The notes under the pieces were generated by a model that worked only from the letters and a program-made list of their open reading frames with translations, had not been told where the DNA came from and did not search any database. Positions 1 through 42,442 of a stretch of DNA of 42,442 bases are shown here, one piece after another. Position 1 is the stretch's first letter. Each line of letters starts with the position of its first letter. The stretch spans positions 1-42,442 of the forward strand of contig JASFSF010000001.1 of the NCBI GenBank assembly GCA_050114555.1, given 5' to 3'. This DNA is from Ignavibacteria bacterium. GTDB taxonomy: Bacteria; Bacteroidota; Ignavibacteria; Ignavibacteriales; Ignavibacteriaceae. The translations under genes were made by a program, and so were the position numbers.

Positions 1-181
1 CGTAAACATATCTTGGGTTCACTAGTCTACTTTAAGGTACAATTCAACTAGTTACAGAGTCACAAGGAGTGATGATCCCACTCTTTAAAGGATTGCTGCT
101 TTTAAGCCTACCTTCCTATTAATCTTGAGTGTTCTTAATTTTGTCCATCTCGGCAGTGCGTCATGGTTTTGTATAAGAACG

Positions 182-198
182 AAAAATCCCGTCCGGGG
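182..198 (-). terminator. weak intrinsic terminator candidate downstream of the tRNA pair
   Basis: Minus strand reads CCC-CGGAC-GGG followed by ATTTTTC, about 105 nt after the tRNA-Leu 3' end. The stem is only 3-4 bp. Confidence 0.25.
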
Positions 199-257
199 TG
201 CGCATTAACGTCTTTGGAGAGGTTAAGAGGCGTAACGAGAAATAAATCTAAGAAAAG

Positions 258-263
258 TATAAT
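258..263 (+). promoter_or_regulatory. TATAAT -10 hexamer inside the 16-nt box AAGTATAATAAAGTTA (255-270)
   Basis: The box recurs exactly (16/16) at 34091-34106 upstream of the scaffold/capsid genes. This copy points antisense into the tRNA genes. Confidence 0.3.
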
Positions 264-301
264 AAAGTTATACTTGTATTAAATTTATAATAAACTAGTA
301 A

Positions 302-389
302 TGGTGCCCGGAGCCGGAATCGAACCGGCACGATCGCAATGATCGAGGGATTTTAAGTCCCTTGCGTCTACCTATTTCGCCATCCGGGC
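302..389 (-). tRNA. tRNA-Leu, anticodon UAA, class II with long variable arm, CCA encoded
   Basis: Hand-folded cloverleaf of the reverse complement: acceptor GCCCGGA/TCCGGGC, anticodon stem AGGGA/TCCCT, loop CTTAAAA, variable hairpin CGATC..GATCG, T arm GCCGG-TTCGATT-CCGGC, 3' ACCA. Confidence 0.9.
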
Positions 390-394
390 ATAAT

Positions 395-411
395 TTGAAC
401 TAAGAGTTCAA
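395..411. other. perfect 7-bp/3-nt hairpin TTGAACT-AAG-AGTTCAA in the spacer between the two tRNAs
   Basis: Inverted repeat read directly from the sequence. Possible processing site; function unknown. Confidence 0.35.
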
Positions 412-420
412 TAATGAAAA

Positions 421-495
421 TGGACCTAGTATCGAGAATCGAACTCGAATGACGCGGTTATAAGCCGGGCCCTCTAACCATTGAGGTATACTAGG
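421..495 (-). tRNA. tRNA-Ile, anticodon UAU (reads AUA), CCA encoded
   Basis: Hand fold: acceptor CCTAGTA/TACTAGG, D arm CCTC-AATGGTTA-GAGG, anticodon stem CCCGG/CCGCG (one C-C mismatch), loop CTTATAA, T arm TCGAG-TTCGATT-CTCGA, discriminator T plus CCA. Confidence 0.8.
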
Positions 496-523
496 TTATA
501 TTATAAAGCAGATAACATTATAA

Positions 524-748
524 TTAAATCATATCTGCTATTTTACTCAACTCTTCCTTAAAATCTCTTTTATATTTATTGCATTCTTTTTTAAGGTAAA
601 TAATACAATCAGAAATAGAAGAATTATCAAGAATATAATTTGAAAAATAGTCTTCATCTTCTTCGTTTCTGTACATTAAAGAATTATGAATATGTTGTTT
701 CTCTAGTTCTTCATTTCTGATTTCTTCATAAATTTCAGGATCAATCAT
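524..748 (-). CDS. hypothetical acidic protein (74 aa)
   Basis: Track ORF 524..916 trimmed to the ATG at 748, which lies 1 nt after the stop of 750..1013. The longer N-terminus is Ile/Leu junk overlapping that gene. Confidence 0.55.
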   Translation of the reverse strand: MIDPEIYEEIRNEELEKQHIHNSLMYRNEEDEDYFSNYILDNSSISDCIIYLKKECNKYKRDFKEELSKIADMI

Positions 749-749
749 A

Positions 750-1013
750 CTAGCCCTTATTGAAGTAGAATAGATACTCATTATTTTCATTAATAATTGT
801 ATTAATGACATTATCATCAATAGAAAAATTATTAATATGTAAGAATGGTCCTCCCGAAGGATCAATAAAAATAATATTATCAGGAGTATCTTCAAAACCA
901 TGACGGAAATAAGCAAGATTACCTTCTAGTTTATAAGAATTACTAGAATTTTTTGTAAATCTATATTGGTCATTATATCGATTTTTATAAATTGTATTTG
1001 ATAAATAATCCAT
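750..1013 (-). CDS. hypothetical protein (87 aa)
   Basis: Track ORF. TAATG overlap with the upstream zinc-ribbon gene. Confidence 0.6.
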   Translation of the reverse strand: MDYLSNTIYKNRYNDQYRFTKNSSNSYKLEGNLAYFRHGFEDTPDNIIFIDPSGGPFLHINNFSIDDNVINTIINENNEYLFYFNKG

Positions 1014-1222
1014 TAACTATCCTTATCTAATGGTTTTTCTTTCCATGAATACCCACAATTACAACAAGTACGAAGAATATGTTCTTTAATTTTATAATCT
1101 TCTTTATTTACTGGCATATCTATTTTATAATATAATAAGTTTATGTGAGAAGGAATATACTCAGTTTTAATATGCTCAAAATTGCATTTGGGACACTTTG
1201 CGTTTTTGTTGTAAGGTTTCAT
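1013..1222 (-). CDS. zinc-ribbon protein (CPKC ... CCNC)
   Basis: Track ORF. Two Cys pairs about 45 residues apart; AGGAAA lies 6 nt upstream of the ATG. Confidence 0.65.
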   Translation of the reverse strand: MKPYNKNAKCPKCNFEHIKTEYIPSHINLLYYKIDMPVNKEDYKIKEHILRTCCNCGYSWKEKPLDKDS

Positions 1223-1370
1223 TCAGTTTCCTGCTTATAAGGTAATCTTCAAGAAGAATAAGAGTAGTCCCTATTGAAGCTAGTGATTGGTAAAAAGAAG
1301 TTTGTGCTTGTTCTTCAGAATTTATAAGAGCAATATTTTGTTGATTATTATATTTTGAAAGAGGAATCAT
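1176..1370 (-). CDS. hypothetical protein (64 aa)
   Basis: Track ORF. It overlaps the next gene by 47 nt, so the 3' end is uncertain. Confidence 0.45.
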   Translation of the reverse strand: MIPLSKYNNQQNIALINSEEQAQTSFYQSLASIGTTLILLEDYLISRKLNETLQQKRKVSQMQF

Positions 1371-1388
1371 TTTTGTTTCCTAAGTTTT

Positions 1389-1562
1389 TCAATAATCTTT
1401 AATTAGTTTTGCTTCTAATTCTTTAACTTTCTTTCTTAACTTAGATACTTGTTGTTCAAGTTTTTCATTATAAGCTTGTAATTCTTTTATCTTTACTTTA
1501 TCCGCGATCCATTTAGGATTATTTTCATCATCATCATATTCAGGGTCATAATCAAATAACAT
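1389..1562 (-). CDS. small acidic/coiled-coil protein (57 aa, MLFDYDPEYDDDENNPKW...)
   Basis: Translated by hand; below the 60-aa track cutoff. Fills an otherwise empty gap on the coding strand. Confidence 0.5.
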   Translation of the reverse strand: MLFDYDPEYDDDENNPKWIADKVKIKELQAYNEKLEQQVSKLRKKVKELEAKLIKDY

Positions 1563-1564
1563 CT

Positions 1565-1720
1565 TTATTTCCTTAGTTTTTCGATATATTTTTTAATTGT
1601 TTCAAGATGTTCTTTTTCAGAACCTTTAGCTTTTTTAAGACGACCAAGTACTACTTTCCAAGTATGAACTAGTTCTTCATCTGATTTAGAATTTAGTTTT
1701 TCTTTTTCTTCTTTAGTCAT
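1565..1720 (-). CDS. small Lys/Glu-rich protein (51 aa, MTKEEKEKLNSKSDEEL...)
   Basis: Translated by hand; abuts neighbouring genes with 1-2 nt spacers. Confidence 0.5.
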   Translation of the reverse strand: MTKEEKEKLNSKSDEELVHTWKVVLGRLKKAKGSEKEHLETIKKYIEKLRK

Positions 1721-1721
1721 A

Positions 1722-1841
1722 TTAAATCCATTTTGTGTAATCTACACGTTCAGCAAATTGTAAAAGAACAGGATTAGCCATAAATTCTTGAGGAGTAATT
1801 TGATCTAGTCTTCTACAAAGTTCTTCATATGTAATAGTCAT
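1722..1841 (-). CDS. small protein (39 aa, MTITYEELCRRLDQITPQEF...)
   Basis: Translated by hand. ATGA overlap with the stop of the SLT-like gene. Confidence 0.45.
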   Translation of the reverse strand: MTITYEELCRRLDQITPQEFMANPVLLQFAERVDYTKWI

Positions 1842-2311
1842 TTAATATACCTTTTTAAAAATCTCATATAACGATAAATTCGTTTTTGATATCCATGAGT
1901 AGTGAAATTACTAGTTCCGTTATATGCACCAATAGCTTTATCCCATGATTTATATCTATTATAAAGAGTAAGTATTTTTTTAATAGCTACATCTCTAGAC
2001 CATTCTTTATTAACTACTAGTTTAGTAGCATAAAGACTACGATTATACTTAGTATCTGGAATTTCATAATCAGATAAAAAATATTTGATATGCTGATGAT
2101 AACAACCATATTGATTATTATGAATTTGAAACTTACAACCAGTAGATTCTGCCCAGTTAATTGAAGCAAGAGTTAAACCTACATCGTATTGCTTACCATA
2201 ATGATAATCTTCGATAATGGCTTTTTGTTGTGATTTAGAAAGTAATGACCATTCTTTTTCAACAGACATAGCTGAAAGTAAAAATGGAATTAGTAGAATA
2301 AAATATTTCAT
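1838..2311 (-). CDS. secreted lytic-transglycosylase-like protein (SLT-type motifs)
   Basis: N-terminal signal peptide MKYFILLIPFLLSAMS. WAESTG (catalytic Glu-Ser context) and AIGAYNGT (AYNAG-like) motifs. Confidence 0.45.
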   Translation of the reverse strand: MKYFILLIPFLLSAMSVEKEWSLLSKSQQKAIIEDYHYGKQYDVGLTLASINWAESTGCKFQIHNNQYGCYHQHIKYFLSDYEIPDTKYNRSLYATKLVVNKEWSRDVAIKKILTLYNRYKSWDKAIGAYNGTSNFTTHGYQKRIYRYMRFLKRYIK

Positions 2312-2373
2312 TAGGCTTTAGAAAGAAGCCATGTAAAAGCTATCGTAATAACGATTAAAATAACCCAGTCCAT
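2311..2373 (-). CDS. 20-aa hydrophobic micropeptide (MDWVILIVITIAFTWLLSKA)
   Basis: AAGGA lies 8 nt upstream. TAATG coupling to the SLT-like gene. Very short. Confidence 0.3.
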   Translation of the reverse strand: MDWVILIVITIAFTWLLSKA

Positions 2374-2431
2374 AATTAATCCTTTATATGTTATTTAAAT
2401 ATATTTATTATATACTTCTTTAGATGTTTTA

Positions 2432-2659
2432 TTACTCATCTTTTGAATATGTATATTCTTCAAATAAGAAAAGTGAGGTACTATAGAAATAGCGTTTTGT
2501 ATTACAATATCGTTCAAAATCTTTTAATGCATCTTCTTTAGAATTATATCCATATTCATCTAAAGTAGTCTGTGAATAGTATGGACCAATAGGTTCTGGA
2601 TTTTTTACAAGTCCATCATCAGAAATCTCTTTCCAATAATATTTAATTGTGGGTTTCAT
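2432..2659 (-). CDS. hypothetical protein (75 aa)
   Basis: Track ORF; AAGGAG RBS. Confidence 0.65.
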   Translation of the reverse strand: MKPTIKYYWKEISDDGLVKNPEPIGPYYSQTTLDEYGYNSKEDALKDFERYCNTKRYFYSTSLFLFEEYTYSKDE

Positions 2660-2672
2660 AATAAATAACTCC

Positions 2673-3122
2673 TTATTTAACTAGATTTGAAGCAAACTCA
2701 ATAAGCCATAGTTTAGGTGCAATCCAAATTTTTAGCCATTCTATATTTACCATACTTATAAAAATAGGGATGCCAATAATAGGGAGTAAAATAGTACTTA
2801 CTTTTATAAAATCATAAATATCAGATGTTAAATTAGAATTATACCTAGAATTATACCTAGTCCATGATTTACCGTCATCAAAATCTTTAGTAATTTTTTT
2901 ATATATTTTATAACTAATAAAAATACTTAGAAAAAGAATTACAAAAGAAGCAATAACTAGAATAAAATTATAAAATCCATACCAGAGGAGAGTTTGTTGG
3001 ATTATTTCTGGAGTTTGGGAAGTAATAAATTCTTTAGCTTGATCAGTAGTACTAATAGAACTAGTGATTAAATCAGCAAGAGTTTGATCTAAATTTATTG
3101 AAATAGTTGTATTATTATCCAT
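2673..3122 (-). CDS. integral membrane protein (149 aa, about 3 TM)
   Basis: Track ORF. Long hydrophobic segments, e.g. LLWYGFYNFILVIASFVILFLSIFI and ILLPIIGIPIFISMV. Confidence 0.65.
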   Translation of the reverse strand: MDNNTTISINLDQTLADLITSSISTTDQAKEFITSQTPEIIQQTLLWYGFYNFILVIASFVILFLSIFISYKIYKKITKDFDDGKSWTRYNSRYNSNLTSDIYDFIKVSTILLPIIGIPIFISMVNIEWLKIWIAPKLWLIEFASNLVK

Positions 3123-3137
3123 AGTTAACCTTTTGAT

Positions 3138-3242
3138 TTACCGGAATTCTTCATAATAATCTTTAGCTACCATGATAATTACAGCAATTATTAAAATAGG
3201 TACTAAAACAAGTAATGTATAGCCAATAATGTTTAATAGCAT
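3138..3242 (-). CDS. 34-aa single-TM micropeptide
   Basis: Hand translation MLLNIIGYTLLVLVPILIIAVIIMVAKDYYEEFR; sits in an otherwise empty gap. Confidence 0.35.
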   Translation of the reverse strand: MLLNIIGYTLLVLVPILIIAVIIMVAKDYYEEFR

Positions 3243-3245
3243 AGA

Positions 3246-3707
3246 TTAATCTTCTAGTTTGTTATAAGCTTCTTTAGCCCATTCAGGCCATTCACCTTCA
3301 TATGGTTCGATAATGATATTATATATCTTTAATTCAGCAATTTCTATTTCAGAAAGATGTGTTCCGTTTGTACTATAAAAATAGTCTTTAGTAACATCAT
3401 AAAATGTTAATGCTCTAGACATAGCGCTATCTTTGTAATATATCCAAACTAGTTGTTTATGCTCAAGTGGTTGTTTATATTCGTTTTTTACATCAGACCA
3501 AAATTTAGCTTGTTGAATAATTTTAATATTCTCTTCATCATTCATATTATAAAAATACGAGTAAGTTCCATAAAGATCATCACATTTATAGAGTACAATA
3601 GGATATTGTTCGATAGAGCTAATAATATCTAAACTAAAATCAAAAACTTTTTTATTTTTTGCTTCAAGTACCTCTGTCTCACTCATAAAAATAATTGGTG
3701 TTTTCAT
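3246..3707 (-). CDS. hypothetical protein (153 aa)
   Basis: Track ORF. ATGA overlap with the upstream gene. Confidence 0.7.
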   Translation of the reverse strand: MKTPIIFMSETEVLEAKNKKVFDFSLDIISSIEQYPIVLYKCDDLYGTYSYFYNMNDEENIKIIQQAKFWSDVKNEYKQPLEHKQLVWIYYKDSAMSRALTFYDVTKDYFYSTNGTHLSEIEIAELKIYNIIIEPYEGEWPEWAKEAYNKLED

Positions 3708-3898
3708 TCGATGTCCTTTGGTTTATTAGATGGGTAGAATGATTCTGCAAAAGCAATAACTAAACAAAAAGTAACTGTATTAAGTGCAGTCATATGACCA
3801 GTAAAAATAGAAAATAGGTAATCGATAACTAGTAGAACAAGTGCAAATAATACTAGATTAGCTGGTTTAAGAGTAGGTGTATTAAAATATTTAAACAT
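3704..3898 (-). CDS. small membrane protein (64 aa, 2 TM)
   Basis: Track ORF; AAGGAA RBS; hydrophobic throughout. Confidence 0.6.
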   Translation of the reverse strand: MFKYFNTPTLKPANLVLFALVLLVIDYLFSIFTGHMTALNTVTFCLVIAFAESFYPSNKPKDIE

Positions 3899-3973
3899 AA
3901 GTTTCCTTGTATATTGGTGTATGTAAAGAAAGGCTAAATAGCCATTTTTATTTTTGCCGAAGTGTACGTTAAG

Positions 3974-4162
3974 TTAACTTCTGGAAATAAGTTTTTTAAG
4001 TGATTTTGAAGTCATATTTTCTGGTTGGTAAAATTCTTTTGTACCATCAGACCATACTACATCAATAAGTTCATCACGGTAAGAAATCTTCTTTGCTTGC
4101 ATATTATATTTTTGCATAAGATTAGAAAGTTCAATGAAGAATTGTCGTTGTTTATTTTTCAT
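3974..4162 (-). CDS. hypothetical protein (62 aa)
   Basis: Track ORF; AAAGGA RBS. Confidence 0.6.
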   Translation of the reverse strand: MKNKQRQFFIELSNLMQKYNMQAKKISYRDELIDVVWSDGTKEFYQPENMTSKSLKKLISRS

Positions 4163-4171
4163 TTTTATCCT

Positions 4172-4366
4172 TTACATAAAGTAATACGAATTACGTGGTT
4201 TATACTTAATAGTTTTACTATCACCAAAAATAGCGTTAAGCCAAATCATATTAAAATGTTTTCGTTTTTTGTAAACAAATCTAATAGCTGACTTACGGGT
4301 AAAAAAATATTCTTTTTGAACAAACGGTACAGGACTATCAGTACCACAAACTACGGTGTAAAGCAT
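4172..4366 (-). CDS. hypothetical basic protein (64 aa)
   Basis: Track ORF; GGAGAA RBS. Confidence 0.6.
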   Translation of the reverse strand: MLYTVVCGTDSPVPFVQKEYFFTRKSAIRFVYKKRKHFNMIWLNAIFGDSKTIKYKPRNSYYFM

Positions 4367-4368
4367 AA

Positions 4369-4527
4369 TTATTTCTCCATTAAATTATGTACAGCATCTG
4401 CACATGCTACACCAGCAGGAAGAGCATAGCAAAATGCAATAAGTTCTTCACTAAATCCCATAAATGCTAAAGTCGTTCCTATAATTACCAAAGCAATAGC
4501 AGTAGTATTTAAAAATGTTGAAAACAT
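4369..4527 (-). CDS. 52-aa membrane mini-protein
   Basis: Hand translation MFSTFLNTTAIALVIIGTTLAFMGF...; preceded by the conserved junction AAAGGATTATTATG. Confidence 0.5.
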   Translation of the reverse strand: MFSTFLNTTAIALVIIGTTLAFMGFSEELIAFCYALPAGVACADAVHNLMEK

Positions 4528-4536
4528 AATAATCCT

Positions 4537-4899
4537 TTATTTTAATGCTGAATTTGCAATTTTAATATAGTCAAGAAGTTTAGGGTTATCTTTTTCAGTT
4601 AGATAGCATTGATTAACTCCTTTAGGTGCTTCATAACCTTTAGAAGAATAACCATAAAGATTAGCTATGATATTATGAAAAATAGCTTTAGGTCCGTATT
4701 GTGATTCAATAGAAGCTGCTGCAAAATCCATATATTTTTGGCTATAACCACTAAGCTTAAAAGCTTTAACAATTAGCCATTGTTCAGTAATATTTGCATG
4801 AGCCATAAGACCTTCATGTACTGCAAGATAATAACTAGGATCATTTAACAAGTTAAAAATACCTGTAATATCTTTTTTATCAAGAAGCTCTTTAATCAT
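4537..4899 (-). CDS. hypothetical protein (120 aa)
   Basis: Track ORF; conserved junction TAAGGATTATTATG. Confidence 0.7.
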   Translation of the reverse strand: MIKELLDKKDITGIFNLLNDPSYYLAVHEGLMAHANITEQWLIVKAFKLSGYSQKYMDFAAASIESQYGPKAIFHNIIANLYGYSSKGYEAPKGVNQCYLTEKDNPKLLDYIKIANSALK

Positions 4900-4907
4900 A
4901 ATAATCC

Positions 4908-5081
4908 TTATTTATAATATGTAATTACTAATGAAAAAATAAAAACAATTATAGAAATTACTGCAATTTCTTTTCTTGCTCGATTTTTGCCATCAATAAA
5001 ACCTTGTAAATATCTTTTTTCTTCAGGTGTTTTTGAAAATTTAAATTTCAATTCATCTGTTAATTGTTCCATATCAGGCAT
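4908..5081 (-). CDS. 57-aa protein with C-terminal TM anchor
   Basis: Hand translation MPDMEQLTDELKFKFSKTPEEKRYLQGF...ISIIVFIFSLVITYYK; conserved junction TAAGGATTATTATG. Confidence 0.5.
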   Translation of the reverse strand: MPDMEQLTDELKFKFSKTPEEKRYLQGFIDGKNRARKEIAVISIIVFIFSLVITYYK

Positions 5082-5089
5082 AATAATCC

Positions 5090-5449
5090 TTATTTTAATA
5101 TACTAGGGAGTTGTCCTATAAATGGTTCACAAAATTTGAAATTTTGTACATTCATTGAGTTTTTAGGAGTCATATAAGCAGTATATTGATTATCTGCTTT
5201 GTATTTTAGTTTACCTAATTTTGGTATTTCTTTTTTATTATTAAAAAACCAACACCATTCATTTTTTTGTGGTTGCCAAAGAGTTAAATAATTATAATGT
5301 ATAGATAATTTTGTTATTATTCTATTTTCCCAAATGCCTTCTATACTAACCGTTGTCCCATTTTGTCCAAATTTTTCAATGCGATGTGGTTTGCAACTTT
5401 TAAAATCATCTATATCAACAATGACCCAATCGCCAATTTTAAAATTCAT
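5090..5449 (-). CDS. hypothetical protein (119 aa)
   Basis: Track ORF; AAAGGA RBS. Confidence 0.7.
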   Translation of the reverse strand: MNFKIGDWVIVDIDDFKSCKPHRIEKFGQNGTTVSIEGIWENRIITKLSIHYNYLTLWQPQKNEWCWFFNNKKEIPKLGKLKYKADNQYTAYMTPKNSMNVQNFKFCEPFIGQLPSILK

Positions 5450-5502
5450 TTATTATCCTTTTAGAATATTATTTAATATTAATATATCTTTTCTAACTTT
5501 TA

Positions 5503-5542
<40 letters not shown>

Positions 5543-5549
5543 AAAGTAA

Positions 5550-5563
5550 ACACCCGAAGGTGT
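5550..5563 (-). terminator. intrinsic terminator: ACACC-UUCG-GGUGU hairpin running into the T36 tract
   Basis: 5-bp GC-rich stem with a C(UUCG)G tetraloop on the minus strand, 7 nt after the stop of 5571..5738, followed by TTTACTTTTA plus T36. Confidence 0.7.
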
Positions 5564-5570
5564 CTACCAT

Positions 5571-5738
5571 TTAATCAATTTTACATTGTTCATTTGTATC
5601 ACGATCTACCGCAAATACACCTGACCATTCATCACCTGCGATAAAATAGACATTATATTCCTCTTTTAGACTTTCAAGTTTTCTTACGAATTCTTTTAAG
5701 TCTGTTTCTTGGACTTTTCTATTTTCTTTCTTTGACAT
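5571..5738 (-). CDS. small protein (55 aa, MSKKENRKVQETDLKEFVRKLESLKEEYNVYFIAGDEW...)
   Basis: Hand translation, 56 codons; strong AAGGAGAA RBS. Confidence 0.6.
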   Translation of the reverse strand: MSKKENRKVQETDLKEFVRKLESLKEEYNVYFIAGDEWSGVFAVDRDTNEQCKID

Positions 5739-5773
5739 TTATTCTCCTTTGTTTCTAAACCAACATAACCAAG

Positions 5774-5785
5774 CACCCAAAGGTG
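5774..5785 (-). terminator. short hairpin CACC-UUUG-GGUG within the conserved element GTAGACACCTTYGGGTG
   Basis: About 20 nt with one mismatch, shared with the 5550 hairpin region including flanking TCTAC. Lies between 5793..5975 and 5571..5738. Confidence 0.4.
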
Positions 5786-5792
5786 TCTACTA

Positions 5793-5975
5793 TTACTCTT
5801 TAAAAACAACTGGTAAAATTATAAAAGTTTCAAAACAAGGAAGAGCATTATATGCTTCTTCCATAGAGTCAAACGGATCAAATTTAATAACTTTACCCCA
5901 TAAAGATGTTTTAGTTGGCCTTTCAAGCATTCCTTTTTCATCAATTTGATAAATTACATACTTTAAATACTGCAT
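5793..5975 (-). CDS. hypothetical protein (60 aa)
   Basis: Track ORF. Confidence 0.55.
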   Translation of the reverse strand: MQYLKYVIYQIDEKGMLERPTKTSLWGKVIKFDPFDSMEEAYNALPCFETFIILPVVFKE

Positions 5976-5998
5976 AATAATTTCTTTAATTCCGTTAA

Positions 5999-6319
5999 TT
6001 ATTTTTCATTACTTCTAAAACCGACACAACCAAGTACTTTGCCTGAAGCATCTTTCTTTACAGAACCGGGTGCTACAACGTCTATACGGTCTTTTGGAAT
6101 ACAATTCAGGGCTAAGGCAGGAACAATATAGATCGTGCCTTCTAGAGGCTCTGGGAGACCTCTGATAGATGATACTTTAGTATGCATAATAGGAGCACCT
6201 GCATGCATACGAGTAACTTTAGTACTAGTACGTACTAGGATAGGTTTAGAACTAGGTTTAAGCACCAATCCTGAAGTAAGTTCATGGATTTCATGTTTTG
6301 TAAGATTTACATATCTCAT
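5999..6319 (-). CDS. conserved hypothetical protein (106 aa; NLTKHEI ... GLPEP ... IYIVPALA ... RIDVVAPG ... GCVGF)
   Basis: Track ORF; AAGGGGAA RBS. The motif string recalls a widespread phage/bacterial family of unknown function. Confidence 0.65.
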   Translation of the reverse strand: MRYVNLTKHEIHELTSGLVLKPSSKPILVRTSTKVTRMHAGAPIMHTKVSSIRGLPEPLEGTIYIVPALALNCIPKDRIDVVAPGSVKKDASGKVLGCVGFRSNEK

Positions 6320-6330
6320 ATTAATTCCCC

Positions 6331-6477
6331 TTAAAGTTCCGTCTTTTTAAATTGGTGTAGATTACACTTAACACAATAACGTTCTTGATAAAATATCATT
6401 GATCCATACTTATCTGATAGACGTTTTGTAACTTCCCATTTAGACCATTCATGTTTACATGAAAAGAAATTAAACAT
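6331..6477 (-). CDS. 48-aa Cys/His-rich (zinc-ribbon-like) protein
   Basis: Hand translation MFNFFSCKHEWSKWEV...YCVKCNLHQFKKTEL; TAATG coupling to the upstream gene. Confidence 0.5.
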   Translation of the reverse strand: MFNFFSCKHEWSKWEVTKRLSDKYGSMIFYQERYCVKCNLHQFKKTEL

Positions 6478-6725
6478 TAGTTCTCCTTAAATAGTTTTTT
6501 ATACCAAGGTACAATTTCTGTTTTTTCTTCAATAGGTTTTTCTTTAAACCATTTAGCTTCAGGCCCACAAGAATTTTTGTCATCTCTTAAAATATTACAA
6601 TAATAATTTGTAACTTCTGTTTTAAATACCTCTGCTCCTGTAACTTTACTTATAGTAAGATTATTAGGAGCAAAACAAACATGCATGTATCCATCATAAT
6701 ATTCACAATCTACACAGAATTTCAT
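6477..6725 (-). CDS. Cys-rich small protein (82 aa; CVDC ... C ... C ... C)
   Basis: Track ORF. TAATG coupling to the HD-domain gene. Confidence 0.65.
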   Translation of the reverse strand: MKFCVDCEYYDGYMHVCFAPNNLTISKVTGAEVFKTEVTNYYCNILRDDKNSCGPEAKWFKEKPIEEKTEIVPWYKKLFKEN

Positions 6726-7156
6726 TATCTTTCCTTAATATTTTTAAGATAGTCGTATGCTTTTGCATATTTCTCAAGACGTTTAAAGTCTTTTTCGGTA
6801 AGACCTTTCAATCTAGTAATATCACTATTATGACAAAGATCTGCCATTTTAACTACACAAGCAATATCAAAATAAGCAATACTTCTGATGTACTCTTCAT
6901 AAGTATTACTACTATGATGAGTTAAAATCAGAATTTGCTGAATTTGTAGTTGAGTAAACCCTTCATCTAGTAACATTTTAGCTGTCCAATCAGTATCCTC
7001 AAGAAGATCATGAAGTACTGCTACGATCATATATTCTTCACCGTAGTCTTTGACTGCGTTCATTACATAAAGGCAATGAAGGATATAAGGATTACCTCCT
7101 TTATCATATTTTCCTTCAAATGCTTGTGCTGCGATACGAATAGCTTTAGATAACAT
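6725..7156 (-). CDS. HD-domain (p)ppGpp/(p)ppApp pyrophosphohydrolase-like protein (SpoT/Mesh1-type small alarmone hydrolase)
   Basis: GGNPYILHCLYV, AVLHDLLEDT and VKMADLCHN match the RelA/SpoT hydrolase (HD_4) motif order. AAGGAGA RBS. Confidence 0.7.
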   Translation of the reverse strand: MLSKAIRIAAQAFEGKYDKGGNPYILHCLYVMNAVKDYGEEYMIVAVLHDLLEDTDWTAKMLLDEGFTQLQIQQILILTHHSSNTYEEYIRSIAYFDIACVVKMADLCHNSDITRLKGLTEKDFKRLEKYAKAYDYLKNIKER

Positions 7157-7165
7157 CGATTCTCC

Positions 7166-8917
7166 TTATTTAAGAAGCCAAGGAGTGATATTCATTTCCT
7201 TGCCTTTATTAAGTTCTTTGATCTTACCTTCAAGTTTAACAAATCTAGTATAGCCTTCATCAGTAAGACCAATAGATTTGAAATAGTTGAGCAAAATAGA
7301 ACGACGATTATCATAGATTTCTTGCATCCATTCAGCAGCAAGATCTTTAGTCTTACGAGCCTCTACGACTGTTACAATAGCCGCATCATGGATAGAGATA
7401 TTCCAATCAAGAGGTTTCACAATACGATTCATACCTTGACTATCTGCATTATGAATGAGTCCTGTTACAAAATATCTCTTAAATTGACTCAAATCAGGGA
7501 CTTTATGCGTTGTAGTATGACGAATAACACTGAGTTTATCAGACTCTGTATTATATACGATATACTGCTTTGTAGTATCACCTACATGCTTATAGCGATT
7601 ACACTCAACAGTGAACTTCTCATCAGCTACATGAAGCATCATATGCTCTTTAGGAGTACAGTGGTTAATGATAATGTCTTTAAACTCATTAGCAATTGCA
7701 AATTTACCGTGAGTTTGATGGAATTTCATCAACTTAACTTGGTCAGAAGTCCAAGTAAGACCTGCTTTCTTCCAGAGTTTTGTGATAGGAGCACTAGATC
7801 CAAATACATATGGAGTTTGTGCTTTCTTGATATGAAGTTTGCTGAGACCGTCAATTTCCCACATATAGCGAGTATGATCAACATAATCACTATGGCCAAG
7901 AAGCAGGCCAATAATCGTCATATTCGATGCCGAGAAGTCTACTTCAATTGGAGTGGTAAATTGATGAGTATTATCTGCATACCAAGCATCAAGATCAGCA
8001 TACATACGCTCAAGCCAGATGTTTTCAAAGAGATCATCTACATCTTCAAGATCATCAATAGCCATTTTACGATCAGCATATGCTTGTTTCCCCATCTGGA
8101 ATTTCTTCTCGATATCTCCTTCGAATCCATAAACTAGTTCTGCAATAAACAGATAAGTATCGTATAGAATATCTTCGTTATCTACAGTAACTGGAGGAGC
8201 TACAACAAGAGCTCTAGCCATCTTATTTGCGATAGGATTAAACACTGTTTTAAGTGCTTGATAAATTGCTCTACCGCGACTATCGAGAGTAAGCTTACCA
8301 AGATTGTATTCTTGATCAGGATTTTGCATAACTTCAAGCACTACATGACGAATAATGGATTCATAGTCATATGCACCATCGACACGAAGAGAATAACCAA
8401 GTTCTTCTTCAAGTCTAGTCATTGCTTTTACTGACACTTGAATAATTTGCTTACGATATTTCTTAAGCATATCAATATCATATTTGAATTTATGAGAACC
8501 AGAGCGAGAGAAACCCATACGAACTAGACCTGTCTTTTGAATACCGGAAGGAAGCTTTACATCAGTAGCTCCTGCAAGAAAGTTAGGAGAACTAGTGATA
8601 GGTTTATAGTGCTCCATCTTAGTGTTAACAATGATTTGATCGAGTTCTTCTTGAGAATATTTTTCCAGAAGTTTTGCTTTATTGAGTTGAATATCTGCAT
8701 AATTGTAGCGAACAGAAGTCGTAATCCATTTATCTTCAGCAAGACGAAGAATCATACGATTACCTTCATTCTGAGAGCTAAACTGATCTAGCCAATAAGG
8801 TAAACTAGTTGCTCCTGCATTATTTGCAAAGCGTCTCCACAAGCTAGTAAGCATACGTTCAGCAACTTCATAGTCGCTATCCTTGTAGTTTTCGATTTCA
8901 GGCAATTCAAGTACCAT
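7166..8917 (-). CDS. T7-like single-subunit RNA polymerase, minimal form (583 aa)
   Basis: LDSRGRAIY (T/DxxGR), EVDFSASNMTIIGLL (motif A Asp), KLHIKKAQTPYVFGSS (motif B K..K..[Y/F]G), ISIHDAAIV (motif C HD). AAGGAGA RBS. Confidence 0.75.
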   Translation of the reverse strand: MVLELPEIENYKDSDYEVAERMLTSLWRRFANNAGATSLPYWLDQFSSQNEGNRMILRLAEDKWITTSVRYNYADIQLNKAKLLEKYSQEELDQIIVNTKMEHYKPITSSPNFLAGATDVKLPSGIQKTGLVRMGFSRSGSHKFKYDIDMLKKYRKQIIQVSVKAMTRLEEELGYSLRVDGAYDYESIIRHVVLEVMQNPDQEYNLGKLTLDSRGRAIYQALKTVFNPIANKMARALVVAPPVTVDNEDILYDTYLFIAELVYGFEGDIEKKFQMGKQAYADRKMAIDDLEDVDDLFENIWLERMYADLDAWYADNTHQFTTPIEVDFSASNMTIIGLLLGHSDYVDHTRYMWEIDGLSKLHIKKAQTPYVFGSSAPITKLWKKAGLTWTSDQVKLMKFHQTHGKFAIANEFKDIIINHCTPKEHMMLHVADEKFTVECNRYKHVGDTTKQYIVYNTESDKLSVIRHTTTHKVPDLSQFKRYFVTGLIHNADSQGMNRIVKPLDWNISIHDAAIVTVVEARKTKDLAAEWMQEIYDNRRSILLNYFKSIGLTDEGYTRFVKLEGKIKELNKGKEMNITPWLLK

Positions 8918-8963
8918 ATTCTATCTCCTTAAAAATTTTAACAGTAGTAAAGGTAGGTGAAAC

Positions 8964-9602
8964 CTACCGAGAAAGCTCTCCTTTGAGGAGTTGTAGCTGT
9001 TTTGCTTTATTAAGCCGTTCAACCGCACCTGTCCAAGCTTGCTCTTCTTGACGCTGAGTAGCTTCGTAGTCTGCATAGAGGCCAAGTTTGCTTGCAATGA
9101 TATTAATTGCTACATTAAGCTTTTCTACATCTGCGGAAATGCCTTGTTCAGCACGATCACATGCTTCTTGATCAAGTACAACGATTTCACCGTCTGTATG
9201 AGTAATTGTAGTTGCTTCACGAAGATACGGAAGACTACCATAACTAGTGACTACCATATCACGAAGATCACGATCAAAGAGTTCATAAAGATCTAGATCG
9301 TCTTTAGAACTAGGGGTAAGCAGATCACGAACATCACGCTTAGCAAACTGTAGATTAGTGGCAATAGCTACCATTTTCTCTACATTATCTTCAAACTTGT
9401 AACCAGTCATGATATCACGATTATATGCGGCTGAGATTTGATCGATAATGGTATCGAGTACTTTTGCATCTTGTTCACAAAGGAAGCGTTGAGCACCTGT
9501 ATCTGTGTTAAGCATAGCCAAATCTTTTTGTTCACGTTTAGCTTGTGCAGCTGCTTTGATTGCGTTCATACGCTCTGTAATTGCTTGTGTTCTTTCTGTC
9601 AT
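8964..9602 (-). CDS. hypothetical protein (212 aa), immediately upstream of the RNAP gene
   Basis: Track ORF; AAAGGA RBS; GC visibly higher than the small accessory genes. Confidence 0.7.
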   Translation of the reverse strand: MTERTQAITERMNAIKAAAQAKREQKDLAMLNTDTGAQRFLCEQDAKVLDTIIDQISAAYNRDIMTGYKFEDNVEKMVAIATNLQFAKRDVRDLLTPSSKDDLDLYELFDRDLRDMVVTSYGSLPYLREATTITHTDGEIVVLDQEACDRAEQGISADVEKLNVAINIIASKLGLYADYEATQRQEEQAWTGAVERLNKAKQLQLLKGELSR

Positions 9603-9648
9603 GTATGTCCTTTAAGTTGTTGATGTTTTGGAGTCTAGCTCCATTGAA

Positions 9649-9662
9649 CCACTCGAAAGTGG
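9649..9662 (-). terminator. hairpin CCACU-UUCG-AGUGG
   Basis: 5-bp stem with a UUCG loop on the minus strand, between 9665..9877 and 8964..9602. A second small dyad GGAG..CTCC lies at 9631-9643. Confidence 0.45.
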
Positions 9663-9664
9663 CT

Positions 9665-9877
9665 CTAAGAACTAGGTTGATTAACTTGCTTTTCAATGAT
9701 ATAATCAAATCCTTGATCTTGTTCATAACTTCTACGTTCATTAACAAATTTCATGGCTTCAAGATACGTTCCTTCAAATACGAGAGTTCGTTTTTCTGAA
9801 TTAATACGGTTAAAATGGTTTTTACCATAATAAGTCTTTTTACGATAAACTTTACTAGGTGTTTTTGCTAATGACAT
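9665..9877 (-). CDS. hypothetical basic protein (70 aa)
   Basis: Track ORF; AAGGAG RBS. Confidence 0.65.
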   Translation of the reverse strand: MSLAKTPSKVYRKKTYYGKNHFNRINSEKRTLVFEGTYLEAMKFVNERRSYEQDQGFDYIIEKQVNQPSS

Positions 9878-9897
9878 TTATACTCCTTATAATTGTA

Positions 9898-9993
9898 TTA
9901 TTTATCAAATAATGCTGTTGTAGATGCTAATACTACAAGTAATAGAAACCATACAGGTGCCATATCCCAAAAGAGGAACTTAATTACTTTCAT
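9898..9993 (-). CDS. 31-aa single-TM micropeptide (MKVIKFLFWDMAPVWFLLLVVLASTTALFDK)
   Basis: Hand translation; TAATG coupling to the upstream gene. Confidence 0.4.
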   Translation of the reverse strand: MKVIKFLFWDMAPVWFLLLVVLASTTALFDK

Positions 9994-10217
9994 TAATTCA
10001 TAGCTTCATTTAGCTCTTCTAAAGATGTGAAACATACTTCCATATCACATTCGTCAAATACATATTCAACAATACTATATGGCGGAGTAGTTTCACTATT
10101 TTTAACTTTTTCATAATAGTCAATAGCTACTACTACTCTAGAACCTATATCTGTACACATCCATTTTGAAACAGGTGTATAGAATATTTCACCAATTTTA
10201 AAATCAGATAATTTCAT
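9993..10217 (-). CDS. hypothetical protein (74 aa)
   Basis: Track ORF; TAATG coupling. Confidence 0.6.
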   Translation of the reverse strand: MKLSDFKIGEIFYTPVSKWMCTDIGSRVVVAIDYYEKVKNSETTPPYSIVEYVFDECDMEVCFTSLEELNEAMN

Positions 10218-10438
10218 TAATTCATAGCCCTCTCTAGATCATCTAGTGTAAACCATTTGCCGTCATTACGGCTTTTTACATCATTGATTTCTTCAAGAGT
10301 ATCTTTAAGATCATCTTGTAGAGTCACCTCTTGCTTAATTGCCCAAATATTGGTCTTTTCACCAATAAACTTGAATAGTCTTTTGATACTAGCCCAAGCC
10401 AATACAAGCACTACTACTACTACGATAAGCTCTACCAC
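10217..10438 (-). CDS. N-terminally anchored small protein (73 aa), GTG start
   Basis: Track ORF. TM segment LIVVVVVLVLAWASI; AGGA lies 6 nt upstream of the GTG. Confidence 0.55.
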   Translation of the reverse strand: MVELIVVVVVLVLAWASIKRLFKFIGEKTNIWAIKQEVTLQDDLKDTLEEINDVKSRNDGKWFTLDDLERAMN

Positions 10439-10716
10439 TATTTATCCTTTACAACTTTAAGATGTTTAATACCAAGTGCTTTCTCAATTTCAGAGATAGT
10501 TAGAATAGTTTCAGTTACTTCTTTTTGGTATTTCACTCTAGGATCAAGATTAACACCTGTTTGATAATGTTTTTCATCATTAATAGTATCAATTACAACT
10601 ATTCTACCGTTACTAAATTGAAGATAGTACCCAATATCCCATGCAGATTTTCTGATTTTATATCCTTCCAATAAAGCTACACAAGCTTCTTCATATGTAC
10701 ATTCTACAAATTTCAC
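10438..10716 (-). CDS. DUF2829-like protein (fold family of the Thoeris anti-defence sponge Tad2), GTG start
   Basis: The N-terminal pattern F-x-E-x-x-x-E-A-x-x-A-L-x-x-G-x-K-I-R-K-x-x-W-x-x-G-x-Y-L resembles the DUF2829 signature. AAAGGA RBS. Confidence 0.4.
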   Translation of the reverse strand: MKFVECTYEEACVALLEGYKIRKSAWDIGYYLQFSNGRIVVIDTINDEKHYQTGVNLDPRVKYQKEVTETILTISEIEKALGIKHLKVVKDK

Positions 10717-10860
10717 ATTTATCCTTTAGATGAATTAAGTCATTGAGACTTTAGAGAATGCTATTCGTCTCTAGATAAACTAGTAGATTACTTAGCATTC
10801 CAAAAATCGCAAGTAAATGCTGATAGGTCATCACTCCGTATCAACACATAATACAAAAGA

Positions 10861-10871
10861 GGCCGAAGGCC
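10861..10871 (-). terminator. hairpin GGCC-UUC-GGCC followed by UCUUUUGUAUUAU
   Basis: Starts 5 nt after the stop of 10876..11472. A 145-nt gap follows before the next gene. Confidence 0.55.
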
Positions 10872-10875
10872 AATA

Positions 10876-11472
10876 TTAGTTATTCTTTAAATCATAACAT
10901 GTTACAGGAGTAGCTTCACAATACCAAAGATATCCAGATTTAAATGGTTGTTTTTTACCCGATTTTGAAACATGACCCTTTGCCCAATAGTCTATCCATT
11001 TTGCGGTGTTTTTACCCTCTACCCAACAAAGTACAGGATTTTCGCTGCTTACTGTTTCGTACCACTCTTTTGGTGCTGGTTTGGCGTTAGGCCAAGAACG
11101 AACATTATCGCCATCTCTGCTATGACAAATAAATTGCTTACCATCTTTTGTCATTGAGATAAATTCACGCTTTACTGCTTTTGTTTCGTCTGTGTTCCAC
11201 ACCATAATCTCTTCACCTTGTTCCGGTTGCCGCTCTTCGCATGTGCCATTCGTTCGGATGAACAGGTCGGCGTCAACTTCCTCATACTCACCATACGGGT
11301 CCAGATAAATTTTGTTTGCTTCAAGCGATTTGTCGAAATTAATAAACAGTTGCTCGAACTTAGTGTATTCAATACCTGACCTTCCATACCAATTAGCCCC
11401 ACGTGCAATAGCGATCTCTTGCACCTTACGACTTTGCTCAGGTGTAACTCTCATTACAATGTTCGTTTTCAT
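10876..11472 (-). CDS. hypothetical protein (198 aa)
   Basis: Track ORF trimmed to the ATG at 11472: ATGA overlap with the upstream stop, and AAAGGAA RBS. Confidence 0.65.
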   Translation of the reverse strand: MKTNIVMRVTPEQSRKVQEIAIARGANWYGRSGIEYTKFEQLFINFDKSLEANKIYLDPYGEYEEVDADLFIRTNGTCEERQPEQGEEIMVWNTDETKAVKREFISMTKDGKQFICHSRDGDNVRSWPNAKPAPKEWYETVSSENPVLCWVEGKNTAKWIDYWAKGHVSKSGKKQPFKSGYLWYCEATPVTCYDLKNN

Positions 11473-11720
11473 TTGTATTCCTTTACTAGATCTAGTAGTT
11501 CTTGTGTCCAATCAATATATACAGATGAATCCCTATGGTTACGTCCAGCAGCGTCAATACAGATTCTATCACCTATTTTTGGTGAATTATACAAAATATC
11601 TTTAATATAGTATCTGCAAGGCCAGCCAAAATCGATAATAGATCCATATTCTGAAGTATTATCAACAACTACTTTTTTAGGGAAAATTCTTCCATTTTCG
11701 TCATATGCATTTACAGTCAT
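11469..11720 (-). CDS. hypothetical protein (83 aa)
   Basis: Track ORF; AAAGGAGAA RBS. Confidence 0.65.
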   Translation of the reverse strand: MTVNAYDENGRIFPKKVVVDNTSEYGSIIDFGWPCRYYIKDILYNSPKIGDRICIDAAGRNHRDSSVYIDWTQELLDLVKEYK

Positions 11721-12119
11721 TTATTCTCCTTTATATTCAAGCATTCTGCTTTCATCTATCTTTTTAAGCTGTTGAGCAAGCTTGTGACATTCATTAACCA
11801 TATAATCTAGATCTCTGAATTCACCTTCGCCCCAAAACCTGATTTTGTCACCAGCATGTGCAGCATCAAATCCAATAAACCATGTATCATCAGATTTAAC
11901 ATTTGGCAAAAAGTTGTTAGTATAAGTTACGCCTCCATGTACTTCTAATGATTCAATTAAATCATCATAATCAAAAGCAAGATAACAAGGATGAGTATTA
12001 GGTACTTCTACATACCCGCAATAATGAGAGTTATTAACCCAAATTACATGAGCTTTGTAACCATTTGTTTCGAAGTGAGATTCAGGCATTGCGGTTAATG
12101 CGACTTGTTTTTCTTTCAT
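11721..12119 (-). CDS. conserved phage protein with CGYV ... VHGGVTY ... GFDAAHAGD motifs (132 aa)
   Basis: Track ORF; AAGGAG RBS. The His/Asp motif string suggests a metal site; function unknown. Confidence 0.6.
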   Translation of the reverse strand: MKEKQVALTAMPESHFETNGYKAHVIWVNNSHYCGYVEVPNTHPCYLAFDYDDLIESLEVHGGVTYTNNFLPNVKSDDTWFIGFDAAHAGDKIRFWGEGEFRDLDYMVNECHKLAQQLKKIDESRMLEYKGE

Positions 12120-12335
12120 TTATTGCTCCTTATTCATAAGTTTAGCTGCTTCCATGAATTGACTTTGTTTATCCAGAATCTGTTTAAAGTCTTCTGGCAT
12201 AAAACGATGCTTTCCAAAGGTAATCGTACCATCTTCATTAAAGACTACGTTAATATCTTCACTGTAGCATCCAACTTCAGGGTAACCTTCTTCACAGTAA
12301 TAAACTGTCGGTACTGTAGTTTTGTAAGTTAACAT
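12120..12335 (-). CDS. hypothetical protein (71 aa)
   Basis: Track ORF; junction TAAGGAGATAGAAAATG identical to that of 12347..12553. Confidence 0.65.
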   Translation of the reverse strand: MLTYKTTVPTVYYCEEGYPEVGCYSEDINVVFNEDGTITFGKHRFMPEDFKQILDKQSQFMEAAKLMNKEQ

Positions 12336-12346
12336 TTTCTATCTCC

Positions 12347-12553
12347 TTATTTATCTTCCATGATATGTTCAACATAACTCATTGACGGAACTTTAATGTC
12401 GAGATATTCCGTTGTAGTATCGTACATATACAGAATATAATCATCAGTGTCTTCTTTTTTATATAAAGCACGAACTTCCCAATGATAAACATTGTGATCT
12501 TTTACTTTGTAATATGTGCTTCCATTTAGTGTAATTACATTTGGTGCTTTCAT
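12347..12553 (-). CDS. hypothetical protein (68 aa), first gene of the leftward arm
   Basis: Track ORF; TAAGGAGATAGAAAATG. Confidence 0.65.
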   Translation of the reverse strand: MKAPNVITLNGSTYYKVKDHNVYHWEVRALYKKEDTDDYILYMYDTTTEYLDIKVPSMSYVEHIMEDK

Positions 12554-12631
12554 TTTCTATCTCCTTAATTTAATTACATACAAATCAAACGAAATGTACG
12601 TTCATGTAATGCGATAACCACAATACGAAAG

Positions 12632-12644
12632 ACACCGAAGGTGT
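12632..12644 (-). terminator. hairpin ACACC-GAA-GGTGT (plus-strand reading) in the leader upstream of the first leftward gene
   Basis: 5-bp stem with a 3-nt loop, 79 nt upstream of the ATG at 12553. Could be an attenuator/terminator or a hairpin-type promoter (see findings). Confidence 0.35.
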
Positions 12645-12687
12645 AACAAGAAATAACAATTGAAAATATGGATAAAATAAGATAATC

Positions 12688-12720
12688 ACTGTCAACTGAG
12701 AGTATAACAACTGTCAACTG
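12688..12720. repeat. two direct copies of ACTGTCAACTG (12688-12698, 12710-12720), 22-bp period
   Basis: Read directly. Each copy contains TTGACA on the minus strand. Candidate operator or -35 elements. Confidence 0.6.
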
Positions 12721-12738
12721 GTAGTTTACGATGTGTAA

Positions 12739-12758
12739 CGGTATAGTTTTCTATACCG
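12739..12758. other. perfect 8-bp/4-nt hairpin CGGTATAG-TTTT-CTATACCG
   Basis: Read directly; lies in the non-coding hub. Confidence 0.6.
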
Positions 12759-12763
12759 ATAGC

Positions 12764-12781
12764 AATTCCCTGTATAGCCCT
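12764..12781 (+). promoter_or_regulatory. box R1, degenerate copy (AATTCCCT-GTATAG-CCCT) of the AAACTCCCT-N6-GGGC box
   Basis: Alignment by eye with R2 and R3. Followed by AAGGATTTTT and the AT hairpin 12815-12823/12836-12844 plus a T run. Confidence 0.3.
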
Positions 12782-12888
12782 ACCTGACGAGGTTTGTTAA
12801 GGATTTTTACTTTTTTTTGCTTTAAAGATATATAAAAAGCAAAAGCAAATTTTTAGTATATTTATTAATTAATAAGGGAATATGAATG

Positions 12889-12907
12889 AAACTCCCTAAT
12901 ATAGGGC
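12889..12907 (+). promoter_or_regulatory. box R2: AAACTCCCT-AATATA-GGGC, candidate phage-RNAP (T7-style) promoter
   Basis: Identical to R3 at 9+4 positions. Contains the dyad CCCTA-ATA-TAGGG; AGGATTTTG lies at 12915-12923. A long imperfect stem 12923-12940/12987-13006 follows. Confidence 0.4.
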
Positions 12908-13045
12908 TTTACAAAGGATTTTGCTTGCAACCACTCAACAAAATGATAGGCAAAATGTAAGATGAATGCAAAATAAGAGGTAAAAATGTTGAGTAAGTGA
13001 ACAAGCTTGTAATTTACATATGTATAGTTATTATAGTAATAGAGC

Positions 13046-13064
13046 AAACTCCCTGTACAAGGGC
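13046..13064 (+). promoter_or_regulatory. box R3: AAACTCCCT-GTACAA-GGGC, candidate phage-RNAP (T7-style) promoter
   Basis: Same box as R2. AGGATTTTG lies at 13073-13081, and the hairpin at 13115-13133 follows. Confidence 0.4.
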
Positions 13065-13114
13065 ATTTGAGCAGGATTTTGGTACTACAAACTTGGTGTC
13101 TTTTAATATAGAAA

Positions 13115-13133
13115 GACCTACGATTTGTAGGTC
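13115..13133 (+). terminator. hairpin GACCTAC-GATTT-GTAGGTC followed by CTTTAAG
   Basis: 7-bp perfect stem about 55 nt downstream of the GGGC of box R3. The T tract is weak. Confidence 0.4.
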
Positions 13134-13162
13134 CTTTAAGTAGTTCTTAAGATACTATTAAG

Positions 13163-13168
13163 TATAAT
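13163..13168 (+). promoter_or_regulatory. TATAAT -10 in the context TTAAGTATAAT, upstream of 13219..13758
   Basis: TTAAG recurs three times (13136, 13146, 13158). The 5' UTR hairpin AGAGCA..TGCTCT and the AAGGAAAGG RBS follow. Confidence 0.4.
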
Positions 13169-13218
13169 GTAAGGAATAAAGAGCAGAGGAAGTGCTCTTA
13201 AGGAAAGGTAAATGTATT

Positions 13219-13758
13219 ATGACACAACACAACTTAAACGAAGCTGAGAAAAGGAATATTTCTATAACACTTGATGCAGGTGATGAAATTAGCCTTACCA
13301 GAAATAACAGAAATAGCAATGTCCCAAATTATTTTAAGATAGGAAACGGAAATATGAGTAAAAATAAACCAGCAAGTATTAATCTGATAAAAGAACTAGT
13401 TATGCTTAGTAAACCAGCACAACAATTAATTGATGTAATTATGGATGGTATGCATTATGTAGAAGATCTATATGGAACAGACTTAAATGGTAAATTTATC
13501 GGTGGTATGACTTTTGTTGTAGAAGTTAGGAAGAAAGATCATAAATACTTACTTGATAAAGGACTTCCAGAGCTATTTGAGAAAGATTTGGTTCGTAGAG
13601 TTAGTCGAGGTAAATATATGATTAATCCTCATGCTTTACAAACTGTATTTCATAAACAGAAAGAAGTATGGGATAAAGCCAGTAATCCTAAACAGAAGGA
13701 TGAAGAAGTAGAACTCGTCGCGCCTGATAAGGTGCAGAGTTCGGATGATGAAGACTGA
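13219..13758 (+). CDS. putative winged-helix DNA-binding protein (179 aa) with an acidic C-terminal tail
   Basis: Track ORF trimmed to the ATG at 13219 (RBS AAGGAAAGG). C-terminal LVRRVSRGKYMINPHAL looks like a wing motif. The assignment is weak. Confidence 0.35.
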   Translation: MTQHNLNEAEKRNISITLDAGDEISLTRNNRNSNVPNYFKIGNGNMSKNKPASINLIKELVMLSKPAQQLIDVIMDGMHYVEDLYGTDLNGKFIGGMTFVVEVRKKDHKYLLDKGLPELFEKDLVRRVSRGKYMINPHALQTVFHKQKEVWDKASNPKQKDEEVELVAPDKVQSSDDED

Positions 13759-13920
13759 GCTATATAACAAGATAAGAGCAACACTAGATCCTATAGCAAA
13801 CTACTTAATGCTATCCAATACTAAACACACCACAACACAAGAGATACCGAAGGTAATCGATAATGGTTGGATATGATGAACACATGAAAATCTTCCCAAT
13901 TTGATTGGCCTATCTTTAAA

Positions 13921-13956
13921 AGTGTGGGAAGTGTGGAAGAGATGAGTGTGGGAGAA
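13921..13956. repeat. left cluster of GTGTGGG boxes (AGTGTGGGAA, GTGTGGAAGA, AGAGATGAGTGTGGGAGAA)
   Basis: Read directly; related copies at 15121-15156 and 15208-15229 flank the other side of the cassette. Confidence 0.7.
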
Positions 13957-13974
13957 AAAAATAAAGGGTAAGAA

Positions 13975-13988
13975 CCAGCCGAAGCTAG
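13975..13988 (-). terminator. intrinsic terminator CUAGC-UUCG-GCUGG followed by a U-rich tract
   Basis: The stem includes the TAG stop of 13985..14164 and one G-U pair. Followed by TTCTTACCCTTTATTTTTTT on the minus strand. Confidence 0.6.
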
Positions 13989-14164
13989 TCCTCAAAAAGC
14001 CATTCTTCTGTATAGTATTTGTCTGTATTATACAGTTTATTCTCGTTTGAGAATTGGGCATCTTTTTCAGCACCTTCTTTAGTTTTATGTATTGCTGAAA
14101 CTCTAGGTTTTTGTCCCTCTTCTTTGTATATTACTACAAAGACCGTTTTTTGTTTAGTTACCAT
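13985..14164 (-). CDS. small protein (59 aa, MVTKQKTVFVVIYKEEGQKPRVSAIHKTKEGAEKDAQF...)
   Basis: Hand translation, 60 codons. The start overlaps the upstream stop (ATGGTAACTAA). Confidence 0.55.
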   Translation of the reverse strand: MVTKQKTVFVVIYKEEGQKPRVSAIHKTKEGAEKDAQFSNENKLYNTDKYYTEEWLFED

Positions 14165-14246
14165 AGTTCACCAGAGTTGCGATATGACATGTAATTGCAG
14201 CCATTGCTACAATATAAGTAATTGTAACAACATTTCTAATACACAT
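14154..14246 (-). CDS. 30-aa hydrophobic micropeptide (MCIRNVVTITYIVAMAAITCHIATLVNYGN)
   Basis: Hand translation verified codon by codon; 1-nt spacer from the upstream stop. Confidence 0.4.
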   Translation of the reverse strand: MCIRNVVTITYIVAMAAITCHIATLVNYGN

Positions 14247-14247
14247 G

Positions 14248-14343
14248 CTAGTCTCCATAAACAACCAGAGCAGCAACAATGCGCTCCGGTACTTGAGGTT
14301 TCTGCTTTGTATCTGCTTTGACTTTGATGTTGTAACGTTTCAT
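14248..14343 (-). CDS. 31-aa basic micropeptide (MKRYNIKVKADTKQKPQVPERIVAALVVYGD)
   Basis: Hand translation; the ATG directly abuts the upstream stop (TAAATG). Confidence 0.4.
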   Translation of the reverse strand: MKRYNIKVKADTKQKPQVPERIVAALVVYGD

Positions 14344-14571
14344 TTAAAACTCCATGTTGATTTTTACATTGCTGTGCTGAATGCTCACTAGATTACGGAG
14401 CAAAGACTTGGTTTCGGAAAGAGGCATATGGATGTTTTTGGCAAGCATGACAATGCTATGCCGTTTACCATAGATGTTACAACAGAGTTGGCCATCAGAG
14501 CCGTAGTAGGCTCTGATAGACGGATACCGCTGGATGAGATCAATTGCAGTCATGAGCTTTTTTCCATTCAT
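14344..14571 (-). CDS. hypothetical protein (about 69-75 aa; start at 14571 or 14553)
   Basis: Track ORF 14344..14622 trimmed to internal ATGs that overlap the end of the upstream gene. Confidence 0.5.
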   Translation of the reverse strand: MNGKKLMTAIDLIQRYPSIRAYYGSDGQLCCNIYGKRHSIVMLAKNIHMPLSETKSLLRNLVSIQHSNVKINMEF

Positions 14572-14806
14572 TGAAGGCTTTGAGTGTTTTGATACCGCTA
14601 AGTTCTTTACGGATATCGTCATAGGCTTTCTGGTAGCCAGCAGCAGTAAATGCTACTGAACCAGCTTTGAACTGCACACCTTTGAGCGTATAGTGCTTGC
14701 TCTTAAGGTATGCAGGAATATCATTGGCACTCATTTGAGTAGCCAAGAATGTACCGAGGTTGACGGATTGTTCGACAGTTGCTTTGATGCGTTGAATTTG
14801 TGACAT
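14540..14806 (-). CDS. hypothetical protein (88 aa)
   Basis: Track ORF; TAATG coupling with 14806..15039. Confidence 0.6.
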   Translation of the reverse strand: MSQIQRIKATVEQSVNLGTFLATQMSANDIPAYLKSKHYTLKGVQFKAGSVAFTAAGYQKAYDDIRKELSGIKTLKAFNEWKKAHDCN

Positions 14807-15039
14807 TAGAGTGCTCCGAGGAGTGTTTCTTGAGTCTTAGTGACTTCATCATGCTTGATATCTTTTGTTTTGATATCAGAGATGTAATCGGCAGTAGTTT
14901 GAGCTGAAGAGATTTCCAGCTTGAGAGCCATGTTTTTATCAAGACCACGCATAGTCTTTGTAGAGGAGAGCTCTTTGATGAGAAACTTGAGTGCGAAGTA
15001 AGCTGCTACTGCAACGATTGCAATGATGACGATTTCCAT
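14806..15039 (-). CDS. N-terminally anchored membrane protein (77 aa)
   Basis: Track ORF. TM segment IVIIAIVAVAAYFALKFLI. First gene of the higher-GC cassette. Confidence 0.55.
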   Translation of the reverse strand: MEIVIIAIVAVAAYFALKFLIKELSSTKTMRGLDKNMALKLEISSAQTTADYISDIKTKDIKHDEVTKTQETLLGAL

Positions 15040-15120
15040 AGGTGGAACCCTTTATGATGTGATGATTGGTACTTGCGATACCTCGCTATACAAAAGAGAG
15101 CGAAGCTCTAGAGCTATGGC

Positions 15121-15229
15121 AGAGATGAGCCTGTTACTTGATAGTGTGTGGGAAAATGCTTGGAAAAAAGAATGCTTAGATTTAGACTACGGGGGGGTAG
15201 TCACTTCGAGATGCTAGAGTGTGGGGGAA
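15121..15229. repeat. right cluster of boxes: AGAGATGAG (15121-15129), AGTGTGTGGGAAAA (15143-15156), GAGATGCTAGAGTGTGGGGGAA (15208-15229)
   Basis: Read directly; same orientation as the left cluster at 13921-13956. Confidence 0.7.
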
Positions 15230-15254
15230 CTGTCCTCACCACAAAAATTATATT

Positions 15255-15311
15255 TTCACATGTGAAGTTTGCTTAAAGTTTTCTTAAGTATATTACATCT
15301 TACTATAGTAA
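15255..15311. promoter_or_regulatory. two perfect 12-bp palindromes (TTCACATGTGAA 15255-15266; TTACTATAGTAA 15300-15311) around the -10-like TATATT (15289-15294)
   Basis: Read directly. TTAAGTATATT resembles the TTAAGTATAAT promoter cores elsewhere on the plus strand. Confidence 0.35.
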
Positions 15312-15362
15312 TTTTATTTATGTTTAAGCCCGTATTAGTTATACTTTGTAATAAGGATGTTA

Positions 15363-15593
15363 ATGACCAATAGAAAAATTTATAATATATTTACACCTAG
15401 CTATGCTACCAAACCACTAGATTTATATATTATTAAAAATAATAGACCATTTGAGTTATATATAAATATTATTAATAATGTAATATACCTATATCTAGAT
15501 AGGGAAAATATGCTAGAATATAATGAACATCTAGATGGTATACCATTAGATAAAGATGAAGCAAGCAAATTATATCCGGAGTATTTTATATGA
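15363..15593 (+). CDS. YPEYFI-tail paralog 1 (76 aa; alternative ATG at 15357)
   Basis: Track ORF. AAGGA lies about 5 nt upstream of the ATG at 15363. C-terminus EASKLYPEYFI. Confidence 0.6.
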   Translation: MTNRKIYNIFTPSYATKPLDLYIIKNNRPFELYINIINNVIYLYLDRENMLEYNEHLDGIPLDKDEASKLYPEYFI

Positions 15594-15811
15594 ATCAGTA
15601 TATATTTATAGAAAATGATGTACATCTAGTTTATGATATTCAACGACTAGAAGCAGATAAGTTTACCGAACCATTTAAGTATAGAGGTTCATGCGAATTA
15701 ACATATTTAAATAGAAACGGATCAGGTTTTAGTAAACGTATAGAAATAGAAAATCCTGATATAATGAGTTATGAAGAAGCGTTAGACAAGTACCCTGAAT
15801 ATTTTATATAA
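15590..15811 (+). CDS. YPEYFI-tail paralog 2 (73 aa)
   Basis: Track ORF; ATGA overlap. C-terminus SYEEALDKYPEYFI. Confidence 0.65.
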   Translation: MNQYIFIENDVHLVYDIQRLEADKFTEPFKYRGSCELTYLNRNGSGFSKRIEIENPDIMSYEEALDKYPEYFI

Positions 15812-15821
15812 AGGAAGTAAT

Positions 15822-16031
15822 ATGTATGATTTTGGTAAAACAATTTATGATGATAGAGAATTTATGGAAGCTATGAAATCCTATACTATGTATAAAACAG
15901 AAGAGGAAGTATTATTAGAATATTATAAATGTCCAGATAATGATGGTACTATATGGACACAAATAATGTTAGCAGGTATACTAGGTAGTAGAGAAGAAGC
16001 GATAAATAAATATCCAGAGGTATTCATATGA
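15822..16031 (+). CDS. YPEYFI-tail paralog 3 (69 aa)
   Basis: Track ORF. C-terminus SREEAINKYPEVFI. Confidence 0.65.
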   Translation: MYDFGKTIYDDREFMEAMKSYTMYKTEEEVLLEYYKCPDNDGTIWTQIMLAGILGSREEAINKYPEVFI

Positions 16032-16225
16032 AAGATGATCAACTAGTTTGGTATTATGAGGGTAAAGTATGCGAAGTGATACATTGTAATTGGAATGGAT
16101 TAGACCAGCATTGGTTTGTACAACTAGTTACAGGATATGGTAGAGGAGATATGTTTGTAAGTGATACAAATGAGTCAATGACTTATGAAGAAATGAAAGA
16201 ACGATATCCAGAATATCTAATATAA
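16028..16225 (+). CDS. YPEYFI-tail paralog 4 (65 aa)
   Basis: Track ORF; ATGA overlap. C-terminus TYEEMKERYPEYLI. Confidence 0.65.
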   Translation: MKDDQLVWYYEGKVCEVIHCNWNGLDQHWFVQLVTGYGRGDMFVSDTNESMTYEEMKERYPEYLI

Positions 16226-16238
16226 TAAAGGAGTTTAT

Positions 16239-16379
16239 ATGAAGTCAAAAGGTAGACGTAAAAGTACGAAATCACCTAAGCTTAGACAAGAGATGAAGAG
16301 AATAGCAGAATCTCAAAAAGTGTATAAGAAGGATATTACAGACTATTATGATCCTAAAGAATTCTTTGGTAAACGCTAA
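16239..16379 (+). CDS. 46-aa highly basic protein (MKSKGRRKSTKSPKLRQEMKR...)
   Basis: Hand translation; AAAGGAG RBS; TAATG coupling to the next gene. Confidence 0.5.
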   Translation: MKSKGRRKSTKSPKLRQEMKRIAESQKVYKKDITDYYDPKEFFGKR

Positions 16380-16681
16380 TGTTTAAAGAATTTTGTAAAT
16401 CCATATCAAATTTGTGGAAATTTCGTAAAGTTATTTGGAGATGGCGGTGGTATGATTATAGCTATCAACTAGATATAATAGTGAGTCAGTTAAAGTTATT
16501 AGATAAGAAATGGGGTAAAGATACACATTATTTAGGTGATGCCTTTACAGCTAAACGAATTAAAGTGATACTAAAATACTATGAAGAATATGAAAATACT
16601 TATGATATAGTAGAAGAGCATAAAGCACTACAAAAATTCCTGAAAGCGTATGCTAGGTTATTACCTAGATTATGGGATTAA
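16379..16681 (+). CDS. hypothetical protein (100 aa)
   Basis: Track ORF. Confidence 0.65.
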   Translation: MFKEFCKSISNLWKFRKVIWRWRWYDYSYQLDIIVSQLKLLDKKWGKDTHYLGDAFTAKRIKVILKYYEEYENTYDIVEEHKALQKFLKAYARLLPRLWD

Positions 16682-17083
16682 ATGTTTAAAGTTTCTACTA
16701 AGACGCTAAATACTCGTGAAGGTATTCTGTATGTACTACTTGTAAAACTTGAGGATAAAGACCTAGTTAAAATAGGTATAACTACAAGACCTAAAATAGA
16801 AGATAGAGTAGTAGAGATATTAACTAGTATATTTCAAAAATATAGAAGATTTCCTTACTGTTATCCGAAAAGATTTAAAAAGACTAGTAATCCTCTAGAT
16901 AAAGAAACTAGATTACATAAGTATTTTGAAGATTATAAGTATACTACAGAACATTCGTTTAGTGGGCATACTGAATTTTTTGATATAGAACTAGATATTG
17001 TAGTAGATGCTTATGATAAGTTATTAAGAGGGGAAGAGCTTGCTGAAAAATATGAGAGTGGACAAGAACCAGATATGGATTGA
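16682..17083 (+). CDS. T5orf172/MUG113-type (GIY-YIG superfamily) domain protein
   Basis: GILYVLLV ... LVKIGITTRP ... R ... E ... LHKYF ... GHTEFF matches the T5orf172 motif order. Confidence 0.55.
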   Translation: MFKVSTKTLNTREGILYVLLVKLEDKDLVKIGITTRPKIEDRVVEILTSIFQKYRRFPYCYPKRFKKTSNPLDKETRLHKYFEDYKYTTEHSFSGHTEFFDIELDIVVDAYDKLLRGEELAEKYESGQEPDMD

Positions 17084-17264
17084 TGATGAAGATGAGTATT
17101 TAAGCACTAAAATACAATTAGATAATGAAGAATATTGGCATCTACCAAAAGATTTTTATTTACCTTATGAGTGGCAAGAAATAATTATAAAGAAAGTCAG
17201 ACTAAAAAATAGATTAAGAAAGCTTAAAGAAAAAATTAGTTATGATAACAATGTAGCCGATTAG
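17052..17264 (+). CDS. hypothetical protein (about 70 aa)
   Basis: Track ORF 17040..17264 (TTG) trimmed to the first ATG. Overlaps the preceding gene's 3' end; the start is uncertain. Confidence 0.4.
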   Translation: MRVDKNQIWIDDEDEYLSTKIQLDNEEYWHLPKDFYLPYEWQEIIIKKVRLKNRLRKLKEKISYDNNVAD

Positions 17265-17293
17265 AGCATTAAGATCTCAACGTCAACGGCTAC
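17253..17293 (+). terminator. long-loop hairpin GTAGCCG ... CGGCTAC followed by a T-rich run
   Basis: 7-bp stem with a 27-nt loop spanning the stop codon at 17262-17264, followed by TTCTTCTACATTCTT. Confidence 0.3.
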
Positions 17294-17406
17294 TTCTTCT
17301 ACATTCTTAAACTTCTTTTAATTACTATATTTAAACTAATCTTAAGTAATGATGTGATACGATTAGGTAAATTAACGTAAACAAACTTACTAATATAAGA
17401 GGAAAT

Positions 17407-18141
17407 ATGGATATAGTTAAGACTATTACAAAAGAAGACCTACAGAAAGCACTACCTTCCAGAAAAAATGCTATTACAGATGAGATTGCTGAAATTATAA
17501 ATAGATCTGTACATGAACCAGAATTTCAAGGAGTACCACTTCTAGATACAGCTATTACATATGAAAAAGTAATGACGCAAAATAGAGCTAGTATCAAAGA
17601 ATATTTAAGAGCTTTGAAATTTTGTGCTTACCTAGTTTCGATGGATGATAACTTTACAGAAGCATATAAAAGAGCATTTGCTGATAGAGATTTTGTAAAA
17701 GAAAGATTAAATGTAAGTACTAACTCAACTAAATATAATGAATTAACTAGTGCTGCCTCTAGATATAGGAAAAGTAAATTAGTTGTAGATATTTTAACTA
17801 TGAGTCAAGTACCACTAGATCTAATGTTTACTGGAGCTAGATATAAGGCAGTAGGTGTATTAGCAGAACTGATGGTTACAGCAAAACTAGATAGGGATAA
17901 GATTAATGCTGCCAAAGAGTTATTAGCAGCTACTAAAGGTCCAGAAGAAGTTAAGATGGAACTAGATGTTGGAGAACGTACTGCAAATCTGCAACAGCAA
18001 CTATCTACACAATTAATGGAAAGTGTAGCACTACAGAAGAAAATGCTTGAAGCAGGTGTAGGATTTGAGGAAGCTACTAAGCTAAATATTAAATTGAAAT
18101 CTAATGATGAATTTGAAGAGGCAGAGGTGATTGATGGCTAA
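17407..18141 (+). CDS. putative terminase small subunit (positional call only)
   Basis: 244-aa helical/coiled protein immediately upstream of the TerL region. No diagnostic motif recognised. Confidence 0.35.
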   Translation: MDIVKTITKEDLQKALPSRKNAITDEIAEIINRSVHEPEFQGVPLLDTAITYEKVMTQNRASIKEYLRALKFCAYLVSMDDNFTEAYKRAFADRDFVKERLNVSTNSTKYNELTSAASRYRKSKLVVDILTMSQVPLDLMFTGARYKAVGVLAELMVTAKLDRDKINAAKELLAATKGPEEVKMELDVGERTANLQQQLSTQLMESVALQKKMLEAGVGFEEATKLNIKLKSNDEFEEAEVIDG

Positions 18142-18352
18142 AGGAAATATTATGCAAAATAAATATATTGGTAAAGTTATGGATATTCCTGGTATAGGAG
18201 AAGTAACTATTATTGAAGAATTGGATGATTGTTATGTAGTATCTGCAATTCGCTCAGAAGATGAACCGGGAGATAACTTCCGGATAGCTGGAAGAAATGG
18301 TAGAAGTTCTTGGAATGTGCTTTATATAGATAAGAAGGTAATTGATGGCTAA
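18134..18352 (+). CDS. hypothetical protein (72 aa) wedged between the TerS-like and TerL genes
   Basis: Track ORF (ATG at 18134). Both of its junctions carry the same 18-nt string AGGTRATTGATGGCTAAA. Confidence 0.55.
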   Translation: MAKGNIMQNKYIGKVMDIPGIGEVTIIEELDDCYVVSAIRSEDEPGDNFRIAGRNGRSSWNVLYIDKKVIDG

Positions 18353-20069
18353 AAAATTTAAAAAAGGCTATTTCAATGTAGATCATGCCTTAGATTCAAT
18401 GGATATGGAATTCACTAACTATACCCCTAGTTTAGAGGCATTAGAGTTCTTCGCCATTATTAAAGTATTTTATGGTGAAGATTTTGAAATACCTAATAGT
18501 AAGTTTCATTATTTTATTGTAGATATGCTATTTGGTAATGTGGATGAAAAAGATTTTCCTTATAGTGATGAAATAAACGCAAATATCCCTATTAATCCTA
18601 GCCGTATTGGTGTAATTGCTGCTCGTGGTAGTGCCAAATCTACTATTACTACTACTTTTTATCCAATATATTGTGCAATAAAAGGGGAAACTCCTCTTAT
18701 CAAAAATATTAGTCATATGCTTATTTTAAGTGATAGCCAACAAGGTGGTGCTAGAGATCAAGCTAAACTACTTGCAGGTGAGTTTGAGAAAAGTGTATTT
18801 GCTAAAGAGTATTTCGAAAAAATGAGGTTTACTGAGAGTGAAGCAGAACTAGTGAGATCCGGCAGTGGCCCTATTGAAAAAAGACATATATTAATAAAAT
18901 TTAAGGGGGCTATGACCGGGGGGATTCGTTCTGGTTCTAGAAATCCTATAACTAGAGACCGATATGCAATTATTATTGGGGATGACGTTATTAAAAATGA
19001 AGCAGATGCTTATTCAGAAACTATCATGAAAAATGTTAAAACTGCATTATTCTCAGATGCTTTGAATGCAATGAGAGGTAAAAATACACAACTAGTATTG
19101 ATTAATACACCATTCCGTAAAGCTGATCCTATTTATACTGCCTTAGAAAGTGGAGTATTTACTCCTCTTGCTGCTCCTATATGTAAGAAAATTTATGAAG
19201 ATATGCCTAAAGAAGAGTTTAAAGGTTTATGGACTGCTATGCATGATTATGATGCAGTTATGGAACGATATTTGAATGCTATTGGTAATCATACGGCTAG
19301 AGAATTCAGTCAAGAGTTGATGCTGAGAGTATCTAGCGAAGAAGATAAATTAGTACAAGATGATCAGATACAATGGTATGATAGAAGTGTGATTAAAAAG
19401 AATTTAGATTACTATAATTTATACGCTACTACTGACTATACTGCAAGTAATGACTTAAAAGGGGACTTTAGTTGTACGATGTTGTGGGCTGTAAGTAATA
19501 ATAATGATTGGTTTATGCTAGATTTAAGTATAAAAAAGCAAACAATTACTGATCAATATAAGCCATTATTTAAAATGATCAATCAATGGGGATCTAAAAA
19601 TTCTAGGCATGTATATGTAGGTGTTGAGATTGACGGACAGCAGCAATTAAATTTGCATACATTAAAAAAGATGATGTTAGAGCATAATACTTTCTTTAGT
19701 TTTGCTAGGCAGATTGGGGCAAGTATAACACAGGAAGGAATTAGGAGAAAAGGTAAAGGAAATAAACATGAACATTTCATGAGAGTACACCCTTTATTTC
19801 AAGAACATAAAGTTTATTTACCTGAAGATTTGAAAAATACACCTGATATGAAAGAATTATTAGAAGAGTTAAACTATGTGACATATTCAGGAATTGCTGC
19901 TAAGCATGATGATGCTATAGATTGCATAAGTATGATTTCTAGTTTAGATGTGTTGTTACCTAGCGCAGAAAGCAATAAAGAATTTCTAGAAGACCATTCG
20001 AATAGCAGTATATGGGAGATGGATTTTGAGGATAATGAGTTTAGTAACAATAAAAGTACAATTTTTTAG
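18345..20069 (+). CDS. terL: terminase large subunit
   Basis: Walker A-like GVIAARGSAKST, Walker B-like YAIIIGDDV, C-terminal nuclease-type AAKHDDAIDC. 574 aa. Confidence 0.8.
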   Translation: MAKKFKKGYFNVDHALDSMDMEFTNYTPSLEALEFFAIIKVFYGEDFEIPNSKFHYFIVDMLFGNVDEKDFPYSDEINANIPINPSRIGVIAARGSAKSTITTTFYPIYCAIKGETPLIKNISHMLILSDSQQGGARDQAKLLAGEFEKSVFAKEYFEKMRFTESEAELVRSGSGPIEKRHILIKFKGAMTGGIRSGSRNPITRDRYAIIIGDDVIKNEADAYSETIMKNVKTALFSDALNAMRGKNTQLVLINTPFRKADPIYTALESGVFTPLAAPICKKIYEDMPKEEFKGLWTAMHDYDAVMERYLNAIGNHTAREFSQELMLRVSSEEDKLVQDDQIQWYDRSVIKKNLDYYNLYATTDYTASNDLKGDFSCTMLWAVSNNNDWFMLDLSIKKQTITDQYKPLFKMINQWGSKNSRHVYVGVEIDGQQQLNLHTLKKMMLEHNTFFSFARQIGASITQEGIRRKGKGNKHEHFMRVHPLFQEHKVYLPEDLKNTPDMKELLEELNYVTYSGIAAKHDDAIDCISMISSLDVLLPSAESNKEFLEDHSNSSIWEMDFEDNEFSNNKSTIF

Positions 20070-20129
20070 TTAAGAAAATATTAAGCAATTACTAGGTATA
20101 ATATAGCATTAAATCTGTAAAGGCAATAT

Positions 20130-20783
20130 ATGACAGCAAATGAAGTAGTTACCTTAGCAAAAGCTGGTGTATTACGTCAATTAAGTACGTCTATTAAAGA
20201 TGATACAGATGTGCTCATTGGATTTATAAATTTAGGTATAACTGAGATCTATAAAAGATTTGTATTAAAGACCGAAGAAGCTTTGGTAACTTTACGTGAT
20301 GGTAAAACAATCTATGCATTAGACGGTACAGATTCTGATGTAGAGATGAATGATAACTTTATGTACTTAATTGCTGCTTATGGAGATAATAATGAGGATG
20401 ATTACAGTTCAGATGATCTAGTTCTCCCTATTAACTCTGAAGATGATTTATATAGTATTAACATGATTAGTTATAACCAAGTACAGATCCCTTTAATTAC
20501 TGAAGGAGCATATGTTAGTTTAATTTATGCGGCTAGACCTACAAAAGTAACTACACTAACTTTAGATGAAGAACTAGATATGCCAGATCAATTTGTAAAA
20601 CCTTTACTTGAATATATTGGTTATGAAGCACATGCTGGCATGAATGATAATGCAAACTTAGAGAGTAATGTACATTATCAAAGATTTGAGACTGCATGTA
20701 ATATAGTTAGAGAATATGGAATTGGTATTGCTCCTGATGATATCTCAATGGGCAGTAGATTAGATAAAAGAGGTTTTGTATGA
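20130..20783 (+). CDS. virion structural protein, possibly head-tail adaptor-like (217 aa)
   Basis: Track ORF between TerL and the long fibre gene. Positional inference only. Confidence 0.35.
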   Translation: MTANEVVTLAKAGVLRQLSTSIKDDTDVLIGFINLGITEIYKRFVLKTEEALVTLRDGKTIYALDGTDSDVEMNDNFMYLIAAYGDNNEDDYSSDDLVLPINSEDDLYSINMISYNQVQIPLITEGAYVSLIYAARPTKVTTLTLDEELDMPDQFVKPLLEYIGYEAHAGMNDNANLESNVHYQRFETACNIVREYGIGIAPDDISMGSRLDKRGFV

Positions 20784-23700
20784 GAAGATTAAGTAGTTTA
20801 CATTCAGTCGATACTTTTATCGAACGTAAAATCAGTAATGATAAATATCAAGATATAGTTATTGTAGCTGATAATATAGATGCAATTACTGCTTTATTAG
20901 CTTCTATTGAAGAAATCGAAGCAGTTAATGCTTCCATTACAGATATTATTAATGTTAGTGATAATATTGAAGCAGTTATAACAACAAATGCTAGTATAGA
21001 AGTTATTACTACTTTAGCAGATAACTTAGATAGCATTAATACTATTATTACAGATGTTGTTCCTCATTTAAGTGAAATTTTAGAAGCCTCGACTAATGCA
21101 ACTAATGCTCAACTAAGTGCATGGGAAGCAGAAGCCGAAAAAATGACTGCTAATAGTTATGCTACAGAAACAATAGATACTCCTGTTAAAATTTATACTT
21201 CTAATGGAGATGGTACATTTACAGCTACTGATACTGATCCTATAGAATATTCAGCATTGCATTATGAGTATTATGCAAGTAGTTCAGCAGATGCAGCAGC
21301 TATATCTGAAAGTGCTGCTGCTAATAGTGAAAGTGCTGCCGCTGGATCTGCAATAGACGCAAGTAATTCCGCAAATGCTGCTGCTATTTCTGCAGGCAAT
21401 GCAAGTGCTTATGCAATTGAGACTGAAGGATACCGTGATGATGCAGCTATTAGTGAGGCTAATGCGTCTATAAGTGAATTAAATGCGCTTGATAGTGCTA
21501 ATGCAGCTGCTCTCAGTGAATCAAATGCAGCTACAAGTGAATCTAATGCCGCTGACTGGTTTGATCAATTTAATGATATTTATCTTGGACCATTTGCAGA
21601 TGCACCAATTGTGGATAATGATGGTGATCCTCTGCAAGAGGGAATGCTCTACTGGCATACCGTACAGAAACAACTCTTCGTATGGAATGCTACAGCTCTT
21701 ATTTGGGAAGCTGCTTATTTCTCGGGTTCTGGTGACATCGTTACTCTAAATGATGAACAGGAACTGTATAACAAGAAGCTTGACGATATTTCTAATGAAA
21801 TCGGAGCTGACCATCTCCACTTTAAAGTACGTAATACTAGTGGAGATGATATTTCTATCGGTACAATCGTTATAGGTACAGGTACTCAAACTGGTACAGA
21901 TTATATCGAAATTGAGCCTCAGTCATCTCAAACACAAGTAGCAATCGGTATAACACATAAGTTGCTACACGATAATGATGTCGGTATTGTTACTAATACA
22001 GGTGTTATTGCTGATGTCGATACTCATCTATGGCCGATCAATACAATCCTGTATCCTGACGGTAGCGGCTGGCTTACCGATACGAAGCCAACTGTAGGAT
22101 TTTATCAGGCATGTGCTTATGTACTTAATCAGGATGCTGTAAATGGATCTCTGATGGTAGAGTTTAGTGAGCCTGTCTTTACGGCTTCCACCACTCAAGC
22201 AGGGTATGTTCAACTAGTGGATGATCTAGTTAGTGATGATAATACTAAGGCACTCACTGCTGCTCAGGGTAAAGTATTAAAAGATCAACAGGATTTGCAT
22301 GATGGTTACATCACAGCTTTGCAAGCAATTAATACAGATACACAAGAACCTACCGGTTTCTTAAATCGTACAGATTCTACTATTAGTTTTGATGATGTTA
22401 ATCGCAGACTTACATTAGCACCAGCGGTAACTAGTTTTGATGTTTACATTGAAGGAATTAAACAGACTATTACTACAACAAAGACATTTGATATTCTGGA
22501 TGTTGAAGGTTTACACTTTATCTATTTAACTCCTGAAGGTACTATTGATGCTATAGTTAATGATTGGGACTCTGAAGTTCTTCTTAAAGAAAATGCGTAT
22601 ATTTGTGTTATTTATTGGGATGCTACTAACAGTAAACACATCTACTTTGGAGATGAGCGGCATGGTACAGTGATGGACTGGGCTACCCATGAGCACTTTC
22701 ATACAGCTTGGGGAGCTCAGTTTGTAAATGGATTAGCACTTTCTGATATAATTGCTGATGGTGATGGTAGTTCTAATACACATATTCAGTGTTCTGTAGA
22801 TAGTGGACTAATCCGTGATGAAGACCTAGCTCATTATATTGTTGACGATGATCCGCAAGATCTCTACCCTATTGCTCAAATTCCGCTATACTATAGATCT
22901 GGAGCCTCTGGAGACTGGAGAAAGCTAGATTCTACCGGTTACTTGGTAACTACTGCTGGAACTGGACGGGCTGCTTACAATCAATGGACTGGTTCAACAT
23001 GGCAACTTACTGAGGTAACCAATACTAAGTTTTTGCTTACCCATTTGTATGCTACTAATGACATAGAGAACCCTATTGTTGGTATCGTAGGTCAGGCAGA
23101 ATATGATACTGTTAGTACAGCACGAGATGGAGCTCATAATGAGATTGGGCAGGTGATCGATCTGTTGTTCGAAGAACTAGTTCCCATTGCTACTATTATC
23201 GTGCAGACTGCAGATGCATACACGAATGCAACGCAATCCCGTATCGTTGAAGATGAGGATGGCAACGCCTATGTTGACTGGCGGACCATTCAGATCTCTC
23301 CGTCGGCCTCTCTTGGTGACCACAATATTCTAGCCGGACGCTCTGACCCGAATGCACATCCTGCGTCTGCTATTAGTTTTAGTAATGTTACCAGTGGACT
23401 AGTCGCGGATGACGTTCAGGCTGCTATCGATGAGGTTGAGGATCGACTGGATACCGCTGAAAGCAAGCTCTCTGGTATCGAGGAGAACGCTAAGGATGAT
23501 CAGGTGGCTAGTGAGGTGCCGTTCACTCCAGCTGGGGGTTTATCCAGCACAGATGTTCAGGCTGCCGTTGAGGAACTTGACTCCGAGAAGCAAGAACTAC
23601 TTGTTAGTGGTACTAATATCAAGACTATCAACAGTGAGTCTCTGCTGGGCTCTGGAGATATCGTAATCAGCAGTGGCGATCCGTTTACCACTACCGATGT

Positions 23701-23965
23701 TAAGACAGCGAACTACACGGCGGCTGCCGGAGATCGAGTTCTTATCGACACTACTTCCGGGTCGTTCACGGTGACCCTCCCCGCTACGCCTAATGCCGAT
23801 GATGCGGTTATCATTGTAGATGTCGGATATGACCTAACTACCTACAATCTTACGATTGGTAGAAATGGATCTACAATTATGGAGCTAGCTGAAGATATGA
23901 CTGTAGATCAAGACTACATATCATTTGAGTTGAGATATCTCGACTCTTCATGGAGGATAATTTAA
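20780..23965 (+). CDS. long tail fibre / tail appendage protein (1061 aa), mosaic
   Basis: N-terminal DNIxAI/NASI repeats. Ala/Ser-rich run AAAISESAAANSESAAAGSAIDASNSANAAAIS. Duplicated DVQAA[IV][DE]E motif near the C-terminus. ATGA coupling. Confidence 0.75.
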   Translation: MRRLSSLHSVDTFIERKISNDKYQDIVIVADNIDAITALLASIEEIEAVNASITDIINVSDNIEAVITTNASIEVITTLADNLDSINTIITDVVPHLSEILEASTNATNAQLSAWEAEAEKMTANSYATETIDTPVKIYTSNGDGTFTATDTDPIEYSALHYEYYASSSADAAAISESAAANSESAAAGSAIDASNSANAAAISAGNASAYAIETEGYRDDAAISEANASISELNALDSANAAALSESNAATSESNAADWFDQFNDIYLGPFADAPIVDNDGDPLQEGMLYWHTVQKQLFVWNATALIWEAAYFSGSGDIVTLNDEQELYNKKLDDISNEIGADHLHFKVRNTSGDDISIGTIVIGTGTQTGTDYIEIEPQSSQTQVAIGITHKLLHDNDVGIVTNTGVIADVDTHLWPINTILYPDGSGWLTDTKPTVGFYQACAYVLNQDAVNGSLMVEFSEPVFTASTTQAGYVQLVDDLVSDDNTKALTAAQGKVLKDQQDLHDGYITALQAINTDTQEPTGFLNRTDSTISFDDVNRRLTLAPAVTSFDVYIEGIKQTITTTKTFDILDVEGLHFIYLTPEGTIDAIVNDWDSEVLLKENAYICVIYWDATNSKHIYFGDERHGTVMDWATHEHFHTAWGAQFVNGLALSDIIADGDGSSNTHIQCSVDSGLIRDEDLAHYIVDDDPQDLYPIAQIPLYYRSGASGDWRKLDSTGYLVTTAGTGRAAYNQWTGSTWQLTEVTNTKFLLTHLYATNDIENPIVGIVGQAEYDTVSTARDGAHNEIGQVIDLLFEELVPIATIIVQTADAYTNATQSRIVEDEDGNAYVDWRTIQISPSASLGDHNILAGRSDPNAHPASAISFSNVTSGLVADDVQAAIDEVEDRLDTAESKLSGIEENAKDDQVASEVPFTPAGGLSSTDVQAAVEELDSEKQELLVSGTNIKTINSESLLGSGDIVISSGDPFTTTDVKTANYTAAAGDRVLIDTTSGSFTVTLPATPNADDAVIIVDVGYDLTTYNLTIGRNGSTIMELAEDMTVDQDYISFELRYLDSSWRII

Positions 23966-24801
23966 TGAGTAATATACAAGATTTTTTTGGTGGTAAGACA
24001 GCAATACTAGTGAATCCACCCAAGGCTGCTACCGACAATTTCAGACCTGATCTAGCCACTGCTACTTTCCATATGGAGTACCTAGACATTTTCATGAGCC
24101 CTGACGGGGATGGGAGTTGGTTGGATATAAGTACTGTTACTAATGCTTATGTAAAATATGGAGCTGACGGTGTTGCAGACTGGAGTATTGCTCACACAGA
24201 TATTAATGCGGCAGCTACACAGTGGATTCACGGAGTTATGTGGGATACTGTAGACGATCTTATCTACGTCTGTGCTGCGTCTTCAAGCAATCTGTATTTT
24301 GCCTCTATTGCTCCGATTGCAGGTACAATCACTAATATAGCTACTATCGCACATACTCTAAGTCTCTCCTCCAATGTATACTACCAAGGAATCCAAAGGG
24401 CTATCAACGGATCTGGGGACTTTACTATCATAATGGGTACTAAGGCGATTGATTTCGATGTGACCGGATCAGTAACCGTTGCTGAAGCTGTTAGATTTGG
24501 GGCTAATTATAGTGGTTATGTGACTGAAGACGGTATTGGGCTATCTCTTGCCGTTGCTGATGCAGAGACAAACAGCAGTTCTATTACTGGAAGTCTGGGC
24601 ATCGGTGGGCAGGTAACTTTCTATATTCCACCAGAATTTGGCATAGCGGTGCAGGTTGCCAGTGGGTTCTCTGTCATAGGAAATAGTTTAGCACTTAGGT
24701 GTAATACCGGTTCATCTTATGGGCGCAGATACTTTGACAGAGCAGACTTTGACCGGTTTATGAGAGACCTAGCCAAATCTGCATATGGAGCTGAACTATG
24801 A
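23965..24801 (+). CDS. fibre-associated protein (278 aa), high GC
   Basis: Track ORF trimmed to the ATG at 23965 (GGAGGATAA RBS, TAATG coupling to the fibre gene). Confidence 0.55.
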   Translation: MSNIQDFFGGKTAILVNPPKAATDNFRPDLATATFHMEYLDIFMSPDGDGSWLDISTVTNAYVKYGADGVADWSIAHTDINAAATQWIHGVMWDTVDDLIYVCAASSSNLYFASIAPIAGTITNIATIAHTLSLSSNVYYQGIQRAINGSGDFTIIMGTKAIDFDVTGSVTVAEAVRFGANYSGYVTEDGIGLSLAVADAETNSSSITGSLGIGGQVTFYIPPEFGIAVQVASGFSVIGNSLALRCNTGSSYGRRYFDRADFDRFMRDLAKSAYGAEL

Positions 24802-25244
24802 GAGTAATCTTTCCTATTGAAAAAATAGCAGGTTCCGGTAAGATTATCTACCCTGACGACCGCTCCACATTTAGCAATGTTGTCATTGATGGGTCTAATA
24901 TCATTGCTGATTATAGTGGGCAACTTCCGCTTGATGCGTTCATAGAGTCTTCACTGCCGATTACAGACATCACAGTGACAGGCACACGGTTCAAAGTGGG
25001 AGACGCAATCTCGTTCACATTCACGACAGAGCTTCCAGATGACTCGTACTTTATCCCCTACAGGGTAGATGGTGATGGAAGGAAGTATCTAAAGGATGCA
25101 GTAGTTGCTAACGGAACTGGATCTATCGTTTTCACCTTTGATCGTGGCGGGATCTACTATATTGACAGAGCAGATCTTCTGCTTACTGACTTACATATTA
25201 ATGGGTCAACTGCTGAACGATTCACTATCTATGTAGCAGAGTAA
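24798..25244 (+). CDS. fibre-associated protein (148 aa), high GC
   Basis: Track ORF; ATGA overlap. Confidence 0.55.
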   Translation: MRVIFPIEKIAGSGKIIYPDDRSTFSNVVIDGSNIIADYSGQLPLDAFIESSLPITDITVTGTRFKVGDAISFTFTTELPDDSYFIPYRVDGDGRKYLKDAVVANGTGSIVFTFDRGGIYYIDRADLLLTDLHINGSTAERFTIYVAE

Positions 25245-25348
25245 GTATAGCCTATATCTAGATTAGCTTTCTATGGTATCGTGGGAGTAGCATCTTGGAA
25301 AAGTTATTGGAGCAAAACAAAAAATTGATGATGAAATAAATACAGAAG

Positions 25349-25354
25349 TATAAT
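25349..25354 (+). promoter_or_regulatory. TATAAT -10 (AGAAGTATAATAAGG) upstream of the lysis cluster
   Basis: Same AAGTATAATAA core as at 255-270 and 34091-34106. Confidence 0.4.
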
Positions 25355-25390
25355 AAGGTAAATATAAGTAATTACTACTTGGGGATAAAA

Positions 25391-25930
25391 ATGGAATGTG
25401 AAGAATGCTTTAATAAAAATATCGGTAATGTAAATAGTAGATTAGATTCTATTGAGCATAAAGTAAAACATCTAGAAAATGATGTAACGCACTTAGAAAA
25501 AGAATTCAAACAGCATGAAGAAAGAGTAATCGTATATGCTACGGAAGCAAAAGCTAGTAATAAAGCTATTCATGCAAGATTGGATAAACAAAGTGAAGTT
25601 AATGAGCAATTAATCGAGAGTATGAGTACATTAAATATGACTGTTTCAAAAATTGCTGATGTTGTAACTAAAACTAAAGAAAAGACCGAAGAAAATAGTA
25701 GCTATATTACAGAAGCAGAGATAAAAGAACAAAAAGAAAAGTATGCTGAAGAAAAAGTAAAAAGAGCATTAGCGCCTAGAGTTAGGTTATGGAATCATGT
25801 TAAAATGACAGCGGCTGGATTAATTACATTAGCTGCTTTAACAGTACTTGGTAAACTAGCTTGGATGGCTATCAATATAGATGATCTAATTAATGATGTT
25901 AGAACTGAAAAAACGGTAGGTATAAATTAA
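25391..25930 (+). CDS. coiled-coil protein with a C-terminal TM anchor (179 aa), first gene of the lysis cluster
   Basis: Track ORF (TTG) trimmed to the ATG at 25391. TM segment AAGLITLAALTVLGKLAWMAI. Confidence 0.55.
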   Translation: MECEECFNKNIGNVNSRLDSIEHKVKHLENDVTHLEKEFKQHEERVIVYATEAKASNKAIHARLDKQSEVNEQLIESMSTLNMTVSKIADVVTKTKEKTEENSSYITEAEIKEQKEKYAEEKVKRALAPRVRLWNHVKMTAAGLITLAALTVLGKLAWMAINIDDLINDVRTEKTVGIN

Positions 25931-26139
25931 TGGCTACAAAACAAGAAAAAACAGAACGTCGATGGCTTATAGTTAAAGGATTGCTAATTGGGTTAATTAT
26001 GTATACAATAACTATTGTAGGTATGCATCTATTTAAAATTGATATCAGCCCATTAGATCATCTCACTACTATGGTATTTGGTTTAGTAGGTGGTATGGGT
26101 ATTGGTAATTGGATTACAAAACCAACAGAGGATGATTAA
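25930..26139 (+). CDS. holin candidate (69 aa, 2 TM)
   Basis: Two hydrophobic helices (LLIGLIMYTITIVGM; MVFGLVGGMGIGNWI). Charged C-terminus. TAATG coupling. Confidence 0.55.
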   Translation: MATKQEKTERRWLIVKGLLIGLIMYTITIVGMHLFKIDISPLDHLTTMVFGLVGGMGIGNWITKPTEDD

Positions 26140-26405
26140 TGTTTACTAGAGCTAAAATGTGGTTATACGGATTAAGTACAGGATTAATTGCTTTATTTTT
26201 TAGTGTTTTTATTTATCGAGGTAAAAAGATTAAAGATCAGTATGAGGTTATAAATAAACAAAAACAAGAAGCAAAAATAGCTAAACAATGCCAAGAAAAT
26301 AAAAGCAAAATACAAGAATTTGAAAAACAAAATCAAGTAGAAGCAGAAAAGGCTAAACATGTTGAGAAATCTATTAATACTCCTGATGGTTATTATCAGC
26401 TTTAG
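26139..26405 (+). CDS. i-spanin (Rz-like): N-terminal TM plus charged helical periplasmic part
   Basis: TM segment LYGLSTGLIALFFSVFIY followed by a Lys/Glu/Gln-rich helix. Overlaps the o-spanin start. Confidence 0.55.
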   Translation: MFTRAKMWLYGLSTGLIALFFSVFIYRGKKIKDQYEVINKQKQEAKIAKQCQENKSKIQEFEKQNQVEAEKAKHVEKSINTPDGYYQL

Positions 26406-26658
26406 TGGCTGTACTGCTAAGACAGAGTATATCTATATTAAAACTCAGTGCCCGAATATTAAAGTGCTACCAAAAGTAAAACCTATTGATGTAGAAGTGA
26501 AGACGATAGAACTCAAGGATGGTAACTTTAGTAGTTGTATTTGTGATAGTTATAAAGATAGTGTTTTTAATGGTATTACTCTTCTTAGGAGTACTGAAAA
26601 CTACTATATCGAACAGTTAACTAAGTATAATAAGGAATTTGCAAATGAACTTAAGTAA
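26359..26658 (+). CDS. o-spanin (Rz1-like lipoprotein), overlapped architecture
   Basis: Signal peptide plus lipobox MLRNLLILLMVIISFSGC. The start lies 47 nt inside the i-spanin gene. Confidence 0.55.
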   Translation: MLRNLLILLMVIISFSGCTAKTEYIYIKTQCPNIKVLPKVKPIDVEVKTIELKDGNFSSCICDSYKDSVFNGITLLRSTENYYIEQLTKYNKEFANELK

Positions 26659-27049
26659 AATAGCGGAAAGCTTAATACTGGATGAAGGCTTTGAAGGTAT
26701 GCCATATAAAGATCATTTAGGTAAAGATACTATTGGTATTGGTACTCTATTACCAATAACAAAAGAAGAAGCTATGCTATTGTTAGAAGCTAGATTAGCT
26801 GATAAACTAAAAGAGTTATTAGATAAAAAACCTTGGATTATAAATCTACCAGAAGAGGTACAAACTGTATTAGGTAATATGAGTTATCAACTAGGTATTA
26901 ACGGCTTGCTTAAATTTAAAAAAATGTTAGCAGCATTAGAAGAAGGAAAGTTTACTTTAGCAGCAAGCGAGGGACTAGATTCTAGATGGGCGGAACAAAC
27001 GCCTAAAAGAGCTAAGAAGCTAATGAAGATAATCTCCGATCTAGATTAA
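26645..27049 (+). CDS. endolysin, T4 lysozyme-like (GH24)
   Basis: LILDEGFEGMPYKDHLGKDTIGIGTLL parallels T4 lysozyme [26 protein letters not shown] (Glu, Asp and Thr catalytic positions). ATG at 26645 with an AAGGAA RBS. Confidence 0.8.
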   Translation: MNLSKIAESLILDEGFEGMPYKDHLGKDTIGIGTLLPITKEEAMLLLEARLADKLKELLDKKPWIINLPEEVQTVLGNMSYQLGINGLLKFKKMLAALEEGKFTLAASEGLDSRWAEQTPKRAKKLMKIISDLD

Positions 27050-27078
27050 GGTTAAATTAACTTTAATTTATATATACT
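27050..27078 (+). promoter_or_regulatory. promoter candidate GGTTAA-N17-TATACT within the conserved box TAAGGTTAAATTAA
   Basis: The 14-nt box at 27047-27060 is identical to 30507-30520, with the same N17 geometry. Confidence 0.4.
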
Positions 27079-27094
27079 ATGGTAAAGGATACTA

Positions 27095-27286
27095 ATGCTA
27101 AAATTTATTAAATGGCTTATTACTAAAATATCTGATGAGAATAAAAAAGCTTTACTTATACATTTAATGGATGATATTGTAGATGGAACTACTTCATCTA
27201 TAGATAAAGTTACTGCAGAACGTCTTTTAGTTAAAATTGTTAAAAGTGTCGGTAATAGTATATCAGCATTTATAGTTAGGAATTAG
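27095..27286 (+). CDS. hypothetical protein (63 aa)
   Basis: Track ORF; AAAGGA RBS. Confidence 0.6.
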   Translation: MLKFIKWLITKISDENKKALLIHLMDDIVDGTTSSIDKVTAERLLVKIVKSVGNSISAFIVRN

Positions 27287-27287
27287 T

Positions 27288-27530
27288 ATGCTGACAGAAG
27301 ATTTATTTCTGCCTTCTGAGGGATCTTGGCTAGGAATACCACCATTAGATACTGATACTATTATTTATAACGGATCTGATAAAGAATGTTTAATTAGGTT
27401 TGGTGCTTCTTCTAATAGTTATGGAATGATTTTAAAGCCAGAACAGGTTACTATAGTTGATGAGATAGTTTATATACGAATTCGTAGACCTAGTGGTGGA
27501 CAAAGTGGTACAATAAGGGTTACTAGATGA
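27288..27530 (+). CDS. hypothetical protein (80 aa)
   Basis: Track ORF. Confidence 0.6.
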   Translation: MLTEDLFLPSEGSWLGIPPLDTDTIIYNGSDKECLIRFGASSNSYGMILKPEQVTIVDEIVYIRIRRPSGGQSGTIRVTR

Positions 27531-27862
27531 ATAAACAGGATATAATTGATTTAAGATCTAAAAGTTCTAGTGGTGGGTTAACCCAAACAACTATTAATAT
27601 AATTGAACAAAATACTGGAACACAAGTTAATTATAAACAGTTATATACTGAACTAGAGGTAGAGAGTAGTGTCCCTACTAAGATATATAAGTATGAAGAT
27701 AACTCTAAATCTAATCTTCTATTCGATATCACTATTAATTGGGCTGATAATTTACCTAGTACTATTACTATTATTAATGTAGATGATGATATTACTACTA
27801 CTATCTCATTAACTAATTGGGTAGATGGCATACCTACTCAAATTAACAAAGTTGAAAGCTAA
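27527..27862 (+). CDS. hypothetical protein (111 aa)
   Basis: Track ORF; ATGA overlap. Confidence 0.6.
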   Translation: MNKQDIIDLRSKSSSGGLTQTTINIIEQNTGTQVNYKQLYTELEVESSVPTKIYKYEDNSKSNLLFDITINWADNLPSTITIINVDDDITTTISLTNWVDGIPTQINKVES

Positions 27863-27870
27863 GGATATAT

Positions 27871-28122
27871 ATGAAACATCGTAATAGTACACAATCTATT
27901 GATAAACTAAAAGTAAAGGTAGCTATTGAAGTTAAGAAAAAAGACTCTGATGCTTTTACAAAAGTAGATGAAACAAAAGATTTAGAAATCGTAGTTACAG
28001 AAGAAATTAGAGCTTTACTTATACATAGAAATGAAATTCTGAAAACTTTACAGAAGTTGCAGCAAGAATTTTATGAAGTAGAAAATAAAATTATACAAGA
28101 AGGAAATAAACAATGGCAGTAG
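27871..28122 (+). CDS. hypothetical coiled-coil protein (83 aa)
   Basis: Track ORF; AAGGA RBS. Confidence 0.6.
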   Translation: MKHRNSTQSIDKLKVKVAIEVKKKDSDAFTKVDETKDLEIVVTEEIRALLIHRNEILKTLQKLQQEFYEVENKIIQEGNKQWQ

Positions 28123-28493
28123 CAGTAGTAACAAATCACTATCAAGAGAATATTGTAGATTTACTTGATCCGGCAACAACTAGTGGTGTAACAATAGACT
28201 ATAAAGGTGCATGGGGCAGTGATAATACTGCTTTAAGCGTGACACAGACTAATCTTATCTCAGAAAATCCTGAAACTCGTGTTTCTTGCACAGTGACACA
28301 ACCAAGTGCAGGAGTTCTGCAATTGTTATTTGAAATTGAAGCTACAGCTAATCGAACAGTACAAGAAGCTGGGATATACATTAACGGAGATAATACACTA
28401 GTTCTTAGATGGATTCATGCTCTTCTTAATATTGAAACTGGTGATATCGCTAGATATACAGTAACTGTAGAGCCTAAAGACCCTACTGAATAA
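28113..28493 (+). CDS. putative virion protein (126 aa)
   Basis: Track ORF; 10-nt overlap with the upstream gene. Positional call. Confidence 0.5.
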   Translation: MAVAVVTNHYQENIVDLLDPATTSGVTIDYKGAWGSDNTALSVTQTNLISENPETRVSCTVTQPSAGVLQLLFEIEATANRTVQEAGIYINGDNTLVLRWIHALLNIETGDIARYTVTVEPKDPTE

Positions 28494-28502
28494 GGAATCT
28501 AG

Positions 28503-29021
28503 ATGAGCGCAACAGCTGAATCACTAGCAATGTCAGAAGGTCCAGAAGTATTGCTAGTGCGCTCTCTACAAGCAGATAATCCTGCCTTTACTACTTCAGG
28601 TGATAGATTAGTTGATTGTGTATATGCAGCATTTGCAGATCAAATAACTTCAGCTAATTATTTAAATGATTTCGCATCTTGTATCAATCCTGAATATCAG
28701 TGGTGCCATGCTAAGTTATCTGGTACTACATATCCTAGCTATAATTTAGACTTAGCTGGGTATGATTTAACGCATAGTATTTTTTATACTACAGATTTTG
28801 GTAGATCCCCTGTAGATGATACAGATGCACGAACTAGATTACTAGATTTAATAGCAGTTGAGCAAAATGCAGATTTACTTGGCGAATATGCTATTTGTTT
28901 AATGGCAGTAGGAGGAACACCCACTACGTCACTAGTAAATAGCCTACAGGCTATCGAATATACAGGCGATACCCATCTTACTCATATAATAGCATTGGTT
29001 GAATCTTATGGCCTTATTTAG
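28503..29021 (+). CDS. putative virion protein (172 aa)
   Basis: Track ORF; AAGGAA RBS. Confidence 0.55.
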   Translation: MSATAESLAMSEGPEVLLVRSLQADNPAFTTSGDRLVDCVYAAFADQITSANYLNDFASCINPEYQWCHAKLSGTTYPSYNLDLAGYDLTHSIFYTTDFGRSPVDDTDARTRLLDLIAVEQNADLLGEYAICLMAVGGTPTTSLVNSLQAIEYTGDTHLTHIIALVESYGLI

Positions 29022-30189
29022 TGGTAACTTATTATACCCTAGAAATATTGATCAGGATCAGACTTGGGGTACTAACGTAAAACAATTATCTGGTACAAGT
29101 GCAGCTGATACCTCATTTGCTATTACGTATACTAGTACTACTGCAACTACTCATACTGTAAAACCTTATGTTTCTGAGAATGCATCTTCTACGGATAATA
29201 GAACTAACTATGGTTGGGCATTAAATGAGTCTGCTTCTTCGACAGATGGTATGGGCTCTACATCAACTATGCATAGATATATTCAAGCAGGAACATGGAC
29301 TTTAGCTACAAATATAAGCTATACAGCGCCTGCTCTATTAGCTAGTTATGATATTACTGCAGAATATTCTGTATATCGTGTAGCTACAGGTGGGGGCACT
29401 AGAACATTATTATTTACAGCTACCTCAAATACTGTGGCTGTATCAGTAACTGCTGGTAGCGATACGTTAACAGCAAATAGTTCTCAACCAATAATTGAAT
29501 TTCAGCCGGGTGAAACTTTCCATGTAGCTATTAGAATTACTGCTGCTGCTACATCAGCTACTCTAGGCGGTACTACTGATTCAGTAGTTACAGTAGAAAC
29601 GGGTTCTGCAGGCGGTATTGTAATTACTTTACCATCATTAGGTCTTAAATCACTATATCTAGAAGACGCTCTATCTAGTTCAGTACTAAACTCTTTATCG
29701 AATAAGATACTAAATAGTTATATTGAGGCAGTAACTACTGTTAATGGTAATTTCAATAAATCTGTAAAATGGTATAGAGAATTTACTAGTACTGCTATAG
29801 TTAATTCCTCAGTAGATAAACTACTAGTATTAAATACAGTTATTGGTGCTAATACGATACTTGCTAATGTGAACAAATTACTTATAAAAGATGGTATAAC
29901 TTCAAATATATCAATCGAAACTAATAAGAATATGCTGCTTATAAAACCTACATATAGTTCTAATATAGTTGCAGATAGTAATTATCAAAAGCAAGTAATA
30001 TATAACCGTTCTATAGATGCTGATATATCTGTAGTATCTGATTTCAGTAAACAAGTAATTTATGTAAGAGATGTGGATGCTGTAATAGGTTTTAATTTAA
30101 AATCTAGAATCTGCTTAGATATAGATGATTTACCAGATGCAGGTACTCCTGTAGTTATAAATAAACAAAGATTTATGGAGTGGGAATAA
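29008..30189 (+). CDS. putative tail/virion protein (393 aa) with a C-terminal tandem repeat region
   Basis: Track ORF (TTG) trimmed to the ATG at 29008. Ser/Thr-rich N-terminal half. Repeats such as SNYQKQVIYNRSIDADI / SDFSKQVIYVRDVDAVI. Confidence 0.55.
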   Translation: MALFSGNLLYPRNIDQDQTWGTNVKQLSGTSAADTSFAITYTSTTATTHTVKPYVSENASSTDNRTNYGWALNESASSTDGMGSTSTMHRYIQAGTWTLATNISYTAPALLASYDITAEYSVYRVATGGGTRTLLFTATSNTVAVSVTAGSDTLTANSSQPIIEFQPGETFHVAIRITAAATSATLGGTTDSVVTVETGSAGGIVITLPSLGLKSLYLEDALSSSVLNSLSNKILNSYIEAVTTVNGNFNKSVKWYREFTSTAIVNSSVDKLLVLNTVIGANTILANVNKLLIKDGITSNISIETNKNMLLIKPTYSSNIVADSNYQKQVIYNRSIDADISVVSDFSKQVIYVRDVDAVIGFNLKSRICLDIDDLPDAGTPVVINKQRFMEWE

Positions 30190-30509
30190 TGAGATACCAA
30201 TCTAGTGAAAATACATTTCTTGGGGGAGTATTTGGGACAGGATCTACTGTCACAATTAAAATTATATGGCCTAAAAAAACTGGAGATATATTAGTTAATG
30301 TAACTTCTAATACTTGTAAAGAATCGGAAGTAGAATCTGGCTTATTCGAGTTTTTTACAGAAGATATTACAGATACTTTTACTACTCCGGTACATTTATC
30401 GTATATTATGACAGATGGATCAGAAAAGCAGTATGGAAAATTTATTTTTGGTGGATATGTAGATAATATAGCATCTAAAGGTGATGTGTATGCTGCATCT
30501 ATTTTATAA
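30189..30509 (+). CDS. hypothetical virion-module protein (106 aa)
   Basis: Track ORF (GTG 30180) trimmed to the ATG at 30189 (TAATG coupling). Confidence 0.55.
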   Translation: MRYQSSENTFLGGVFGTGSTVTIKIIWPKKTGDILVNVTSNTCKESEVESGLFEFFTEDITDTFTTPVHLSYIMTDGSEKQYGKFIFGGYVDNIASKGDVYAASIL

Positions 30510-30538
30510 GGTTAAATTAATATTAAGTTTGGTAGAAT
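30510..30538 (+). promoter_or_regulatory. promoter candidate GGTTAA-N17-TAGAAT within the conserved box TAAGGTTAAATTAA
   Basis: Second copy of the 14-nt box (30507-30520). TGG precedes TAGAAT (extended -10-like). Upstream of the portal gene. Confidence 0.4.
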
Positions 30539-30568
30539 ATAGTAATTAAATATGTATCAGGGAAACAA

Positions 30569-32533
30569 ATGGCTAAAATAAATAAACAAGAATTGTTGAC
30601 TTCTTTAAAGCAAGATTTTAAAGCATCAGAAGTAATGCAAAAAGAATGGCTTGGTCTTCGTGAACGTTGGGCTAATGAGACTAACGGTGATCCCTATGGT
30701 AACGAAATTAAAGGTAAATCAGCAATAGTATCAAAAGACATTCGTAAGCAAATGGAATGGATGTTACCTTCTTTAGCTGATCCCTTTTTAAGCACTCCTG
30801 ATGTAATTAAATGTAATCCTGTAACATATGAAGATGTTGAAGCAGCTAGACAAAACGAACTTTTGTTAAATACACAATTTTGTAGAAAATTCCCTAGATA
30901 TAACTTTATTATGAAAGCATTACGAGTACTTGCTACTGAAGGTACTGTAATTATACAAACTGGCTGGGATTATGAAGATGAAGAAGTAGAAACTGAAGTA
31001 GAAGTAATTAAGATTAATAATGAAAATCAAGAATATATTGATATTGAGGTAGTTACCGAAACTAAAGTAATTAAAAATCAGCCTACTGCTATTGTTTGCA
31101 GAAATGAAGATATTTTTATTGATCCTACCTGTATGGATGATATGGATAAATGTCAATTTGTAATTCATAGATATGAAACAGATATGAGTACGCTAAAGCA
31201 AGATGGAAGATATAAAAATCTAGATAAGGTTGCAACACTAGACATAAGTAGAGATTCGGATTTTATTCCTGAAGATTTGACTAACTTTAGATTTAAAGAT
31301 AAAGCACGTAAAAAAATAATGGTTCATGAATATTGGGGTAACTATGATGTAGATGGTGACGGTATTGTAGAACCTATTGTTTGTACATGGGTAGGTGATA
31401 CAATCATTCGATTAGAAAGTAATCCTTATCCTGATGAGAAACCTCCTTTTGTAGTAGTACCTTTTAATGCGGTTCCTTTTCAGCTGTTTGGTGAAGCATT
31501 AGCAGCTAATATTGGCGATAATCAAAAAGTAAAAACTGCTATTACTCGTGGACTTATTGACAATATGGCTAAAAGTAATAATGGGCAGATTGGTATGAGA
31601 AAAGGTGCTTTGGATGGAACTAATAGAAAACGCTTTTTAAGTGGTGATAACTTTGAATATAATGGTACACCAAATGATTTCTGGCAAGGTAGTTATAATC
31701 AAATACCCAGTTCTGCATTTAATATGATGGAATTAATGAATAATGAAATTGAAAGTCAAACAGGGGTAAAAAGCTTTAGTGGGGGTATTAGTGGTAATGC
31801 TCTTGGCAACACTGCTACAGGTGCTAGAGGTGCTCTAGACGCTACTGCAACTAGAAGATTAAACCTAGTTAGAAATATTGCAGAGAATTTGATGAAGCCA
31901 TTGTTTAGAAAATGGATGGCATATAATAGTGAATTTCTAGATGAAGAAGAAATAATTAGGGTTACTAATGAGGAATATGTTCCTGTAAGAAGAGATGACT
32001 TAAGTGGTAAATTGGATATTGAAATTGCTATTAGTACAGCAGAAGATAATAGCGCAAAAGCACAAGAACTAAGTTTCTTAATGCAAACTCTTGGAAATAC
32101 TATGCCATTTGATATGACTAAAATGATTATGGGTGAATTTGCTAAATTAAGTAGGATGCCTGCTCTTGAGAAACAAATTAAAGAGTATGAACCACAACCA
32201 GATCCTGCAGCAGAACAAGCTAAGCAACTGGAATTTATGAAATTACAGATGGAAATTGAGAAAATGCGTGCAGATATTGCTGATAAATACGCTCGTGCAG
32301 GAGAAAACCAAATTGATGCAGAACTTAAGAAGAATAAGGCAGCTGTAGAAGCAGCAAAAGCTAGAAAACTTCATAGTGATGCAGATAAAGTAGACTTAGA
32401 TTTTATCGAAAAAGACAATGGTTATAGAGAGCAATATGAGTCGTTAGAGAAAGATAAAGATAGACAACACCAATTACTAATGGCTCAAATTCAAAAAGAA
32501 GCGGGGGACCAAAATATTGGGTTACCAAGATAA
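30569..32533 (+). CDS. portal protein
   Basis: 654 aa, upstream of the scaffold and capsid genes. Charged coiled C-terminal tail. Call by size and synteny. Confidence 0.6.
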   Translation: MAKINKQELLTSLKQDFKASEVMQKEWLGLRERWANETNGDPYGNEIKGKSAIVSKDIRKQMEWMLPSLADPFLSTPDVIKCNPVTYEDVEAARQNELLLNTQFCRKFPRYNFIMKALRVLATEGTVIIQTGWDYEDEEVETEVEVIKINNENQEYIDIEVVTETKVIKNQPTAIVCRNEDIFIDPTCMDDMDKCQFVIHRYETDMSTLKQDGRYKNLDKVATLDISRDSDFIPEDLTNFRFKDKARKKIMVHEYWGNYDVDGDGIVEPIVCTWVGDTIIRLESNPYPDEKPPFVVVPFNAVPFQLFGEALAANIGDNQKVKTAITRGLIDNMAKSNNGQIGMRKGALDGTNRKRFLSGDNFEYNGTPNDFWQGSYNQIPSSAFNMMELMNNEIESQTGVKSFSGGISGNALGNTATGARGALDATATRRLNLVRNIAENLMKPLFRKWMAYNSEFLDEEEIIRVTNEEYVPVRRDDLSGKLDIEIAISTAEDNSAKAQELSFLMQTLGNTMPFDMTKMIMGEFAKLSRMPALEKQIKEYEPQPDPAAEQAKQLEFMKLQMEIEKMRADIADKYARAGENQIDAELKKNKAAVEAAKARKLHSDADKVDLDFIEKDNGYREQYESLEKDKDRQHQLLMAQIQKEAGDQNIGLPR

Positions 32534-32545
32534 AAAGGAGAATAA

Positions 32546-33043
32546 ATGCCAGTAGATATATATAATGATAGTAGTAATTCGATTAGTGGGGAAGCGTCAG
32601 CAGCTGAACAATTAAGAAAACTTAGAAATATGAAGCAAGAAGAAGATGCTAGGAAAGCTATGCAACTAGATCAATTAGTTAAAGCTAGAATTGCTGAACA
32701 AGAAGCGGCAAATCAAATGACTAATGAAGAACGAGTTAGACAAGATGCTATTAGGTCTGTACTAGAAAGAATGAAACAGGCTAAAGGTGGGATGGCTTAT
32801 GAGTCAGTAGCAGGGCAACCTCCAATGGAATATGAACAAGATCAATACGGCACTCCTATTCCTGCAATGCAGAGAAGTACTGGAGAAGTGAATGGTGTTA
32901 GATCAAATGTAGATGAAGTTAGTAATGAGTATTTGCAGGGTAATCCAGCAGCAGGAATGTCACCACAACAAAACCCTATTATCTTGCCAGATGGTAGAGT
33001 AATTGATCCGGGTCTAGCTGAACAGTATGGAAGAGTACGATGA
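32546..33043 (+). CDS. hypothetical head-module protein (165 aa)
   Basis: Track ORF; AAAGGAGAA RBS. Confidence 0.6.
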   Translation: MPVDIYNDSSNSISGEASAAEQLRKLRNMKQEEDARKAMQLDQLVKARIAEQEAANQMTNEERVRQDAIRSVLERMKQAKGGMAYESVAGQPPMEYEQDQYGTPIPAMQRSTGEVNGVRSNVDEVSNEYLQGNPAAGMSPQQNPIILPDGRVIDPGLAEQYGRVR

Positions 33044-33288
33044 TAAAAGAAGAATTATTTCGCAAATTTGATAATGACATTAAAAAGAGATCTAGATTTT
33101 TTAGATTTTTACTAGTATTAGATCAAATGGGAAATGTAGTATTATGGAATGGTTCACAAGATGAAACTATTAGTAGTCATATTGGTAGAAGAATTAAAGA
33201 TAATACTGCTACGTGGTTTGATAAACTAGTTTGTAAAATTCTTAGAAAGTTAGAGACATCTCATTGCTTTAAAAGTATAGGAGAATAG
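33040..33288 (+). CDS. conserved phage protein (82 aa; LDQMGNVVLWNGSQDETISSHIG ... W ... HC motif)
   Basis: Track ORF; ATGA overlap. The motif string recalls a common phage family of unknown function. Confidence 0.55.
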   Translation: MIKEELFRKFDNDIKKRSRFFRFLLVLDQMGNVVLWNGSQDETISSHIGRRIKDNTATWFDKLVCKILRKLETSHCFKSIGE

Positions 33289-33432
33289 ATGGAAACTTAT
33301 GAAGGAGGGTTGGCCCAACAAAGTGTTAAACACTATTATGGCGGTGCAAGTAGTACTCCTAAAAGAAGTTCTTCTCCTATGCGTAAAAAGAGAAAATGTA
33401 AAATAAAAAATAGGAAAAATAATGGAAAATAA
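33289..33432 (+). CDS. 47-aa protein with an extremely basic tail (PMRKKRKCKIKNRKNNGK)
   Basis: Hand translation. The ATG abuts the upstream TAG; overlaps the next gene's start by 11 nt. Confidence 0.45.
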   Translation: METYEGGLAQQSVKHYYGGASSTPKRSSSPMRKKRKCKIKNRKNNGK

Positions 33433-33808
33433 AGAAAAAATTGCTAAGATAGTCGGTATTTTGATGATGAGTCGTACATATGCACATATGGCACATTTGC
33501 GTACATCTAGTTATTCTAAACATATTGCACTAAATGATTTTTATGATGATGAAAGTGATACTGATTTTGATGTTACAGAAATGGCAGATGATTTAGCTGA
33601 AGCAGCACAAGGAATCTGGGGGAAACTAGATATTCCATTTATCCCTTTAAAAGGAGATGTTGAAGATCCAATTGACGCTCTTGAGACTCATATTATGATG
33701 ATTGAAAATTTGTCTAAAAGTTGTAAACATCCCTTTATTGATAATATAATTCAAGAGATTCAAAAATTATATTATCAAACACTTTATAAACTTAGAGAAC
33801 TAGATTAA
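33422..33808 (+). CDS. Dps/ferritin-like four-helix protein candidate (128 aa)
   Basis: YAHMAHLRTSSYSKHIALNDFYDD ... ADDLAEAAQG. The His-x11-His spacing and a D-x-x-x-E pair resemble the Dps ferroxidase layout. Judged by eye only. Confidence 0.35.
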   Translation: MENKEKIAKIVGILMMSRTYAHMAHLRTSSYSKHIALNDFYDDESDTDFDVTEMADDLAEAAQGIWGKLDIPFIPLKGDVEDPIDALETHIMMIENLSKSCKHPFIDNIIQEIQKLYYQTLYKLRELD

Positions 33809-33821
33809 AAGGAGGTATGTT

Positions 33822-33869
33822 ATGGCATGTAAAACGAAGAAAAAAGGCACTGGAAAGAAAGGTAAATAA
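33822..33869 (+). CDS. 15-codon Lys-rich upstream ORF (MACKTKKKGTGKKGK)
   Basis: AAGGAGG lies 6 nt upstream (best spacing in this region). Its TAA stop is 1 nt before the ATG at 33871. Confidence 0.3.
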   Translation: MACKTKKKGTGKKGK

Positions 33870-33870
33870 T

Positions 33871-34074
33871 ATGGCTGATAAGAAAAAAAGTGGTATTCAT
33901 ATTAAACCAGAACGAAAGGGTTTATTTACGCAGTACTGTAAATCAAAAGGTTATGGTTCTGTAACTGATTCTTGTATTAGTGAAGGACTTGCTAGTAAAT
34001 CTGCAGCAGTACGTAAACGAGCAAATTTTGCTAAGGTAAGTAAAAGCTGGAAAAAAACAGGCCCTAAATCTTAG
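33871..34074 (+). CDS. small basic protein (67 aa; KGLFTQYCKSKGYGSVT ... AVRKRANFAKVSKSWKK)
   Basis: Track ORF 33817..34074 trimmed: the ATG at 33817 is only 1 nt from GGAGG, so the ATG at 33871 is preferred. Confidence 0.5.
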   Translation: MADKKKSGIHIKPERKGLFTQYCKSKGYGSVTDSCISEGLASKSAAVRKRANFAKVSKSWKKTGPKS

Positions 34075-34099
34075 GATTTAAGAATAAATTAAGTATAAT
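34071..34099 (+). promoter_or_regulatory. promoter candidate TTAGGA-N17-TATAAT upstream of the scaffold/capsid genes
   Basis: The -10 lies in the box AAGTATAATAAAGTTA (34091-34106), identical to 255-270. Confidence 0.45.
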
Positions 34100-34164
34100 A
34101 AAGTTAAAATAAACTTAGTTATTACTGATAACTACAAAATCAATAATCGAAAGGAATTAGCCTA

Positions 34165-34503
34165 ATGCTAAATACCCAAGTACCGACTGATATGGTAGAA
34201 AATAAAACAGAAAATGAAATTCTTATGGTTGAGAATGAATATTGGAAGAGCCTATATGAATCTCTTGAACGTCTTAAGAACGGTAATCCCCAACCGGATG
34301 ATTTTAAAAAAGTTATTTTGGATGGTTATTTTAAAGATCGTGCTGTAAATGGTGTAAGTCTTCTTGCAATGGATCGTATTAAACAAATGGGAGCACGCCC
34401 TGACATTATGGAATCACTAGTTTCTATTTCAGCTCTCCAAGATTATTTTATTACTATCGAAAATATGGGATCTATGCCTATTGAAGATGATGATGAGGAA
34501 TAA
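34165..34503 (+). CDS. hypothetical head-module protein (112 aa)
   Basis: Track ORF; AAAGGAA RBS. Confidence 0.6.
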   Translation: MLNTQVPTDMVENKTENEILMVENEYWKSLYESLERLKNGNPQPDDFKKVILDGYFKDRAVNGVSLLAMDRIKQMGARPDIMESLVSISALQDYFITIENMGSMPIEDDDEE

Positions 34504-34507
34504 TTAG

Positions 34508-35665
34508 ATGGCTAATTATACTGATGATCAATTATGGAATATGAGTGATGATGAGCTAGAGGCAGCTTTTAAAGAAGCTTCTGCTCAAGAACAGTCACCT
34601 GAGACTGCAATTGAAGAAGATTTTGAAGATATAGAAGTAGAAGAAGAAACAGATAGTACGGAAGACTTGGAACAACCCATCGATGATGAGGATTCCGATG
34701 ATGATACTAGTTCTGATGATGATGATGAGGAAGAAGATTCTGAAGAAGATTCGGAAACAGATGAAAGTGAACCTGACGAGGAACAAGATTCTGAAGATGA
34801 GCAAACTACTGAAGAAGATGATAAATCAGAAGATGAAGAACAACCAGTACTTCGAAAATATCGTGCAAATGGCAAAGAGTATGAGTTTTCAGATGATGAG
34901 ATTTTTGAAAAGTTTGGTCAAGTATTTGGTCAAGCAATGAATTATACTCAGAAGATGCAACAAATTAAGCCTTGGCGTAAAACGATTGATGCGATTGAAC
35001 AAGCAAATCTAAGTCAAGATGATGTTAATTTGGCTATTGATGTACTGAAGGGTGATAAAGATGCAATTGCTTCATTACTAAAAAGAACAGGCGTAGATGC
35101 CCTCGAATTAGATGTAGACAATTCAGAATATCAACCAAAGGATTATGGTCGGAATGAGACTGAACTAGCGATCAAAGATATTGTTGATGAGATTAAAGGT
35201 GATAAAGAATATGATACTACGTATGATATTCTTGAGTCAAAATGGGATAGTAAGAGCAGAAGCGAATTTATTGATAATCCTGAATTGATTCGTCAATTGC
35301 ATATCGATGTAAAAAGTGGTATGTTTGATACTATCGCACCTATGGCTAATAAACTTAAAGTTTATGATGGTGGTAAAAAGAGTGATCTTGATTACTACAA
35401 AGAAGCAGCTGGACAATACTTTGAAAAACTAGGTCAAGAAGAAGCACGACTGGAAAAAACTGAACAGGCAGAGATTGCAAAAGAAAAAATCAGTAAAGTA
35501 AAAGCTGATACAGAAAAACGAAAAGCAACTAAGTCAGCTTCAGTTAAAAGAAAAGCAGCTGCCCCAACCAAAAAAGTTAGTGGGGTTAAAAAAAGAACTG
35601 ATTATTTAGATGCTTCTGACGAAGAATTTGATGATTGGTATAATAAACTAATGGATGCCCATTAA
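34508..35665 (+). CDS. scaffolding protein candidate with a hyper-acidic D/E/S N-terminal third
   Basis: 385 aa, immediately upstream of the capsid gene. Acidic low-complexity region, then a helical Lys-rich C-terminus. Confidence 0.6.
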   Translation: MANYTDDQLWNMSDDELEAAFKEASAQEQSPETAIEEDFEDIEVEEETDSTEDLEQPIDDEDSDDDTSSDDDDEEEDSEEDSETDESEPDEEQDSEDEQTTEEDDKSEDEEQPVLRKYRANGKEYEFSDDEIFEKFGQVFGQAMNYTQKMQQIKPWRKTIDAIEQANLSQDDVNLAIDVLKGDKDAIASLLKRTGVDALELDVDNSEYQPKDYGRNETELAIKDIVDEIKGDKEYDTTYDILESKWDSKSRSEFIDNPELIRQLHIDVKSGMFDTIAPMANKLKVYDGGKKSDLDYYKEAAGQYFEKLGQEEARLEKTEQAEIAKEKISKVKADTEKRKATKSASVKRKAAAPTKKVSGVKKRTDYLDASDEEFDDWYNKLMDAH

Positions 35666-35679
35666 TAAAGGAAAAATAA

Positions 35680-37014
35680 ATGGCAAACAATCAATATAAC
35701 TCTGGTACTGACGCAACAGTCGGTGCTAATACTATTGTACATTACTACGACCGTGCTGGTGTAAATGCCGCTAACCGTGTTAATGTTTATCAGCAATTTG
35801 CTGATCGTCGGTCTATGCCACAGAAATACGGTAAGACTTTTAAAATTTCTCGTTTTGAGCATATGTATGATCGTTCATTCGATGATGGTGATTTTGCTTC
35901 TAAAGGTTATTTGACTGCTCGTGATATCGCTGATATTAATACAGCACTCACTAATGCTACATTGTCTGAAGGTGCAGGAGCAACTAATCAGCGTACACTT
36001 TCTAAAGTAACATATGAAACTAATTTTTCTCGTTATGGTGAGATGATTGACTATACTGATGAGGTTGATATCTGGTCTGAAGATTATATTCAGGTTAAAT
36101 ACCGTGAAGAACTTGGTGAACTTGCTAACTCTCGTATGGAAGATTTGATTCAGCGTGATATGCTTGGTACAGCTACTGTTCTTTATTCTGGTGCAGCTGC
36201 ATCTATTGAAGATATCGGTATCGCGTCTGCTGATGACGGAAGTGATGATGTTGATTGGGTAGTTTCTTACGATCTTGCTCGTAAATCAGTTCGTAAACTT
36301 GTACGTAACCGTGCTAAGAAAAATACAATGGTTGTTACTGGTTCTACAAAAATTGGTACAACTCCTGTAGCAAAATCCTACTACGCAATTATCGGGGCTG
36401 ATGTTAAGTCTGATCTTGAAACACTTACTCGTGGTACTGATTATGAGAAAGAATATGTATATATTCCGGTCCATAAATATGCTGGTGCTGCAACTATGGC
36501 AGAAGGTGAAGTAGGTTCTATGCATGAAATTCGCTTTATTGAAGCTGAGTCCGCTGCTGTTTACCGTGGTCAGGGTGCTGCTGTTCAAGATGACTATGTA
36601 GGTAACCTTGCTACAACTACTGTAACTAACGGTATTAAAGTCGTTACTGGTGCTGCTGCAAATAACGTTATTCTTGTAAATGGTGTATCTTTCACTGTAG
36701 CTGAAGGTGAAACTCTTAATGTTGCTGCTGATGCTACTCTTGATGTAACTGGTGGTGGTGATCTTTCAGTTGGTGCTGCTACTGATGGTGATCGTTATGA
36801 TGTATTCCCGATTCTTTTCCCGACTGAAGGTGCTTTCGCAACTGTTGGTCTTAAAGGTCTTGAAAAAATCAAGTTTAACGCTAAATCTCCTGCACAAGTT
36901 GAAAATGCTAACCCGTATGGTACTACTGGCTTCTTCAGCTACAACTTCTTCTATGCAGGTATTATCCTTAAAGAAGAAGCACTTCTCAAAACGCTTGTTG
37001 CTGCACGCAACTAA
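35680..37014 (+). CDS. major capsid protein (HK97-fold, N4 gp56-like)
   Basis: 444 aa, highest-quality codon composition. N-terminal YQQFADRRSMPQKYGKTFKISRF resembles the N4-family capsid signature. Follows the scaffold gene. Confidence 0.75.
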   Translation: MANNQYNSGTDATVGANTIVHYYDRAGVNAANRVNVYQQFADRRSMPQKYGKTFKISRFEHMYDRSFDDGDFASKGYLTARDIADINTALTNATLSEGAGATNQRTLSKVTYETNFSRYGEMIDYTDEVDIWSEDYIQVKYREELGELANSRMEDLIQRDMLGTATVLYSGAAASIEDIGIASADDGSDDVDWVVSYDLARKSVRKLVRNRAKKNTMVVTGSTKIGTTPVAKSYYAIIGADVKSDLETLTRGTDYEKEYVYIPVHKYAGAATMAEGEVGSMHEIRFIEAESAAVYRGQGAAVQDDYVGNLATTTVTNGIKVVTGAAANNVILVNGVSFTVAEGETLNVAADATLDVTGGGDLSVGAATDGDRYDVFPILFPTEGAFATVGLKGLEKIKFNAKSPAQVENANPYGTTGFFSYNFFYAGIILKEEALLKTLVAARN

Positions 37015-37019
37015 TCTCT

Positions 37020-37038
37020 GAGGGAGTTAAGCTCCCTC
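37020..37038 (+). terminator. perfect 7-bp hairpin GAGGGAG-TTAAG-CTCCCTC 6 nt after the capsid stop (no U tract)
   Basis: Read directly. Both arms carry the CTCCCT core of the R boxes. Confidence 0.5.
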
Positions 37039-37043
37039 TAATG

Positions 37044-37059
37044 TAACTATAGTTATAAT
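37044..37059 (+). promoter_or_regulatory. palindrome TAACTATAGTTA overlapping the -10 hexamer TATAAT (37054-37059)
   Basis: Read directly. Shares ACTATAGT with the palindrome at 15300-15311. Confidence 0.35.
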
Positions 37060-37097
37060 TCTAATATAAACAAAACAACCTAAAAGGATTTTGAAAA

Positions 37098-37622
37098 ATG
37101 TCAGAAACTCGTGACGAACTTAAACAAGAAGCTGATGATCTAGGTATTAAATATAGCCCTAACATCCGTGACGAAAAACTTAAAGAAAAGATTGAGACAT
37201 ATTACAAGTCACAAGAGACTTCAGCAAAAGAAATCGAAGAAGCAGTTGAAGCTAAAGAACAATCTGAAGTGAAACCTGCTGTGACTAGTAAAAAGAAAAA
37301 GCCTATGAGTGCATTGGCTAAAGAAATGTATGATAATGCTAAAAAAACAGTTGTAGTAACAATTATTGATAATGACCAACGTGTTAATAATCAAACATCC
37401 ACATGTAAAGTTAATTGGACAAATGTTTATTATGACATGGGAACACGTATTTTTCCATTGAATACTCCGATTGAAATTCCGCAAGGATTTGTTCAAGTAC
37501 TTAAAAAAGTGGAAATTCCCCATCATACAAAAGATTCTCGTACAGGTCTTTCAAAAACTACTATGCGTCCTCGTTATACTATTCAACAGGAAAACGAGTT
37601 GACTGCTCAAAAAAATCTCTAA
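37098..37622 (+). CDS. head-associated protein with an N-terminal HeH/Rho-N-like motif (174 aa)
   Basis: ELKQEADDLGIKYSPNIRDEKLKEKI fits the helix-extended-helix pattern. AAAAGGA RBS. Confidence 0.5.
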   Translation: MSETRDELKQEADDLGIKYSPNIRDEKLKEKIETYYKSQETSAKEIEEAVEAKEQSEVKPAVTSKKKKPMSALAKEMYDNAKKTVVVTIIDNDQRVNNQTSTCKVNWTNVYYDMGTRIFPLNTPIEIPQGFVQVLKKVEIPHHTKDSRTGLSKTTMRPRYTIQQENELTAQKNL

Positions 37623-37638
37623 GAGGTATTCCTCTTAG
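37619..37638 (+). terminator. perfect 8-bp hairpin CTAAGAGG-TATT-CCTCTTAG enclosing the stop codon
   Basis: Read directly; no U tract follows. Confidence 0.4.
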
Positions 37639-37694
37639 TAGATATACCTAGATACATAATGTGTATTTAGATATGAATATAAAGAGGTTTAAAA

Positions 37695-38072
37695 ATGACT
37701 ATTCCTAAAGGTTCTGAATATAGCTTTATTATTACTGTGGTTGAAAAAGATTCATTTCTTCCACAGGATCTTACTAATATAGATCTAGGTAATACAGTTT
37801 TTAAACTTACTAAACTAAGTGATCTTTGTGATGTAACGGCAGGAACTATTACAATTACTGTAGAAGATGCTTTAAACGGGAAGTTAAAAGTAGTTTTGGA
37901 TAGCACTTTGACTGATTCTTTAGATACAGATAGAGGAGATGCAGTAGATAATTACTATTTAAAACCTGTTTATCAAGGATTTATTAAAATAGTATTTACT
38001 GATAGTACTCCTATAAGAACTGCTATTGTTGATAAGATATATGTAATCTCAACAGGAGAGACATGTGCTTGA
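37695..38072 (+). CDS. small beta-rich virion protein (125 aa)
   Basis: Track ORF; AAGAGG RBS. Confidence 0.55.
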   Translation: MTIPKGSEYSFIITVVEKDSFLPQDLTNIDLGNTVFKLTKLSDLCDVTAGTITITVEDALNGKLKVVLDSTLTDSLDTDRGDAVDNYYLKPVYQGFIKIVFTDSTPIRTAIVDKIYVISTGETCA

Positions 38073-40080
38073 TATTGAGATTGATGGATTAGATGAAGTA
38101 GTATTAGGTACTATATATGAGCATAGAATTAATTCTAGTTTAGATGAAGTAGTGGTTAGTTATGATAATAGTGCAACTACATATATAGATCCTAATGAAT
38201 ATCATTTAGTTAGTTCTGGTATTTACACTGGTAGGCTAGATGGTAATGTTCCTCAGTGGCTTACAGATTATGTAAGTGATCAATTAAGTACAGGTGGATC
38301 GTTAGATGTTAATCCAATTATTGAGGAAATAAGAGATAGATTAACTAATGCAGAAAATAGTGTTAACCAGAATCTAACGTATATACAAACTGCAGATAGT
38401 ACTTTATCAGCATTAGAGACTACTGTAGTTGCAAATTATAATGAAAATCATGCAGGTATATTAAGTTTAGAGCAATCCGTAGCTACTAAACAAGAGGCAT
38501 CTACTCTAGCAGTAGATGTACAACAATCACTGTTTGGTGGTGATGTTGAAGCCTATGTTACAAGTGTTACAGCTACTTATGCAAATGACCATTTAGCATA
38601 TGCTAGTGACTATCAAACACTAGTAGCTGCATATAATGATATAGAAGTTTCAATTGAAGAAGTTGATGAGGTAATAGCGGGCGAATATTCACTTTGGGAT
38701 GGTGTATCAGAACCACAATTAGGTCAGATTAGAGTTAATGGTACTATAACTGAACAATATCTTGGAGTTGCTTTAGGATGGGTACAAACTACTGTAGGTA
38801 AAACATTAGAACTAGCACATGCAGGTAATCAGGTATTTAGACAAACTACTACACCTTCTGCAAATGATTTAGGTGATATATGGGTAAGAACTAATTATTA
38901 CTATACATCATTAACTGGAACAAGTATATCTTCTAATTTAGCTTATCAGCAATATGGTTATGCAATATATAAGTGGAATGGTAGTTCTTGGGTTATTCAA
39001 GCAAATGGTGCGATAGGTGATTCAGTAATTGGATGGGCAGCTAGTTCTCGTAAATTGATTACTAATCCTACTACTGGGGCTATAACAGGATGGGCTTTTG
39101 GGGATGGTAGCAATGCTACATCTACATTTGCTGTTTATGCTCAGAACTTTAGAGTAAATGATGGTACAAATACAGCAGCATGGAATGATTCTTTTAGTAT
39201 TCAGGCTGGTTCACCTAATAGAATTAAATTTAATGGTATTGTAGACTTTACCAATACTAGTATGACTGATTATGAAAATGATATTATTACTAGTAATATT
39301 TATAAACCCGGTACTACTACTATTAATGGAGGGATTTTAGCTACTGATACTATCTGGATTGGTGGTGGTATTCAATCTAATAACTATGTCTGGGGAGGGG
39401 AGTACACCACTGGTTTTGGACTCTTTGCTGAAGGTGATCCTGATAGTGGAGAAGAGTATAACATCATTGGTGGTGGGATCTATGGCTCACATATTGATGG
39501 AGCATTAATCTGGGGATCTTTTATCAGCTCTGTGATTAGTGTATCATATAGGTCTCGTGTTTATAATGCAAGTAATAAACCTACACGAGCAACTGCAGTG
39601 GCAAGGTTCTACTCAGATGAAGATGCATACTCGCCGAAGTTTACCGGCCTTGGCATCTATGCTCACGATGAATACTATGATGTTGGCTCGCCTCCTCTTC
39701 ATCCAGAGTATGGAGATAGTATTGTTAGGTATCATAGCAGTACTCCAAGGATCTACCTTAACGGATACTCAACAGAACCTGGATACGTTTATCTTTGTAA
39801 ACGGTCTCTAGCAGGAGATATTACTGTCAGGGTATTCTATGATAAGTACAACTATGTATCTGCTACATTGTCAAGTGGTAGTACAGTTACTCTTAGAGGC
39901 ATTCCGTTCAAACAGGACACCAACGGAAATATCATGATCAAGAATAGTTTTGATCATGGAGGGTTGAATGCGAGTTCAGGATCAACTATCTTAACTCCAT
40001 TTGCTATACAGCTTGTTACAACCACATATACGTTTACCGATTTTTCAGAAATCAATCTCATAACTCAAAATGGATCATAA
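38065..40080 (+). CDS. second tail fibre / tail protein (671 aa), GTG start
   Basis: AGGAGAG lies 4 nt upstream of the GTG. Coiled N-terminal third, Gly/Ser/Thr/Asn-rich beta-type distal part. GC rises in the last ~550 nt. Confidence 0.6.
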   Translation: MLDIEIDGLDEVVLGTIYEHRINSSLDEVVVSYDNSATTYIDPNEYHLVSSGIYTGRLDGNVPQWLTDYVSDQLSTGGSLDVNPIIEEIRDRLTNAENSVNQNLTYIQTADSTLSALETTVVANYNENHAGILSLEQSVATKQEASTLAVDVQQSLFGGDVEAYVTSVTATYANDHLAYASDYQTLVAAYNDIEVSIEEVDEVIAGEYSLWDGVSEPQLGQIRVNGTITEQYLGVALGWVQTTVGKTLELAHAGNQVFRQTTTPSANDLGDIWVRTNYYYTSLTGTSISSNLAYQQYGYAIYKWNGSSWVIQANGAIGDSVIGWAASSRKLITNPTTGAITGWAFGDGSNATSTFAVYAQNFRVNDGTNTAAWNDSFSIQAGSPNRIKFNGIVDFTNTSMTDYENDIITSNIYKPGTTTINGGILATDTIWIGGGIQSNNYVWGGEYTTGFGLFAEGDPDSGEEYNIIGGGIYGSHIDGALIWGSFISSVISVSYRSRVYNASNKPTRATAVARFYSDEDAYSPKFTGLGIYAHDEYYDVGSPPLHPEYGDSIVRYHSSTPRIYLNGYSTEPGYVYLCKRSLAGDITVRVFYDKYNYVSATLSSGSTVTLRGIPFKQDTNGNIMIKNSFDHGGLNASSGSTILTPFAIQLVTTTYTFTDFSEINLITQNGS

Positions 40081-40161
40081 GGATAACCTATGATATGTGA
40101 TATAACTCCCATCCTTTGTAGTAGTGGATGTTACAGTATATATACAAGATAAGGAAATTAA

Positions 40162-40983
40162 ATGGCAACATGTAGTGTAAAATTAGACTTAAACGAAATT
40201 AATGGTAAAGTCATTGAGTATTATAAAGAATTGATGGATGCTAGTACAGCACAAGATAGTATATATCTTAAAGCAAAAGAGACACTTACAGCTATTCTGG
40301 ATGAAGCTGGACTAGATAATAGAGAAAAGTCTAATATATTAAGTCAGACAATAGCTAGTATGGTGGGTGGATTGAGTTCTCAAGCTATGCAAGGTGCAAT
40401 TGATTTAGCTAAAGATGATAGAGATTCAGAGTATGTATTAGCGAAACTATGTGCAGATACAGAATTTACTCAAGCACAAAAAGATAAATTAGTGGCAGAT
40501 ACTGCTAATGTTGTAGCAGATACAAATAACAGAATTGCTCAAGGTTGGTTAGCACAAGCACAGCTATTTAGAGATTATGGTGTAATTCCTGATAATTTGA
40601 CATATACACATGAAGAACTAGATAGCATTGATTATGATGTAGATTATGGTACTAAACACGAGAGTATTAGACTAGCTCAAGGAAATGTGTATAATACATA
40701 TGCAAATGCTTATAGACAAAATGGACTAGTTACATTAGCATATAATGCAGATGGTTCTTTAGCAGGAACTACAAGTGCTGATACAGAAGGATTGACTTAT
40801 TGGCAAACTAGAGTAGCTGAACGTAATGAAGGTGCTTTTGATGATAATATGCGTCAGCATGTCGCTAATAGTTCAGCTACAATGATGAGTATGCTACTTA
40901 GTACAGAAGCTAGTGGTATTGATTATGACCCATATCTCTTAAAATGGACAACTGCAATTGATTATTTAAATACTGATCAGTAA
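40162..40983 (+). CDS. virion protein (273 aa)
   Basis: Track ORF; AAGGAA RBS. Confidence 0.55.
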   Translation: MATCSVKLDLNEINGKVIEYYKELMDASTAQDSIYLKAKETLTAILDEAGLDNREKSNILSQTIASMVGGLSSQAMQGAIDLAKDDRDSEYVLAKLCADTEFTQAQKDKLVADTANVVADTNNRIAQGWLAQAQLFRDYGVIPDNLTYTHEELDSIDYDVDYGTKHESIRLAQGNVYNTYANAYRQNGLVTLAYNADGSLAGTTSADTEGLTYWQTRVAERNEGAFDDNMRQHVANSSATMMSMLLSTEASGIDYDPYLLKWTTAIDYLNTDQ

Positions 40984-40996
40984 TAAAGGTAATATA

Positions 40997-42442
40997 ATGT
41001 ACGTAATCGAAGATAGAGTAACTCCTACAATACAAGGATTCATGAATCTTCTACGTACTAAAAATGTATTTCTTGGGTATTTTCCACATAAATGGGTAGA
41101 TAATCTTGGGTTTGATGTAGAAGAAAGTGATCCAAGTGCTATAAAAGTATTTGATAAAATGTATTTTTATAATGGTGATGTACTAGATACTGCAGCACAT
41201 AAGAAAATTTATCATTTATTTAATATAAAACTAAATGACTTACAAGAAGAAAGTTATGATGGCGTAGAGAAATGCTGGTTTGAGTTAAAATGGGAAAATA
41301 GAGAAGATCAATTAGATATAGAAGATTTAAAAACTTTTATAAATAATACATTACCGTTAAATGGTGAAGGGTATTCAGATTGGGTTACAGTGGATAATAT
41401 TGTATATGACCCACTTGATACTGAAGCACCATTATATAGAGATGATTCTAGTATAGCTAATAGATTGCGTACTTCGATAATAGATACTTCTTATTCAATT
41501 AGTGAAGAACATATTTGTACTGCTTTAGCATTACTAGATACTAATCAAGATTTATTTGAAACTAAGTTTATAGTTACTCATAAACATCTAGCTACTCACA
41601 GGTATGATCTCAGAACAGATAGTAGATATATACTTAGTGCTAATATTAGATTAGAATTTCGTCGAAAAACTGAAGTTACAGACCCATTAATTATAACTTA
41701 CTTAAATAAAATTAAAGATAGGATTGATAATTTAAATAATTATAGTGGGATTTTGTTGAATAGGTATAGTAATGCTAGAAATCAGTTATTAGATACTTCT
41801 TCAACAACTAGTGTAAATGCTCAATTATTAGAGATTTATAAACAGATTAATCCAATAACTGGAATTACATTGGTTCATCACACTAGTTTAAATGGTGATT
41901 TTATAAAGTATGACGAACTAGCGGCTCTTAATGCTCATGACTTTAGTGAAATATTAGGTAAGCTATTGACTACTGATTTTAAGAAAAAAGAAGCATCTAC
42001 GTTTGTTAAACTTTTGACAGTAGCTGCTGTATTTGCAGTAATAATATTATCTGCAGGAGCAGGAGCTATAGCAGCAGGTGGCTTGGCAGGTATAACAGCA
42101 ACTGCGGCATTTGCAGGTGCAATGGCTTTTAACTTAGCACTAGGTATACTAGCATTAGGTTTAATATCAAAATTTGCAGCAGATGCAGGAAGCTATGGTG
42201 CAGCAGCATTTATAGGTAGGTCTATTCAAATATTAGGTATGTTAAGTACTTTCCTAAGTGTGATTTCATCAATTGGTACATCACCAGTAAAGTTTCTAGA
42301 ACTATCTGGTAAATCATTTTTAACTACGATTAAAGAAATTAGTTTTACTGACTTACTAGATGTAGTAAAAACTGAAGTAGTTGAGTTTACAAGGCAATCT
42401 ACTATGAAAATAATAACGCAGACTACAGATTGGTTAACACAA
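40997..42442 (+). CDS. large virion/ejection-type protein, 5' partial (482 codons, open to the window end)
   Basis: Read by hand with no stop from the ATG at 40997. Gly/Ala-rich glycine-zipper membrane segments (AVFAVIILSAGAGAIAAGGLAGITATAAFAGAMAFNLALGILALGLI). Confidence 0.6.
   Translation, partial: MYVIEDRVTPTIQGFMNLLRTKNVFLGYFPHKWVDNLGFDVEESDPSAIKVFDKMYFYNGDVLDTAAHKKIYHLFNIKLNDLQEESYDGVEKCWFELKWENREDQLDIEDLKTFINNTLPLNGEGYSDWVTVDNIVYDPLDTEAPLYRDDSSIANRLRTSIIDTSYSISEEHICTALALLDTNQDLFETKFIVTHKHLATHRYDLRTDSRYILSANIRLEFRRKTEVTDPLIITYLNKIKDRIDNLNNYSGILLNRYSNARNQLLDTSSTTSVNAQLLEIYKQINPITGITLVHHTSLNGDFIKYDELAALNAHDFSEILGKLLTTDFKKKEASTFVKLLTVAAVFAVIILSAGAGAIAAGGLAGITATAAFAGAMAFNLALGILALGLISKFAADAGSYGAAAFIGRSIQILGMLSTFLSVISSIGTSPVKFLELSGKSFLTTIKEISFTDLLDVVKTEVVEFTRQSTMKIITQTTDWLTQ

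Follow-up and report, generated by a model that had tools for sequence, protein, structure and literature searches.

At lambda-type OR and OL, divergent early operators are bound by repressor cooperatively or with looping. The T7 promoter reads TATA-GGGAGA from position -4 to +6. Among replication origins, the analogues of the locus described here are the repL/oriL lytic replicon of phage P1 and the primary origin of T7, in which tandem promoters accompany an AT-rich segment. Bidirectional promoters that arise from symmetric -10 elements have been documented (Warman et al. 2021), with divergent starts that lie 7-25 bp apart and a modal spacing of 18 bp according to the summary of that work in PMC10268837. 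N4 RNAPII uses a minimal AT-rich promoter from -7 to +2 and needs cofactors (PMC4496689), and LUZ7 RNAPII has few middle promoters, which are GC hairpins with a stem of at least 6 bp and a loop of 3-4 nt about 15 bp upstream of a G start (PMC9163698). How minimal polymerases of the N4 RNAPII type find their promoters is unsettled, with an AT-rich -7 to +2 segment plus unknown factors in N4 set against hairpins in LUZ7.

Here we describe a region within the window, by which we mean the whole 42,442-nucleotide stretch of DNA that was analysed. A 665-bp gap in the ORF map, between a leftward early arm that includes an RNA polymerase (RNAP) gene and a rightward winged-helix (wHTH) gene, is best read as the central control region of an uncultured phage, and its layout recurs in relatives L052/L053, L001, L063, L066 and L070. 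The phage belongs to an uncultured group with an unannotated minimal T7-like RNAP. It looks lytic and encodes an RNAP in a compact 42-kb genome, and the contig is probably complete because the ORF running off its right end closes 16 codons into the left end. The comparison set comprised 85 loci, one of which (L051) is an identical copy of the same phage while the remaining 84 are related; the anatomy of the conserved part was drawn from more than 20 related contigs. A nucleotide search of a phage collection with positions 12000-14000 as query, and scans for close relatives with single flanking proteins, gave no match. The features are as follows.

7166..8917, minus strand: 583-aa minimal single-subunit (T7/N4 RNAPII-like) RNA polymerase (model, structure search and profile)
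12554..13218, no strand: divergent non-coding control region (ORF map, matching layout in relatives)
12632..12644, minus strand: ACACC-UUCG-GGUGU hairpin, then CUUUCGUAUU (terminator scan)
12682..12725, no strand: two 22-bp direct repeats, at 12682 and 12704, with ACTGTCAACTG in each
12739..12781, plus strand: unit 1, degenerate, with hairpin CGGTATAG-TTTT-CTATACCG, ATAG and box R1 (12764-12781)
12799..12854, plus strand: AAGGATTTT block of unit 1, AT-only hairpin (12815-12823/12836-12844) and TTTTT (12850-12854)
12856..12923, plus strand: unit 2, with GTATATTTATTA, AT palindrome TTATTAATTAATAA (12862-12875), GGGAA, box R2, TTTACA and AGGATTTTG (12915-12923)
13022..13045, no strand: core of unit 3, back-to-back -10-like elements orthologous to the conserved palindrome of relatives
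13046..13081, plus strand: box R3 (dyad CCCT-GTACA-AGGG, 13051-13063), TTGAGC and AGGATTTTG (13073-13081)
13082..13133, no strand: pair of operator-type dyads with 33-bp spacing, GACCTACGATTTGTAGGTC (13115-13133) and a degenerate partner (13082-13100)
13137..13168, plus strand: predicted proximal promoter of the wHTH gene, TAAG every 11 nt (13137, 13148, 13159), then TATAAT (13163-13168)
13219..13758, plus strand: 179-aa protein (P0108), predicted to bind DNA, with the RepL-like winged-helix motif KDLVRRVKRGxYMINP

An earlier reading of the window, made from the sequence alone, had seen no credible ORF in this region, and indeed we found no conserved one: only a 24-aa ATG ORF that spans R2 and a 60-aa TTG ORF on the minus strand are present, neither of them conserved. 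A small-ORF function, with an SD-like GGGAA or AGGA ahead of a start codon, was rejected because the 24-aa ORF occurs in unit 2 only and nothing is conserved. The sequence-only reading was also right about the extremely AT-rich stretch (17% GC at 12820-12889), the 8-bp hairpin at 12739-12758, and a twofold repeat that it had assigned to a possible origin or operator, which is present as the 22-bp direct repeats. Within these repeats ACTGTCAACTG reads TTGACA on the minus strand at a spacing of 22 bp; they may be iterons, operators or a portion of a leftward promoter (TGTTATACT, minus strand). L055 and L084 have a single AAACTGTCTCAACTG. The hairpin at 12632..12644 precedes the first leftward gene and has the look of a terminator or attenuator; two sister copies (5551-5562 and 5774-5785) stand behind left-arm genes.

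Boxes R2 (12889-12907, AAACTCCCTAATATAGGGC) and R3 (13046-13064, AAACTCCCTGTACAAGGGC) are both present exactly, with identical half-sites and different spacers, and the second block they had been said to share, AGGATTTTG, was located at 12915 and 13073. The pattern AAACTCCCT-N5-AGGGC matches twice in the window against 0.01 expected from shuffles. R1 was correctly taken for a degenerate copy, and AAGGATTTT follows it at 12799. The repeated unit extends beyond the box first noticed and begins about 25-35 bp upstream, at GTATA(T/G)TTATTA (12856, 13022). R2 and R1 are partial tandem copies, and the boxes are spaced by 126 bp and 157 bp, or 12 and 15 helical turns. R2 can form a 5-bp stem (CCCTA/TAGGG) with a 3-nt loop and the R3 dyad a 4-bp stem with a 5-nt loop, whereas R1 has no stem and cannot pair. 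Unit 1 no longer has a -10-like hexamer (2/6), and its R dyad is disrupted; in unit 2 the hexamer at the site homologous to the -10 of relatives also scores 2/6. A search of the genome and of related phages, which had been proposed as a check, confined the box to this region: ACTCCCT-N5-AGGG is absent from the 84 related loci, the sole exception among the 85 being L051, and L004 has one TCCCT-N5-AGGGG dyad. Partial copies of AACTCCC elsewhere in the window, which had also been listed, are at background level (six, R2 and R3 included, against 2.3 expected; with two mismatches allowed seven against 3.7, four of the seven being R2 and R3 on both strands).

R3 lies inside a cassette that occurs once per relative in more than 20 contigs, upstream of a winged-helix, weakly RepL-like gene. 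Its order is two back-to-back -10 hexamers, a GC dyad (the R box), a TTGAnn/AGGnATTTT block, operator dyads, a second TATAAT promoter and the gene. In the window, the core of unit 3 carries TATAAT on the minus strand (13035-13030) and TATAGT (13032-13037) or AGTAAT (13035-13040) on the plus strand. The gene-ward hexamer ahead of A-GG(G/A)A is (T/A)AnAAT in 21/21 relatives, with A2, A4, A5 and T6 invariant, and the opposite strand has TATAAT, TAGAAT, AATAAT or a similar hexamer in 17 of 19; the A at position 2 and T at position 6 that mark bidirectional promoters are conserved on both strands. The hexamers share a central TA only or stand back to back, which places the predicted divergent starts about 22-23 bp or more apart. 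The A-GG(G/A)A that follows is invariant and recalls a GGGA discriminator. The AGGnATTTT box lies at +28-32 or +39-41 from the conserved ATA-G, a difference of one helical turn. In several lineages (L052, L058, L085: TATT-ATAG-AATA) the palindrome is broken yet both hexamers are kept, which favours -10 elements over a hairpin. A count of pairs on the palindrome was relied on for its flanks only, since the inner pairs are biased by the construction of the alignment.

The motif stays constant while the RNAP and wHTH proteins of the relatives fall to 27-58% and 23-49% identity with those of the window, and this fits a universal host sigma factor better than a co-diverging phage enzyme. The stem of the dyad, by contrast, varies by lineage with complementarity kept (CCCGAT/ATCGGG, CCTT/AAGG, TGGT/ACCA), a pattern also compatible with a hairpin folded in RNA or in single-stranded DNA; about half of the relatives lack the R-box hairpin or have a different one. 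Two further ideas were rejected. The TTGAnn after the box is not the -35 of another promoter, as no lineage has a -10 at 16-18 bp, and a rolling-circle nick site (dso) is contradicted by the loop or centre of the palindrome, which is its least conserved part.

At the position matching 13082..13133 every relative has two lineage-specific dyads, 33-34 bp apart, which abut the proximal promoter. The core TACGATT(C/T)GTA is common to the dyads of the window, L001, L067, L077 and L083, and other lineages have direct repeats of their own at this position, such as GCTACTATCAGAG three times in L052. The dyads of the window are probably binding sites of the 179-aa protein. The TTAAG(T)-N10-TATAAT motif stands upstream of the homologous gene in relatives and recurs in the window at 15325, 20082 and 34079. 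The 179-aa protein belongs to an unannotated family of 676 cluster representatives. RepL (PF05732) hits, in register, were obtained for 7/14 and 2/10 family members at 13-16 bits against a cut-off of 20.3, so that none reaches the family threshold, and P0108 itself gave no hit. Alignment with a RepL-domain protein by hhalign reached 96.8% over 51 columns, limited to the winged-helix part, which ordinary regulators also have. Its AF2 model (pLDDT 67) is too weak for a fold assignment, and Foldseek returned CooA, CRP and MarR as non-significant wHTH matches (E at least 0.1). A profile search against PDB sequences gave no match, an exact look-up returned only a 1.1-kb contig identical to the window, and no wHTH gene of this family was found in cultured phages.

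The 583-aa ORF is a genuine minimal T7-like RNA polymerase, as had been supposed: the AF2 model has a pLDDT of 93, the top Foldseek hits are POLRMT and T7 RNAP (E about 1e-10), and in a profile match to N4 RNAPII motifs A, B and C line up. An exact-sequence look-up of this protein gave no record. A conserved 212-aa protein is encoded beside it (8964-9602). Hairpin promoters of the N4/LUZ7 type have a stem of 5-7 bp or more and work with a cofactor that binds single-stranded DNA (gp2, Drc or host SSB) and with supercoiling; the ORFs that were compared with Pfam and PHROGs included no recognisable SSB cofactor of the gp2/Drc type. As the polymerase gene is itself encoded in the leftward arm, at a distance of 3.6 kb, the control region requires host promoters. 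The wHTH and RNAP genes are 1-6 kb apart in 13 loci.

Based on these results, our best explanation, which we hold tentatively and at somewhat less than an even chance, is a divergent early promoter and operator hub for host RNAP that is possibly also a replication origin. The region would be a divergent early control region read mainly by host RNA polymerase, with unit 3 and the part downstream of it as the conserved core. Two opposed sigma70-type -10 hexamers on one AT-rich palindrome would form a bidirectional promoter, reading rightward into the wHTH gene and leftward into the early arm with the phage RNAP gene. The short GC dyad of the R box would come next, then TTGAnn/AGGnATTTT at a constant spacing of about 30 or 40 bp that is phased with the helix, a pair of operators bound by the wHTH protein, the second TATAAT promoter and the wHTH gene. 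R3 occupies approximately +5 to +20 of the predicted rightward start and -28 to -40 of the predicted leftward start; this position suggests a regulatory dyad that falls within the initial 20 nt of the rightward transcript and covers the leftward promoter's -35 zone, although a role as a leader hairpin may also be considered. R2 and R1 would be partial tandem duplicates in which the dyad and the AGGATTTTG block survive but the -10 hexamers do not. Together the three boxes may work on the DNA itself, as operator-like sites through which a regulator from phage or host adjusts the divergent early promoters, perhaps by binding cooperatively or by looping. The anatomy, its conservation, the -10-like hexamers and the phasing were observed directly, whereas promoter activity, a box-binding protein and any looping are what we infer; the module may also double as the origin of a phage without recognisable replication enzymes.

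An independent sigma70 consensus scan speaks for this hub, since it flagged both strands and chose exactly the two back-to-back sites (minus strand TGTACA-18-TATAAT, 10/12; plus strand TTGTAA-16-TATTAT, 9/12). The box, unique to the region, absent from relatives and present with identical half-sites at spacings of 126 and 157 bp, points the same way. Against it, the promoter calls are consensus-based, and the region has fewer sigma70-like sites than shuffles (4 against 6.6). No conserved -35 accompanies the hexamers in relatives, the window having 4/6 hexamers at 16 and 18 bp, and the start spacing is not the commonest 18 bp. A search of the genes adjoining the region gave no conserved candidate regulator for CCCT-N5-AGGG, the left-flank genes not being conserved in relatives, and the varying stem with kept complementarity also tells against the hub. 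The gene-ward hexamer of the window is itself weak (AGTAAT 4/6 or TATAGT 5/6), and with 2/6 in units 1 and 2 a claim of three promoters cannot be supported. The sequence-only reading had offered an alternative, a hub of origin or operator type beside a winged-helix-like gene, and this comes close to what the comparative data show.

It is unlikely, in our judgement, that the units are structure-dependent promoters of the N4 and LUZ7 kind, hairpin or minimal AT-rich, which serve the minimal RNAP encoded by this phage. In such a scheme the 583-aa polymerase would be recruited by the AT palindrome ending in ATA-GG(G/A)A or else by the R-box GC hairpin, transcription in the hairpin case beginning at a G within AGGATTTTG, some 10-15 nt further on. 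A cofactor that binds DNA might help, the wHTH protein being one candidate, and three tandem promoters would drive the wHTH gene. The polymerase is real and N4 RNAPII-like, its gene is linked to the wHTH gene, R2 has a 5-bp stem and 3-nt loop, and ATA-GGGA resembles the TATA-GGGAGA of T7. No T7-style promoter motif emerged from all intergenic DNA by 9-mer enrichment or 18-mer near-repeats, which yielded RBS-like repeats, UUCG-type terminator hairpins and a AAGTATAAT TATAAT-type promoter class; this absence of a multi-copy promoter fits short or structural ones. The few GC hairpins of LUZ7 RNAPII (PMC9163698) and the cofactor-requiring AT-rich minimal promoter of N4 RNAPII (PMC4496689) offer further likeness. 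However, there is one locus per genome, and a weight matrix built from the palindromes of relatives found no extra copy in the window above shuffle level, its top matches being Shine-Dalgarno-like. Neither L004 nor L005, the nearest two of the examined RNAP loci without a wHTH gene, has the strict palindrome motif. Nothing would lead one to expect a phage promoter to match the sigma70 -10 on both strands, the R-box hairpin is inconstant among relatives and cannot form in R1, and the target gene already has a TATAAT promoter.

We likewise regard as improbable a region that is primarily a replication origin, with the RepL-like protein as initiator at the dyads or iterons. The AT-rich palindromes and the 17%-GC stretch would then melt or extrude, the R units would be repeated origin elements, and transcription from adjacent promoters would activate the origin. 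Repeated sites and an AT-rich segment do stand beside the gene, as in RepL-type origins: paired dyads, direct repeats and the AT-rich block adjoin it, and other lineages have their own direct repeats. The RepL hits recur in register and the hhalign match agrees with them; the contig is probably complete, and no DNA polymerase, helicase or primase was recognised among the window ORFs scanned. The cumulative GC-skew minimum of the window falls in this region, and in L025 a ParB-like gene comes after the cis-cassette. On the other side, the RepL scores stay below the cut-off and concern the winged-helix part only, the Foldseek matches are to CooA, CRP and MarR, and the skew minimum coincides with the change of gene orientation, which confounds it. 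The region has no DnaA-box cluster, and the dyads, like operators for autoregulation, adjoin the promoter of the gene itself.

A combination of these ideas is quite doubtful. The cassette (AT palindrome ending in ATA-GGRA, GC hairpin and phased AGGnATTTT) would be the loading site or promoter of an undescribed family of T7-like RNAPs of about 580 aa, working with the linked RepL-like winged-helix protein, and the tandem array would couple phage-RNAP transcription to the start of replication. If so, the winged-helix protein would be a dsDNA-binding "factor X" of the sort that has been postulated but never identified for N4 RNAPII.

The main proposal of the sequence-only reading, R1-R3 as T7-type promoters with starts at GGGC (12904, 13061) that make three ncRNAs of 70-115 nt or form a promoter decoy array, is very improbable: it draws on the T7-like RNAP, AATATA-GGGC in R2, the hairpin and T5 after R1 and the blocks conserved between R2 and R3, but the box is found neither elsewhere in the genome nor in any relative, its only two exact copies lying in this region; promoters of the T7 type would be several copies of a conserved element of about 18-23 bp that precede gene clusters. 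In R3 the sequence GTACAA takes the place of the AT block, prone to melting, that one would expect, the variable hexamer being AT-rich in R2 only, and the conserved promoter-like part lies upstream of the box and resembles sigma70 -10 hexamers on both strands. Each box had been given its own hairpin. The AT hairpin followed by TTTTT and the GACCTAC/GTAGGTC pair are present, but two of the three folds are not significant: z against shuffles was -0.54 after R1, +0.26 after R2 and -2.77 after R3, and the last arises because operator-like dyads produce it. GACCTAC/GTAGGTC (13115-13133) is homologous to the operator dyads of relatives, where its sequence varies. The RNAs predicted downstream of R1 and R2 show no more structure than shuffled sequences and match no Rfam family at gathering thresholds or even at E of 5 or less.

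If the host-read hub holds, this is an ordinary though neatly organised phage early control region, of value as an annotated example: it offers a bidirectional -10 palindrome, a phased downstream box, lineage-specific operators and an unannotated winged-helix family. If instead phage-RNAP promoters are present, a single candidate site array, a linked DNA-binding protein and the 212-aa neighbour make a tractable in vitro system.

Among described systems, symmetric -10 bidirectional promoters share with this locus the opposed TAnnnT hexamers, a short AT-rich pseudo-palindrome and a divergent gene junction; here the predicted starts are about 22-23 bp or more apart, A-GG(G/A)A is invariant on the gene side, and activity is predicted. 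Similarly, lambda-type OR/OL regions have repeated dyads between divergent early promoters at whole-helical-turn spacing and a nearby gene for a small DNA-binding protein with its own paired operators (predicted here). In contrast to lambda, this RNAP-encoding phage looks lytic, we identified no homologue of a repressor or of Cro, and the half-sites of the R dyads are only 4-5 bp. The hairpin promoters of N4 virion RNAP and LUZ7 RNAPII resemble it in the N4 RNAPII-like polymerase that the phage encodes, in the small stem and loop of R2, in G residues 10-15 nt downstream and in few tandem sites near the start of a transcription unit; they differ in that the R stems are shorter, variable or missing in relatives and unpaired in R1, no gp2/Drc SSB-type cofactor was recognised among the ORFs scanned, and the neighbouring conserved element resembles a host -10. 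With T7/T3/SP6 promoters the locus has in common a cognate type of RNAP, ATA then GGGA in the conserved palindrome and AATATAGGG in R2, but it lacks a conserved genome-wide repeat of about 20 bp, its box is not conserved in relatives and its -4 to -1 block is variable. Finally, RepL replicons (PF05732; P1 repL/oriL), to which the similarity of the protein is sub-threshold, likewise bring together a small winged-helix protein, one or more promoters, dyads or repeats and an AT-rich segment, and the T7 primary origin, like this region, sets tandem promoter-like units beside AT-rich DNA.

Judged from its sequence, the 665-bp non-coding control region at the strand switch (12554-13218) may be a divergent early promoter/operator hub organised round a conserved cassette, and it perhaps serves as an origin too; we give this description slightly less than an even chance. 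The boxes reported in it, R1 (12764-12781), R2 (12889-12907) and R3 (13046-13064), would be best described as the hub's repeated regulatory dyads. The contig is phage-like (GC 32%), and an ORF of 491 codons or more, running from 40970 to the right end (42442), would close 16 codons into the left end (1-51); the window is therefore probably a complete, circularly assembled genome. A nucleotide search with 12000-14000 found no record with DNA-level likeness to the window in the phage collection.

12553 down to 524, leftward: left arm on the ORF map, with small genes and the 583-aa ORF at 7166-8917
From 13219, rightward: right arm, with terminase, portal, major head and tail genes
302-389 and 421-495, minus strand: tRNA Leu(UAA) and tRNA Ile(UAU), next after the ORF closing at the left end

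The sequence-only reading had taken R1-R3 for T7-promoter-like boxes, each followed by its own hairpin, that would fit three short non-coding RNAs or a promoter/decoy array. R2 and R3 are exactly as it described (two copies of AAACTCCCT-N5-AGGGC, where shuffles give 0.01), both are followed by the second block AGGATTTTG, R1 is a degenerate copy, and the AT-rich stretch is real (17% GC at 12820-12889). These features are genuine and non-random; the T7-promoter and non-coding RNA interpretation is unsupported. The listed repeats and hairpins are all present. Downstream of R1 and R2, folding is no stronger than in shuffled sequence (z -0.54 and +0.26), and the region matched no Rfam family, even at E <= 5. 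Supposed partial copies of AACTCCC outside the region occur at background frequency. One of these, the strong hairpin GAGGGAG-N-CTCCCTC at 37017-37038, resembles the boxes by coincidence; it comes straight after the gene for the major head protein (35680-37014), where a T7 Tphi-like terminator would stand.

Relatives were gathered as about 35 loci through homologues of the 179-aa protein, encoded by the winged-helix (wHTH) gene at 13219..13758 (+), and 50 more through homologues of the phage RNAP. Where the upstream DNA is long enough, almost all loci carry the same cassette ahead of the homologous wHTH gene; its distance to the start codon is 120-195 bp and its orientation never changes.

Element 1: AT-rich palindrome ending ...AATA, then GG(G/A)A
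Element 2: spacer, often with a short GC dyad, e.g. GCCCTATATTCAGGGA, CCCTAAAAATAGGG, CCCGATAGCATCGGG or CCTT-N8-AAGG
Element 3: TTGAnn hexamer and AGGnATTTT-type T-run
Element 4: lineage-specific dyad, present twice, 33-34 bp apart
Element 5: TTAAG(T)-N10-TATAAT promoter-like element, then RBS, then gene

The T-run starts at +28-32 or at +39-41, a difference of one helical turn. The window's orthologue of the cassette is unit 3, the larger repeat carrying R3 (13022-13081), together with 13082-13168; units 2 and 1 are additional partial copies with the first three elements only. The repeated unit begins upstream of the boxes, with GTATA(T/G)TTATTA at 12856 and 13022, and the hairpin ascribed to R3, GACCTACGATTTGTAGGTC, has a core, TACGATT(C/T)GTA, common to the dyads of loci L001, L067, L077 and L083. 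The cassette lies at a divergent junction in the window, L052, L063, L066, L070 and L001, follows co-directional genes in L058, and is kept before a ParB-like gene in L025. There, a 240-aa ParB-like gene stands in place of the wHTH gene, and 7060-7200 (minus strand), after the cassette, holds five tandem AGTAAAT copies, inverted TTTAGTAAACAGTTTACTAAA and a perfect TTGACA-17-TATAAT promoter ahead of it.

One reading of the palindrome is a hairpin, its centre differing in sequence and in length (0-9 nt) with self-complementarity often kept; its hexamers show a sharper regularity. The six bases before A-GG read (T/A)AnAAT in 21/21 relatives, A2, A4, A5 and T6 being invariant, and the mirror hexamer on the opposite strand is TATAAT, TAGAAT, AATAAT or similar in 17/19. 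Where a lineage has a broken palindrome (TATT-ATAG-AATA), one strand still reads TAGAAT and the other TATAAT. Since both hexamers fit the sigma70-family -10 consensus, including its most critical positions, the best reading of the palindrome is a pair of opposed -10 elements, an architecture documented for bacterial bidirectional promoters (PMC10268837). An independent sigma70 consensus scan of the window flagged exactly this pair (minus strand, TGTACA-18-TATAAT; plus strand, TTGTAA-16-TATTAT). Within the window the hexamers are kept in unit 3 only, where the match is 6/6 (minus strand) and 4-5/6 (plus strand); in units 2 and 1 it falls to 2/6. Recognition by a host sigma factor is proposed to account for the constancy of the motif among phages with proteins only 23-58% identical to those of the window, and the opposed pair would supply the host promoter required by the leftward arm, RNAP gene included.

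R2 and R3 have exactly the same half-sites, CTCCCT and AGGGC, and the same AGGATTTTG block, and differ in the intervening bases, which indicates selection on the blocks rather than recent duplication. The dyad centres lie 126 and 157 bp apart, or 12.0 and 15.0 helical turns, and R3 falls at about +5 to +20 from the inferred rightward start and -28 to -40 from the leftward one. Block identity, helical spacing and the phased AGGnATTTT box point to a protein-binding architecture at the DNA level, and lead us to favour operator-like sites that would act jointly on the divergent promoters. The main alternative role, a folded leader hairpin, draws on stems that vary between lineages with complementarity preserved, and on flanking A- and T-tracts like those of weak bidirectional terminators. 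The long divergent region of L004, a relative that has no wHTH gene nearby, also contains an R-like dyad, TTCCCT-TATAT-AGGGGA-TTTAT; at 5440-5620 this region of the 111-kb relative has a long purine-only tract on one strand, (GGA)n then GGGAGAGG and similar.

The premise that the window encodes a T7-like RNAP is borne out. The 583-aa protein has no Pfam match, but in a profile built from 40 homologues motifs A, B and C line up with N4 RNAPII (6dt7_B, E 0.015), and its confident AlphaFold model (pLDDT 93) best matches human and yeast mitochondrial RNAP and T7 RNAP (E ~1e-10; query-normalised TM-score, TMq, 0.5-0.6). Its only cultured relatives are in Alteromonas AD45 phages (33% identity). Several relatives (L041, L044, L047, L048 and AD45-P1 to P4) have the protein of this minimal family (~580 aa, without a Pfam domain) split between two or three ORFs, a GIY-YIG nuclease gene being annotated among the features beneath the three-piece match in AD45-P1, and in PHROGs the family is divided among three 'unknown function' entries. 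Directly upstream of the RNAP gene, a 212-aa gene (8964-9602, minus strand) keeps its position in L001, L003, L004 and L005 (32-71% identity); its product, whose sole family match is a weak PHROG of unknown function, may act as cofactor or second subunit of the polymerase, on the analogy of N4 gp15/gp16.

That the region is instead a promoter for this polymerase we consider unlikely. LUZ7 RNAPII does use a few GC-hairpin promoters with G starts (PMC9163698), N4 RNAPII works with a minimal AT-rich site plus cofactors (PMC4496689), and this genome carries no T7-style motif in multiple copies. However, there is a single locus per genome, the strict palindrome motif is missing from the closest wHTH-less RNAP loci examined, the hexamers resemble host -10 elements on both strands, and hairpin conservation is poor.

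The promoter hub is compatible with a possible origin, a reading kept because no replication enzyme was recognised among the contig ORFs scanned. The 179-aa protein is a member of a large family that lacks annotation (676 cluster representatives), and in 13 loci the gene of this family stands 1-6 kb from that of the RNAP. Sub-threshold, co-linear RepL (PF05732) matches in 7/14 family members and 2/10 distant ones (13-16 bits against a 20.3 cut-off), and an hhalign value of 96.8% against a RepL-domain protein across the KDLVRR...YMINP motif, mark it as a winged-helix DNA-binding protein, possibly an initiator; its AF2 model is weak (pLDDT 67), with non-significant Foldseek matches to CooA, CRP and MarR. 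A second paralogue (...GKYMVNP...) at L063 142-603, ~0.9 kb upstream of the cassette-linked copy, indicates two family members in some genomes. In its left half, the corresponding intergenic region carries each lineage's own short direct repeats, GCTACTATCAGAG x3 at ~495-600 in L052, GTTACCG x4 at 1630-1690 in L055 and ATGGGGTCTT x2 at 8440-8520 in L001, which look like lineage-specific protein-binding sites or iterons.

Elsewhere in the window, two further classes of element recur.

5551-5562, 5774-5785 and 12633-12643, minus strand: near-identical hairpins (G)ACACC-UUYG-GGUGU with U-rich tails, behind left-arm genes
~10860 and ~9650: hairpin variants GGCC-UUCG-GGCC and CCACU-UUCG-AGUGG
13137-13168, 15285-15345, 20082-20103 and 34079-34100, plus strand: promoter-like TTAAG(T)-N10-TATAAT
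255, 25346 and 26623, plus strand: AAGTATAAT, of the same promoter-like class

The hairpins are probably intrinsic terminators with UUCG tetraloops, and one of this type sits in the first leftward gene's leader. Directly after that at 5551-5562, and before the next leftward gene, lie ~34 uninterrupted A (5507-5540; T on the coding minus strand), unusually long for a phage genome. The promoter-like copies, all on the plus strand before right-arm (structural) operons, form a class conserved in relatives, with TAAG often repeated every 11 nt. Their 10-bp spacing differs from that of sigma70 -35/-10 elements, and we liken the class to activator-box promoters, such as the MotA-dependent middle promoters of T4.

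Follow-up and report, generated by a model that had tools for sequence, protein, structure and literature searches.

A predicted hairpin-promoter-driven early operon bordered by CACAC boxes in an uncultured N4-like podophage

Introduction

The promoters P1, P2 and P3 of bacteriophage N4 read GTTGC-TTC-GCAAC-TTATGG, AAGAAGC-TCC-GCTTCTT-TTGG and AAGCTGC-TCC-GCAGCTT-TTGG in its genome, and the published determinants are positions -12A, -11A, -10G, -9C and -8G of the template strand, which the N4 virion RNA polymerase (vRNAP) reportedly contacts. For Pseudomonas phage LUZ7, an ONT-cappable-seq study reports nine early start sites, most with a hairpin, that drive small early genes, the start G lying 13-14 nt from the hairpin centre. 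For Alteromonas phage vB_AmaP_AD45-P1, the original paper reports a split vRNAP homologue seen in virions, and the description of the AD45 group left the transcription strategy open.

Here we describe a cassette of six small genes in a 42,442-nt stretch of phage DNA (the window, meaning the whole stretch analysed). We document its sequence architecture and orientation, the covariation of promoter stems, a terminator, synteny, purifying selection and base composition. We give a probability of about 0.7 to the reading that an N4-like podophage begins its early transcription with this cassette, as a first unit driven by a hairpin promoter and bordered by CACAC boxes. In this reading, cassette and flanks are a unit of an already known kind, the N4-like early operon, and not a foreign insertion. 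The result is a concrete map (promoter, six genes, terminator and upstream boxes) of the predicted immediate-early unit of an uncultured N4-like lineage, and it would add the AD45 group to the phages that use hairpin promoters of the N4 type.

Results and discussion

Phage identity of the window

Protein matches assign the window to an N4-like podophage contig from the lineage of Alteromonas phage AD45. The closest isolate is AD45-P1, with a portal identity of 62% and a match to a 583-aa window protein, and the window TerL matches N4-like phages. A homologue of the N4 early protein gp4 (132 aa, 11721-12119) was found at 39% identity (E = 2e-17). A DNA similarity search of the window against 50,697 phage records gave no match, and the only close relative for DNA comparison was the contig L003 (with L004). 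The virion RNA polymerase gene was not found on the 42-kb contig, which stops before that region, and the open frame running off the right end of the contig had no phage match. Because no such gene is on the contig, a vRNAP for this phage is assumed from the lineage, in which AD45-P1 has a split vRNAP homologue. The cassette region contained no tRNA or Rfam elements.

The six-gene operon

A preliminary description of this DNA had proposed six coupled minus-strand genes at 13985-15039. All are present, as ORFs that overlap or abut:

14806-15039, minus strand: gene 1, 77 aa; N-terminal transmembrane helix, then a charged tail
14540-14806, minus strand: gene 2, 88 aa; belongs to a small family of uncharacterised proteins
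14344-14553, minus strand: gene 3, 69 aa, counted from an internal ATG
14248-14343, minus strand: gene 4, 31 aa; basic peptide
14154-14246, minus strand: gene 5, 30 aa; hydrophobic peptide
13985-14164, minus strand: gene 6, 59 aa; no L003 copy

Ribosome-binding sites of the GGAG type can be read ahead of most of the six genes, and independent gene calls on other contigs recovered the 77-, 88-, 69- and 31-aa products. Relative to L003, pN/pS was 0.10-0.29 across the four testable cassette genes, and these four are therefore real, the 31-aa gene included. The individual values were 0.16 for gene 1 (90% identity to the L003 copy), 0.10 for gene 2, 0.29 for gene 3 (69% identity) and 0.18 for gene 4 (78% identity). 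The gene 5 counterpart in L003 has 27 aa and is followed directly by the L003 terminator; the gene 6 region (13990-14201 of the window) has no counterpart there. Two plus-strand ORFs, at 13745-13876 and 15023-15217, were rejected as genes, as they overlie regulatory elements and are without support.

Searches of PHROG and PADLOC with the six proteins gave no match and Pfam returned only sub-threshold noise, so the earlier suggestion of a toxin-antitoxin or exclusion function was not borne out. The host-takeover set that had also been proposed fits the position of the cassette, which heads the early region. By position, the six genes would be immediate-early and of host-takeover type, two of them encoding membrane peptides, and all six products are candidates for host takeover. 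An exhaustive HMMER search placed gene 2 among relatives of 65-87 aa at 46-48% identity; tblastn of the 88-aa protein against the phage collection gave no match, and its match to a 3493-aa repeat protein was discarded because it looks compositional. In the relative L170, a gene 3 homologue with the motif RAYYGSD is placed after the 88-aa-family gene. The product gp031 of AD45-P1 has the size and architecture of gene 1 (77 aa); its similarity is weak and confined to the transmembrane segment, and this was the single match when the AD45-P1 early proteins were compared directly with the cassette proteins. In a difference from N4, the cassette proteins bear no resemblance to gp1-gp14. AlphaFold single-sequence models reached a pLDDT of 60 for the 88-aa protein and 56 for the 69-aa protein, too poor for a fold search. 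IMG/VR, scanned for TerL, for the 88-aa protein and for two patterns of the promoter, yielded chance matches only, and a pattern scan of a single metagenome returned the L003 contig as the sole true relative.

The predicted hairpin promoter and its copies

As an alternative to an inserted module, the preliminary description had considered a dedicated promoter motif in the flanking repeats. That came close, but the predicted promoter is a separate hairpin, at 15088-15109, which had gone unseen. The promoter copies in this part of the window, and the antisense gene that lies among them, are as follows:

15088-15109, minus strand: predicted vRNAP hairpin promoter of the cassette; stem-loop AGAGC-TTC-GCTCT at 15097-15109, then CTTTTGTAT; the plus strand is the template
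12623-12644, minus strand: second hairpin promoter, ACACC-TTC-GGTGT, CTTTCGTAT; lies ahead of the following early operon (start 12553)
10851-10872, minus strand: third hairpin promoter, TGGCC-TTC-GGCCT, CTTTTGTAT
13835-13856, minus strand: degenerate promoter copy, TTACC-TTC-GGTAT, CTCTTGTGT; aligns with L003 promoter d
13219-13758, plus strand: antisense gene (context), 179 aa from ATG; between two promoter copies and outside the operon

A scan for hairpin promoters gave 6 matches, as compared with 0.73 in shuffled sequences. Four of these are genuine; each is intergenic, has minus-strand orientation and precedes genes of that strand, and the operon behind the second promoter (start 12553) holds the N4 gp4 homologue. 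L003 also carries four copies. Across these eight copies, 92.5% of the cells pair (25-57% in slid controls), compensatory changes are found in three of the five stem pairs, and the flank CTTTYGTAT and the loop are conserved while the stems covary. Activity of the degenerate copy is doubtful because it points into the antisense gene. A 7-bp hairpin at 8952-8968 was rejected as a promoter, its flank mismatching the consensus.

The template strand of the cassette promoter reads AGAGC-GAA-GCTCT, a 5-bp stem with a 5'-GAA-3' loop, and its -12A, -11A, -10G, -9C and -8G match the N4 vRNAP determinants at all five positions. This full match is found in the cassette promoter only; at 12632-12644 and 10860-10872, position -8 is C instead of G, a difference from N4. 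The promoters are otherwise built like N4 P1-P3, with a stem of 5-7 bp, a 3-nt loop that is G-R-A on the template, a closing C-G pair, an A-rich spacer towards the putative start and, in the cassette promoter, -8G and -9C. As in N4, the promoter is present in several copies where the early region begins, and behind each copy lies a short operon of very small genes. Folding of the hairpins resembles that of N4 P1, with -3.2 kcal/mol as DNA for the cassette hairpin and -3.7 kcal/mol for P1. The window sequence for comparison with the N4 promoters is AGAGC-TTC-GCTCT-CTTTTG; its flank consensus, CTTTYGTAT, differs from the TTTTGG of N4. The template spacer reads C-AAAAG-stem, and this C, the putative start, lies 12 nt from the loop centre as opposed to 11 nt in N4. 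Transcripts would accordingly begin with the G at 15091, 52 nt ahead of the first ATG, and early in infection. In the distant relative L172, the promoters have 4-nt TAAC loops, not 3-nt loops. LUZ7 likewise has many hairpin promoters, whose stems have 4 bp or more and whose 3-nt loop is conserved, with transcription starting at a G; it belongs to a different genus and is GC-rich, and no box element is reported in the accessible part of the LUZ7 study.

The short GC-closed hairpins might instead be terminators or other RNA elements, with host RNA polymerase transcribing the cassette, a reading to which we give very little credence. A consensus terminator scan lists 15097-15109 and 12632-12644 as terminator-like, flagging these short hairpins because they are followed by a few T's, and sigma-70-like hexamers are present in the region. 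However, the sigma-70-like sites number 13 against 13.2 in shuffles, and the hairpins have only 5 bp (about -3 kcal/mol as DNA) and lie 50-140 nt upstream of the operon start codons; in L003 they come after a strong terminator that is separate from them. The pattern of a conserved CTTTYGTAT flank and loop with covarying stems is, moreover, that of N4 promoters.

The hairpin at 15088-15109 is thus apparently used by a vRNAP. In the first-early-operon reading, a T7-like RNA polymerase packaged in the virion and injected with the DNA would recognise this hairpin, transcribe leftward with the plus strand as template across all six small genes, which are translationally coupled, and finish at the intrinsic terminator (13969-13994). 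A genome terminus would lie near the cassette.

The terminator, the CACAC boxes and the C-run

Both ends of the cassette carry conserved elements:

13957-13994, minus strand: intrinsic terminator; 11-pair stem with UUCG loop at 13969-13994, then CCC and the T-rich tail TTTATTTTTTT
13921-13956, minus strand: cluster of three CACAC boxes, CTCCCACAC, TTCCACAC and TTCCCACAC, directly after the terminator T-run
15144-15156, minus strand: proximal CACAC box, TTTTCCCACACAC; core of the repeat at 15121-15156
15185-15202, minus strand: C-run box, GACTAC-CCCCCCC-GTAGTC, with C7 at 15191-15197
15219-15229, minus strand: distal CACAC box, TTCCCCCACAC; core of the repeat at 15208-15229, upstream of the C7 run

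The terminator at 13969-13994 closes the six-gene operon. The 81-nt stretch around it folds at -18.2 kcal/mol, and it is 94% identical to L003 2578-2611. The terminator that had been proposed for the cassette is therefore confirmed, on the minus strand, and the self-contained unit suggested there corresponds to a transcription unit that runs from promoter to terminator.

The flanking motif was correctly described as restricted to the two cassette flanks: GAGATG-N(0-30)-GTGTGGG occurs three times in the window, exactly at the sites first reported, and 0 times in shuffles. AGTGTGGG occurs three times (0.38 expected), and the four copies of CCCACAC are all on the minus strand and within the two flanks. 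The window has only one cluster of at least three YACAC boxes (13921-13956; 0.13 expected) and only one C7 run, that at 15191-15197. The conserved core of the repeats is YCCCACAC, or more generally YACAC; GAGATG was dropped as part of the element, since conservation does not extend to it in modules b and d of L003. The minus-strand sequence TGGTGAGG at 15234-15241 resembles TGGTGGGG of N4, which we note only as a lead.

A T-run followed by two to four YACAC boxes is also found in L003, AD45-P1, L172 and L173, and in these four relatives the CACAC boxes come after the terminators of early operons or ahead of hairpin promoters. AD45-P1 resembles the window further in having a TAC-C7 box at its divergent late/early junction and a terminator followed by CTCACACTCACACC and then a 77-aa transmembrane protein; it differs in its portal, at only 62% identity, and in hairpins that are less regular. 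The boxes, the C-run and the hairpins are not mentioned in the accessible part of its published description. On the minus strand of the window the order is box (15219-15227), C7 (15191-15197), box (15144-15152) and hairpin (15097-15109), and the same order of box, C-run, box and hairpin promoter is found at the left ends of N4, G7C and KP8, where the distal boxes are CTACAC/TTACAC. The window thus shares with N4 the CACAC boxes and C-run upstream of the first promoter. The C-run element reads ACACCCCCCCGGTAT at the late/early junction of L172 and GGTACCCCCCCTTAC at that of AD45-P1, and lies about 30 nt from the left end in G7C and KP8 (TACCCCCCCGGTA) and also in N4. In N4, G7C and KP8 the boxes occur only at the extreme left end; those of the window lineage, unlike the N4 boxes, recur between operons. 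The promoters at 12623-12644 and 10851-10872 are without CACAC boxes, which are therefore not an obligatory part of the promoter. Lying at left ends and also after terminators or before the next promoter, the boxes thus appear to mark the boundaries of promoter-to-terminator modules. The idea that the repeats bracket a mobile insert does not stand, since their core recurs at other operon boundaries and at the left ends of N4, G7C and KP8. The boxes were also rejected as T7-like or N4 RNAPII middle promoters; the middle promoters of N4 are AT-rich, and no RNAPII gene was found in the AD45 phages.

The boxes could be operators for a phage DNA-binding protein that switches the early operons, with the product of the antisense gene at 13219-13758 or the 69-aa protein as candidates. 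They are short direct repeats in two to four copies, clustered at the boundaries of regulatory regions, and in both the window and L003 the antisense gene with weak winged-helix matches adjoins a box cluster. The C-terminal 60 aa of the window antisense product are 56% identical to the 168-aa antisense protein of L003, which has weak winged-helix matches (AbiEi_4, E = 2e-4). L172 and L173, however, have boxes but no antisense gene called, the boxes of N4, G7C and KP8 are confined to the extreme left end, the distance from box to promoter varies from 0 nt in N4 to about 30 to about 85 nt in the window lineage, and the 69-aa protein has no demonstrable DNA-binding fold (pLDDT 56). We consider the operator function improbable.

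The position of the element raises another alternative, that boxes and C-run are genome-end signals (terminase recognition, end formation or ejection) and that a terminal repeat of about 1.3 kb, cassette included, lies between the two clusters. In N4, G7C and KP8, the first 100 nt or so from the physical left end contain box, C-run, box and P1; the experimentally mapped termini of phage IME11 start GTGGCTGGGGCTACAC; and the window element, with TerL-proximal late genes on one side and early genes on the other, is located exactly where the ends of N4 would be expected. On the other hand, the 404-bp terminal repeat of KP8 ends inside gp1 and its inner boundary has no box, so that the boxes were rejected as inner terminal-repeat boundaries. 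L003 has three box clusters in 3.7 kb, each before a promoter and without a C-run, and most box clusters therefore cannot be ends. The AD45-P1 paper puts the terminal repeats elsewhere, although those 434 bp fall within a split gene. Genome-end signals that bracket a terminal repeat are therefore a poor prospect as an account of the cassette flanks, which we continue to read as the borders of an early transcription unit.

More tentatively, and with rather more doubt than belief, we propose that the YACAC boxes and TAC-C7 form a conserved, seemingly undescribed cis-element of N4-like phages, from N4 to marine AD45-like phages, that may act where the genome leads, with end formation, ejection or the loading of injected polymerase onto the first hairpin promoter as examples. 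Together with the promoter, AD45-like phages would have spread copies of it to all boundaries of early operons, where it would serve also as a homology patch for module swaps. Boxes and C-run appear conserved from the N4 left end to distant phages and, if functional, they would bear on genome cutting, injection and first transcription.

Base composition, synteny and probable module exchange

Morons of lambdoid phages are autonomous promoter-gene-terminator insertions. Compared with them on general knowledge, the cassette is likewise a self-contained promoter-to-terminator unit of atypical composition. The raised GC content given in the preliminary description was reproduced: the cassette has 40.0% GC, the window 33.6%, the right flank 26-28% and the left flank 31-38%, which places the cassette at the 92.5th percentile among windows of equal size. 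Other regions of the window, at 21-25 kb, reach 40-46%, so that raw GC does not set the cassette apart, and GC3 gives the sharper signal. GC3 is 0.40-0.53 in the first four cassette genes (0.42 in gene 1 and 0.53 in gene 3), compared with a mean of 0.19 (sd 0.07) for 73 other ORFs, and the coding-strand GC skew is negative in these four genes and positive in 18 other tabulated window genes. The 30-aa and 59-aa genes, with GC3 of 0.23 and 0.27, have the ordinary composition of the window.

A foreign moron or mobile cassette, with the direct repeats as insertion scars or target sites, would account for the GC3 and reversed GC skew of the four genes (0.40-0.53 as opposed to 0.19 +/- 0.07), for the possession of a promoter and terminator by the block and for the presence of the L003 block among different neighbours. 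In the syntenic relative L172, however, an 88-aa-family gene occupies the same first-operon site with ordinary divergence (47% identity; 43-57% for its neighbours) and ordinary GC3, and L170 and L173 have gene pairs of the same cassette families. The repeats are lineage-wide boxes, present also at the N4 left end, and not insertion duplications, and no integrase, transposase or nuclease gene was found in or beside the cassette. The relatives, compared for presence or absence of the block between the repeats, yielded no empty site: L003 keeps the cassette and L172 the 88-aa-family gene. Homologues of the 88-aa and 69-aa proteins in distant relatives, the 88-aa family being represented at this very position in L172, show an ancestral gene set here rather than a lineage-specific addition or a moron. 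In contrast to a lambdoid moron, the cassette would be an ancestral early phage operon with a phage-specific promoter that is not of the sigma-70 type. Of the inserted moron first proposed, the atypical composition stands and the insertion does not, and we regard such an origin as unlikely.

The composition of the early operon itself suggests a different history. From the foreign GC3 we infer that the window copy of the promoter and first four genes probably replaced an earlier one through recombination with a relative of about 40% GC, although something other than transfer could have raised the GC3. Window 14202-15140 is 83% identical in L003, where it has different neighbours, and nucleotide homology begins at 15140, a few bases downstream of the proximal CACAC box. 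Because homology between relatives breaks there, early-gene modules have evidently been exchanged at box boundaries. A separate JGI contig of 1396 bp reproduces the junction between the cassette and its low-GC flank.

Genomic setting of the cassette

The window is a single complete metagenomic contig, 42,442 bases long, of an N4-like podophage. The portal protein (30569-32533) had 62% identity with its counterpart in Alteromonas phage vB_AmaP_AD45-P1 and matched those of several hundred N4-like phages more weakly. The plus strand carries TerL, the major head protein, and further virion genes, all in N4 order. Minus-strand genes occupy positions 1-12553; they encode a 583-aa protein common to the window and AD45-P1 and, by sequence similarity, a homologue of N4 early protein gp4 that marks this region as equivalent to the early region of N4. 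Given the gene layout of both strands, the six-gene cassette therefore sits where the late genes near TerL and the early region diverge. No vRNAP gene was found on the 42-kb contig. An open frame (40997-42442, plus strand; at least 482 aa) continues past the right contig end and had no tblastn match in the phage collection.

Features of the cassette and its surroundings
18342-20069, plus strand: TerL, in N4 gene order
15185-15202: GACTAC-C7-GTAGTC, the only C7 run in the window, at the late/early junction
15097-15109: predicted hairpin promoter of the cassette, AGAGC-GAA-GCTCT on the plus strand, with ATACAAAAG ahead of the hairpin
13994-13969, minus strand: terminator with an 11-pair stem and UUCG loop, then CCC and the T-rich tail TTTATTTTTTT
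13219-13758, plus strand: antisense gene (2670-3176, minus strand, in relative contig L003), between two copies of the hairpin-promoter module in the early region
11721-12119, minus strand: 132-aa homologue of N4 early gp4 (39% identity over 117 aa, E = 2e-17), also matching phrog_2164

Two small-scale features of the contig were noted in passing. Genes for tRNA-Leu(TAA) and tRNA-Ile(TAT) lie near the left end (302-495, minus strand), and both decode A-ending codons, consistent with the very low third-position GC (GC3) of most genes. Four small genes in tandem (15357-16225, plus strand; 78, 73, 69, and 65 aa) share a C-terminal motif (KLYPEYFI, KYPEYFI, KYPEVFI, and RYPEYLI) and seem to form an array of paralogues where the late strand begins; the array is very rich in AT (GC of 23-28% in the two genes for which it was measured).

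A predicted N4-type early transcription unit

The observation made in the preliminary description was confirmed and its interpretation partly supported. Judged from its sequence, the cassette is a predicted N4-type early transcription unit, a kind of unit already known. All six minus-strand open reading frames were present, abutting or overlapping, and those of 77, 88, 69, and 31 aa were also called on independent contigs. The sole close relative found, L003 (JGI Ga0307418_1006099, 3668 bp), was 83% identical in nucleotides to window positions 14202-15140, with pN/pS values of 0.10-0.29 in the four comparable genes.

The hairpin promoter element of the cassette had escaped the preliminary description. 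Published N4 vRNAP promoters span -17 to +1 with the hairpin centre at -11; the polymerase specifically recognizes -11 A/G, -10G, -8G, and +1C of the template strand, -10G pairs with -12A, and -9C is contacted. The N4 genome has these promoters upstream of gp1, gp2, and gp15; on the non-template strand the three read GTTGC-TTC-GCAAC-TTATGG, AAGAAGC-TCC-GCTTCTT-TTGG, and AAGCTGC-TCC-GCAGCTT-TTGG. The window hairpin is built in the same way with the plus strand as template, so a transcript from it would proceed leftward through the cassette. This transcript would probably begin at G 15091, 52 nt 5' of the first ATG and 12 nt from the loop centre, compared with 11 nt in N4 and 13-14 nt for the mapped LUZ7 starts.

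Scanning for stem5-TTC-stem5 followed by CTTTCGTAT returned six hits versus 0.73 in shuffles. The four convincing ones (15109-15088, 12644-12623, 10872-10851, and a degenerate copy at 13856-13835) all occupy minus-strand intergenic sites ahead of genes of that strand, and L003 has four further copies within 3.7 kb. Across these eight copies the loop, closing pair, and flank were invariant while the stems varied, with pairing in 92.5% of cells (25-57% in slid controls) and compensatory changes in three of the five stem pairs. The hairpins folded as DNA like N4 P1; two promoters deviated at -8, and the hairpins of relative contig L172 differed in having 4-nt loops. Between the 212-aa and 583-aa genes, at 8952-8968, GGTAGGT-GAA-ACCTACC forms a perfectly paired 7-bp hairpin with a GAA loop; its flank does not fit the promoter consensus, and it may act as a terminator or as a divergent promoter.

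The block had also been credited with its own terminator, and this was borne out: the terminator is 94% identical in L003, and the surrounding 81-nt stretch folds to -18.2 kcal/mol. With a predicted hairpin promoter and a terminator, the block thus forms a putative promoter-to-terminator unit.

Flanking boxes

The motif GAGATG-N(0-30)-GTGTGGG occurred three times, only in the cassette flanks as first reported, and never in shuffles. Its GAGATG half, which had been regarded as part of the repeat, was missing at L003 promoters b and d. Read along early transcription, the constant core consists of a pyrimidine-rich lead-in and then CCCACAC; the latter heptamer occurs four times in the window, always on the minus strand and in the two cassette flanks. 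The YACAC cluster at 13921-13956 was the only one in the window with at least three copies (0.13 expected). Boxes were absent from two of the hairpin promoters in the window. In L003, ahead of hairpin promoters b and c, the core comes after the T-run that belongs to the preceding terminator, and it precedes promoter d without a T-run. Comparable elements were CTCACACTCACACC after the terminator of the first early gene in AD45-P1, CGCTACAC, CGCTACAC, and CACTACAC after the first-operon T-run in L172, and CACACCACACCACACTTCACAC after that in L173.

The antisense gene lies on opposite sides of the CACAC cluster in the window and L003. The two proteins were similar only over the last ∼60 aa (56% identity), a stretch that closes with the acidic tail KQKDEEVELVAP.KVQSSDDED, and the L003 protein gave weak winged-helix matches (AbiEi_4, E = 2e-4). 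Upstream of this gene, an intergenic direct repeat, CAGTTGACAGT.(G/A)TTAT (12682-12735, minus strand; two copies ∼25 nt apart), is kept in L003 at 3187-3246 and looks operator-like.

Composition and origin of the cassette

The higher GC content first ascribed to the cassette was confirmed: it reached 40.0% compared with 33.6% for the window (92.5th percentile). Equally rich islands occur elsewhere. The real anomaly is in synonymous sites rather than raw GC. The 77-, 88-, 69-, and 31-aa genes had GC3 values of 0.40-0.53 (mean of 0.19, sd 0.07, in 73 other ORFs) and negative coding-strand GC skew (the 18 further genes tabulated had positive skew); the 30- and 59-aa genes were of ordinary composition. 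A second compositionally atypical block, the GC-rich island at 21000-25300 (plus strand; up to 46% GC, GC3 0.35-0.40), spans a 1061-aa tail-fibre-like gene and the next two genes and is plausibly an exchanged host-range module.

The cassette had been proposed to be a moron or mobile insertion, and relatives were checked. Exhaustive HMMER searching with the 88-aa protein recovered a small family of 65-87-aa proteins. One member is at the same first-operon position on L172 (7479 bp, 33% GC), a contig syntenic with the window.

Gene order of L172, from the late side
TerL (51% identity), 246-aa protein (43%), T5orf172 protein, divergent junction
transmembrane protein, 88-aa-family gene (47%), terminator and boxes
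73-aa (41%), 206-aa (45%), and 579-aa (57%) proteins

On L170 the 88-aa-family gene is followed by a 69-aa-family gene, and on L173 an 81-aa family member is followed by a 61-aa gene, then a terminator and boxes. The L172 synteny and these gene pairs indicate that the gene set is ancestral at the cassette position, which argues against a moron. The two first-operon genes of L172 had ordinary GC3 (0.18 and 0.30), and L003, like the short relatives L170, L171, and L173, had a GC content of 38-42%. On either side of the block shared with L003 the neighbours differ between the two contigs: homology extends from 15140, a few bases past the proximal box, as far as the terminator T-run, and is picked up again at the following box cluster. 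The simplest reading is that the resident first operon was probably homologously replaced, via conserved boundary sequences, by the allele of a higher-GC relative. The junction between the cassette and its low-GC right flank was the same in a separate JGI contig, which argues against a chimeric assembly there.

Cassette products

None of the six proteins had a PHROG or PADLOC match or resembled N4 gp1-gp14, Pfam searches gave only sub-threshold noise, and single-sequence structure models were too weak for use. Among them, the 77-aa protein carries a transmembrane helix at its N terminus and the 30-aa one is a hydrophobic peptide. Their location makes the six putative immediate-early products, for which "host takeover" is a reasonable putative label. 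The 88-aa protein also matched 23 repeated stretches in P0003, a 3493-aa DUF5649-repeat protein, and nine in P0006 (789 aa); these matches are probably compositional or repeat-driven.

Resemblance to the N4 left end

Junction counterparts of the C7 element were ACACCCCCCCGGTAT in L172 and GGTACCCCCCCTTAC in AD45-P1. The left end of N4 reads TGGTGGGG-CTACAC-CCCT-TACAC...C9...GTACAC-GT-TACAC, with the P1 hairpin directly after; the first 100 nt of both G7C and KP8 contain these boxes as well as TACCCCCCCGGTA, and the mapped ends of N4-like phage IME11 begin with GTGGCTGGGGCTACAC. Among 175 loci, TACCCCCCC occurred only in the twin contig of the window, the AD45-P1 junction, G7C, KP8, and one chance hit. 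Through these shared elements, positions 15088-15229 match the N4 left end in order and orientation (box, C-run, box, first hairpin promoter), and by analogy we infer that a physical genome end would lie near this element. That the CACAC and C7 elements are common to the window and the N4 left end is a side observation worth following.

According to the AD45-P1 paper, terminal repeats of 437 bp lie at the ends of the record. In the record itself (NC_021532.1) the overlap is 434 bp (L177 1-434 and the end of L178) and falls within a gene whose two parts, at opposite ends of the record, are both flagged as incomplete CDSs. Rotating the record gave the N4 gene order, and an N4-type C7 box with a small TTC-loop hairpin is present mid-record at ∼34.56 kb (L168 8560-8590). 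A rotated circular assembly may explain the record, with the true ends located at the late/early junction.
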